Part shown: piece by piece, positions 1 through 64,000 of the stretch
How positions within the stretch are numbered: the first letter of the stretch is position 1
Layout: every line of letters begins with the position of its first letter
NCBI GenBank assembly: GCA_002633005.1
Contig: NMRA01000113.1
Span: 750,556 to 814,555, forward strand
Origin: Phoronis australis
Taxonomy: Eukaryota > Animalia > Phoronida
Direction of reading: 5' to 3'
DNA: 64,000 nucleotides
Made by a program: the position numbers and the translations under genes
The notes under the pieces: model-generated
The model's database searches: none
Seen by the model: the letters and a program-made list of their open reading frames with translations, nothing else
Told to the model about the DNA's origin: nothing

Positions 1-478
1 AAGAAACACTGGCCTCACAGTAGTATATGTATTTTACTGTTTAAGAAACACTGGCCTCACAGTAGTATATGTATTTTACTGTTTAAGAAACACTGGCCTC
101 ACAGTAGTATATGTATTTTACTGTTTAAGAAACACTGGCCTCACAGTAGTATATGTATTTTACTGTTTAAGAAACACTGGCCTCACAGTAGTATATGTAT
201 TTTACTGTTTAAGAAACACTGGCCTCACAGTAGTATATGTATTTTACTGTTTAAGAAACACTGGCCTCACAGTAGTATATGTATTTTACTGTTTAAGAAA
301 CACTGGCCTCACAGTAGTATATGTATTTTACTGTTTAAGAAACACTGGCCTCACAGTAGTATATGTATTTTACTGTCTTAAGAAACACTGGCCTCACAGT
401 AGTATATGTATTTTACTGTTTAAGAAACACTGGCCTCACAGTAGTATATGTATTTTTACTGTCTTAAGAAACACTGGA
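1..478. repeat. 42-bp minisatellite, ~11 copies, truncated by window start
   Basis: Unit aagaaacactggcctcacagtagtatatgtattttactgttt repeated head to tail with almost no variation and no spacers. Confidence 0.97.
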
Positions 479-2048
479 ATCACAGTTAAGACATTGTAGC
501 AGACTTTTCTGTGGACGAACATGGGTTGTACATTCAGAATATCAATTCAGTGTTCAAAGGTCAAATCTAAATACTAGTCATGCACTTTATTGTTTAGGAA
601 ACACTGGCCCCACTAATACGTGTAAGGCGTATGTTGACTTCTGGACATACCCGACTGCTGCTATGTCCCCTTGAGACAGTTTTTCCTATAAAGTCCCTTG
701 GTTGAACCTCATGAAATTGGACAGGTGTTTCTGTAAAGAAGAAGGACAGCACCTGTCCATTTTCATGCAGCTTTTGGTTGTTGTGCACTCCCTAGTGATA
801 ATTTTAGTATTTGGTTGATCTTTTGACATCAGCCTTTCTATCTGCCAATTGCTTTAAAAATCGTTATGAAAATTGTGTTTCTATTTATGGAAACCTGACT
901 GATGTTGATTGTGGACTGTTCTGATTACTGCTACACCCCTGGTGGCAATTTATTGTTTTGTGTTTTCTTCAGTGTTTTATGATGATTTTTTGTGGAATTT
1001 TGCCTGTAAGATTTTGCGGTATTCATAATTTACCAGGATTGCATTTGCAGATCTTAGTTTGACAAGCACTGTAACCTGTAAACTCAGTTGTGAGCTCTAC
1101 AGTTGCCTTGCTCACTCTAGTGCGTGGAAATGTTTGGAAGTGTGAGCTCTCCTTATATCTTTGTCATTTAGGATGCATTTACGATGCAGTGGGTGGGTTC
1201 CTGTTAGCCAGTCAGCTAGCAGTATGAAAACTATTCTCATAATACATATAGTAACCACTGTGTATTGAGCTCCAATAGACCTTGAAATTTCACACTGCCC
1301 AGGTAGTTCTACTCGTCACCTTACTTATACGTAGAGGTAACGACCGGTGGGGGTGCATGCAAAATCTTGGAGTCAACCAACACTTATCTTGGCCGTTGCA
1401 GCCGTTAAAGTGAAAAACTTGACTAATGAATGTTGTTTTCTTGTGTAAGTCTCTACCTTTTGTAACGAAGAAAAGTCTATTGTCATTTTGAACAATGTAC
1501 GCTCGTGACACCCGCACGCACTATTTTCTAATTTTTTCCGACATCTCTCGGGAGATGATGGCCAATTAGCAGTAGCAAAATTTGTTTGTAAATTTGGTTT
1601 GCTGGCATTAAAATACTAAAAATTTATAATGAAAGGAAAATGAGTTCCAATAATTTGTTATGAGGTGAATGCAACCTCGTGGAATAAGAACAGTTGATTG
1701 AAGAATTGTCAAAAAAGAAAGTGGCCAGTAGATGATGCTACATTTCATGGTGCCGAAAGCTCAGTGATGCATAAGATCGCTCCATAACTTTAGCAGCAGA
1801 ATAACGGTAGATAGCCTATTTTTCAAACACTGGTAAGTAATTTACTTCTTTCAGGCTGAAGTGTAGATTTTAATGACTCTAATTTTGTGTCAGATTTTAT
1901 GTGGCCATTTTTTACCCACATTGGAACAAAGCTGAACATTTGATATACAGCTTTGCATCAAGGCTAGGCATCAGCACTGCATTGCTTTTGTTAGTAGTTG
2001 AATTATTAAAACAAATTGCACCACATGAACCACACATTGTTTTTTCAG

Positions 2049-2215
2049 TGGTGCCCAGTTGATCAACCGCATCATGGTACGTCAGGTGGCTGCGAAGAAG
2101 CTGGCGGAGGAGGAAGAATTGTCCAAGATTAAAAAGAAGATGGAGAAGATTAAGTTAAGACAGGCACGTTTACACCAACAAGCTGTTGTGGAGGATGAAT
2201 CAGATCACTACAAGA
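2049..2215 (+). CDS. Piezo: Piezo exon: beam (GAQLINRIMVRQVAAKKLAEEEELSKIKKKMEKIKLRQ...DHYK)
   Basis: tttttcag acceptor, gtgagt donor; resembles the PIEZO1 beam; joins the next exon in phase 1. Confidence 0.9.
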
Positions 2216-3699
2216 GTGAGTAAAACCTGCAGTGGAGAATGATTGGTCAGTTGGATTGTGTTGGCGTGATTAGAAATCAGGTGCTCTGAATTTGATATGT
2301 GAACCTATGTCCCCAGGACTGAGTGGTGTTGAATAATGAGGTCTTTTGACCAGTGTGCAATTTTGTACTCTTAAAAATGCACAGTGAGGCTGTGGTGTGC
2401 TAAGCACATTTTTGTTTTCAAAAGAGTCCATCCAGTTTGAAACGTTGCTAGAAAGCCATATTAAGGTGAACCGAGACTGCATAAGGCAGTTTTATGCCTA
2501 ATTGCTCAAGATGTGTACAGATCACGAAGCCAGACTCATTACACGAACATTTCCGTACCTTGTATACTGGATCTTTGTCTGTTAATAATATTGTTTTACA
2601 TAATTTCTGGTTTATTTACAAGAAATGTCATGTTTATCGGACTTCCAGAATTTAACAGTTTTAGTTAGGTAATACTAGCGCAGCGTTTTTCTTATCCGCA
2701 TCGCAAGTTTTTATGGCTAATAATCTTGCTCAATACTTTTGACAGTTTTGTGCACCCAGCAAGTTGTGGTTTATAATAGTTGTGACTCGCTACTTTACTG
2801 AATTTTGTCTTATCTTAACACACAACTGTTTTGTTACTACTTGACTCATATTGTTCCTTATCTTATACATTTCCCATAATGCATCTTTTTGCCGTGACAT
2901 GGTAAAGAATATTACACGGATACTTGTCAACATTAGCGAGTTATGGGAGTTTGATTCAAATTCAGTCTTCTGTGATTTTTCATAAAGAAGAATCAAAAAC
3001 GTTTATTATGAACTGCCCTGCCACTATGTTTTGGTAATCATGTACATGGATATGTTTTGGTTATCATGTACATGGAGACTGATTTTTTGAGTAGATCTAC
3101 AAGATTTATCAAGGCAAGAAGGTAACATCACTATGTCCTCTGAAGTTAGTGGCCAGAATGATTGATGAAAATATGCATTATGAACACTCCTGTTAATTAA
3201 ACACCATGCCTGCTTGAGGGAATGCTTACCTAGTATTAAAATCAAGTCTTGCCAATAATGGATACCTTAATGGTAAATGATTGTCAAACCGGAAAGTCCT
3301 CGGTTCCATTCTCGGTCTGGATACAAATGAGTTGAGACTATAGATCCCGATGATATGACCAGAAGGTGGCATGTTAGTGTCTAGTGTTCACTGTTATATA
3401 GGAGTTGAGTGTTTTGTGCTGGCTGCATTGCATGTAGTCACTGTGTGGTTTGATTATAATTCCACTTTGACCCTCTTGTTAGGCTTCTTGTGTGACCCTC
3501 GTGTTAGGCTTGTTGCAGTGCTTCTTTTAATAACCTATTCACCTTGTGAATATGTTTTTTACATTGCTTGCATGTTAGAACTTTTGGCAGCCAACATGTT
3601 TTATTATGTAGGTGTTATTCTAAGTCTAACAGTCAAATGACGTGAATGTTTCTGGCTGTTTTATACATTCCTGACCTGACTGTCTATACTAACTGAAGA

Positions 3700-3930
3700 T
3701 AAAGGAAACCAGGAGACTGGTTATTTAAGACATTCATGACTTGCCTATCCTACGGATAGCTAAAGAGAACAAGGAGACAGCTTGTTTGACATGTTCACAC
3801 CTTTACATGCTACCTATGAGACAAGGAAGCTGGTTGTTTAATATGTTCATACCTGTTCCATGCTATCTATAGGTAAAGAAGACAAATAGACAGGTTGTTT
3901 GAGATGTTTATGACCTGTCCATTTTTTCAA
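3700..3930. repeat. Degenerate intronic tandem repeat, about 50-60 bp period
   Basis: Recurring motif resembling acaaggagac..gttgtttga.atgttcat.cct; boundaries approximate. Confidence 0.55.
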
Positions 3931-4327
3931 TTTCAAATGATATTATGGAGACTAGTTTGACAGGTAGCTGGGTTGGTTGTCTGTGGGCCTGCTGAAAGTA
4001 TTGCTACGTGATTAAGGGACTACAGACAGCAAACAATTAATTAATTGACCTTGTGTACCTGTCCATGTATTTTAAAAGATCTGTCTCCTCACCCTAAGCT
4101 TTTAAAAAACTTTTCTCAAACAGTGTTTGCCTGTTGACAAAATGTCATTTCTCTGTTGATCTCAGAAGTGACATGTGGAATAAAGTGATTTTACATTTTG
4201 GTCCAGCTGTCTACGCCCATGTATCTTGGTGATATTTTAGATGTCTAGAGCAAGCAGTTGTTTGAAGTACAGTACGCCCTGACAGAAGGAATAGATATTA
4301 ATCTGCTCTGTGTCTGCTCTTATTTAG

Positions 4328-4455
4328 TCATCCGGTCAGGAGGTGCCTACATGTTTGAAGATGACTCTGATGAAGAGGAGAGTGTGTCAGTGTTTGAACG
4401 AATGGACCGTCATGTCGAATCTCCCGACTCTGATAAACCTATGGGACCAATACAG
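4328..4455 (+). CDS. Piezo: Piezo exon: latch (IRSGGAYMFEDDSDEEE...PIQ)
   Basis: atttag acceptor, gtgagg donor; aligns with PIEZO1 IHSGDYFLFESDSEEEE. Confidence 0.92.
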
Positions 4456-5311
4456 GTGAGGCTAGCGTGCTCTAGCTGTCATTTTTAGTCACACGAAAAT
4501 CACCTAATCGTGAAACCACTTGTATCAAAATAGTCAGTTACTCATTTTGTCAATCTCCAGTGAACATTTTGTTATTGTCAAAATAAATGAACATGTTATT
4601 CAGATTTTTCTGAAGAAGAAATGCTTCTGGTAGTATAGTTGGAGTATTTTTGACACATTTTTCTGAGAAACAAATTTCAAATGTGCTTATGGCGACCTTA
4701 CCAAAACATTTTTGGCATGTCGTATTCGAAAGAAACCCACGTTAAAATGCATGAATGCTGGTAAAGGGCAAGTGTTAACCTCTGGGCAACAATGAGGGTG
4801 ACATACAGCTTACTCTAAATGTAAAAAGCCGATTATAAATGTAGGCAGGTGACCTTATGCCTTTTACGATGCCCCAGTCATGCTTAAGTCACAAGGCTAG
4901 GACCATTGCACTCATCACTTGGTCGTGACTCTGGGGGGCCCGTCAACATGAGGTTCCTCGTGTGTCAAATCTTCAAATCTGCTTGTTATCTAAGGAATTT
5001 GGTAGTTACAGTACTGAACAGTGTGTGAAAAGATTGAGGTTTGTCCGTTTCACAACACTGCGTCATTTTACTTACGGATTTTTTTGCTATAAAAACAATA
5101 GTGACATGCCCAGCTGAAAATGATATGTACATTGTCTTTTTGATTCACTAGCAATACAGCCTAAGCTGTTTGTTATTGGATAGTTGATGTATGGACAAGT
5201 GTTAACTATGTCAGGGTGTCAGTAGATGCTGTTGTTTACTGTGGACAGTTGTTGGTGATTTCATCTCCTGTGACCATGTAGTTTTACGCTCTCTTGCGCT
5301 GTTCTCTGTAG

Positions 5312-5450
5312 TTACTGAACGCTGTGATGGAAGGAGGTACTAAGAAGGCTCTCCTTGAACACCAGGCCAGGTCAGGTACCTCGGTGCCCTCTACACAGGG
5401 CACAACTTCACCCACCAGTCCATTCACTCCAACCACTCCCAAGGTGGAGG
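5312..5450 (+). CDS. Piezo: Piezo exon (LLNAVMEGGTKKALLEHQ...PKVE)
   Basis: ctctgtag acceptor, gtacgt donor; open frame, phase 0 to 1. Confidence 0.8.
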
Positions 5451-5862
5451 GTACGTATTTAACACTTCCTGTAGTCTAATACGCCGACCCATTAATTTTT
5501 AGTGATTTGTTTTTTAATTATGAATAAATTATCAGACAGAGTGGTATACACAACACTGCCTTGTTGTACATCAGCTCCCCTTGTCAATCTTTGAATACTC
5601 TGTGTAATCAAGTGTGTTACTGGAGACAGCACAGGTATCTGATATTGTGCTATAGTCTTGATTCCATAGAGGGCGCTGTCCTAGCAGAATTCTGGCATTA
5701 GCCAGCTTGTGCTGGTGTATTTAACAAGTTTGCAAGTTTTAAGAAGGAAGGCAATAAATTTCTAAAGTACTGAAGCAATAGAGAATCCATTCTGTCAAAA
5801 TGATGTATGTTCCGTCAACAATAGACAATTGCTGGTTACTGATACACTTGTCATGTGTCCAG

Positions 5863-6009
5863 GTGATTCTGATGTGGCAGGTGTGTCACCAGCTGATGGT
5901 CAACTCGTGTTTGATGACAGCACTCGTGTTGGGGAGAGGGACTTAGAGGAAGTGGAGATTAAAGACACAGATGGTGTTGAGGAATCACAGGAAGTGGAAA
6001 TACAGAAAG
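5863..6009 (+). CDS. Piezo: Piezo exon: acidic linker (DSDVAGVSPADG...EVEIQK)
   Basis: gtccag acceptor, gtgaag donor; phase 1-1, open. Confidence 0.75.
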
Positions 6010-6164
6010 GTGAAGATGTTCACTTTATAGCAGATGTGATGAGAAGTTGTCATGTATTTTTTTACCATAATTCTGTTGAACTCCATTTTAGTATTCAGCA
6101 GTAGTGATTTAAGTAACCTTTTGACCAGGTTTTGAAATGTAGGAATTCAATTACTGTTTTCCAG

Positions 6165-6328
6165 CTGGATGCTGTGAGCGGATTACAGATTTTTTCCGCC
6201 TTGTCTGGGCCATAATTTGTAGTTTAGTTGACTCTGGAATACGACTGATGAACAAGATCTCACAAGACTACCGCCTTGTTGCTAAGATACTGGACAAAGA
6301 TAAAGCAAATGTAAAACAAGGTTTGATT
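6165..6328 (+). CDS. Piezo: Piezo exon: clasp (ERITDFFRLVWAIICSLVDSGIRLMNKISQDYRLVAKILDKDK)
   Basis: ttttccag acceptor, gtaagt donor; resembles PIEZO1 QFLWMLGQALVDELTRWL. Confidence 0.88.
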
Positions 6329-6519
6329 GTAAGTATTCAAATGTTAAATTTACAGTTTGTGTCGAAAGTCATGAAGTAATTTTTTGATAAAGATCTTTGA
6401 AATTATTTGGTCATTCGACTTTTGAATCGTGCTGTGATGTGAAGTAATGAGTTGAGTTGGTGGAGTTCAAGAGGGTACTATATCAAGTCACACGTTTCTT
6501 CATTTTGTTACGCTTTCAG

Positions 6520-6584
6520 ATGCAGACGGCTGCTCCAGGTGCTAATGATGTTGACAGGCAAGAGTTGGCAGATAGTGCTCCCAG
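6520..6584 (+). CDS. Piezo: Piezo small linker exon (MQTAAPGANDVDRQELADSAP); exon end could also be 6587 or 6590
   Basis: ctttcag acceptor; phase 0 to 2 is needed to bridge the flanking exons. Confidence 0.65.
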
Positions 6585-6915
6585 GTGGTGGTAAACTTAA
6601 CTAAATCTTCATTGTGTTTTTGATCGTGGCAGCTGAATATTAATGTATAAGATCAACACTTTACTCTGCCATTTTGTCATTTCAAATTGTGAACCACCAT
6701 ATTGAGTAGATGCTGGGGCAGTGCTTGTTTTATATCTAGAACCTGGCACTTTCTTTTTTTCTCCTGTACGTTTAATGCAGACCTAACCAAAGTTAAAATT
6801 ACTACCTAGTTTTCAGTTGGTGTCGTTTAATTTGTTTTTAGGAGACAATATTGCTGTCTTAACTTTTATTCTATTCATTTTGTCATCAAGTATGGTATAT
6901 GTGTCTCCTCTAAAG

Positions 6916-7020
6916 GACTGAAATGACTGATGTATCCATCAACATTAATGAGAGTGGAAATGATGACTCTGACGATCAAGTAGACAGGCCGTCACTCTTA
7001 CCTCTTCCCAGAATATCCAG
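6916..7020 (+). CDS. Piezo: Piezo linker exon (TEMTDVSININESGNDDSDDQVDRPSLLPLPRIS)
   Basis: ctctaaag acceptor, gtacat donor; phase 2-2, open. Confidence 0.7.
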
Positions 7021-8019
7021 GTACATGTTTTTCCTTAGGCTATATCTGTTAGTTTGAAGAAGTGCAGCGGTACTATGATTTGAGACTGGTATTAATTTTT
7101 TCTTGCGTTCAAGTATGAGTAAATGTACGGGTAGTTGTTTTCATTCGCAGTCCATTCTGTCAGCAGAAAGTCAATTTTGGCTCATTTTTGCGCACCCATA
7201 TATGCAGTGCACGCCAAAAGTATTCAGACAAAGTAATTTGTGGTTCCCCAAGCTGAATTCATCACTGAGTTGTCAGACGAGTCATTTTTGTTGTTAACAT
7301 AATTTTCTGTCATTACGGGGAAACGGTATTTTGTCTGCTTTTGTCTTGTATCATAGATATGTGTGCGTATGTGTGGATGTTTACTGTAACCATCCTGTCT
7401 GGGTGTGCGCTCGATATTTTTAAAACCACTGATCAGAATGCAAGTATGTAGGGCACCATTAGCTTGATGCATGGCACTTTTCAATCTTCCCAGCCCTCAG
7501 GCCCAGGAGGCCAGGTGTTTTCACTGGTTTGGGGGATTACCCATTACTGTATGATATGTATAGAACTGCTGGACTTATTTCAACGACACAAGGTATTTGA
7601 TGACAATCCACTTGCACTAGCTGACTTTGTAGCAGATTTGGCCATTTCAGACTTGAAAAAGGACCTCTCTCTTTTGAGAGAAGAGAGTTTCATGATGGTG
7701 TGTAGACAACGGATTGATGGATTTCAATGAAACTTGACACATTTATATGTGAAGGCAAGTGTGCTGGACCCGTTAATTTTCGTTTGGATTCGACATCCAC
7801 AGCATTCCCTGGTGGCCATTTTGTCTGGTTGTTCTGTTGTCCAGTTGTCTGTTTGATGGCTTGAAAACCCCAGGCCATATTTTTGATGAAATTTTGCATA
7901 AGTGTGCAGGTGCCTGCCATAATTTGGCACAATGTGCTGGTGCCTGTCATGACTAGTCCTACATGAGACTTAAATCATCTAGTTCTGGTAGTCTAGCTTA
8001 GTTTCATGTGGTATTTGAG

Positions 8020-9032
8020 ATGCATTTGTATGCCTCCTAACTATGCTAATGTATTGTAGGAACTAAACGACAATGCTATTTGAACATCACCTACAATATT
8101 AAATAAAGTGCAGTTGTATACGTTGACAACTTTTAGATGTGAAAACGAAAAATTCTGCAAATAGGTGACCTTTGCAATAATGGCTACCTTGCGGGCTTAT
8201 ATAGCCCACATCTTGCAATGTTATTCCCCAGCACTACGTGTCGATACAGCTCTCGACGCTGAGCTGAACGCCAAGTCGCATTTGGTGACCTGGGAAAATT
8301 TTCAGGTCACCAAATGAGATCTGAGGTCGCCAAAAAAATGAAAATCTTTGGCGTCTCCAAGAAATTCTGAGGTTTCCTGTTTGACATGAACTTTCGTTGA
8401 CCAAGAAAAAAATATTTTAAAAAATAAAAAAACGTACAGCTCTAACAGCACGCATTCTCCTTGCACTTCTCTAATTTCCCTGTAAATATACATACACTCA
8501 TTCCTAACTCAGTTATTCCTGCAGCCCACGAACGTCGGATGAGCATGTGACGCAAATGATCGCATGTGCCGAGGGCGTGAATTATGCCGATCTCGCTTGA
8601 TTTTAGCCGAACAATTCTGTCTGTTTACTTCATGTTGTTATTTAAATATGGTGGTAAATGCATCCACTGAATTCACCAAATAAACGGAACAGTTTTGAAA
8701 CAAAGGTAATAAATCTACGAAAAGTGTTAGTAATTTAAAGTTTGGAAGTCAACATGAACCTTGGAACGAATTTAGAGGGAATTATTATTTGACTTTGATA
8801 CTCGTAGTGGTGACACACAATCTGAGCTGACATTGATGACCTGGAGGTTGCTTAATCAAACACTGCAATACTGCACGTGGCTCAGTGATTTGTGGTGGAT
8901 CATTTTCGCCACAAAACTCGTTCTTAAAAACTTTTGGCAATTTTCAACCTACTTTATATTCACATCTATAAGTAGTGTTTCTAACTTGGCCAAGCAATCA
9001 CAGAGATAAGGAATTAGCTTGCAAATTCCACT
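8020..9032. mobile_element. Non-autonomous TTAA-type (Kolobok-like) DNA element with extra internal sequence
   Basis: Both ends are homologous to 23806-24191 (ctcctaactatgctaat..., ...cagagataagg...attccact); followed by TTAA; contains the hairpin catttggtgacctg...caggtcaccaaatg. Confidence 0.6.
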
Positions 9033-9054
9033 TTAATCTCTTATTTTACTGCAG

Positions 9055-9307
9055 TTTGGAAGCGATCGCTGTCCAGATTGATAAGCCTGACCTAGAGAGG
9101 TCTCGTCTCTACCGGTTCTTCAAGGCTGTCTACTACGCGCTCGTCTCTCATACTGAACTGCTGTGTTACTTTGCTATGATCATTAACCAGATGTTCTACG
9201 CTTGTCTCCTCTCCCTCCCGCTCGCCATCATGGTCTTCTTCTGGGGCATGTTGTCAGTGCCGCGACCTGCTAAGGCATTCTGGGTAGCCGTCATCACATA
9301 TACCGAG
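9055..9307 (+). CDS. Piezo: Piezo exon: last THU repeat TMs (SHTELLCY...WGMLSVPRPAKAFWVAVITYTE)
   Basis: Conserved Piezo motifs; ctgcag acceptor, gtaagt donor. Confidence 0.96.
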
Positions 9308-9435
9308 GTAAGTTTGAATCAGATGTCTAGGTGTCTGTGTTAGATAAGCATAGAACTAATGTTTTGAATGTTGGTGTCAGATTCGTTTTCCATAGTACAA
9401 CTTGTATATTGTATGATCGTTCCCTTTATTTTCAG

Positions 9436-9624
9436 ATCATCGTCGTCATCAAATATTTCTTCCAGTTTGAGTTCTGGCAGGACATCAATCTTTCAGTAAG
9501 TGACGGACCAGCTAACAGTGGGAAAAATGTACTCAAGTTGATAGGACTGGAGATCAACTACAAGTACGCCATGATGGACCTCGTTGTACTTGTCTTAGTT
9601 TTCCTACATAGGTCGCTCCTCAAG
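9436..9624 (+). CDS. Piezo: Piezo exon (IIVVIKYFFQFEFW...FLHRSLLK)
   Basis: KYxFQF and FxHRS motifs; ttcag acceptor, gtaaaa donor. Confidence 0.95.
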
Positions 9625-9946
9625 GTAAAATGACTTTAAAACAATCACTCCAAATGTCTTTTATGACCTGTCTTCATATCATTTTGCATTAGTAGATTTA
9701 GTATCTAGCAGAAAGTACGTAAGCAGTGTGCAACAAAATGTGATTACATTGACTGCACCTGAGTCTCATCTTTTACTTAACTTGGACAAGCTCTAGTTAG
9801 ACGACACAATTTACTGTCCTAAAAGATCATCATGTGCTTTACACAGATTACAATTAACATTGTTAAGAGTAATGATGAATAGTGATATTAATTATCACTT
9901 TGGAAATGCTTGATATTCCACTTAATCAGGCAATGCATTTGGTTAA

Positions 9947-10405
9947 GGTAGGTGTATACACTGATCAAATCTCCAGGTTCCTAACTAAAATGAGTAAAAA
10001 GGGAGTTTTAACTAGTTAGACATGATTCTGAAAGTGACAAAAATCGAAAAAAAATTGTTTTTTTGTAGTTCGTTTTTTTTAAAAATCGTATTTTTTAATT
10101 TTCAACAAATCCAATTTTACCTCGAATTTTTTTTCAAAATGCACAGGGATCATCATCAACTATTTCCTTACGCAATATTCTACTTATCCATACCAAATAT
10201 ATGTACAAAATCATTATGATCTTGATTTTGTGGCATTTTTTGTGTGTGAGTTGGGGCAAGCACGCCACTTTTTGTCATTTGGTCACTTTCCGTCCAATAA
10301 CTAAAAATCTGGTCCAGTTATCAAAAAATCCTGGCACGCGATTTTACTTCAGTCCAAGAGGATTTCAAATTTGCAACTTTCGTTAAAATTGACCCACGTG
10401 TTGTG
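9947..10405. mobile_element. Partial TTAA-inserted element, cut by the N at 10406
   Basis: Starts GGTAGG right after TTAA; the duplicated flank after the N shows the empty TTAA site. Confidence 0.6.
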
Positions 10406-11026
10406 NGTCCTAAAAGATCATCATGTGCTTTACACAGATTATAATTAACATTGTTAAAAGTAATGATGAATAGTGATATTAATTATCACTTTGGAAATGC
10501 TTGATATTCCACTTAATCAGGCAATGCATTTGGTTAAACGTTGTGCGCAAGTTTTCTTTACCAAGTCTGATCTGAAGCACTAAGAAGGGGTCAGTTTTTC
10601 TTAATCACAGATTATAATTATGGTGTTGGCGATGAGTGATTTCTTAGACAAATTTGGGCACACGAAATTTTGGCACCAGTTCAATATATTTATTCCAAAC
10701 GTAGCACAAACTCCCATGAGCATGCGCGTGGGACACGCACACGAATTTTATTACTCCAGTCGAGATAGTTAATTGAAATGCGGTTTGTATTTGATCTGAA
10801 TATCGTCCTTTAGAATGTTAAATGTAGAGTGCTGTTGCTGAATTTGTAACATGCATTGTATCAAGTTTTATTTTTAGCGCTTTTAAACACGTTAAGAATT
10901 CCGCAAAATGATTCACTTGTTTAATTTGTACCTATCGAGCTTGAAATTTTAGAAATCTTGTAGGCACTCTTGCATCTGCAATGCATTTAAGACGGCGTGT
11001 TTTGACAGTTAGTGTTTTATTGTCAG

Positions 11027-11116
11027 AGACATGGATTGTGGAAGGATGCTGATGAAATAGAGAATGACATTACTGTGGCCAGTAAGATGGAGAGCCGACC
11101 ATCTTCACCCATTCTG
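11027..11116 (+). CDS. Piezo: Piezo exon (RHGLWKDADEIEND...SPIL)
   Basis: Conserved GLW motif; tgtcag acceptor, gtgagt donor. Confidence 0.9.
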
Positions 11117-12143
11117 GTGAGTGAGCAGTTAGTTGACACAGGTGACACCAGGTGGGGCTCGATCCCATTATAGTTTGGTTGTGTTGTGTCAGATGTGGTT
11201 GGTGGGACAAGTTGATGTATCTTTCGCCTGATTGGAGATTTATTGTTCATGGATGTTTGAACTACACTTGGTTGAATTCTGTCATGTCTTGTATAGTGAG
11301 TTGTGCAGAATGGTGTTTCTGACTTTGCATAGTTCTTTGAATTGCTCTTGGGTTGAATTTTGGTAAATGTTATCTACTGCAAATTACCCTTAATTACCAG
11401 TGCTATCAAAATGCAGAGTGGACACTTGTCTTAAACTTAAAGTGGCATCATAGAGAACTTGGAGAAGTGTAACATGATTTGCTTAGTCGTGCACACACAA
11501 AAAGTATGTTGCAGTTGGTCGTGCTTTTGGTACACTCAAGTGACTACTAAATGTTGTTTGCTGTCACAGTGGTTGCACTTCAACAAATTATTTGACATGA
11601 CAATCGTTCTGTAAGGGTGTGAAAAGTGAGAGCAGTGTGGTCGATGAAATTCTCAAATTGTGTTACATCTGCTGTAATGTTAACCTTATTTGTTAATATG
11701 CATAGGACTGATACCTTTATCATTTAGTTTATTCAAAGTTGCCAGACCCACATTTGGTTAGGAAGGAAGCTTGAGTTTGAATGAAAACTTTTTCCATTTT
11801 AGACATGGATACCAATCCTGACCTAGGTACAAAAGTACCCAAATGCACGTGTCATTGCATTATCTAAAAATACTCGTGTATCGAATTTTCCAGGACCCCT
11901 GATTAAGTTTTTTCATGATCATTGTTACAGGATGCAAGGTCATGGATTTTAAGGATTTTTTGTACCTGGATCAAAGATTATATTCATTTTCATGTATGAA
12001 ATACAAAATTTCATTTAATTTGAATTTGTCATTTTCTTTGCCAAACTTGAGTCCATCAACTTAAAATTTCATTCTTATTTAAATGTTGGACATTGATCAT
12101 TGGCTGGTTCTGATGGCACTATTGATGTTGTGATTCATAACAG

Positions 12144-12295
12144 GATAGGGACTTTGCTGTTGACTCCACAGACAGTCAATTATCTCTTGGAGCAGATGCT
12201 CAGTCAGAGCAGCAGAAAATGGTTGTAGAGGCAGACGATAGCGTGGGTCAGGATGGCAACAGCAACATGGAAAAACATGCGACTAAGCGGGCCAA
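12144..12295 (+). CDS. Piezo: Piezo intracellular loop exon (DRDFAVDSTDSQ...KHATKRA)
   Basis: aacag acceptor, gtaagt donor; phase 0 to 2 as required. Confidence 0.8.
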
Positions 12296-13095
12296 GTAAG
12301 TGACTAATCAGACGTAGCTAGTTCAAGTTACCTGACTCGTTTCAAATTTGGTGTGCCCCCATTATGATTTCTGTCATCGAGTGACACCTGGTGGCCATTC
12401 ATATATCACTATGGTCACCTGGAGTTCACAATGCATGCACCTGTCTAACTTTAAGTCGTGGTTTTTCACTTGTTTAAATAAATACACAAAACGTACTGAG
12501 AGTAGCGTAGCTGAAGTAATATTTCACGAGATATTATTCTGCATATCAACCGAAACCAAAGTATTTATCCCATACGCTTCGAATTGCTAAATTCCTTTCA
12601 TTTTTTCGGCATATTTTTTAATATCTCACTCAAACTGTTTACATGGCGGATCACATCCTATATGTATGTACTTGGGCATTGGGTTACAAGTTTTCTCTAG
12701 TAAAAGAAACAGTTTTAAACGTAACGACTTATTACTTGAAAAAAGATAACGAACTTGAAAACAATCATGGTAATTGTGCATTGAACTTGTAACATTTCCC
12801 AAAAATAGTTAAATAACAGCAATATTTGATATTGTAGTTACAGAGGAATCAACGCCTTAGCTGCAGGCGATGCAATATTTAGCAATTGATAACTGAGACA
12901 GAAGTGTTACATAATTAACTTTTGTTCCAGATGTTACCTTTGGGACCTGATTGGATGTTGAGTGTTATTTTTATTGCTGCAATTTTATTCCTATAGACTA
13001 TTCTGGGAAAGTTTGATGATCAAACTGGCTAACGACATTGAGTTGACATTGACCTACCTTTTGAACTGTTGAAATAGTGTAGGAGGGAAATGCGG

Positions 13096-13260
13096 AAAGC
13101 AATATCAAATGGCCATATTGCACTTGACTGATTCAACGCGTATGGGATAAAAGCAATATCAAATGGCCATATTGCACTTGACTGATTCAACGCGTATGGG
13201 ATAAAAGCAATATCAAATGGCCATATTGCCCTTGACTAATTCAACGCGTATGGGATAAAA
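13096..13260. repeat. 54-bp tandem repeat, 3 copies
   Basis: aagcaatatcaaatggccatattgc... at 13097, 13151 and 13205. Confidence 0.95.
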
Positions 13261-14619
13261 GGCATATGTTTCTAGTGGTTTTTAACATTGATGGTTGGTG
13301 GGAAGTGTTGCTATGAGCAATCACTATGTTGCACAAACCTTCAGTACCCAGATTCTCTCAACTTGTTGACTTGTTAGTGACTACGGTAGGTATAACTAAC
13401 ACATTAATTGTAACTTGTCATTACAACCCAGGATCATAATGGCAGTGAGGACGTGGTAAGATCTAACAGTATTCCATACTTGTTGAGATGTCAATACTTT
13501 AAGGTTTATACCTTTTATGTGCCTATTTAGGTCCGTGTGCTTATATTTGAAATGATGCGTTCTTTCGAAAAAATTTTGTCTATTACTAAGTGTTTTTGCA
13601 TACTAGGCACGTATGCCTAAGCTTCAATTAAATACGCACGCTGCTATTCTTTCTTAAGCTCAGTGTTTTTGTTGGTATTTTGCTCGTTTATAATACCTTG
13701 TTGTTGTTAAACTGAACACATGTTGCCAACATCTACCTTTTAGTAGCAGACAAGTCATGTTGCAACCCATAATATTTAAAAAATTTGCTTTTCTGTTTTA
13801 CGATGAGCGTTTCACATTTACTTAAGGCACTAGGGCCTAACTCGGGGCATATACGGTATTGTCATAGTCACACTTACAAATGAACCATCACCTTAATGAA
13901 AGCCAGTCATCTGAACAGTGCTAGTTTGGTTGTGGAATGTTTCATTGTGTGGCTGTTAGATGCCATGGAAATGCAATACATGGGTCTTGATCTCACGATA
14001 TAGGTTTATTTTATCATCACTCCAACCTGCATGACCTATGACACTGGTTGCACACAGGGGAGCAGTATTGTCTTGATGCAAGAATTAGGTGTCTTCTCGA
14101 TAATGTCACTGAAATCCTACTCAGCAGATTTCTCTCATGAATTCACAAGCTAGTGATAATTTCGATTTGATTTTTGCTTGAAATTTATTTTGGTGAAATC
14201 TCCCCAATTATGGAGAAAATAATGCCTAAATTGATCTGTGTAGTATTTTGAAGTTCTTGCTTTCTAGTGAATACCCACAATTTCTCAAATGTCTTGAATA
14301 TTGCAATGGTGCAGAACATTAAAAATTGATAATTTCAAAAGCTTTTATTTCATCATGCTTTTTAGAAAAAATGAAGAACTAAAATTCTGCCATATTGTAA
14401 TTGTTGTTTCTTTTTAATTTGTGAGATTTTGCTGTTAATAGAATTTTAGACTTTAATTACTTTATATAGAAACCTTGTAAAATCTTTTATTACAATGAAT
14501 AATACAATTATTGACTTTCACCGATATTAGTATGTTGGTTTTCATGTCCCATAAATGTGGTAATAACCGAAACAGAATTATTATCTGACTTGTTACAGTA
14601 AGTAATTTGTGAAAGGAGA

Positions 14620-15070
14620 CTATGTTTGGGTTTTCGATTGTATGTCAATCTTTTGGTCAGTTAGCTAACAGTTTTTATTCCAAAGTGTTGTGAAAAGATT
14701 TTAATAATTCTTTGTTTTTATGAGACACAATCGACAATTTGGTTACATCAATGCTATGGCAAGCTGGATGTCCGCACACTCTATCATGGGTGGGACGGCA
14801 TCTGGGAATTTTCAGACGGATCCAACTTCTAGTTTGCCCTCCTGTGACAATTTTGTTTTTTATATTTGTCTCTGTATCTTCAGAGTTCCCATTAGGCAGA
14901 TTTTCATGGAATTTGACGAATTGGTATCTGTTAAGGATTTGATGCAGCCATCTCGTTTTCGGGTGGATTCAATGTACGCAGGACCACGTAGCGACTGTTT
15001 TACTGTTTTTGAGTATCTTTTTGTTGTGCACCTCTCTATCATTCAAATTGGGAGAAGGATGATTGTGAAA
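14620..15070 (+). mobile_element. Degenerate copy of the HINE/DINE-1-like repeat family
   Basis: Shares gattttcagacgga, ttttcatggaattt and aaggatgattgtgaaaatt blocks with other copies. Confidence 0.55.
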
Positions 15071-15915
15071 ATTGTGGTTATTTTAATTTTTACTATTATT
15101 AAATTAACTGCATTTCTCCTATGTTTAAGCTATTGATTAACTCTTGTATCTGTGCTGTATGCGATGCACATGATGGGGTCATGGGGTCATTTCATTGCCC
15201 ACACTGCACTTGTGATATTTTCCTGAAGCTAACAGGAATAGAATCCTATCTCAGTAAGGAACACTATGAATATTATCTCATTATTTATTCTATCCATGTC
15301 TTGTTTGTGACACAGGAGTTCACATGCCTTAGTATGTTCATTAATTCTTTCCTTGACGTGTTTGTGATAGAGGGGTTTGGATACCTTATATTTGTATTGA
15401 TTTTGTTCCTGACTTGTTTGCAACATGGGTACACATACCCCAGTATGTGTATTCTGTTCCTTGTTTGCAGCACGGGTACACATACCCCAGTATGTCTATT
15501 CTGTTCCTTTCCTTGCTCTTGCCTTCTGGCACTTCTCTCTACATACTATAGCCTGTTTCTGTGATTGTATAAATTTAATGATCGCATGAAGTTCTATTTT
15601 TCTAAAGTCATTAATAATTGAACTCCTTTTGTCTTTATTTTTCTTGCTTTTAAATGCATTGTTGGTTAAATTACAATCATTGATGGGAGTCTTTTACATC
15701 AAGTCTTCATTATTTGCACTGCGTATGTTAAAAACAATTAAGTGCAAAATAATGTCTGAAATTTTTACATCCTTCATGATGTGCCAAGCTGGGTTCATTT
15801 ACATAGATGTACTTCTTTCTATCACAAATTTCCACATTTCACTTCCTAACTTCAGTCTGGTGCATTCATTCATTCCTGTGAGTGTTACTTGACTCTTGTG
15901 TCCGTGTGTTGTCAG

Positions 15916-16069
15916 GGTAAGAGACTGGACAAGCCCATTCAAGACTTTCTACAGACAGCTGACTCGTGAGGACTACAACACCACTACAGATGTCTATGCC
16001 TATATGTTCTTCTGTGACTTCATCAACTTCTTCATCGTTGTCTTTGGATACTGGGGCTTCGGGCCAGCT
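15916..16069 (+). CDS. Piezo: Piezo exon (PFKTFYRQL...TDVYAYMFFCDFINFFIVVFGYWGFGPA)
   Basis: TDVYAxMF and FGYWxFG motifs; gtcag acceptor, gtacgt donor. Confidence 0.95.
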
Positions 16070-16372
16070 GTACGTGATCTCTTCACTGTCGTATGACAGT
16101 AGATGATGTTGAGATTAAAGCTTTAAGTTTGGACAGTATACTAAAGACACTTTGAGTTTGTAACATTTACAGTTCTTTATAGAGTAAAACTGTGTAATCA
16201 TGTTGTGTAGTAAATAACAAAGTAAAAAATCAGGATAATATGCGCCTGCATTCTTGGGTGTTAGTTGCTCACATTTCATATTCTTCTTACCCCGGCCGAG
16301 GCGGAGACAGACCAGAACGGCCCATGGCTGTTCTTTAAGCAGCGGACATCAGGTGCTGATATGGGAGGGGTG

Positions 16373-16685
16373 GATTTGTTTCTATTGCGCCCCCTTTAGC
16401 TAATGGATCATAACATGATGATTTGTTTCTATTGCGCCCCCTTTAGCTAATGGATCATAACATGATGATTTGTTTCTATTGCGCCCCCTTTAGCTAATGG
16501 CTCATAACACGATGATTGTGTAATTTAAAGGGAACAGAACTGTTTCTATTGCGCCCCCTTTAGCTAATGGCTCATAACATGATGATTGTGTAATTTAAAG
16601 GGAAAAGAACTGTTTCTATTGCGCCCCCTTTAGCTAATGGCTCATAACATGATGATGGTGTAATTTAAAGGGAAAAGAACTGTTT
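16373..16685. repeat. Minisatellite with 47-bp and 70-bp units
   Basis: ctattgcgccccctttagctaatgg at 16382, 16429, 16476, 16546 and 16616. Confidence 0.93.
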
Positions 16686-17110
16686 TCGCTGTTTAGTAAA
16701 ATAAACACCTGGTCATCTTTGAAAGACATTTTTCTTGTGAATTACTTTTCCCACGCAAGTATTCACTGTCCATGGGACAATAGAAAGTGATGTAGGCCTA
16801 ATCAGACTGGTAAAGGGCTCGCATCTTGTTTCTACATTCACTTAGTAAACATAACGTCCTACAGCCTCTTGAGCAAAGACCGTGCAGGTTATTCATGTTT
16901 CCTCAAGGGGACTGAATGTAGGATCAAGATGTAGGCAATTTTGTTGGTTCATTTCCATCACTTGTTGTTAGTCCATGAACTGTACATACCTGCCAAGGGG
17001 ATTGTAATTACCTTAAATGGAAAAACACCTACATTATAGCTAGATATTTTACTGTTATTAAGGTAACTGATGCTTTCCCCTTTAAGTATTTGTACGTTAC
17101 TGTATTCTAG

Positions 17111-17155
17111 GAAGACCAGTTTGGTGACTTTAGGCGCTATGTAGCTGAGAACAGG
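17111..17155 (+). CDS. Piezo: Piezo 45-nt exon (EDQFGDFRRYVAENR)
   Basis: ttctag acceptor, gtaagt donor; phase 0-0; fills the position of PIEZO1 HSAATDITSSLSDDQ. Not in the ORF track. Confidence 0.82.
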
Positions 17156-17819
17156 GTAAGTAAAATGAGATAGAACACAATTATTTATATTACAAGCATA
17201 CACAGGCAATTTTGGTTCATCGTTGTTTCTCTTATAAGATTGATATCTACTGTTTTGATGAATGAATTCGTATGAAATGTATATTATGATGTAAGTGGTT
17301 TATAAGAATTCATGACAGTTATATTTATCAGACAAGGCTTATCATCAAACGTGTGTTTACATGCCTATACATGCGTATTCGTGATACACGCTCTTGATGA
17401 CTGTTCATACGATTGAGGAATTATGAGTTTGGGTTTGTAAATCTTGGCACATGCAGTATCTTTTCAACCAGTTTGAGGACTTTACAAATTGGTAGACAGT
17501 GGGATTTGTAACGAGTAATCTGGCTTTCCCCTGAAATTTCGTTTTTGTATTCACTGGGCTGTGTTGAGCCCAATGTTGTTATACCAAATAGGATGCTCAG
17601 GGCATTGAGTTTAACAACAGAATTAGAAAGTTAGTATCTCATTTTATAGACCACATATCTAATTTAGTTTCTTAGAAATTTTATTAACATGTGTGAGTAG
17701 ACATGAGATAATTTTGTCCATTGTTCCCTCAAGGAATGTAAAATGTTCCAACAAATGTTATCGTTTGGTATAATACAGTTTTTAACATTTTTATGGTGGA
17801 AAATTATATAATTAACTTG

Positions 17820-18612
17820 CTTTTATGAGCCCACATATTTATATAATATGTGGATGCATTATGCCGTCATCCCTGTCCATCTGTTTGGCGTCAGTCCAGC
17901 GTGCATCCAGCGCTCTGTCTCCAAAACTCTTTGATGTATGTTCTTGAAATTTTGCACCGAAGTCATGTGTTCGTTTCATGAATGGGACAACATGAGCGAA
18001 CTTTTGGATGGATCTGAGTACTAGTGTGCCCTCTAGTGACAATTTTAGTTTTTTACGTTTACCTCTTCATCTTCAATGGTCCTCGGCGAGTTTTCATAAA
18101 ATTCGGAATATAGTGAGATGATGCTATCCTCTCGTTTTTTGATGGATTTGAGGTGTATTTCGCTATCTAGTGGACATTTTGTTCTGTTTTTGAGTCTGCC
18201 CCTCTATCAAGCAAACCACTCTAAGGATGATTGTAAAAATTGGCATTTTTTACTCTGTCTCCTAAACCCACTGCAGAATCTTTACTAAATTTAGCAACTG
18301 AATTATATTTTATATGATGTTGACAACGGACAGTGATGATTTTCAGACAGATTCGACGAGCGCTGTGCTCCCTGGCAATTTCATTTTTTCCGTTTTTCCT
18401 TAGTTTCTATGAGGTTCTTGACAGATTTTTATGAAATATGGTAAATTGCTTTTTATTAAAGAAACGTTGGCATGTTCCCATTTTCGGATGGATTCGACGT
18501 ATTTTGCGCCATCTAGTGGCCATTTTTAGGATACAATTAAACACCCCTGGAAGCATACCGTTTGCAGTGCATTCGTGGGCACATTTTAATGCTCCTCTTT
18601 GCTCTGGTTTTA
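17820..18612 (+). mobile_element. HINE/DINE-1-like (Helentron-associated) non-autonomous element
   Basis: 5' tttttatgagcccacat, a gtcc-rich segment, internal sub-repeats, 3' gggcacatt...tgctctggtt; similar termini in other copies. Family assignment is inference. Confidence 0.6.
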
Positions 18613-19026
18613 GGTAATTGTTGGTAGTTTGTTATCTGTGAGCCAGTGAGAGACTGAAGTGTGTTGTTGATTAAAGTTATTTGTTGCACAATATGCCGTG
18701 TGGGTTAACTGTCAACCAATGGTAGCCTGACTGTGTGTTGGTGCGTGGAGTTTTTTGTTGAGCACTATAGGACATGTTTCGTCGACTTTTAAAATTGTAT
18801 GAAACGGAGTATACATTTTTAACCACAAATTTCACCTGGGAGCTAAACTTTATTTGTGCTGGTGCAAACTTCTAGGGGAGGGGTAGATCTCGATTATGAG
18901 GGATGTTTTTGAGAACAGCAATTATCTGCTTTGTGTAGATGGTTGAAACATTTTGACCTTATTAGTCCTCTATAGTTGTTGTTTGTTGATTTCTGTGTTG
19001 TATCACTGTCTTTCACCTGTTTCCAG

Positions 19027-19193
19027 ATCCCTGTTCCATTCCTAATCGTCTTGGTGCTCCAGTTTGCCCTCATCATCATCGACCGCGCCCTTTACCTGAA
19101 GAAGAATGTGACAGGAAAGTTCATATTCCACATCGCTGTCATCATCATCGTCCATGTTTGGGTATTCTTCATCCTTCCCATTGTGACTGGCAG
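19027..19193 (+). CDS. Piezo: Piezo exon (IPVPFLIVLVLQFALIIIDRALYLKK...FFILPIVTG)
   Basis: DRALYL motif; ttccag acceptor, gtaaac donor. Confidence 0.96.
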
Positions 19194-19744
19194 GTAAACA
19201 AGTGTTGCACACTCTACCTGGTTCTCTTAAACATACATTATTTTTTATTTCTTTTATACATTTATTGGCAATGAGAAAAACATTACAATACCACAAAAAG
19301 ACAAAGAACACCACAGACACGCACGCACACACACAAACACACACACGCATACCCAACAACTAATCCTCTTGACTGCTAAGAAAAACTGTTTCAAAGTTAC
19401 ACCATCTTTTTTGTATAGTCAGTAAAGCGGGTAACATTTGAATGAGAAAGACACGAGTTGAAGAGCCTTAGGTTTGTTTAATGGTTGGTGACGTAAGCGA
19501 TATCTTGATCTGTCAGTACTGCAAGTGTCATAACTGTTAAAAGGCCGACTGTCTTAAGTGTAATTTTTGGAGATACTGTTTTGTGGATGATAAAGCTCTG
19601 GGTGCTTGCACTGGGTGCTTGCACGGGGTGCTTGCACTGGGCATTATATGTTAACAATCAAATAAATGATGCAGCAATAAAATAAAAAAAGATTCAGTGA
19701 GGTAAAATGTGTAAAAAGTGTAAATATGTCTGATCTGTTTACAG

Positions 19745-19903
19745 AGAGTTTGCTGATAGCACGCCAGTGATCATCTGGTACTTTATCAAGTGTATCTACC
19801 TGGCTCTGTCTGCCACTCAGATCAGGTGTGGTTATCCAACACGTGTGCTGGGCAATTTCCTGACTAACAATTTCAACTATCTCAATCTGGTGTTATTTAA
19901 AGG
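19745..19903 (+). CDS. Piezo: Piezo exon (WYFIKCIYLALSATQIRCGYPTRVLGNFLT...LFKG)
   Basis: QIRCGYP motif; ttacag acceptor, gtgagt donor. Confidence 0.96.
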
Positions 19904-20080
19904 GTGAGTCCTCTTGTGGATATTCTCAACTTATAATGTGATCCAATTGGTCTGTTCACTCAGAGTTTCGGTGAATCGGGTACATAATATGTACTCCAAT
20001 ATGTGGTGGTGTGAAACAAATCGAACACTGATGTTTCTGATCAATGCTCATTGGTTGTATTGTGTCTTTGTGGGTTACAG

Positions 20081-20228
20081 GTTCCTTGTGATCCCGTTTC
20101 TGTTGGAATTACGGGCCCTGATGGACTGGATGTGGACAGACACTACTCTGGCGTTGTCTAGCTGGCTACAGATGGAGGATATCTTTAGTAATGTCTACGT
20201 ACTCAAGTGTTGGCGATGGTCTGAACAG
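20081..20228 (+). CDS. Piezo: Piezo exon: anchor with PFEW signature (PFLLELRALMDWMWTDTTL...EDIF)
   Basis: Family signature PFxxExxxxxxW; ttacag acceptor, gtgaga donor. Confidence 0.98.
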
Positions 20229-20440
20229 GTGAGAGTTGGCCCCATGGCAACAGTAGTGAAATTGTAGTTGGGCTGGTCACTGGACATTATACGGTTTATT
20301 TAGTTTGCCTAGGGAACTGGGTCAGTTCCTAAATTTATGCACCCACATAATATAATTATTCATGCATATTTTCATCTCTGTGTCTGGTGTCAAAAAGTAT
20401 CCAAATTTTCATTTCTTCTCTTTATCCCTTGGTGTTTCAG

Positions 20441-20626
20441 AAATATCCAACCCCACGTGGTCAGCCCCGCCGGGCGATCGTCAAGTACGGCTTTGGTGGC
20501 CTAGTGCTGTTCCTGGTTGTTTTCATCATCTGGTTCCCTCTCTTGTTGTTCTCATTCGCCAACGCTGTCTATGAGCCAAACCTTCCGATAGAGTGCAGTG
20601 TTGATATCTCTGTAGCCGGCTATCAG
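20441..20626 (+). CDS. Piezo: Piezo exon: outer helix (KYPTPRGQ...KYGFGG...IWFPLLLFS...GYQ)
   Basis: Conserved motifs; tttcag acceptor, gtaatg donor. Confidence 0.97.
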
Positions 20627-20925
20627 GTAATGGATACATTTGAATTGTCTGGCAATTGCGGAATTTTGCATGTAGTTGTTGAAGAATTGTTGCATTTGGA
20701 GGGTTTGATCATTTACTATCTGTCTGTTACAAGTGACAGTTATTTGTTAGCTGTCTATCCCAAGTTTCTATCTTTTATTAGCTGTCTGTTACAAGTATTT
20801 ATCATTTTCTTGTTGTCCTTCACAAGTGTTGGTCATTTTTTAGCTGTCTGTTACAAGAGTCGGTCATTTGCTAGCTGTCTGTTCCAAGTGTTTGTCATTC
20901 ACAAGTGTCTATCATTTTTTACCAG

Positions 20926-21033
20926 CCTCTATTCACTCGGGTCACCATGGCAGGAGACATCACCACTTATACTACAAAACAATACCAAGACCTCCAGAAT
21001 AAAGTGACATCGCTGTCTACTCCGGCGGATGTG
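20926..21033 (+). CDS. Piezo: Piezo cap exon (PLFTRVTMAGDITTYTTKQYQDLQNK...ADV)
   Basis: Continues GYQ|PLFT as in PIEZO1 GYEPLFT; accag acceptor, gtgagc donor. Confidence 0.88.
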
Positions 21034-22199
21034 GTGAGCTTGGCTTTTTGTACTATTTATTTTTAGCTAGCACGCAAGTTCTCTTTCTTCACCGTTGTCA
21101 CCTTTCTGTGACTTTGTACTCAAACTGTTTGACTGCAAGGTGGATACCTGTTTAAGGTTTAACACTCGTTAATTAATCTATCAAACGGGAAACTCTTGTT
21201 GCAGTCAATTTAGACACGAAATGATCTTGAAATCATGCTATGTCAATGTTTATTTGTCATGCTGTTGGAACCTCAGCTGTGTTGACCGGTATTTGTCATG
21301 AATTCTCATGAAATTAATTAAAAGTGCAAATTTCATCATTTCCTATGACGTACAACTACTTCAACAAAACAGTTTATGTTATATAATAATTTCGGAGATC
21401 TTGTGTTGTTGTTTACTATGTCACTGACCAGTGCCCACTCATAGTGAAACCCTATATGCCAAACAGCTGTCCAGACTTCATTCATGTTTATGGGTGGGAT
21501 GAAATCACCGGAACTCTCAATATTGTTGTTGTTTTGCCCTCACAACCCACACATATTTCTATTCACTATATATATTGTAGCTAGAGTTAATAAACTTTGT
21601 GTGTCAGTAGAAACTCAACCACTGTGTTAGTTTTTATGCTGCTCTCCATCGACTTGCTGTTGCTACCTTGTTAGCCAACTATCTACCGTTCAACCAAGAA
21701 CCGGGTAACCCCAACTATACTACCACGACCATCCCCACACTAGTGGAATCCGTGTCTCTACATTGCTGATATCTCCAACAGTATTTCCTAGTAGTACACT
21801 GCGTCAAGAACACTTTATTGATGGTAACAGGGAACGAATGTGGGTCTGACAATGTACGTAAACTATTTGAAATGATTTTTTAATAGACAGTACAGTTTCA
21901 TGGAAGTCATGTTAGCCTTCTTTGTTCGTGTACTCATTTTCTCAAAATTTAAGAAATGTTGCTGTGAAAGGTTTGGCTAGCATCAGTAAGGTGTGGTGTA
22001 CTTAGAGACCGTCACTGTAATAGCTTAAACTAACTGTGACTACCTCTTGATGAGTGTTTTTTTTGCTTTCACTTGCATGAAATTCAGGCCCGTCGCGACC
22101 GCCGGGACTGGCACGAACATAAACCAGCATGAGTTGGAAACTAAACCTCCAGTCACAAAAAGACTATAATAGTGAGCCACAGAAATAATGTGCACGTAA

Positions 22200-23119
22200 T
22201 TATTTATGTGAAGTAGCCATGAAACTGAAAATCTACCTACTTGTCGGGGGCTGCGAAGTCTGGTTCCCCTTCCACAGACCGTCAGGGCAAAGGTTGTACA
22301 GTAACAATGATTTGAATAATGTATTTGTATTTCTAAATAAGGATTCCCCTAATATGTAACTATAGCATATAAAATCGACACAACAGCTTTCTGTCAGTAA
22401 ACACTAAATTAGCATGCACTCACACGGCCTCGGTGCCCGGTCAGTTAGGTTTCAATTGTTGCATCTTAAGCCGGTAACGCAGTAGTTTATTCATTGCTGG
22501 CTTCTCAACATTTGCACTCACGAATACTGCAAAGCATTACAAAGTGTATCTAATGAGACAGACTTTGTTTCAGTTTTATATAAGTATTGGTTAGGATGAG
22601 AATAATTCATTTTGAAACAGAAAGCAGAATAATAAAGTTTACATGGCAACTCGCCCGGCGCCAATCCTGACTTAGTCAAAAGCTCACATCCGACGAAGAC
22701 ATCACGGGTCGGATTGTTAGTTTTCACAGGCTATCAGTTCAAACTGGAATACACTGATCAAGAAATACTAGAGAGGCGGAGATGTTTCATGGCCTCATAC
22801 TTGCTATTAACAGCGTACCTTACATTCTTCACTACCGCGAGCCACTTACTTAGCATTTCGGGCTCTCGAGGAAGTCGAAAAAACGATATACCCGCTTTCT
22901 TCGCAGCTTCATAGTTCAGACAAGCAAGAACCGATACACCGCAATATAGTGGCACTAACTCTGTAGACGAACCACTGACGTCGCTGCATCGCTTCTCACC
23001 TTCCTCACAGGTTAACGCGACACCTCTCGGCAAGGTGAGGTCGACCGTATAAGAGGCGATGTGGATATAGACCGATTAAGATGGTAAAAAAGACTAATTA
23101 AATCGGGTGGCATTCTCCT
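22200..23119 (-). mobile_element. Degenerate THAP-encoding DNA transposon remnant (Kolobok-like); left boundary uncertain
   Basis: Minus-strand ORF 22758-23033 has CGV..C.N...GISFFRLP...KW (THAP-like, decayed C-terminal C/H); terminus reads TTAA-AGGAGAATGCCAC on the minus strand. Confidence 0.65.
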
Positions 23120-23805
23120 TTAAGTTAACCTAAAAATGGCATCTGGGAAACAGGTTAACATGGCTCAAATGAATTATAGAAACAATTGAAAATGGTCACA
23201 CACACACACATAGTTTAGCTCCACAATTACAAGTAATTTTCTTGAAACATTATGTAAACACACCTGTTATTAGCATTTAAACTTTTCATTTATAATTGCC
23301 GAATCAACACTCAAAAAGAAAATGTCGCATGAATTTAACAACCAAAATTTCTTGATGAAAAACTCCCATCCTGCTGTTTGACAGGCTGTTGAAACTGGTT
23401 CTAAGACTGGAGCTGAAAATTTCAGAGGCCAACTATTCCTGGCATCCAGCCATGGCCGCAGGTTGACCAGTGTAATTCTCAGGTGTGAAGAGAAATCGTT
23501 GTCTGGAATAATTATTGAACCTGAAGAGTCTCGCTTGATGAGCAATTATAACAAAATGAAAGTGAGGCAATGAAATTAGACTTGATTTGAAAACTGCAGC
23601 ACTCGATCCGAACCCAGTCGAGCTTGCAACCAGTAATTCACTGCGCAAACACTTGCAGGTAGTCTTGGAGCCGCAAGGTCTAACAATAGGTCACATGCAG
23701 CAGTTGGCATTCCAGGGAAAGAGTTCTATACTAGGACAGACGAATATTTTCAAAACTTGCTCACTAGGTCAAATTTTTGCCGTGAGGAATTGTTGTTTTC
23801 ATTAA

Positions 23806-24191
23806 AGGTATATTTGCCTGCTCCTAACTATGCTAATGTTAAGCAGGAACTAATCAACAATGATATTTTTACATCTTGTACGCTTAACAGAGAGCAGCTG
23901 TATTCATAGACAACTTGTTAATGTGAAAACAAAAACCTCTTCAAATAGGTGATCCTTGCACTAATGACATACCTTGGGGGCTCACATAACCCGCATCATG
24001 CAGTGTTATTCCCCAACACCACGTCATAAAACTTACTGGACACGGTCGATCATTTTTGACACAAAACTCGTTCTGAAAAACATTTGGCAATTTTCAACAT
24101 ACTTCATATTCACATCATTACTATATGTTGTGTTTCTAGCTAATTTGACCAAGCAGTCACAGAGATAAGGTTTTCACATGCTAATTCCACT
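23806..24191. mobile_element. Non-autonomous TTAA-type element, same family as 8020-9032
   Basis: Begins TTAA|AGG; collinear similarity to both ends of the 8-9 kb copy. Confidence 0.65.
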
Positions 24192-24417
24192 ATAATTTTA
24201 TTTTTATTGAAATCGACTAAGAAATTAAGTAAAATACAGTAAATTGCTTACGAACGCCAACAAAGGTAACATTTCATTGGAAGTGTTGCGTTTTTTTGAA
24301 TTTCTATTCTCATCAGGTGCAAACTGGTGGTGGCGCTGCTCAATGCTGTCCACCTAATGCTCTATTTCCATGCTTATTTGGCAACTCATGGTTATTGCAT
24401 TGTCATGCTTGATACAG

Positions 24418-24593
24418 GCTCGTGCCAAGTCATTCCTGTCTACTTACGAAGCCCGAGACACGGTGCTTATTCGAATGAACGGCAACTCTACAGCTGTCTG
24501 GGGCATCAGCCCTCCTGCTGAACTGCAACTCAAGCTGGACATGGCTGACTCGAACAAGAGAATGCAGTTTCTAGTGGACCTCTCTTTCACAAG
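24418..24593 (+). CDS. Piezo: Piezo cap exon (ARAKSFLSTY...GNSTAVWGISPP...FTR)
   Basis: WxISPP motif; tacag acceptor, gtgatc donor. Confidence 0.93.
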
Positions 24594-26812
24594 GTGATCA
24601 CTGCTCATTAGATGGTAGCTGTTGTTTAGCTTACTCTCTGGTATTGCACTCGTTTAAAGCCACTGTGTTTGATTCTTCACCGTTGATGTAGATGTTACTG
24701 CCAGACATTGAATGTTAAAAGAAATTCCTTTTAAAGTACAGTACAGTACAAGATGAGAGTAATCAAAGTACCATTTTCCTGCTGTTGCGGCTAATTTTGT
24801 TGACAAAGAAACACTGATAACTGATAAATATTAGGGCCTCAAATTGCTCAGGTCTAGTCTAATTACTAACTTCCCTGTTAATTCCCCTTCATACTTAGTC
24901 ATCAGGGGAGACTACTCTTTCAATGAACTTGGCTTGTGTCCATACTGTGAATAATACCCTTACAAGGAAAACATGCATTTCTAAAGATATTTTCACCACT
25001 TGTCCTTCTGAGTGGATTTTACCAGAATCAAAGAGAGCACGGCACCGCAGTCGGATACAGTTGTGATGACCACATTGTCTGGTGCGAGCAAGACCCCATG
25101 AAGTGTAATCGCCTGACCATTAACTGTTATGTAGTAAATATTCTCTGCCTGAACATACTGGCGAATTTCCAAAATGCATTAGCCAATAATATAATTTTTT
25201 TTAAAATGAATACCTCGGTGGTATTCAGCTGAAAAAAACAACCTGGTATGGTTTTCAATTTTTTATAATCAATAAACTGATAGCTAAAAGCGAAAAACAT
25301 TGGGTACGATTGAAGATAAAGTACCGTGCGTATTGATATACTCGATGGATTTACAAACACTGATTATATAACAATATCACATGGATTATTCTTTTGATAT
25401 TCTTTCAATCTTGTTTAACCATATTTTTGACCAGGAAACAGTAATGTACTTTACTTGTGCCCACTTTTCATTTTTATGACTGACAAAAAGCTTAAAATAG
25501 TTATGTAGTCAGTGCGACCGAAATTGTCCACAGATTCCAAATCTTGAGTTTGTCTATCACCATATTTGGTTTTTTGTATATATTCATGATTTGAGGTCTA
25601 ATAAAGATTAAAATTGGAACTGATGACATGCAGGGACTCATCTAGGATTTGAAAAGTAGGTGTCCAAATTTGTGGGATTGATGTGACGCGAAGCGAGATT
25701 CTGAGGTGCGCAGCGCCAAAGGGGGGGGGGGCTGGGAGTGGGGGGTGTCCCCCCTCTTGCTGAGGGAAAATTGTAATTTACATAAAATAGGTCATTTTCC
25801 TTCCATTGTAGCACACTGTTTGTTTTTTTTTTCTTGTTCAAAGGATGACAAAGAAGGGAACAAAACAAACATTAAAAGGTTTGTCTCATTCAGGAAGTTT
25901 GTATTGTCACCAGACTGCTGCGAGATGCCAGCACAAACAACGAAAAGGGATAACACTTCCATTGAATAGGGGTCTGAATAGAACACCATTGTACGGTGTG
26001 CGAGTGTTATTCGCAGCTGTTTGAATAAAAGGTGATTCTCACCGTGACGTAAACAAAAGCAAGCCTATACGCCTAACATTTCGTTACATTTGGCAATTAG
26101 TGACACTGGTGGGCTCAGAACAATGCTCTTAACATACTGTAGGAACCAAATTTACAGATGTTACCATTCAAGATAGGCTTTAAGCTGGATTTAACCCTGT
26201 TTAGTTGTCACTCTAAATATATTTTGAGTTCTTAACCGAGGCATTTCAACTGCGTAAGCAACCCTGAACTTGTGTCAAATGCGCCAGTAAGTAAAGTTCT
26301 TAACATTGCACACAAAGCAGGGCAACAGAGTATCTATCAAGAGATTTTCTGTTTATCATCTCCTCGTCATCTTTATAACCTGTTGTCATAAACATGACAA
26401 GTCACTAAATATTAAGTAAATTGGTATCATGCAGTTTTATGAACACATGAATATGGTCAGTATTTTGTCACCTGACAGGTGTTTTGAATAGAATCCTCAT
26501 TGCCATTTTCCAATTTCAGGGTTGATCAAGCCCGAAATCATTGATTTTTGGACAAGTTTTTTTTAGACCAGTTTTACAAGTCCAGAGTAAATGGTTTGAT
26601 TTTCTTTTTTAGCCAAGTAAAGCAAAAAGTGACGTTAACTGCTGATACTATAACACATTCTTAAGTGCGGAGTATCTTGTAATAGCAGTCATTCCTTCTT
26701 TTTGGTTGTTTAATAACAATCATGTTTCAAAGTTTATAAAACTATCGTGATGTTTGAAGGTGATGCCAAACTATGCTTATCAAGAATTTGTACTATTCCC
26801 TTTTCTTTGCAG

Positions 26813-26929
26813 AAAACAGGAACCTGGGCTAACTCAGACGACGACTCGTGTACAGCTTTCTGTGGACATCAATGAGGAGAGGAGGAAGATCTTCTTTGAT
26901 CTGTTGAATAGAACATCTAAGGACTCTGT
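26813..26929 (+). CDS. Piezo: Piezo cap exon (KQEPGLTQTTTRVQLSVDINEERRKIFFDLLNRTSKDSV)
   Basis: tttgcag acceptor, gtaagt donor; phase 2-2; resembles PIEZO1 RRQLASLLEGTSDQSV. Confidence 0.88.
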
Positions 26930-27350
26930 GTAAGTGATCTGTTGAGCAGAACACCTCAGAACTCTGCGTAAAGCGATCTGTTGAGCAGAATGTCTCATGA
27001 CTCTGTGTAATCGATCTGTTGAGCAGAATATCTTAGGTCATTGTGTAATCGATCTGTTGAGCTGAACATCTTAGGTCATTGTGTAAGCGATCTGTTGAGC
27101 AGAATATCTTAGGTCATTGTGTAAGCGATCTGTTGAGTAGAATATCTTGGGTCATTGTGTAAGCGATCTGTTGAGTTGAATGTTTTAGGTCACTGTGTAA
27201 GGTGTAAGTGCTAGGGTGAACAGAATATCTCTGGACTATTTGTAATTGATATGTGCAAGTGGTTTGTTCAATGAAAACATCATGGCTCTACGTAAGTGCT
27301 CTGTTGAACACGTCTCGGGATTCTGTGTAAGTGATCTGGTGAACAGAATG
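26898..27350 (+). repeat. 38-bp minisatellite made of the exon 3' end plus splice donor
   Basis: First unit gatctgttgaatagaacatctaaggactctgt|gtaagt, then ~7 clear copies and several decayed ones. Confidence 0.9.
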
Positions 27351-27565
27351 TTTCGGGGTCAAACTGTTGTTTTTTACTATGAACTGTATGTAGGATACAT
27401 CCCTTTACAAGCACTGTGGGACAGAAGTGTTCATTGCTCATATTAGACTGTTCACAAGTTGAAATTAGCTGTAGAAAAAGTACTACAAAGCCTGTAACAC
27501 TGTGTACACACAATGGTTTTGTTCTCCTTCGACCTTTTGCAATGTTGATAATTGCTGTGTTGCAG

Positions 27566-27639
27566 GAATATTACAGACCTCATTCCCCAGTTTATCCAGA
27601 TCCCAGTGTCCAATGTACCAGTCAATGCTAGTAATCAAT
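27566..27639 (+). CDS. Piezo: Piezo cap exon (NITDLIPQFIQIPVSNVPVNASNQ)
   Basis: ttgcag acceptor, gtaagt donor; resembles PIEZO1 IPNLFPKYIRAP. Confidence 0.87.
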
Positions 27640-27717
27640 GTAAGTAGTCATCTTCTCACTATAATTAGTTGATAATTAACAAATATTGTTTGCTGCAGTG
27701 GTTGTGACAGTCTTGCC

Positions 27718-27810
27718 CTGTGTTTTTCTTACTCAGCCTGTGCTGTTGTGTTTTTCTTACTCAGCCTGTGCTGTTGTGTTTTTCTTACTCAGCCTGTGCT
27801 GTTGTGTTTT
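27718..27810 (+). repeat. 28-bp tandem repeat, ~3 copies, at the splice acceptor
   Basis: tttttcttactcagcctgtgctgttgtg; CAG at 27734, 27762 and 27790. Confidence 0.93.
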
Positions 27811-27813
27811 CAG

Positions 27814-27973
27814 TACGTATTGAGCGTGATCAGTCCATCACGCTGAACCTAAAGCAGCAGCAAGGCTTAGAATGGTGGGAGATCCGTACTGATGAGAGTA
27901 TCCCCTCGTTTGAGTTCACAGCCTTCAGTGATCGTATCGCTCCTGGTGCTCTCGTCTTCTTAGCTGGATATGG
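27814..27973 (+). CDS. Piezo: Piezo last shared exon (...LEWWEI...FSDRIAPGALVFLAGYG), phase-2 donor
   Basis: EWW, FSD and FLAGYG motifs; tttcag acceptor, gtaagt donor. Confidence 0.96.
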
Positions 27974-28115
27974 GTAAGTAGAAACACTAAGTACTATAAT
28001 GACATGGTCATCTTGGCTACACTGTGATAAGTAGACACACTAAGTACTGTAATGACCTGGTCATCTTGGTTACACTGTGGTAAGTAGACACACTAAGTAC
28101 TGTAATGACATGGTC
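27974..28115 (+). repeat. 53-bp tandem repeat, ~2.7 copies, starting at the splice donor
   Basis: taagtagaNacactaagtact at 27975, 28028 and 28081. Confidence 0.92.
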
Positions 28116-28310
28116 TGTAGTTTGTAAACAGAAGGAGCAAAGGTGAAGTTGAATGATAATATGCATGAATTTGGTTACAACAATGTGTTTTGAGCATCAC
28201 CCTGAATACTGCAAGCTCTGGGGTAGAGCCTGGTGCTGGACTATAAATGTGTAAGAGGGTTATGGTAAGTTTCAAATCAAGTGTTTTCTGAACTGGACAC
28301 CAGTGCTCTA

Positions 28311-30230
28311 TCTCCAAAATCTCTTGATGTATGGTCATGTGTTCCTTTCATGGATAGGGCAGCCTGAGTGAAGTTTTGGACAGATCCGACTACCGGTGTG
28401 CCCCCTAGTAGCAATTTCAGTTCATACAAAAAACATTTTCTTCTATCTTCAAAGGTCCTCAATGGATTTTATGAAATTTGCAGATAGGCATCTATTAGTA
28501 ACCCATTTTCCAATGGATTTGAGGTATTTTGCGCCACCTAGTGGCCACTTATACTGTTTTTGGCCTCTGCCCCTCTGTCAACCAAACCACTGTGAGGATG
28601 ATTGTGAAAATTTGCATACATGTTCCTACTGTGAAGAGGATGGTTGACAATGATTTTCTGACAGCTTCGATGACTGTGGTGCCTATAGTGGCAGTTTTTT
28701 GGGCCCGTAGCTCTATCTCCTAAACCCTTTAGAGGATCTTTATTAATTTTAAGAACTGAAATAATATGAAGTTGATGACGGACAGCGACGACTTTTTGAT
28801 GGATCCGACAAACGCTGTGCTCCCTAGTGGCAATTTTATTTTTTTCCATTTTCCTCGGTTTCTCTGAAGTTCCTTGATGGATATTTATGAAGTTTGGTAA
28901 ATAGCTTTCTATTAAAGAAATGATGACATATTCCTGTTTTCTGATGGATTTGACATATTTTGCACCATCTAGTGGCCATTTTTACTGTTTTCTAGTCTTT
29001 TTTGGTGTCCGCCTTGCTAACAACTTTAAGGATGATTTTGAAAATTGGCATTGATATTTTTACTTAGAAGAGGATGGCTGATGATGATTTTGGGAAGACT
29101 CAGACTACTGTGACACCTCCTATTGGCAGTTTTTGCGTCTATGGCTATATCTCTCAAACTCTCTACAGCATTTTTTCAAATTTTGCAATGGACTACTGCT
29201 GTGCTCCCCTAGTGGCAGTTTTATTTTTTTGTTTTCCTCTCTATATTTGAAACTCCTTGGTAGATTTTTATGAAATTTAATGAATAAATTTGTATTAAAG
29301 AGTCGACAGGTTCCTGTTTTTGTATAGATTCGACCTTTAGTAGCTGTTTTTATCATCATGAAATTTTTCAAATAGGTTTCTATATGCTTGAAGGATCATT
29401 ATTAAAATTTGGAGATGCGATGAGAAGACTGAGGCTGACGTAGATTTTTGGATGTGTTCAACTACTCTGCTCCCTCCCCCCAGTGGCAGTTATATTTTTG
29501 CGTCCACTGCTGTATCTCCATTACCGTTTGCAACATCTTTTAGAACTTAACAAGCAGATGTGTTCCTTTGGAAATGGCCAATTTCAAACCAATCCAAGTA
29601 CAGCGGTGCTCCCTAGGGGCAATTTTATTTTTTACGTTTGCCTGTGTTCTTTGATGCTTTTTCATGAAATTGGGCGAATAAATTTATGAAGACGACAGTA
29701 TCTTTCCTTTTTTTTGATGGATTGGATGTATTCTGCACCAACTAGTGGCCATTTTAATTATTTTTAGTCTTTGTTGTCTGCCAAGCTTCGCAGAGGATCA
29801 TTATGAAAGTTGGCAGATATGTTCCTACTGACAAGAGCATGTCTGACATGGATTTTCAAACAGGTCCAACTACTGTGGTGCCCCCTAGTGACATTTTTTC
29901 GCATCTACTGCTGTATCTTCTGAACCCCTTGCAACACGTTTTTGAAATTTTGTAATTATATTCCTATTTCCTTTTCAGCAGATAGATGGATTCGACTACT
30001 GTTGTGACTCCTAATGGCAGTTTTTTTACGTTAGCCTTTGTATCTTTGGGAGTGCTTTGATGGATTTTCATAAAATTTGGCAAATAATTTTGAGAGACAA
30101 TGACACCTTCCCATTTTGATGGGTTCATGAACCATCTAAGGCCATTTGTATTATTCAAGTAAACACCCCTAGAAGTACAGTGTTTGCGGTGCATTCATGG
30201 GCGCATTTCAACACTCTGCATTGCTCTTAT
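28311..30230 (+). mobile_element. Long HINE/DINE-1-like copy with internal sub-repeat array
   Basis: Repeated ctagtggc/ccctag blocks; 3' end aaacacccctagaag...gggcgcatttcaa...ttgctcttat matches other copies. Confidence 0.7.
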
Positions 30231-31658
30231 TTACAATACAGTTTTGTTTTTGATCATACACAGATATGAACTGAGAAATTGCCTGTCCATCAGCACGCTC
30301 GCATTCCTCAAAATTCACAAATTTTTCCAAGACTGTCCGCCAGTCCCTCTGTCCCCAGCTTAATATCAAAATACGCAATAAGTCTTGCCAGTCCGTCGTC
30401 GCTCTTAAGCTCATCTAAATAGACTTCATCAACCACCTGTTCGCAAATACCACATGCACCCTCTGCCAAAGTCAACGTCACAGCTATACCACATTACTGT
30501 TTGCCAAGTCTCGTGACCTCATTCCACGCTAGCAGTTCTTGTTTTAATGCTCATAGCACTTACTTGAATGGTAGTCTAGAATATTTATTCTCATTGACAT
30601 TGTTGAAATAACACCTGCTAGATCTACAGCCGTTGTAATTGCTCCACTACCAATTGTTAACACTCAGTTTGCAAACAAAGGTGGCTGTCATACAAACATA
30701 AATTTGTTATTAACGCACAATTAACGATCAAACATGGCTGCACGCTCGACTCTATTCCGCGTAGCGGTCTATACAAAAACTAACAAGCCAAGTATCTTAT
30801 TCATCAGGTTGTGTTGTTTCTTTCTTTGTTCACACGTTACAGGTCACATTTCTTCAACATAAAGTTCACAGACAACATGTGTCTCGGCAATAGTTCGAGG
30901 TCTGGGGTTTTTGCTGGAAATTTGCCCCAAGGTAGCAGTGTAGTAGCAATTTTTTTATTTTTATTGTGCATGGCAGAGCTATACAGCTCTTATGTTTGAG
31001 GAAGGATTTTTGTGAAATAAGGTATGTGTATAAATCTCAAGCTCAGCATGTGTTTTGTCTTTCATTGTATTGGTACCACTTACCGTTCTCGAGTTATTTA
31101 AAATTTTCTATCCCTGCTGTTAAATTTATTAATTTGTATCATATCTCTGGCGTCCCATGACTGGATCTTTCTGAAATTTGTTATGTGTATAGATCTTGTG
31201 AACCACCATGTGAATTATGCCATCTGTTTTTCACTCCAAGTTATCGTTCTTGAGAGATTCAAAATTCAGTGGTCATATGATAATAAGAATCGCTTGCTCG
31301 ATCATCATTATTCTGTAGATAAACCTCATGACCTGTCTGTATTATTTCACCGCTTTCTTGCTATGACTTAGTGTTCTCAAGATTTCCGGATTGTTCTTTT
31401 ATTGACTGATTCCAGCAATTCGCCTTTGTTGGTTTGACATCAAGTGTGTGTACGCACCTCAAGTAGCAGGGGCTTCATTGATTGCTTTTTAGGACAGATT
31501 TGCTTATGTATACATGATTTTGAGTCAACATTTATGGTGTATGTGGATTACACTAACTTATCTTCTAGTACATCTTTTTTCAAAAATACGTGGTAGCAGA
31601 ACTAGAATCAGCTGACCTTTGCTTGACCTGCACACTCAGTTGTAATACCTTCTTTCAG

Positions 31659-31923
31659 CATCGTTGGTCTTTACGTATCATTAATTCTTGTCGCCAGTCG
31701 CATGTTGCGAGTTCACTTCAAGGGCATACTTCACTCCATCATGTTCAAAGAGCTTCCTGTTCCTGATCGTGTGTACAGTCTGTGCCGCGACATTCAGCTG
31801 GCAGGAGAGTTGCGGGAGCACCACTTGGAGGAGCAGCTGTTTGCCCAGCTCTTGTACATCTATAGGTCACCTGATACTTTGATATACATATCCAGAGAGA
31901 GACCGGAGTTGAGGACAAGTTAA
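31659..31923 (+). CDS. Piezo: Piezo alternative terminal exon A: divergent inner helix + CTD (IVGLYVSLILVASRMLR...MFKELP...YRSPDTLIYISRERPELRTS*)
   Basis: ccttctttcag acceptor in phase 2; 87 sense codons with no stops or indels relative to exon B. Confidence 0.88.
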
Positions 31924-33294
31924 ACAGTAGGCATACAGCCACAGTAGCACGTTGGCTAGCATGACATTTAGTTTGGAGGAATTTTGAAGCTTCCTTTCTG
32001 TTTCAGATAGCGTGCTTGGCCAAACTGATGATTTGGTTGAATTCTTTTGCAGATCATGCAATAGCCTGTTGTGTTTGTGCTGTCTTTGTTTGATATGATA
32101 TAGTTAAACCAATTTAATCCCATGCTTCACTTCCTGAACTCAACAAATGGCTCTTGGTCGGTAGTCTCAAGTGCCACTAGTTTGAAGGCCATTAGTCTGA
32201 CCACAAATTTAAAGTGTCTAGTGTAAAGCATTACAACTAACTCCTGTTTGTATTCCAACAGTCAGGCCAGATGTCAATATTTCTTTTGTTAATTACCTGG
32301 TTCAGTCTTTTGTCCAATGTCATGATGTATATGGCAATTATTTACCACCTGAATGATTGTATACATTAATGTAAGCATACAATTGAAGCCTAGATCAACT
32401 TTGGAGTTATAAAAGGCTTATAGTAACCTGGATCTCTGTAAAAATTAGTACTTTGCTAAATAATGTAACAGGTTTTGAAAAATATGGTTTCATAGGTTGT
32501 CAGTTAGTACTAATTATATTCTTGTTGAGCTGTAACCATAGGTGTTGAAGGTGGCCAGTTACCTTAATAGAGCTAAAATGAGACAATCTGTGAAAACCAA
32601 GAAGGGAATTCTACCTCTGCTCACTTCTAAGGTGGGAGTTATGAGCTGAGTTGCCATGGGAGCAGACATTAATTGTCAAAGTTTACCTTCTACTGAACAT
32701 GGCTATTTAGTGACATTCAACTACATTCCTTTCAGTTTCTCATGATAGTTTTGTATACACATTGATTATTCGACTTGATGTTCATTCTTTGACAAAGTCA
32801 GTCACACTACTCAGTTTAATTATTTAGACTTGTCTGTGGATAAGTGTAATGTCCCATAGTTTATGCCTCAAGTTTTGCGTTTTACATAGATTTGCTTCTA
32901 TTGTTTTGAAGATTTAATAGGGTTCCGAATCCAACATTTTTGTGACGAATTTCAACAATCTTATTACCTTAAGTTCATTTGCAAGTGTGTGTAATTGTGC
33001 AATGGAAAATTTCATTTGTTGTATAAATTAAGCATACCGACTGTATTTTCATTGTATGTCATGGCAATGAATTGTACCCGTTGTCAGGGTGCTACTGGAG
33101 AGATTATTAATATTTGTGGATTTATGCTCCAGTGCTAATGTAACAGATGATATTAATCTTTTTCAGTCTTGGGGTTCTGGAATTGCAATCTTATGGCTTC
33201 ACCATTTTTGTGCAGATTTTTAAAAGCTTTATAACAGAGGCTGTTATTCACTCAAAGCCATTGGTTTAATGTGTTGTCCTTAACTACATTTCAG

Positions 33295-33553
33295 AATCAT
33301 TGGCTTGTATGTGTCGCTGGTATTTGTCGTGGGCCGATTCGTGCGGACCATCACTATGGGCCAACATGCTTACGTCATGTTTGAAGAGCTGCCATGTGTT
33401 GATCGTATCTTCAGTTTGTGTCGGAAAATCTACTTTGTGCGTGAAAACCGCGAGTTCCAGCTGGAGGAAGACTTGTACGCCAAGTTAGTCTACTTGTATA
33501 GGTCGCCACAGATGTTGATCAAGTGGACTTGTGCTAAGGAGAAACAAGAGTGA
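33295..33553 (+). CDS. Piezo: Piezo alternative terminal exon B: canonical-like inner helix + CTD (IIGLYVSLVFVVGRFVR...MFEELPCVDRI...YRSPQMLIKWT...*)
   Basis: catttcag acceptor in phase 2; 85 sense codons closely matching the PIEZO1 C-terminus. Confidence 0.95.
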
Positions 33554-35197
33554 ATAGCTGCCTGAATGTAAAATATTATGTGTCTGTAAGAAATTTACAG
33601 TGGCAGTGATGCTAGTTCATCTACCACATTGTTTGAAGCTTACATTTGAGCCCAGGGTTTGAATATGTGCAGGTGTAGCTTCATTTGTTGGTGTGTTACT
33701 GGGAACAGTTCAGTGAGGATTTACTCTTTTATATTGTGGCATTGACAAATTAACATTTGGGGATAAGCTTGTTCCATATTTATATATGAATTGTATTACT
33801 GAATCAGTTGCTTAACAATTGACTACTAACTATAAATGAATGTGGGTACTTATACCTTAGGTAATATTGAGACATTTGGTCAATAATTGATCACTAACAA
33901 GTAATAGGGGTAGTTAATTGTTCAAGTAATGGGTACACCAAGTGGTGGCTGATTACGAAAGGGTTCATTTTGTAATCCTTGGCATTAAATGTGGAATTCA
34001 TTGCTCTACTAGCAGCGCTTCATTTAAATTTTAGGAATTGTCATGGTCATTCAGTAAACAATTACTGGTGTTATTTTGAGTTGTATTCAACAAAATCATT
34101 ACTGAGATATTTCAATGCATGCTAGTTGTCTGTGAAGCAAACTAGAAAGTGTTTTTGATATTCTCCTGAAGATTTTATTGCATATTTATTTAATAATTCT
34201 GTCCTCTGATTGTCAAAATAACTTCCGTTATGAAGTGATGTCGATTGGCCAACCGTGGAATATCACTTTTCATTCATGCCGCTCTGATGTCAGAGGTCAC
34301 CATTGGTGACCTGACCAATTACAGTTGTACATTCCTTGTTATTAGCTTTTATTTTACAACAATCATGGAGTAGTAAAGGTAGAATAACCGAGATATGCTT
34401 TGAGGTGATAACAAGCCTTTCATCAAAGATATAGTATACATCTTTGCTTTCTTACCAGTCATACTGTTTAATCAACATTTTCCACTAACACCGAGTGCTA
34501 CCAGCTGATGTCAGTTGCTAGGCTGAAGTGCATGTTACTTGTGAATATCATTTTGCTATATCACGTTTTCATGTCTCCGTGGGACTGGTGCAGTAATTTC
34601 TGTAAACCTGCTACTTTTTCTGTTATCAATTTTGTTTTGAAGTATACTGCACAGATTACTGAGAATAGAACAAGTATCATATGGTGGCCATTCTTGTTTA
34701 TATTTTTGGTCTTGACACAAAAATTACCTGGAGCCACTTCAGGTCTCCAGTCAATACAAACATTACCTCGGGTCAATGTGAAAAACAGCTGTGCCATGTT
34801 GAGAGGAACACGTTTCATGTCTCTAGATATGTTGAATAAAATATCACGTAATCCCGAGACAGGTGGTACGAGTGATTCGTACATATTGAAATACACCCTT
34901 AGTCTTTTTAATGAACAACTTGAGTTTCGTTTCTGCCATTGGATGACCAACAAATTGAGCAATGTCATTTTTGGGTTATTGGGGAGTTAATTGGTTTTTA
35001 TGTAGTCTTTGCCATTGCAGAGTACCAGTGTTCTTTTTTTGCCTGGATATTGTCATGGTTACCACATCTGTGTGACCAGGAATGCCTGTGTTCTACTCTA
35101 CTGTTTTTGTCCAGTTACTCTCTTTAATTCTAGTACCCAGTGTTCATACATTGGCAAGACCTAACAAACCTGATTTATAGTATTGGACCTCCTTCAC

Positions 35198-35330
35198 TCA
35201 ATAGGAATATCGATCTGCGCCTCGATTTGGTGTTAGATGTCTTTTCCAGCAGCTTCGAGTATGGCTGTGAAGCCCAATGCGGGAAAGGCAGACCTTTCCG
35301 CAGTCACTACAATTGTTTACTTCCGAAGCC
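35198..35330 (-). mobile_element. RTE/BovB-like LINE 3' fragment (repeated at ~35515-35647 across the N join)
   Basis: CSDCGKVCLSRIGLHSHTRSC is the typical RTE ORF2 C-terminal zinc-finger motif. Confidence 0.75.
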
Positions 35331-38300
35331 TTTCCTGGGAACAAGTGAACCACAAGGCAGTAGTTATTTTCTGTAGGGGTTGCCTCCCTTAGCTTTCGCC
35401 CAAACGGAACTGACGCCCAAGGCACNTCCAGTTACTCTCTTTAATTCTAGTACCCAGTGTTCATACATTGGCAAGACCTAACAAACCTGATTTATAGTAT
35501 TGGACCTCCTTCACTCAATAGGAATATCGACCTGCGCCTCGATTTGGTGTTAGATGTCTTTTCCAGCAGCTTCGAGTATTGCTGTGAAGCCCAATGCGGG
35601 AAAGGCAGACCTTTCCGCAGTCACTACAATTGTTTACTTCCGAAGCCTTTCCTGGGAACAAGTGAACCACAAGGCAGTAGTTATTTTCTGTAGGGGTTGC
35701 CTCCCTTAGCTTTCGCCCAAACGGAACTGACGCCCAAGGCACCCTCATGAACAGTGCCATTTTTATGGCATGAGACCAGAGTCGAGAGAAAGCCAGTATC
35801 ACTGATGGAAAAGTAGAGTAGAATATTTATTGTCAACACAGTTCACTCTACATATACAACATCACCAATAAGCAATGAAAAAGATAATTAAAATGTGTTC
35901 AAGAGTGCAATCAACATTTCAGTACCTGGCATACACAAGGACATTTTGCTGCAAATGAAGTTTTTCTCATTTAAGGAACATTCTGAATTATGGCACAAGC
36001 TGGTAATCATACTATGACAATGGTACTCGCTTACTGCTGGTTGAACTCTAGTTTGTAACAGAAGCTAAGTTTCTGATAAAATTAGCAGCTCTGGTTATTA
36101 ATCTGTTAAGTTTTATTTACCAACAACATTGCGCAGTTTTTCTTTCCCATACGTAAAGTTCAAAAACAATAATTTGATACTTAGCAGATTTCATGTTCAG
36201 GATTTTACAGCTCATATACACATTATGAAAGACCTTCATAAAAGAGACTGCTCCCTCATGAGGTATTACTAACTGGCTTTAACAAGTTTCTACAAATGCA
36301 ACTGCATTTAGTTCTACATCTTGCTGTTAACAGCAGCCATCTCAGGGACTGGAAAAACGGCTGTTGTACTCAAGAACAGGTCGTAAGCCCTGTAAGTTCT
36401 CATTCCAGGATGTACAAAATATGGCTCAGCCACCGAAGAATGCCAGATTCTTAAAGCTCTGCTTAAGCATTCAAAAACGCGGCAATAGTGTGATAGAACG
36501 TGCCCGTATTTTGAGAACCAGTTTCACGCCCGTTATTCAGTGGAGAAAACTGGTTCTCAAAATTTGGGAGCATTATATCAGATCATTACCAATTTATAAA
36601 ATCTAAACGTCCAACTAACAATTGGAGAACAAAGTCTTACATTTAAAGCTACATGCAACGCCATCTTTTAAAACCATTTTGGTCCATGTTGTGGGTTGGA
36701 ATCATAGAGTTCACTGATTGCTTGTACCACTTAACTAAATTATCTCAAACTCGATTCATTTGCAGAGATCCATACCTTTAACATGATCTGGTTAACACTG
36801 TATGGGCCTTTATGACCTGCCATATCCAAGTGGATTACTCCCTTTTGTTGTCTGCGGTACAAACAGTATCACAGTGTACCACTCCATATCATTGTCATAT
36901 AATCTCCAAGTGTATCACTCCATATTATAATGTGAAAGTAATTTCCAAAGTATAATTTCATATTATTGTTAACATGTAATATTCAAGTATATTACTCCCT
37001 CTTACTGTCTGCAAACTGTCTCGCTAAAGAGAAAGACTTGCATGCCAATGCAAAAAAGATAGATAAAATCCCAAGAGTTCCCATATGACAAACACTATAA
37101 AACTGAAGTATTTGTATATACCATCAGATGGCACCACAAGTTCCATTCAATGTTGGTTGCATGATGGCACTAACATCAGATCAGTTTGTGCATTAATGTA
37201 AATCCAGCATTCCCTAAACTTTCTTCAATAGATGAATTAAGTCTTGGTGAAACCATTTAGGTTTTTACATGAAGCCAAAATGTCATCAAAGCTAAACTTC
37301 TTAGTTTAAACGTATAAAGGTATATTATAGCAATGCATGAGACAGTCACAGAACAGGAATAACACGTACATAACCAGTTATTACTGGGCCTGAGCACAAT
37401 GGTAACATCAGTGGTGAACAAGTGTCGATCCAACCTCGTAAAGTAACATACTAACTACTGAACAGTGGCTTGTCATACATACACTGACCAGTTACTGGGA
37501 TGAATTCAATGACAAGAACACAAAAATGAAAACGTGTGCTTATATCACAAATTAAGCACATCTGACCTAAATGCAGAATGTTTGAACAAAACCAAGGAGG
37601 ATGTTTTAATGCAGCACATGAATAAAGTCTGGCATTAACACGTGTCCAACTAAATAAAGAATTCAAAAGCACTAACAATGGATTTGAGACAACACATAAT
37701 GAAGACATTGATTGGGATTCTAGGCGCGCCGGGTGTTAATATGCACATAATTGGCAAGTTAACTGGTGCAAGAGAGGCAAGCCAATAGGTTAAAATGGGG
37801 ATAAGCACAGTGTTATTGGTTACATTCTTCTATCCCATCACCAAGCAGCAAAAAAGGAAAAAAGTTAAGAAATTTTCAGACTATGGTTAAAGGTACAATT
37901 TAGCAATTGATGGATTGCCACATGGATTTCATAGAAAAGTATTGGTTACTGGCTTCTTAAGGTTATCTTATCTGTAAGGCAATGGACAAGTTAACACCTA
38001 CAACATTACCGGAGAGATGATTGTTATGCAGCATAAACATTGTGATGCAGGCCACAACCAGTAGTTATATGAAACCCAACTGCGACAAGTGTAACCCAAC
38101 TGCAACATGTAGCCTGACCGCAACTTGTGTAGCCTGACATTAGCACCCAACCGATGAGGTAGATGAGCCACATTCAACGTGTCAAACATGGACTTCAGAA
38201 TGGTCCTCCTCAACATACAGTTAACACTTGAGAATAAATAAAGCAGATAGTCTATAGAAGTTGATGTGTACAGCACAAGTTCAGTCATTGACACAAACGT

Positions 38301-38449
38301 AACTCTCAAGAAGCAGTTGTCATCTGGTTTAACCAGAAACTGTCCGACGCCTGTAAAATCCTTCAGCACATTCAATTTACACTCAACCATCACACAAGGA
38401 ATAAGCTTCAACATAAATAGTGTCCGCCTCTATGGTGATTGCACAGCTG

Positions 38450-38847
38450 TTAGTCAGTCACCTGGTCAAGGTCACACCGAGCTGACTTTGTATTGAGTAA
38501 GGTGTCACTATAACTAGCTGGTTCCTCGCCACTAGACAGCTGGCGCTTCACCCCACTAGCAGGACGACAACCAGCCTCGTTATCATCATCTTTGTTGCCA
38601 TTACTGTCAACAGGGGTAGGCTCCATTTTCTTCTCAATAATGCGTTCAACAAGTTCCGAATATTTCAAATAATTTTTATGAGCACTGGTAAGTTTAGTGC
38701 GGACATTCTTATTTTTGGCAATGTAGCTAGAAGATTCTATGCTAGATAGAGAGCGCACCATGTGATAGTCCAGTACGTCCATCTTGAGATCTCCGCTATG
38801 CTGGTCCATACAGCCCGCACTGTTCTCTTCGACTGTGCCCAAATTGA
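38450..38847 (-). CDS. Terminal coding exon of an uncharacterised convergent gene
   Basis: tttttctttccag acceptor; phase-1 join with the 40592 exon gives ...DINP-V-NLGTVEEN; open to TAA at 38450. Confidence 0.75.
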
Positions 38848-38987
38848 CTGGAAAGAAAAACAGTATCTACATTGTGGAACTTAATGAGTACACAGCATAA
38901 GACAAGATCACAAAAACATTAAGCAGGTTAAACTGTTTAGAATAAGACTCCCATGAAAAACGTGAAAATATCATGCAAATAATATAA

Positions 38988-40432
38988 ACAAGAGCAACGC
39001 AGAGCATTGAAATGTACCTGTGACTGCACCGGTGTTACTTCTAGGGGTGTTTATTGGTATCATAAAAAATGGCCATTAGATGGCACAGAATAAATTGAAC
39101 CCATCCAAAAATGGGAAGGTGTCATCTCTCAAAATTGTTTGCCAAAGTATACGAAAATCCATCAAAGAACTCCAAAGATACAAAAGCAAACGTAAAAACA
39201 AACTATTAGGAACCAGAGCGGTAGTCGAATCCGTCCATCTGCTGTCAAGTTAACAGGAATACAATTGCAAAATTTCAAAAACATCTTGTAAGGGGTTAAG
39301 GAGATACAGCTGTAGATGTGAAAAAAATGTCACTAGGGGACACCACAGTAGTTGGACCCATTTGAAAATGAATGTCAGTCATGCTCTTGTCAGTAGGAAC
39401 ACATCTGTCAACTTTCATAATGATCCTCTGTGCAGTTTGGCAGATACAGAAGCAGACAACAAAAATAAACTAAAAAATAATATTAAAATGGCCACTAGTT
39501 GGCACAGAATATGTCCAATCCATCACAAAAAGGAAAGGTGCTGTCATCTTCATAATAGAAACTTGTTTGCCAAATTTCATGAAAAACCATCAAGGAACTC
39601 TGAAGTTACAGAGGCAAACGCACAAAATAAAATTGCCACTAGGGGGTACAGCTGTAGTTGGATTGGTCTGAAATTCTGTTGCCATTTCCATAGGAACACA
39701 TCTGCTAAATTTCTTGCAAATAAAATAAAATTGCCACTAGGGGGCACAGCAGTAGTCAGATCCATCCAATAAAAATATGCCAAGGAACTTCAAAGAAACA
39801 GGAAAATGGAAAATGAAATTTCCACTAGGGGGCATAGCGTTCATTGGATCCATCACACAGTTGTTGTCATCTGTTGTCAACTTCAGATAAATACACTTGC
39901 CAAGTTTAATAAAGATCCTGCAGAGGGTTTAGGAGATATAGCCATGGGTACTAAAAATGCCACTGGGAGGTGCCACAGTAGTCGAAGTCGTCAAAAAATC
40001 CTCGCCAGCCGTCCTCTTCATAGTAGGAATATATATACCAATTTTCTTTCACATCCTTAGAGTGATTTGTTTAACTGAAGGACGGATTTGAAAACTGTAA
40101 AAACGGCCACTAGGTGACGCAAAATACCTCAAATCCATCCGAAAACAGGAGGGTAGCGTCATTTAACCACTAGATATCTGCCAAATTTTTTGAAAATCCG
40201 TTGAGGACCTTTGAAAAAATAGAGGTAAAGGTAAAAAAATTGCCATTAGGGGGCAGTCGCACTCGTCCCAAAGATGGCTCATGCCGTCCCATCCATGAAA
40301 GGAACATACGTGCAAAATTTTATGAACATACATAAAAGGGTTTTGGAGATAGAGCAGCAGACGTCGGACGAACGGACACACAGGGATGACGGCATAAAAA
40401 CGTATGTATATTAATATGTGAGTGCACAAAAA
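38988..40432 (-). mobile_element. HINE/DINE-1-like copy with both termini, filling most of the intron
   Basis: Reverse-complement similarity to 28311-30230 and 17820-18612; ends acaagagcaa... and ...atgtgagtgcacaaaa. Confidence 0.72.
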
Positions 40433-40591
40433 TGAGTTCTTGTTACTGAAAAAAGATAATTGACTCCTATTTAATAACTTTTTAAGAGAGCACTGGTTGG
40501 GCATTGGCTTCAAATTCAAGATGACATGACAACAGAAGTAAGAAGGATGATCAAAATAACTATACACTTAGCACTGCAAAACGGAGCTAAC

Positions 40592-41153
40592 CTGGATTGA
40601 TGTCCACCAATGTTTGCACTCTTGTAGAGGTACTGGGTTTAGGTACTGAGGTAGCCATTCTAAGAACAGATTCTTGCCTCTCCTGTGTGCTGGTAGACAA
40701 GTCAAGGACATCCTGCTGATTGTCCGTCTCTTGGGGCAGTCTGTACCTGTTCTTCATCACCAACTTAATGGGCAGGCGTGGGGGGCTGGCAGGTCCCTCT
40801 TGATCATCCTTACTGGCCTCCCCAGACACTAGCTTCATGTCGTGAATCTCCTCCTCAATGCCGAGGGCGGGCGACAAGCGTGACGGTTCACCTGACTTCG
40901 CATCACCAGCATTACTAGAGGAGGACTGAGGAGAATCACTCTTATCATCCTTATTCCGCCGTGATGTGACCAGGATTGTACGCTTAGGTTTGTTAGCTAT
41001 CTCCCGTTCCAAAGCGGCCTCTATCAACTGTGCTATGCTGATGCTGAACCGAATGTTCTGTTCACTGTCCTCTTCTCCTATCAGCACATTTCTGTCGGCC
41101 AATCTGCTCACATCAGATTGGTTCTTTTCCACAGCCATCATTTTGCCACCAGT
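40592..41153 (-). CDS. Coding exon of the same gene; low-complexity protein, possible ATG at 41141
   Basis: Long pyrimidine tract plus AG at 41154-41155; G|gttagc donor; 562 nt open with GC-richer, coding-like composition. Confidence 0.78.
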
Positions 41154-42005
41154 CTTAAAAGAAAGAAAAAAGAAATTCAAAACATCAAAAGTGGCGACTG
41201 TTGTGTTTTGACTGCACGTCCTTCCAAGCATGTCTTCCAACATATCATTGTTTTCCTGTCATAGCCACTGAACTAAGTCAGCAACATAACTCACATCGAT
41301 TCAATTGATCAAGTCGTGCCCACTTTTTGGGGCATATAATTCATGATGCTCGATTTAAATGGAATATACAGATGTTATGAACAATCTGAGTTCATAACCA
41401 ACTCAATTCATTCCTCCAACCATGTACATACAATAAAATTAGCAACACTGACTTAGTGTACAAAAAGACTCTCAAACGTAATGTAGACAATGTCTTTATT
41501 GAAAAAATACTACAAGGGGTAAAGAAGTGGTTGGATCCATCGGAAACTCCACGTCAACAAGGCTTTCATGGACAAGAGCACACCCACTATATTTCATGAC
41601 GATCCATACCATTGAATGTTGTTATACCAGAGTTTGGCGAATAAGGTATCTAAAATTCAATAACAATTGTTTGTACATTATACATCGAATTGCATCGTGA
41701 TCTTTGATCCGGGTACAAAAAGCCACAAATGTTTGCATTCAATAAAAAAGAACGGGATTTTTACAGGGACCCTGATCGGTGTGATTATTGCTAAAAAATG
41801 CAAGGAAATGTGGTGCTGGGATCAGGATTTGATTCCGAGTATAAAATAATAAGTTTACAGCTTAATCTGAATTTTAGCCGTCTTTTTTGTCAAATTTAGG
41901 TTCAGCATCTTCAGGTACAAATCCCAGGTCAATACTAATAAAAAAAGCATTTTGTCATCTGGTACACTACATCATTAGACCAATAAGCCCAGAGGCCACA
42001 CTTAA

Positions 42006-42509
42006 GGCCCTTTCATATTGACTTAACTCCGGTCTGAGCGGAGCGTCGACGTAAACAGCGCAGTTAACTGGACCGTTCATACTGGCTTCGGTAGTTAATG
42101 ACCATCGAAGTAAAGGGTTGGTGACCCTGACGTCATCGAAGTTATCGCAAGGTAGCGCTGCACGCTAAGATTTTTTTCAATGTGACAATTTGGAACATTT
42201 AAATGTGCTAAATGACAAAAAACTCATTTTTAAATCGATTGGTTATCATTAAACCCAAAAATAAGTAGTTATTAGTGACGGCACTACTCTGTAACTGTTG
42301 ATGATAACAGTGGCACCTGGCGATAACTTCGATTGGACCGGAGTTAAGCGTTCATACTGCACCGCAGCGTCGACGCTGCGGTCTTAAATCTACCTATTAA
42401 CTGCGATGTTAACTGGAGCTCTTAACTGCGATCCAGGACCGGAGTTAAGCGTTCATACTGACCGCAACTCCCCAAACCATCGACGCGTCGACGTTAGTAT
42501 GAAAGGCCC
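42006..42509. mobile_element. MITE, PIF/Harbinger-like
   Basis: TIRs ggccctttcatattgac / gttagtatgaaaggccc; internal repeats ggaccggagttaagcgttcatactg. Confidence 0.72.
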
Positions 42510-42607
42510 TTTAAACTCTGGCTGCCACACATTTTGTTTATCATTTGCACTCAAATGCTCCCACCTCTGGTAAGCTGGAAAGGTCACGGCTGTGCTACAG
42601 ACAGTAA

Positions 42608-43006
42608 AGTGCCGTTCACACTTAAAAAGTTGACACGGATTACGGAACAAGTTGTTCCAGTGTGTAAACGGACTGACACGGCGCAAATTGACACCGAGGT
42701 GACAAATTTTTGCCACCCATTTGTGAGGAAGAGTAATTTGCGCCCAAACATCTTGCGCCGTGTCAATTATAAGACTAAACGCGAAACTGGAGTAAGGTGA
42801 AAAGGATCATCTCTACTGCGCTTGTGCAATGACCTACGTACGGGTTCGTCATTTGTAAACCTGCACATGTGCGATCCAGTCTCTCCAGCCTTTAATTTCC
42901 GTCTTGCCACGGTTAGTGAATTGTGTGGGTAAACGGCCACTTGACACGGGTCAATTTGCTCCGTGTCAGTTCCGCCGGGCCAAAAGTTGATGTCTAAACG
43001 GGACTT
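42608..43006. mobile_element. Second MITE, PIF/Harbinger-like
   Basis: Imperfect TIRs aagtgccgttcacact / tgtctaaacgggactt; inverted tgacacgga / tccgtgtca sub-repeats. Confidence 0.6.
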
Positions 43007-45944
43007 AAGTAATGTATCCTGAACTGTTAACGTCGTTTTGGCGTTAGTATTATGGCCAAGAATTATTTCAAATTCCTCCAATCTTTTTCCAAGCTCATGG
43101 AAAACTAGAAAGGTCGATTATGGTGACAATCAGCAGTTTTTTTTTTTGACCAACGAGACATTTATTAACTCAACCAACCAGTACATAGCTGTGCGACAAT
43201 ATGACATCTACTTTAATGTACATCAAACAAATTACGAACATTATCGGACCCTATAAAAGCAAGTTAGGCAAAAAAAGACCACCTTGCCTGGAATCTCTCA
43301 AGATCCAATTTATCATTGTAAATAATTTTTTCCAGGTTGTAGTAATCACATACCTCACGTAAAAATGACTGAAAATTGGGCTTAGTCTTTTGTAGTCTTT
43401 GTCTCTATAAATGGAATTTCGCTAAGCAAAGAATTAAATTTACAACTTCTGATCTACAGGCTGGGTCTCCAAACAAGGCGGAAGACATATTTAACTGCAG
43501 AGGGAAATTGCACTGATTTATCATCCATGTTCTTAAACATCCCCAAAACTTCTGAACAAGTGAACATTCCCAATTCAAATGTAGAATTGTTGCTTCATGT
43601 TGCTCACAGAAAGAACATACAGACGATTCAACACCTATTTTCTTTAAATAAGAGTTTGTACCAATAAGTCTGTGGTTGATACGGAATTGAAACCATCTGA
43701 GTCTGACATCAGAAGTACAATGATAAATTACAGAGTGAATTTTTTTCCAAGATTGAGTATCATCGCATAAGTTAATTTCTCTCTCCCACTTCAATTCTGC
43801 GACAGGTTTTACATACAATTTAGAAATAAATAATTCATAGATTTTCCCAGTCCCTTTATTTTCCGAGGAGATTCGAAAAATATGTTCTGGAAAAAATGGA
43901 GTGACTATAGTACTCATGTCTCTTAGATGATTCCAAGAACGAAGTATTGAACTTCGAATTCCATAGAAATGAGTAATACAAGGACAAAATTGAAAACGTG
44001 TACAAAAGGTATGATAATCATAAATATATCCCTTACCAGGGAATGAATACCGTATACCCTTTTGAAACCACTCGTTCCAAAAAATTGGATTACTGTCTAT
44101 ACAAATTTTGGGGTTATACCACAAAGGTTGGTAAAAAGGATCATCTATCTCACAAAGATTGATAAATTCGTATAAGATATAATAAAAATCCTTCCAAAAA
44201 ATATTCTTAGTACGGTTAGATACTTCAAGGAAAAAACAAGAACCTAATTGAAAAGAGTCATTTTTTATATTAGGAATAATTTCACATAAAATATTTAGCC
44301 AAAGAGAAGTATTGTTATAATAATTTTTGAAGAATCTTCGAATCCAAGTCAGTTTAATAGCTTTGACAAATGATGCAATATGAACCATATTCCCACCTCC
44401 CAACTTCAGATTTCTGCACCATGGTTTTTCTAGAGATTCTATCAGAAGAGGTACCCCATATAAAATAAAAGAATATTTTTTCAATGTCCTTAAAAAAAGT
44501 AGCACTTGGACGAGGAAGTGTGTGAAAGAGGTGAATCAGTTTTGGTAATAACAAAGATTTGACAACCGTTATCTTACCAAAGGTAGACAGGTTTCTTTTT
44601 GACCATTTTCCAATGCCTTTTCTAACCTCATTTAATTTTACCTCGTAGTTTAAGTGAATCATGTCTTGTAAGTTGACAGAGAAGGTAATTCCAAGAGATG
44701 TGAACTGGGAACTTTCCCATTTTAAATCTTTTTCACAACAAAGCCTATCGCCACAACATATCTTAAAACCAATCCATATACAAACAGTTTTATCGATATT
44801 GGGTGTCAAACCAGAATACTTAGCAAACTGATCAAGAAGGTTAAGTGAAGATTTTAAAGAGGTCTCTGAACCATCTAGAAAGAGGACCGTGTCGTCTGCA
44901 TATTGCATTAATTTATACTCTTAAGAGCCTACTTTTATGCCTTTAACATTCTCGCATTGCCTCAACATAGATGCCATAATTTCGGCACACAACAAAAAAA
45001 GATAAGGTGAAAGGGGATCCCCTTGTCTGCAACCTCGGCAAATGTTAAAGTAGTTGGACGTAAAGCCGTACTGAATGACCGAAAGTTGGATACTTTCATT
45101 GAGTATTGTGAACCAACGAATAATATCGTCACCAAAATTGAAATAGTGTAGAACTTTCTTAAGAAATCTCCAGGACACAGAATCAAAGGCTTTTTCAAAA
45201 TCAATTAATACCAGAAGTCCGGGAATTTTCTTTAACTTGAGTATATTGTAAGATGTCATAAATCACTCTGGTGTTCTCTCCCATAAAGCGACCTGGGAGA
45301 AACCCAGTTTGATTAGGATGAATTAACTTATTTAAAACAGATTTTATCCTTTGTGCAATACATGCTGATAATAGTTTATGACTTGAATTTTGTAAGAAGA
45401 TTTGTCTCCAATTTTTAATGTATTCACGTGGTTTCTTGCCCTTAGGAATCAAAGTAATGACACCTTGACGCATAGTGGTAGGGAGACGGCCGGTTCGAAA
45501 ACTGTAATTAAAAGATTTGATCAAAAATGGCGACAATTCTTTCCAAAAAAAATTGTAAAACTCTACAGGAAAACCATCAGTCCCCGGAGTTTTGTCATTT
45601 TTCATACATTTAAGGACAGTTGCAGCTTCAGTATATGTTATTGGTCCTTCTAGTTTTTCTTTCAGGTCGGCGTCCAGTTTTGACATATTTTCAGGGATCA
45701 CCAAGTCCTCCAACTCATATTGGAGAGAGTCATTTTCTTTGGCTGCATATAAATTTGCATAGAATTTTTCGATTGCACGCAGTATAGCTTTTTGCTTCAT
45801 AAAGCTTCGTCCAGTCTCATCTATAAGTTTGTGGACATTCTTGTTCACGTAATTGTGTTTTTCTAAGTTACTAAAATATTTGGACGGTTTTTCACCATCC
45901 TCGATCCATTTTGCCCGAGATCTCAGCATCATGCCTTTCACTTT

Positions 45945-48900
45945 TAGTCGGTGGGCCAGATCTCATAGCGTTCATCCTTGTGAGTACTTTGGGGGGGCAA
46001 CCTAGTTTTTTCTATGTGGCTAGATAGTATACCTATAAATCAAATTTAAAAAGTTCCCACGTCTACACTTGCACATTTTTTTAGAAAAAGGAGTTTTTGT
46101 TGCACAAAATATGATGCACATTCCTGCCACTTGGTGACGCTTTACTATTGAATTGACCAATCAGGGAGCCAGATTGTTTTGTTGTGCTTAGTTACTTCAA
46201 TATGGCTGCTTCCATGGAGTGTGATGCCTGTATAATTCAAGGTTTATCAAACAGCACTAACTTGTGATGCCAGAGCCTAAACAAGCTTAGGAAAGGATCC
46301 TGACGAAAGCTGATGGACTGTGTAACTCTGTAGATCAGTAGATAAAAAAAGAAGAGGTGTCTCAAACGTTTGTGAAGAAAACAGCTGCATGTCTTCAATT
46401 TTTTTGGCCTGACACTTGGTCTTCTAGTCTACAGCACTCAGCAGTATAATGTGTAGGCTACACCAGAAGCGTGTTCAACAGAGTGAGCGCCCGCTAGCGT
46501 GTACTCGCGAACACAAGGAACAGCTTCTGAACGCTCACTGTGCGATCCAGTATGGCGACTCTGAAGCAGATTGTGTTGAACGTCTTAGCCGATGAGCTTA
46601 ACACTAACAGTCCTTCCTATGGCGTTCTGAGCGATAAATATGATTAATCTTTGCCAATAACTATTAATATCGGCAGCCCAAGACAACAACCGTGAAGGCT
46701 TTGGCCCGACAAGAATCGAAAATTATGTCGAGGAAACTGTTCCTCGCTACAGCGACCCGCAATTTAAGTCGCAGTTTCGGATGAGTCGGGTCAACTTTTG
46801 AGGTTAGTTTTCGTGTTGCAGAACCATAATGGGTTCATATGTTGCAGACGTGAAGCCTTCGCAGGACGCCATCTTGGAAATCTAAGCGAACATGCACTCG
46901 AGGTTGCTCGTGAGCGCTCGTGAGCGCTAACGTGAACACAGCTGTTCAGGACGAGGGCGCTCAAATCGCTCGCGGGCACTCACTCTATTGAACACGCTTC
47001 TGGTGTAGCCTACACATTATACTGCTGAGTGCTGTAGACTAGAAGACCAAGTGTCAGACCAAAAAATTGAAAGGACATAGAACGGCATAGCAACGTTTCA
47101 AGGCACCAGCAGTAGTAATAAAGCTAAGTTGGTGAAAGTGATACAGATGTTATACAAGATTTCCCAAGAAAATCAATTATACTTCCAATATCTGAAACAC
47201 CCAATTAACCTGAACAAGATAGCAACATTCTGAAACATGAGTGCATCATTTGTTAGCAGGAAAAGTATATTATGGACCATATTTCAAGAAAGAGCAAGAA
47301 GTATAGCTTTCAAATACAGGTACGTGTTTTTGAAAGGTACATCTTGGCGTTTTCCAGGTGTGTTTCAGTATTATCACCAGTTGTTTTTTTAACTTGTTCA
47401 GCCCCTTGGCTGCCTGGGCCTTAGACAATACCGCTGACCCAGTAGAGATGGTGATCATACCATAGGTACTCCATATGCCGGATGCTTTTCGGCAAATTAT
47501 GTTCCTCTAAGCTTAGAAGTACCGCGTAGAGAGATGCCTCTGAGGAGGTCGTTAATGTTTTCATTTGTTCCCAGTTTAAACTAATACTCCTGCAATCCTA
47601 TTTTTCGAACACTCCATTGTTCAGTTGCCACATCGACACTGCTTGCGCTAAGGGATAATCATATGGTGTTATACTGTGGGTGTGATTTTAAAGCACTTGA
47701 AGTCAAAAATTTTTGAGAAGGTTAAATGGAGTAGATGGTTGCAAACAACATGCCCAAGTGGCCGTCATCCCCTGCCATAGTCCTGGGATAGGGGGAACCT
47801 CTTCTCAATTTTTTGTAAACATTAATTACTTAGGTAGCTGCAATGATAATTAAATTAAAGTGCCTAAGTGGCCATCGTCGTTGTCGTAATTTGAGGACGA
47901 TGGAAGCCACTGTCCATTTCGTCAAACGTCGATTACTTTAAGTGTAAATCCATTGACTATGGTTTGAGCATCTGATTTAAAAAAATTAAATTTCAATCAC
48001 TGAACTGGTATATCAGCTGATTTATTTTCAGTTGCATCAACTAATCTAATTATTAGACGATCAACATTTTTAGGCGACAGATCAGACGGCATGTAAATTT
48101 GTTAGGATGGTGGTAGATCAGTCCGTCTGAAAAAGTTGCATGCCAACTCACTCATAGTTGAATGTTAAATTAGTGTTAACAGTTCGGGGTTTTTTCAGTT
48201 GGACTTGTATTGCAAGCAAAAGCTCAGTCCAGAGCCCTGAATATGCAAAGGAAATTGAAAGATGAAGACCTTGTGTCTTAGAAGCCAAGTACCACAGATC
48301 ATCATGCTATAAAAATAGAAAGACAAAGATTGTGAAGAGTGACGAATCCACAGTTTTCAGAGATGTTTTTCTACAGTTTTGTTTGGAGTTCATTGAATCA
48401 AAGCTTCTAGCACATGGAGATGTCATTTGCCTTTCCAAACTAAAGCAAGACTTTGAAGCTGTTCTTCAGAAAGCTGGTGTGCATGAAGTTGTTTGGACAG
48501 GCAATCTTAAGAAATATTGTTGAAGCTACTCACTGTTGTAGTTTGTGCCCGACTAAGAGATACGAAATTGAATTGAGGCTAGTGTTCAATAGTTCACTTG
48601 CTGACTCTAATTGACACAGCCCATTATAACATATTTTGAATCAAACGTTTGCCCAAATCCTGCCTGCCTCCAAACAAGGACTTAGTGTTTTACCCTTCAT
48701 TGCCTGCGGGCCAATCACCAGTGTGCAGTGCTGTACCCTCTCTAATCGACCATAGTTGGCTACTTGGCGGTGGAGCTTTGCAGTTAAAATGTATGACAAT
48801 GCCTGCATCTCCATTGACAGTACTAAACGATGAATGCTGCAAGTGCAAAAAGAACATGTGTGCTGGGAAACTGAGTTTGTGCTGCAATGCTGGGTCAAGC

Positions 48901-49727
48901 TGTACAGAAATGTGCAGCTGTGACAACTGTAGTAAAATCAGCAACACTGACTGCATAACATTGGATAGTTCTTTGACAAGTCAACCCTAAATAGACCTCC
49001 AACCTCGTTATTTCGTTTTTTGTGTTAAAAAGTTAATTTTATTTGTTGATTAAGTCATAGAAAGTACATACTTTGATCATTGTCATGTATTTGTCTCATA
49101 CTGCTTGATAAACACTGTCAGAATAATCTATTATTTTCATACAGTCTGTGTGCACATTCACAGAGATCATACCACTATATTGTTTTTGTACTATAACGTA
49201 TTTCTGGTGTATTATGCAAACAAGCTGTATTTTACACCATTAGTCAATGTTTTAGTCATTGAGGCACAAATTTTGCCCAGTCTCAAGTGTTTTGTGTTAT
49301 TTTTGTTGCCAGACAATGCCAGAACAACTTCCTAGTAACATCCAGACTTAGTTTGCATTTTTGCCACTAGGTGTCTCTTTACATTTTTTAAATTTCACTG
49401 TTTACAATTAATCTACAATAGTAAAACATGTAATGGGAGTGTAATATTGTTCAATACAATGGTACTGATGGGACCATATTACTTGTTTTACAAAAAAGTC
49501 ACCAAAACTGTTGTTTTTACAAATATAAGTTTACTAAGCTCTTTGGTGATTATTAGGTAACTTCAAACTCAAATTTCTCAAAAATTTGCAACTTTATATG
49601 TGGGAACTTTTTAGATTTTGAAAACACTTTAATAAATGAATTAAAAAACACCAAAATAAAATTGCCCCCCTAAAGTACTCACAAAAACCATTTTCTAGAG
49701 GCCCTACAAATTCTGGCCCACCGACTA
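45945..49727 (+). mobile_element. Academ-like DNA transposon, internally deleted
   Basis: 16-bp perfect TIR tagtcggtgggccaga / tctggcccaccgacta plus subterminal inverted blocks; 3-bp TSD ttt; transposase C-terminal relic at 48649-48990 (LPP...CKCKK..C....CC..G..CTEMCSC..C). Confidence 0.85.
46389..47078. mobile_element. MITE with ~110-bp near-perfect TIRs nested in the Academ-like element
   Basis: ctgacacttggtcttctagtctacagcactcagcagtataatgtgtaggctacaccagaagcgtgttcaa has its reverse complement at ~46988-47057. Confidence 0.88.
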
Positions 49728-52014
49728 TTTGTCCTTTCTAATATATTCATAATCTTTCTGCAAATCTGAATAAATTTCAAGGAGCAGAGCAGAATTACTG
49801 TTGCAAATCATTTCTCTAAGAAGACTTAATTGCTCCTCTAAATTCTTTTCATGTCGATGCTGAATAAGACAAAGTATAATTTCTAATATTCAGTAGAATC
49901 ATCTCACGAAGAAGAGAGTCGTCTATAGTGGACTGACCATCTGACAAATCGGGAGACATTATCAGGAGATAAATATCCCTTCTCGGTTTTAACTATGATG
50001 TCTTTCACATTACTGATATATTCTACATCACGTAATAAGGATTTGTTAAGCCGCCATAGACCTTTACCTCTAACAAATTTAGAGGCCTGAATAGTAGTCA
50101 TGACACAATGATTGTCGGTTCTATAACCTGGGGACGTTTCAATATTTTCTATCCAAGAGGAAAACTCGTCAGACACTAGAAAAAAGTCCAGACGGGCTTG
50201 CTTACAAGGGTTAATTCTGAACCAAGTATAGCTTGTTGTATTTGGGTTACCTAACCGCCACGGGTCGACCAAATTTAACTGCGACATCAGACTGATAACT
50301 TGTTTTCTTGCAGCCGGATTGTTTTGGTGTTTGTATCCAAAACAGTCAAGATTGAAATCCTGAACCAAATTCCAGTCGCCGCAAATGATTATGAACTCTG
50401 AATTGTAGTCAGAGACTACTTGAAGCAGGTTTCTAAAAAATTCAGGGTCATCCTTGTTGGGACCATAAATATTAGCTAACATAATTGAGACTCGATTTTC
50501 AATAAGTAATTCGATGACAACAATCAGCAGTTGCTTTTGAGCCACTGTTGAATTTACCTCTCCCAATTGGTTAAAAACTTAATGCCTGCTAGGTTGGCTA
50601 GGCACGTGAAAGCTACGAATGCTATTTGCTTGATTTCTGTCTATTTCAAGTGAAAGATTGCCAGCTGCTGACCTCTTGACCCAATTTTTGCTCAGTCACA
50701 GGTGGCTTTCTTAAACATTTATTGCTAGCAAGCCAGAAGTTGATTTACAGGAAATTCAAGTATCCTTCAGACAATTTGGATTTGCAAAAAAATCCCGCTG
50801 ATCGACACTCACCTTTCACCCTATTGCTAATATAGAAAATTTTGTCAATATGAAAGCACTGTCTCTCAGTTTGGGGTGGAAACTGCTGATCGGGTGTGTT
50901 TTTGTTGTTTTTAAAGTACGGGGCTAATTTCACTCGTGGCAATCATAAAAGATGGAAAAATTTACTTAGGAATCAGTTTCAGTAGACAAGGTGTTTTGAA
51001 GTCTTTAGCCCAGTATACTTTTCATAACATCAGGTTTTATTCACCCTGTGGAATAACTGTTGCATGTTGCTAAGACCTAGTATTTCAAGCCCAAAACCAG
51101 TAAAAACTGTACTCTGCCACCATTAGAAGCTCATCATTTACCTGTAGATTGTGCTCAACACTGCGCTTAAATTTTTATCTTTCTTCACCACAGGCTTGGC
51201 AGGCTCGAGCCGAACACCCGCCTATTCTGCAGACAGCAGAGCACAGAGCTATTTCACATACCTGTACTCGCTCAAGTTCATTGTGACCAATTTTATTTCT
51301 ATCCATTTGGTAACAGACAAAACACACAGTTCACATTCCTCATAAAAATTGGACATTGTATTCACCATTGTTGGCTCATGACAAACTGATAAACACTGCT
51401 TATGTTGTCATACACTCAATTGGGAGACAGGTGATTCAAGTGTGTATGGCATTGCCGAAGTTTGAGTTACAATGAACAACAAAAGCATACGTCAATTCAG
51501 GCATAGCAAAATATAAAACGCAAAAAACAGGATTTCTACATGAAGTCCATTTTCAGTTTCACAAGTACTCTTGATGATATTCTGCTACTTTACGTCACTA
51601 TTTTCCATTACATTAGAGAGACAAAGTGATGTCCAACATACCTTACAGTTGCCTTTACCGTGAAGGATTAGCACCAGCTGAAATAAATAGAGAGGCTAGA
51701 CTCGGTAACTGCACCATAACATGGCCATGTGACGACACTGTATATCTCCAAAGTTCTCAAAATGCTAACCAGCTCCATAAGAATACATACAGAACAGAAC
51801 TGGGCAGCATTCCCTAAACACAAGCTTTACTTACAATGCACAACGAAATCACACACTTTTGAGTGATCGTGCATTGTCGCGGCACGTGCTCCAACCTATG
51901 TAATGCTGTCCAGGATGCAGTACATCTGCTGCTTTATAGAGGTGTCATTTTAAAGGTGTAGCCCACATAACTGGCACATTAAATTTTTTCAACAACTCTT
52001 TGTGGTACCTTAGC

Positions 52015-53500
52015 TCATATGACGAATGAAGATGTCAGAAATGAGTAAGAAATCTAGTCTTGTTCAACAGAAGGTAAACCAACAAAAGTGCAGCAAAATC
52101 AGTCAAAGGAACAGTGTTATCAGAAAATCTTGAATAATTCAAAAAGTAGACGTCCTAGCGAAAAATGGAAAACATCTTCTGAAAGCCCATTGAAAACTAT
52201 CTAATGAAGTAGATTCACAAAGTTTGACAAAATTTTCCAAAAATTTCAAATTTTGCATTTTTTGAAATTGAAAAAACGGTAAGTCTCGGGGAAAAATCGT
52301 TAGAGGTCGTTTAAAAGAGTATAGCTCAGAGAATCCACATGCAAAAATTCACTTCTTTAGCTCTTCCCGTTAAAAATGCCACCCAAGCACGATTGAAAAT
52401 GGACGAAAGTGCGTCATATCCACCATCTTGAAAACAGCTTGCGGTTAAGCAGATATTGATACTCATAGGAAACTAATAAAAGTAAAATTTTAAAACAATT
52501 GGTTATAAAATACACCCTCTACAGGACAAAATGTTTTCACCCCGAAATCGAGGTGCCCATTCGCAATGGCCAATATATCCACCACCTTTGACCGAGAGTG
52601 AACAATTTCCGGCACATGTGTAGTACACATAGGTCACAATTTTCAGCCGTGTATGTCAAAAATTGCAGCTTCTATGAGCATTTGAGTCTGCATTTGAAAA
52701 CAAAATGGCTGCCACGTCCACCATCTTGAATCCAGTCATGATGAAACATAATAGGCTCCCAGTAGTTTTGGGACTACAGGTTGTATGTGAATTTCATGTG
52801 AACTTGACCAAAAATGCGACCTATAGAGAGCGAACAAACATTTATTAAGCCCGTTGAGGTAACAAACGCACGGAGAAGCGACACTTGGCAAAATTGACTG
52901 AACAGATGACAATGGAGACGACAATGACAATGATGATGACGATGAAAGTGGCAATGATGAACATGATGATAACAATCATGTGACGAATGTGTCAGAAATG
53001 AGTAAGAAATAAGCTATAGTCTGGTACAATAGACCGTAATCCAACAAAAGTGCAGTAAAATAAGTCAACAAATGAACAGCGTTATCAGGAAATCGAATTC
53101 AAGAAGTATACGTCGTAGTGAAAAATGGAAAACATCTGAAAGCCCACAAAAAATCTATTTAACGATGTAGTTTCACGAAATTCCACAAAATTTTCGAAAA
53201 ATTTCAAAGTCAAATAACTCAAAAACGTTAAGTCTGAGAAAAAAATTGTTACAGGTCACTTGAAAGAGTACATATACCTTAAGAAATCCACATGAAAAAA
53301 TTCACATCACTTGCTCTTCCCGTTAAAAATGACATCCCTGCACGATTGGAAATGGGTGGAAATGGGTGAAAATAGGCCAGATCCGCAACCTTGAAAGCAA
53401 CTTCCGGTTAATTAGCACTTGATAATAGCTAGTCAAAGAAAACTAACAAAATGTTTCGAAGCAATTGGTCCTACAATGAGCCCTCTACAGGACAAAATGC
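52015..53500. repeat. Two diverged copies of a dispersed repeat also present at ~56050-56950
   Basis: Shared blocks such as agcgaaaaatggaaaacatct, gaatccacatg and gcaacttccggt; separated by GAY-rich low-complexity tracts. Confidence 0.7.
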
Positions 53501-54489
53501 TTTCTTGTTTCTTTCTGACAGCAGGTGTTGCCTAACATTTCCAACCATCAACCATGAATGCTATAATAGTAAAAGAGACCCTTGTTAAAGAATTCCTGCA
53601 ACTGGCATTTTTGTTACTGGCGAAAGTGAAAATGCTACTATTTTAGCCAGTTTCTAAAACAAGATGGATATAAGAAACAGTCTTTATTACAAAGTGGAAA
53701 TTATTAACTAATGACTTAACAGTTTTTCAAGGTCTTGATGTAGAAGACATAATTATTATACTTAATTATAGATATTCTAACAAATTTGAGTGCATTCGAT
53801 CAAACTGAAAGTGTAACACTCAGTTCACATACTGGCGGTACTATTTTTGCCAACACTTTCACTGGTAGAGGAAAGGCTTGTGTTAATGATTGCAAGTCAC
53901 TGTGGCTAGCATTTTCCTGGTCGTTTGAGTTACACTGATATTTCTTTGTTTTTGCAAGCACTTTCATAGCTAGACTGCTTTAACTTTTAAGGCCACACAT
54001 ACGCACCATTTTAACAACTACACTAAGATTTCTTACTACAACGCTTCCGTTCATTTCCGTTTATTCATTTATTTCTGTTTATTCGTTTGCACAATAATTT
54101 CCAAAATTATCATTTCTACATTTTTCAGAGGCTGACACCTAGATACAACTACTTGCACTTTTGCCAAGTGCTTTAATGAACATCAGATGTCCACCATATC
54201 CTGTACTAAATTGATGGAGGACAACAGACAGCCTAAAGCATCATAAGTGGTAGAATACCTTAGCTAGCCATTCACAGTACAGTGAGCACACTTGACTTGG
54301 TGAGCTGACAGGTCACTGACCGTTTAATGCATACACTAGTCATCAACTTGGCAAAAACATTAGACAGGGGGGGTACTCAACTATATTTAGCCATGGATGA
54401 AGCTAGAAAATTAGGAAACCCACTCACTTAAAAGAGTGCACTAGAAAAAAAATATCTGTTTGAGGGGAGCTTCCATAAAATACTCTCCT

Positions 54490-55036
54490 TTTTGTAGGGT
54501 TTTGTAGTGGGCATCACCCTGCTGTAGGGTTTTGATGTGGGGACATGTTGATGGTGATCCCTTCATTTACTTGATGAAGACTTGTAACATTTGGAACTTA
54601 GCAAATTTCATTCACCAAGTTTTTATTGTGCAAAGTTAATTTAATAGTCTGTATTGTGGCAACCACTTTGTCAATTACCCGCTTGTATTTGCTACTTTCA
54701 TATTTGTATGTAGGCCCGAGGCCTCAGTACTGAAATAAATTTGATTGATTGATTGATTGTAATGGGAACATCTGTCTTATGTAGGGTTTTGTAATGGGCA
54801 CATCACCCTTTTGTAAGGTTTTGGAGTACGAACATCACCCTTGGTATAGGGGTTTGTAGTGGGAACTTTACAGAGTTTTGTAATGAGAACATCACCCTTT
54901 TGTAGAGGGAACATAGCATATGTGTAGAGTTTTGTAGTGGGATCATCCCAATTTTGTAAGGTTTTGTCGTGGGAACATCACAAGGCTTTTGTAGTGGGAA
55001 GAGCACTTGTGTAGGGTTTTGCAGCAGGAACATCAC
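54490..55036. repeat. Degenerate ~30-bp minisatellite interrupted by a LINE-like 3' fragment (~54545-54760, + strand)
   Basis: Unit resembles tgtagggttttgtagtgggaacatcaccctt; the insert ends ggcccgaggcct...aataaa...(gatt)n. Confidence 0.75.
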
Positions 55037-55539
55037 AATTTTGAAATGTTTTCTTCTAAAAACACCACCCTTTAGTTTAGTTTTGTTCTACAACAAATTA
55101 ACTTTTGTGATAAAAATGCACAAAATGTTTTATAGATTTGTATAATGTCAATAACTCATTTGTGGAAGTAATAAGAAACCTTTCATTAGCCAACTTTCAA
55201 ACTCCTGAAGAAAATCCTTTTGTAAGTTAGAAAGGCACCCTTCTGTAAAGAAACTGGTAGTGAAAAAGTTCCTCATTTGACTACAACTCTTGCATACTTC
55301 TTGTATGGGAGACCCCCCACTTCAGAACAACAACAGGTACTGAGCTTGTTTTGCATATCCAAGAAGTAATCCACATGTTTACAGAATGAAAATATAGCAC
55401 AGCTGACATTCATTCAATCTTATGCCAGGAAGACATAATCTGAAGAACTAAGTGCACAATGTAGAGGGGTGGTTCAAAAGGTGCCATATGGAGTTCAATC
55501 TAACTTTTGATTTACAAAATTTTCAAATTTTCCATTGTT

Positions 55540-57820
55540 AACTTCATATAAAGATCCTGCAGAGGGCTTAGGAGATACAGGTATGCCTGGGCGCAAAACA
55601 AAAACAAAACTGCCACAAGGAGGTGCCACAGTAGTCGAAGTCATCGGGAAAACATCGTAAATTGTCCTCTTTATAGTAGGAACATACATGCCAATTTCCA
55701 CAATCATCCTTAGAGTGATTTGGTTGATGGAGGGACGAACGCCAAATGAAAGCGCTCCAAGGAGCGAACCTTGGCGAAATTAACCAAAAAGGCAACGATA
55801 AAGATGATGACGAAGATGATGACGCAGATGACGAATATGACGACGATGGTGGCGAGGATGAACAAAAGAAGTAATAATAACATAGACATGACGAACGTAA
55901 AAGTCCAAAATCAGTAAGAAAAAGGCTACAGTCTTGTGCGACACTAAGCGAAATTAACGGAAAAGACAACGACGGAGATGACGACGAAGATGATGACGTT
56001 GATGACGAATATGACGATGGTGGTGGCGATGATGATCAACATCACAACATTCATATGATGAACTTAGATGAATCAATAAGAAATAGGCTACAGTCTAGTT
56101 CAATAGAAGATAAACCAACATCAATGCAGCAAGAGCGCTCAACAAAGGAACAGCGTTATCAGAAAATCTCAAATAACTGGAAAAGTAGACATCCTAGCGA
56201 AAAATGGAAAACATCTTCTGAAAGCCCGTTCAAAATTCTATCTAAACTGATGGTATCGCCTACTTCCGTAAATTTTTCGAAAAAATGAAATTTTGCGTTT
56301 TTTTAAAGAAATTCAAAGTCAAATAACTCGAAAACGGTAAATCTGAGAAAAAAATTGTTACAGTTCATTTGAAAGAATATACTTCAAAGAATCTACATGC
56401 AAAAAATCACGTCTTTTTCTCTTCCCGTTTAAAATCACACTCCATACGACTGAAAATGGGTCAACATGCGCCAGATCCGCCATCTTGAAAGCAACTTCCG
56501 GTTTTTCGGCTTTGTATATAATAGCATGTTATAAGAAACTAAAACCTGTAAAAATTCGAAGGAATTGGTTTTATAATACGCCCTCTAGAGGAGAAAACGT
56601 TTTTAGGCCAAAATCGAGGTGCGCATGCGCGATCGCCGATATTTCCGCCATCTTTAATCAAAAGTAAACAATTTCCGGTACACTTGTAGCAAACTTCCGG
56701 TCCATTTACTGTGCCGATTCTTAGCCTTTTACGTAAAAAATTGTAGCCTCCAGAAGCATTTGAACCTTTAAATGGAAACAAAATGGAAGCCACAGCCGCC
56801 ATCTTGGATCCGATTTTGACGAAAAACAATAGGCTTCCAGTACTTCCGGAAGTACGTGTTATGTGTAAATTTCGTGATGATCGGACGAAAATTGCAACCT
56901 GTATCGTGCGAACAAATAAAAAAAACTTAGTGAAAGAGCAACATACTTGGCGAAATTTATTTCGTTCGCCAAGTAATTTATTTCGCCAAGTAAAAACAGA
57001 CTTAAAACAGTAAAAATGGCCACTAGGTGGCGCAAAATACTCCAATCCATCCGAAAATGGGAGGATAGCCTCATTTTATTAATAGATGTCTATGTGCTAA
57101 ATTTTATAGAAATCCATCGAAGGCCTTTGAAGATACAGATGTAAACGTAAAAAAATAAAATTGCCACTAGGAGGCACATCTGTAGTCCGATCTGTCTGAA
57201 AGTCATCGTGGTCCGTTGTCAACTTCATATAAACACATCGGCTGCATTTAATAAAGATCCTGTAGAGCGTTAAGGAGATACAGCCATGGCGCAAAAACAA
57301 ACAAAACTACCACAAGGAGGCGCCACAGTAGTTGAAGTAGTCGGAAAATCATCGTCAACCGTCCTCTTCATAGTAACAACATGCCAATTTTCGCAATCAT
57401 CCTTAAAATGGTTTGGTTGACAGAGGGGTGGATGCCAAAAAACGGGACTCGAAAATAGTAAAAATGGCCACTAGATGGCGCAAAATGCCTCGAATCCATC
57501 TCAAAACAAAAGGATAGCGTCACCTTACTAATAGATGCTTATGTGCCAAATTTCACGAAAATCGGTTGAGGACCTTTGAAGATACAGAAGCAAACGTAAA
57601 AAACTAAAGTTGCCACAAGGAGGCACAGCGGTATTCGGTCGGTTTAAACTTGTCGCCCTCTGCCGTCAACCCCATAGGAACATACCTGCCAAATTTTAAT
57701 AAGATTGTGCATGAGGTTTAGGAGATACAGCCATGGACGCCGAAAGCCCAAACAGAGATGACGGCAATATGCACCCACAAATAAATATGTACCCACATAT
57801 AAATATGTGGGCGCATAAAA
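55540..57820 (-). mobile_element. Composite HINE/DINE-1-like copy
   Basis: Same sub-repeats as 38988-40432; terminus atgtgggcgcataaaa. Confidence 0.65.
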
Positions 57821-60721
57821 ATATCAAAATGATTAAATATTACGGTACTCATTAACTTCATAATATCTTAAATGTGGCTAAACTAACAAGGTTATTTAAA
57901 ATAAGATTTAGAGAGCTTCTTCTGATGGGCTTTTGTAATTTTAGCTTTGTCCTTTGACAATGAACAAACGTGTTTTAATACCTGCAATGAAAACATGCAA
58001 CTTGCCTTGTTTTACTGTTCTCTAAATGATTGGAGAGCTGCTCAGTAGTTTTAACCCAGATCTAGGTCACCAATGGCCAGTAATCAGAACTAAAGATTGT
58101 ATCTAATACATCTTGTCACCTTTTGAACAAAACATCTCCATGTAAAATCTCTCCACTTAGGGATGCAATACGGTAGACGAGCGAAATTTTATTTTGATTC
58201 CTATTTTTTCCATAAAGACATGTAGCACCATATTAATGCTTTTCCGTGTTCAAGTTCTGTATCATAGCTGCCACTCGACTATATTATAATAACTCAGGGT
58301 CATTCAAAATTGAAAACATGGAGATTTTGGCAATTCTTTATGACCAAAATCGGTAAGATTATAACGTAGTTAATTGAGGTACTCATATCCGTTCTTTATT
58401 CTCTATCAAGCACAATTAAAATTTGGAAACATAGTGTACTCAGTTACTCGGTATATACAAAAGGTCACTATCCTCTGCTGTACTCCTTTGCCATAACTGA
58501 ATTTTGAACCGCCAAAATCGATGACTCTAACTTCTGATAATTTGCTTTAAATATTTTAATATATAAAAATGCCCTATTTATACCTAACCCACCTAGTCAA
58601 AAAGGACAATATTGTTTTGATATTTGTAAACATCACACACAGATCTCATGGAACAGGTTTTCACTCAAACAATGGCACATGCCTAAATGATTCTGTGAAC
58701 TTAAAAAATCAACCCATGCTGGAGAATGCACCCTATGCCTTGCACCTCATGCCATGTATGGATGGACTGTTTTCCAGTCCAGCTAATTGAAAGAAAAAGT
58801 TCAATGTTCTGCCATGACCTTTTGACTGTTTCCCCAGAGAAGTGATGAAGACAACTACAGCATGTCCTGGTGACTTCATTAACACTGACACATGACAGAA
58901 CATCAACTTTACTAGTAATGGTGCAGCAGTCCCAGTCAGGATAATAACTCAGCTATGGTGACTAAAACGCAATATGCAATTAATGACCAACTGGAGGCCT
59001 GACCTACCATAGTTGACACAACAAGCACCCATAATAGTGCACCTGCGACAATGATGGAAAAATCAATGTCCACTTAAACATCATATTCAGCAAATGGATA
59101 GCATTGGACATTGGATTTAGTACCTTGAACAAGTGAAATAATGAATCAATGATAAACATAGCTCATTGATATTTTAAGTCAGAGATGTTCCGACCAATTT
59201 ATACATTTTAGACTTCTCAAGTAAAAAAAAATGCTAGCCACAGTGACTACAACAAGTTGATGTTCATACGGCAGAACAAACAGCATGTTAAGCACCATAT
59301 CAATCTACCTTCACTGTTTCCAAGAAGTTTTTTGCAATTTCATAAATTTCAGCATGGATATATAAACAGAATTATGAACATGGATAGACTAGGAAACGGT
59401 GGGAAGCAGGTTATAGTTCTCGTCCAGATAGACAGCTCCTCCTGCCTGTGCTGCCTCCTCTTGGCGTGGCTGGAAGACAGGTCACCTCTCTCGTAACCTT
59501 CTGTATATTTCTGTTTGACCATATGCACCATTTTGTTGACAAATGAAGATATATCAGGAAAAAATGTCGATTCCTACCCCCAGTGTTCCTTGAGTTAAAA
59601 GGATTTAAAAACATCTAGGCTACACAAGTGTCCGTCTGTACTTGAGAGGTACAGCAACATGACTTTGGTGACTTAGCTAGCGTGAAGTGTTATGTGTAGA
59701 AAATGTTCCAGCGTACATGACATATTAACACCTGCCGCCCCTTAATATCCAGAGTGGATGTATCCCCTTAATATCCAGAGTGGATGTATAAACACTGTTA
59801 TGGACATGGATAGTCGGTAAAGAAACACTGGTTCAAACATTAAAGTGCATCTCGCCTCCAACAACCTCGTCATAAACTAGACAACCTGTTCACACACTAT
59901 TTAAAATACTAGCATTTTGTCAGCAGCAAAAACACCAGTAATGTAAACGGTTACAAATCACGACTTTTGCTAACCGTTGGCTTTGCCGTCAGTTTGAGTT
60001 AATCCAAAATGGATGGCATTTTCGTTAGCACGTTTGTAGCCAGGCCACTTACTTCAAAGGGTACCCATGTGCAAGGGTAAAAGCCTGTGTTCATTGTTGC
60101 CTTAATTAATTTACAGCAGAGAGTAAACATGTTTTTGACATCAAAACTTGCTAAAAGGCAACTCAGATGGTGAGCAAACAAACTAACTACTGGCGAAAAT
60201 GACCCAGCATTCGTGTGGACCGCTGTCTTTTTGGCTAAAATGCTAGCGTATTCGATACCGTCACATGTTATCCACTGATGTGAACCTAGTGTAATTCTAA
60301 TCACAGTTCATAGCTGGCAGTTGCTGTGCTTTTCTAACATATAAAGGCAAGCAATGTTCACGCAAAACTGATATTCAACAACATAGGTTGGATTAGAGGG
60401 TTATAACTAAAAGGAAATGTGTGACCATGGCATTATAATACAGACAAGCCATTGTGACAGACATGCATGATGGCTATATGAACATATGATTAATAAAGTC
60501 ACAAAAGCTATGAATGGTCAATAACACATACCTAAGGTAGTCAACAATGCAGTTAAATGTTAAGAACTGAACAGCACAACTGCAGCAAGACAACCACACC
60601 AGTCAGAGTTCCCTGAGGAAATAGTTGATTTATGCAGTTCAGTTCGTTTGCAGACAACCGGTCAATGACCTCAGTCAGCTGAGCCATCCAATCAACAAAA
60701 GTGGGAGGAGCTTAATACACT

Positions 60722-63700
60722 TAATAATTATATTTATTCAATAACTAGGCCTCCGGCCCTTGTTACAATCAAATCATCAAATACAATAAAGGTAAGTGTC
60801 AAACACTAGAAGTAAACCGAATTCTTCTTCGCTTGAATGCGAAATGAACATATTTACATGTTGACCATATAAGATCTTTTTCCTCCATAGTCATGAGTCT
60901 GTTGAATTTTGTAACACTGGGATTGTTGTAGCTCCATGCAGGCAAATATCGTTTCCTAAGGTCATCGTAGAATGGGCATTCGATAACAAAATGATATTCC
61001 GACTCGACATATGTCCTAACACAGAGAGGGCATAACCTTTCTGTTCTGCTAAGTTTCAAGTGTCTACCCTTTTCAATCATTAGTGCATGCGCTGAACATC
61101 TCAATCTCACCATATCAGATCTAACATTTACATTGTCAATTACATCTAAATAGTTTTCAAAACATATATTTAACTTAAAAGTTCTGTAAGTTTCCAGCTT
61201 AATCGAATTGTTCAAAATATCTTGCCATTTTTGCTGATCAATATCTTTGCATCTTTGTTTAAAAAGTGATATGAAGCTTGTCTCGGAACCTACACCCTGA
61301 TTATACCATGCTTCTCCAAAACCAAACTGAAATAACAATTTCTTAACATCATTAACCCAGCACGGTTTATTAACGTTTTCCGTCATATTGTACTGCCATT
61401 CATAGCAATGATATGTAATTTTTGACTCATCGGTTTTTAATAGTTTTAACCAATATTTCATAATTCTAGGAAGTCGGTAAGCAATCAAGGAGTAACGACC
61501 CATCTCACCTCTAGCAGTCGATGAAACTGCCGTGCTAGGCAAATTTAAAATTTCTTTACAAAATTTTGTGTGGACTATTTCAATACATTCGCAATCATTA
61601 AAACCCCAGATCTCACAGCCATAATGAAGTATCGGCAATATTTTACAATCGAATAATTTTAAACTAACTTTAACAGGGAGTGCATTAAAACCATTGACAT
61701 TTTTTCTCATCAAATTCACTGCCTTAGTAGCCTGTAATGATAGAGTTTTCTGTGCGCAAGACCACGAACCTTTCGTAGTAAACATTAATCCTAGATATTT
61801 GTATGCATTTACAATATTAACAGTATTCCCATCATACGTCCATTTTTCATACGATCGTAACATTCCACCTTTTCTGAAAACAATTATCTTAGTCTTCGAC
61901 ATGTTAACAATCAATTTCCATTTCTGGCTATACTCATATAAAATGTTCAATTTTTTCTGCAGTCCTTTCACACTATAAGAAAATAAAACCAAATCATCAG
62001 CAAACAGCAGATGCAATAATTCAGCTGATCCCATGGAAATTGTTTCACCTCCCCCGGATTCTAATTCTTGTTCGAGATCGTTTATAAATAAAATAAACAA
62101 AAACGGTGATAGCTGAGAGCCTTGTTTTAGACCATTATGACAATCAAAGAACTCCGTGTAGCTTCCGTTACTCATTTTCACGCACGCTTTTACTTCAGCG
62201 TACATTGCTTTTATTATCTTATACATCTTACCTTCTATGCGATTGTTTCTTAATTTAAAATACAATGCGCTTCTATATATACTGTCATAAGCTGCCTTAA
62301 AATCCACGAAAGCACAATAGAATCTACCTTTATCTCGTGTCAAATATTTAATTATTAACGTATATAAAGCAAACATGTGATCCACCGTACTGTGTCCTTT
62401 CCTAAACGCAGCTTGAGACATACTAATTACGTTTTCTCTTTCCGACCATTTTTGAAGTCGCTGGCACAATATTTTTTCGAATATTTTGGCCGTGACTTGC
62501 ATGAGGGATATTCCTCTGAAATTTTCAGGAATTTTGGTACCGCCCTTAAATATCGGTACTATAATGGATTTTGTCCATTCTTTTGGAAACACACCATTTT
62601 TAAAAAAGTAGTTGTAAAGCTGGAACAGCGAATCTACCAACTTTTTATCAGCATACTTGTAGAACTCAATGCTAATTTTATCACATCCTGGCGAAGTTCC
62701 ATCTTTCATACTACCGATGGTTTGTATAATTTCGTCTTTTGTGATTTCAGCGTCCAACTCCATATCAACAACTGCATTACTTGAATTGATGTCATTTTTT
62801 ACTGAGTTCTCAATAAAAGCATGAAACTCAGCGAACTCCGGATTAGTAACAAAATATTGGCCTTCGAACAGAGAGCTGAAATAATTTATCCATTCCTCCG
62901 GTTTAATATTCGTTGATACACCTTTCTTCTTAATATTAAATGCGCGCCAGAATTTTTTACTGTCTTTACTCTCCACAGCTGATTTCAAAGTTTTGTAATG
63001 TTTTCTTTTACACTCTATCTGTTTCACTTTTTTTAAGTTTCCATAATCCCTTCTAGCTTGTACATATAGAGTTCGGCAAATGTTTTCTCTCAGTGTTCCA
63101 ATACTGAATCTAAAATTACATAATTTTTGCCTAACGACAGCTCTCATCTCCCTACAATCAGCGTCAAACCATTTGGGAAAACTAACTGGGTTATAAGATA
63201 TGTTCACTTTTGGTTTTAACATGTCTGCAGCACATAATTTAATGGCTTCCATTAAACTTTCTACACTTGAATCTATGGTCGAGGGTAAATGACTCTGCAC
63301 GTCAGCGAGCAACTGATCCACCTCCGGGCTCGACCAGTTTTCTGCATATCTTAGGCTCAACCCCTCGTTCCATTTATAAACATTTTCATTCTGTTCACCT
63401 CGAGCCCAGTTGTTTTGCTGCGTCTTACACATACTAAAAATCAATGGAAAGTGCGCAGTCGATTCACATATTTCACCGATTTCAAAACCGTCCACACAGT
63501 ACAATAAATCCTTGCTCATCATGACATAATCAACAACACTAGATCCATTATAAGTTACACATGTTACACTACCAATGTCTGCATCTTTCCCTACTCTTCC
63601 ATTCAGAATTCTTATCTCATTTCTTTGACAAAAATCTAATAATTCTGTACCAAACTCATTTACCTCACCATTATCTTGTGAGGTCCTACAACACAGGCGA

Positions 63701-64000
63701 TCTTCTACATAACCAACACAATCAAAAATAGCACTGGATTCATCCATATACTTAATACTGTCATCTGCAATAAAGTCTGGCCTGTTACGCGTACGAGCAT
63801 TAAAATCGCCCATAATTAAAAGGTGACAATCCCCTCTCATTTCAGCAGTATAACCTTGTACCTCCCGCTCAAGTGTTTTCATTATTTCCAAATTTTTACT
63901 TGAACTTTTTGGAGACTGATACACAACTGCAACTAAAACAGGATACAGATAATCGGGTAGGTCAATTTTTACCCATAAAACGTCACACGAACTTGAAGGA
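60722..64000 (-). mobile_element. Non-LTR retrotransposon, RTE-X-like (clade tentative)
   Basis: ORF2 above, then a short 3' UTR with a ggccggaggcc hairpin, AATAAA and an AT-rich tail. Confidence 0.85.
60799..64000 (-). CDS. LINE ORF2 (APE endonuclease + reverse transcriptase + C-terminal CCHC), open to window edge
   Basis: More than 1040 codons with no stop; GDFNAR, SSVVDY, FVDFKAAYD, GLKQG, LFADD, YKYLG, CPLC..ESEYHF..C motifs; frame stays open upstream of 63924. Confidence 0.96.
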   Translation of the reverse strand, partial: PSSSCDVLWVKIDLPDYLYPVLVAVVYQSPKSSSKNLEIMKTLEREVQGYTAEMRGDCHLLIMGDFNARTRNRPDFIADDSIKYMDESSAIFDCVGYVEDRLCCRTSQDNGEVNEFGTELLDFCQRNEIRILNGRVGKDADIGSVTCVTYNGSSVVDYVMMSKDLLYCVDGFEIGEICESTAHFPLIFSMCKTQQNNWARGEQNENVYKWNEGLSLRYAENWSSPEVDQLLADVQSHLPSTIDSSVESLMEAIKLCAADMLKPKVNISYNPVSFPKWFDADCREMRAVVRQKLCNFRFSIGTLRENICRTLYVQARRDYGNLKKVKQIECKRKHYKTLKSAVESKDSKKFWRAFNIKKKGVSTNIKPEEWINYFSSLFEGQYFVTNPEFAEFHAFIENSVKNDINSSNAVVDMELDAEITKDEIIQTIGSMKDGTSPGCDKISIEFYKYADKKLVDSLFQLYNYFFKNGVFPKEWTKSIIVPIFKGGTKIPENFRGISLMQVTAKIFEKILCQRLQKWSERENVISMSQAAFRKGHSTVDHMFALYTLIIKYLTRDKGRFYCAFVDFKAAYDSIYRSALYFKLRNNRIEGKMYKIIKAMYAEVKACVKMSNGSYTEFFDCHNGLKQGSQLSPFLFILFINDLEQELESGGGETISMGSAELLHLLFADDLVLFSYSVKGLQKKLNILYEYSQKWKLIVNMSKTKIIVFRKGGMLRSYEKWTYDGNTVNIVNAYKYLGLMFTTKGSWSCAQKTLSLQATKAVNLMRKNVNGFNALPVKVSLKLFDCKILPILHYGCEIWGFNDCECIEIVHTKFCKEILNLPSTAVSSTARGEMGRYSLIAYRLPRIMKYWLKLLKTDESKITYHCYEWQYNMTENVNKPCWVNDVKKLLFQFGFGEAWYNQGVGSETSFISLFKQRCKDIDQQKWQDILNNSIKLETYRTFKLNICFENYLDVIDNVNVRSDMVRLRCSAHALMIEKGRHLKLSRTERLCPLCVRTYVESEYHFVIECPFYDDLRKRYLPAWSYNNPSVTKFNRLMTMEEKDLIWSTCKYVHFAFKRRRIRFTSSV

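Follow-up and report, generated by a model that had tools for sequence, protein, structure and literature searches.

Two tandem exons of a Piezo gene in the phoronid Phoronis australis each encode an inner helix and C-terminal domain (CTD), and they probably give rise to two Piezo subunits that have an equal blade and cap and different pore linings. In this reading, the subunit ending in the upstream exon (exon A) is a minor form, probably restricted to certain samples. A channel built with exon A is predicted to be less selective for cations and calcium than one built with the downstream exon (exon B).

Tandem pore exons in a phoronid Piezo gene

The DNA analyzed here, referred to as the window, is a single 64-kb stretch whose + strand contains the 3' half of a Piezo gene (Table 1). 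In a gene tree of 515 shared columns, the window Piezo falls in a clade of molluscs and brachiopods (96/99), beside Lingula (90/84, not starred). The upstream anchor, outer helix and cap exons stay open in frame once joined and are common to both forms, with the inner helix and CTD being all that differs between the two ends. The joined cap is clearly shorter than that of Lingula or Owenia, and one cap exon has probably gone unrecognised or been lost in 24594-27565, where no convincing candidate was found.

Table 1. Piezo exons in the window, with the basis or main property of each
Feature	Position	Strand	Basis or property
Shared Piezo exons (anchor, outer helix, cap)	9055..27639	+	tblastn with lophotrochozoan Piezos
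Shared exons 1-4	9055-9307, 9436-9624, 15917-16069, 17111-17155	+	tblastn; edges of 9055-9307 and 15917-16069 are +/-1 nt
Shared exons 5-8	19027-19193, 19745-19903, 20081-20228, 20441-20626	+	tblastn
Shared exons 9-11	20926-21033, 24418-24593, 27566-27639	+	tblastn
Last shared exon (cap end, FLAGYG)	27814..27973	+	phase-2 donor GG|GTAAGT; RNA-covered
Exon A (inner helix + CTD copy 1)	31659..31926	+	87 aa; stop TAA 31921-31923
Exon B coding part (inner helix + CTD copy 2)	33295..33553	+	85 aa; TGA 33551-33553
Exon B 3' UTR	33554..34400 and beyond	+	continuous RNA depth to 34400

A first-pass annotation, made from the sequence alone, had described a shared exon ending in FLAGYG with a phase-2 donor at 27973, followed by two in-phase pyrimidine-CAG acceptors, and these coordinates are correct in the sequence. 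The acceptors, both TTTCAG, end at 31658 (A) and 33294 (B) and complete a Gly codon in phase 2; that of exon A scores inside the range of the gene's own acceptors. The same annotation had held that each exon is a full inner helix and CTD with its own stop, and indeed both align without gaps to mouse Piezo1 from residue 2466 (2466-2547; E=1.6e-22 for A, E=1.2e-28 for B). All matches in the search with exon A (15/15), and likewise in that with exon B (15/15), are Piezo. Homology to the solved structures of mouse and human PIEZO1 and PIEZO2 (PDB 6bpz, 5z10, 6kg7), with which both exons align ungapped over 2466-2547, places the predicted A and B peptides in the Piezo family.

Exons A and B are neighboring, homologous and equal in acceptor phase, as expected of a tandem duplicate. 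Their ungapped alignment has 39 of 85 residues identical, and the codons differ at 24 of these 39, in agreement with the earlier description of the pair. Silent sites are near saturation, with pS 0.67 and pN 0.34 over 78 codons. By tblastn, no upstream Piezo exon is duplicated and no third copy of the inner helix and CTD occurs anywhere in the window; self-comparison of the window also upheld the claim that no other exon is duplicated.

The window holds several features besides the Piezo exons. An open frame of 1066 aa at 63999-60802 (-) contains motifs that we take to be endonuclease- and reverse-transcriptase-like; it and two further fragments, 45962-45204 (-) and 44535-43408 (-), are presumably typical of non-LTR retrotransposons. 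A dispersed repeat family, with copies of 65-80% identity in both orientations, occupies 14784-15074, 17821-18610, 28304-30233, 38985-40431, and 55548-57766, and copies elsewhere are abundant in RNA. The copies at 28304..30233 lie in the intron before exon A, are non-Piezo-coding by self-blastn, and show high cross-mapped RNA depth at 90-95% identity. Tandem repeats are found at 1-486, 26898-27254, 27719-27810, and 27973-28115, two of which adjoin the splice sites of the last shared exon. Finally, a 316-bp direct duplicate at 35110-35742, 99% identical and flanking an N, is probably a gap-edge assembly artefact.

Use of exons A and B in RNA

RNA was available as one contig set (X1) and three stranded same-species raw-read runs (X2-X4), the three coming from one study; 18-19% of each of X2-X4 was read, and a joint was listed from 3 reads upward. 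The junction 27973>33295, which skips A, is present in 4/4 runs (one contig and 25, 22, and 30 reads), so exon B defines the main isoform. In the stretch 31215-33434, which is free of repeats, a single joint was listed: 31926>33295, which connects A to B across GT..AG borders and has 4 reads (4 starts) in X4 but none in X2 or X3. The first-pass annotation had named 27973>33295 and 27973>31659 as the junctions to look for. The former was recovered throughout, but the latter, which would lead from the shared exon into A, is not listed in X2-X4 at the 3-read threshold. Unexplained partial reads at the entry to A number at most 2 each in X3 and X4, with none in X2. Given an expected mean of 4 reads into A, the probability of 2 or fewer is 0.24.

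Read depth in X4 is 7.8 at the 3' end of exon A, 0.7 just past its donor, and 48-59 in exon B. Depth over exon A in X2 and X3 is not above intronic background, and the X1 contigs leave A uncovered. Inclusion of A is thus at most about 11% in X4 (4/36) and undetected elsewhere (0/43; Fisher p=0.039). Sense-strand reads of the same species extend over A and the surrounding intron, mostly at 99% identity, and no variant or indel is listed among the exon A reads. The exon A donor (ACA|GTAGGC) is weak, ranks 29th of 118 GTs, and lies 3 nt past A's stop; 4 of the 118 GTs are within 50 nt of that stop. Because the donor is in use though weak, and with so few GTs near the stop, recognition of A as an exon fits better than random noise. 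Exon B has variants at 33370, 33490, and 33531, two of them silent and one a Cys-to-Phe change near the C-terminus that is confined to the X1 contig.

Given the A>B joint and the lack of a hexamer between the two exons, A behaves as a cassette exon with its own stop, and B as its 3' UTR. A hexamer scan found no AATAAA or ATTAAA in the 1371 nt from A's stop to B, where a non-canonical site is possible, and located an AATAAA at 34835, a candidate end of the exon B 3' UTR. We therefore rejected A as an alternative last exon with its own poly(A) site, because it has neither hexamer and is spliced to B in 4 reads. The first-pass description of two terminal exons holds in that A ends the coding sequence, but A is no plain last exon, being spliced onward at 31926>33295. 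Strictly mutually exclusive exons were rejected as well, because the A>B joint puts both in one RNA; A and B are exclusive at the protein level only.

Skipping of A, by the splice seen in RNA, yields blade, cap and B, the main protein. When A is included, we propose, the transcript would run from the shared exon through A to B, translation would end at A's stop, and B would become 3' UTR; of this path, the A>B joint has been seen. Junction-dependent nonsense-mediated decay follows a 50-55 nt rule, and with just 3 nt between A's stop and the last junction, an mRNA that includes A should be spared.

Relatives, origin of the pair, and constraint on exon A

HMMER with exon A gave 593 protein matches at E<=0.001, of which the best 150 of 593 are listed. 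Word-index protein searches with exon A gave no matches at near or longer lengths, and an Atlas search with exon A gave bacterial clusters only, under 0.9. Among the records listed, both ends are annotated isoforms after an equal phase-2 junction in 6 of 16 species, namely Octopus bimaculoides, Lingula anatina, Haliotis rufescens, Pomacea canaliculata, Magallana gigas, and Dreissena polymorpha. For Octopus vulgaris there is an A isoform as well as a gene model that fuses A and B, and the remaining 9/16 species have a single end among the records listed (<=15 per cluster). Gene models from Mya, Solemya, and Octopus vulgaris in which the two ends are fused place A before B, and at the DNA level a tandem A then B is found in 2 of 13 metagenome loci, L006 (bivalve-like) and L012 (annelid-like). 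L012 also includes the shared exon, and the remaining 11/13 loci carry a single module. The A-type and B-type labels were assigned by us from motifs.

A conserved A/B pair across relatives is therefore well supported, and the search for a tandem pair in related genomes that the first-pass annotation had called for succeeded both in isoforms (6/16 species) and in contigs (L006, L012). The mollusc and Lingula Piezo isoforms in RefSeq/GenBank come from one gene with two ends after an equal phase-2 junction, A before B, as in the window; two-ended isoforms are thus already in public gene models, without comment. The earlier idea that one blade can be joined to two pores stands for the relatives, where two ends are annotated from one gene, but in Phoronis the junction into A is unlisted.

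The way in which the upstream exon ends may differ between lineages. Poly(A) hexamers lie between A and B in L006 and L012, and an annelid-like transcript (L002) lacks B and has its 3' end behind an A-type exon. In relatives the two may therefore be genuine alternative last exons, and the cassette may be particular to the Phoronis window. We considered donor-like GTs after the A stop in L006 and L012 as a sign of conserved cassette architecture and rejected them, since they are weak and also occur after a B-type stop (L007).

Module trees were built from 62, 32, and 38 rows of 82 columns, the 32-row set being the 62 minus unnamed, long or redundant rows; the second module of L012, as joined, carries one surplus residue at its intron. 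The A-type ends of molluscs and Lingula form one side of a branch, supported at 91/99 with Lineus in the 32-row tree and at 76/80 in another tree. The AU test rejects a clade made of the two ends of one species, both in Octopus (p=0.001) and in Lingula (p=0.036), so the duplication is older than those lineages. Window A sits on a long branch, with no placement in any of the three trees. Neither its union with the A clade (p=0.42) nor that with its own B (p=0.11) is rejected, and since B inside the A clade is not rejected either (p=0.52), the AU test has low power here. The mean identity of window A to mollusc A-type vs B-type ends is 36.9 vs 36.9 of 81, and its diagnostic columns are 4 A-like, 4 B-like, and 1 conservative. 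Window A fits the A type by its 5' position in the pair and its non-acidic residue at E2495, and the case for its orthology to mollusc A is built upon the orthology of the genes, the order of the exons, and the E2495 state.

Judged by gene orthology and exon order, a single duplication early in lophotrochozoans is the most likely source of the pair, and A has since evolved fast in the Phoronis lineage. It is unlikely that exon A, while functional, instead arose by a separate duplication in the Phoronis lineage and converged on the mollusc arrangement, a question that concerns its origin only. The AU test does allow a clade of window A with window B, and tandem inner-helix duplications in rotifer and stick-insect models indicate that such an event can recur. 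However, the exon order and the loss of an acidic E2495 are equal to those of relatives, window B is nearest to Lingula B (68%), and the species-level pairs of Octopus and Lingula are rejected.

Other variants of the Piezo end were seen in more distant sequences. In annelid-like B exons (L011, L012, L013) an intron interrupts the sequence after VDK, close to the split position of the insect exon. The records of Lineus (P0268), Ornithodoros (P0138), and Seison (P0144) have one Piezo end each, in which E2495 is replaced by Arg or Lys, and 7/7 of the Lineus isoforms compared have the Arg/Lys-type end at this position. Two stick-insect models (Timema; P0006, P0082) have two tandem inner-helix half-exons (to VDRILQ) and one common CTD exon, and a termite model (Cryptotermes isoform X4; P0239) has a non-canonical inner helix; these models suggest separate, mutually exclusive inner-helix exons in stick insects and the termite. 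In the rotifer Didymodactylos carnosus, a model (P0002) contains two complete inner helix and CTD modules in tandem. The two modules are joined in the tree (96/80), although one has a very long branch, and this hints that they were duplicated independently.

To gauge constraint, exon A was set against a conservation profile of 60 other Piezo modules. It keeps 23 of 28 highly conserved columns (25 in B) and matches 4 of 22 variable ones. These counts bear out the first-pass view of an old duplication in which both copies are constrained. The profile score is 126 for A and 175 for B, and neutral-decay simulations, started from six sequences and stopped at A's identity, gave mean scores of -5 to 91 (p<=0.012). 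Because A scores above these simulations, which are blind to a recent loss of function, most of its divergence accumulated under selection. A pseudoexon, other than one due to a recent loss of function, was rejected, as there are no stops, no frameshifts, and no evenly spread divergence over conserved sites. The exon A branch is 2-3 times as long as that of B, and A has lost V2513, R2514, and W2542 (R2514G, W2542I); the hydrophobicity of its inner helix is kept. Exon A is fast-evolving and, given few RNA reads, likely functional.

Predicted pore properties, alternatives, and meaning

A predicted difference between the two ends concerns E2495. None of the 18 A-type ends is acidic in this column (12 Arg, 2 Lys, 4 neutral), in contrast to 9/14 acidic and 0 basic among B-type ends; in the window, A carries Lys and B carries Glu. 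The available parts of two papers place E2495 and E2496 along the intracellular fenestration, with a bearing on cation selectivity, calcium permeation and conductance (PMC7796548, PMC7815867). E2495 is also one of nine positions in the anion-selective PIEZO1 9K mutant, as far as the accessible text describes it (bioRxiv 2024.08.23.609388, PMC7815867). Lys at E2495 is common to 9K and exon A, but 9K has nine substitutions whereas exon A changes just one of these positions and keeps E2496. With six of the nine positions located in the shared anchor, and with E2496 unchanged, we predict a shift in selectivity, not a reversal or full anion selectivity. Lys at E2495 together with Lys at 2486 would place more positive charge at the intracellular lateral portals, and gating or the packing of the CTD would be affected by the substitutions of F2480, R2514, and W2542. 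L2475, V2476, 2479, and R2482 are inactivation and voltage residues in the available portion of PMC10531961; all four positions, of which 2475 and 2476 form the gate, are kept or conservatively changed in exon A as in exon B, and B has Phe at 2475. Mixed A/B trimers are plausible.

Three other accounts of exon A need to be weighed against the two-pore reading. It is rather unlikely that the pair, though ancient and functional in relatives, has become a relic in Phoronis as regards exon A, which would have died recently or be under relaxed selection. The A>B reads would then reflect leaky splicing, or intermediates from which the upstream intron had yet to be removed. A relic would account for the long branch, the loss of the near-invariant R2514 and W2542, the weak donor, the unlisted junction into A, depth near intronic background in 2/3 runs, and the 9/16 species with one end among the records listed. 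Yet the frame of A is open, its acceptor is in phase, 23/28 conserved columns are kept, its reads contain no listed variant or indel, and its donor is used directly past the stop. A made but poorly conducting A subunit, acting as a modulatory or dominant-negative partner in mixed trimers, or whose inclusion mainly lowers B output, is improbable. Low abundance and heavy CTD divergence, including R2514G and W2542I, would fit this, and inclusion of A necessarily costs B protein from that transcript, but the inner-helix hydrophobicity and the gate and voltage positions L2475/V2476/R2479/R2482 are kept, and the A-type ends of relatives are highly conserved and often the commonest annotated form among the records listed. 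It is extremely improbable that exon A is an artefact of assembly or belongs to a second Piezo gene. The absence of a listed junction from the shared exon into A would be expected of either, but an identity of 46% and near-saturated silent sites exclude a haplotype echo, same-species reads cover A and its intron and join A to B, and no other exon in the window is duplicated. We therefore retain as probable the reading in which two subunits differ in their pore linings.

The vertebrate PIEZO records compared have one inner helix and CTD module, whereas Phoronis has two alternatives, with Lys in place of E2495 in A. In the available text of PMC12490864, the Piezo1.1 and Piezo2 splice variants tune conductance, calcium permeability and sensitivity, and heteromers are proposed. 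The variants described there skip lateral plug or loop exons, and none swaps the pore-lining helix and CTD, in agreement with the first-pass statement that known vertebrate variants affect loops or the lateral plug and not the pore. The nearest analogy to the Piezo A and B ends is the pair of C-terminal variants Shaker A/B of Drosophila, whose alternative 3' ends differ in the tail and in a residue of the pore-lining helix, form heteromers, and shift inactivation 100-fold, according to the accessible sections of two papers (PMC2223370, PMC9868669). Shaker is, however, an unrelated tetrameric Kv channel in which, in those sections, the effect is on inactivation and clustering, whereas for Piezo A a change in portal charge is predicted. 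We found no description of alternative Piezo pore exons in the open literature, subscription papers and supplements aside, and the available parts of three invertebrate papers (PMC12919962, PMC7992859, PMC8367381) contain no mention of them. Channel pores varied by duplicated alternative exons are a known kind of arrangement; the Piezo pore case is old, real, and apparently undescribed.

More tentatively, a lophotrochozoan Piezo splice switch may predate the split of molluscs, brachiopods and annelids, swapping the inner helix and CTD and flipping the charge at E2495 from Glu/Asp to Arg/Lys. Such a switch could conceivably choose between a calcium-permeable cation channel and one that passes less calcium and more chloride, and mixed trimers would be intermediate. 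The Phoronis version of the switch would then perhaps be a decay-escaping, stop-carrying cassette, and similar swaps may have arisen independently in insects and rotifers.

Piezo pore function has so far been mapped almost solely by engineered mutants and PIEZO1/2 chimeras. A natural two-pore pair on one blade, found in several phyla and differing at a selectivity residue, would be a ready-made experiment on selectivity, conductance and inactivation. Because the A and B isoforms would share one 3' UTR here, 3'-end single-cell data would be blind to the difference between them. In molluscs, brachiopods and annelids, the pair predicts two kinds of mechanosensory signal per Piezo gene, and a Piezo probe or clone from these animals should not be taken to stand for a single channel.
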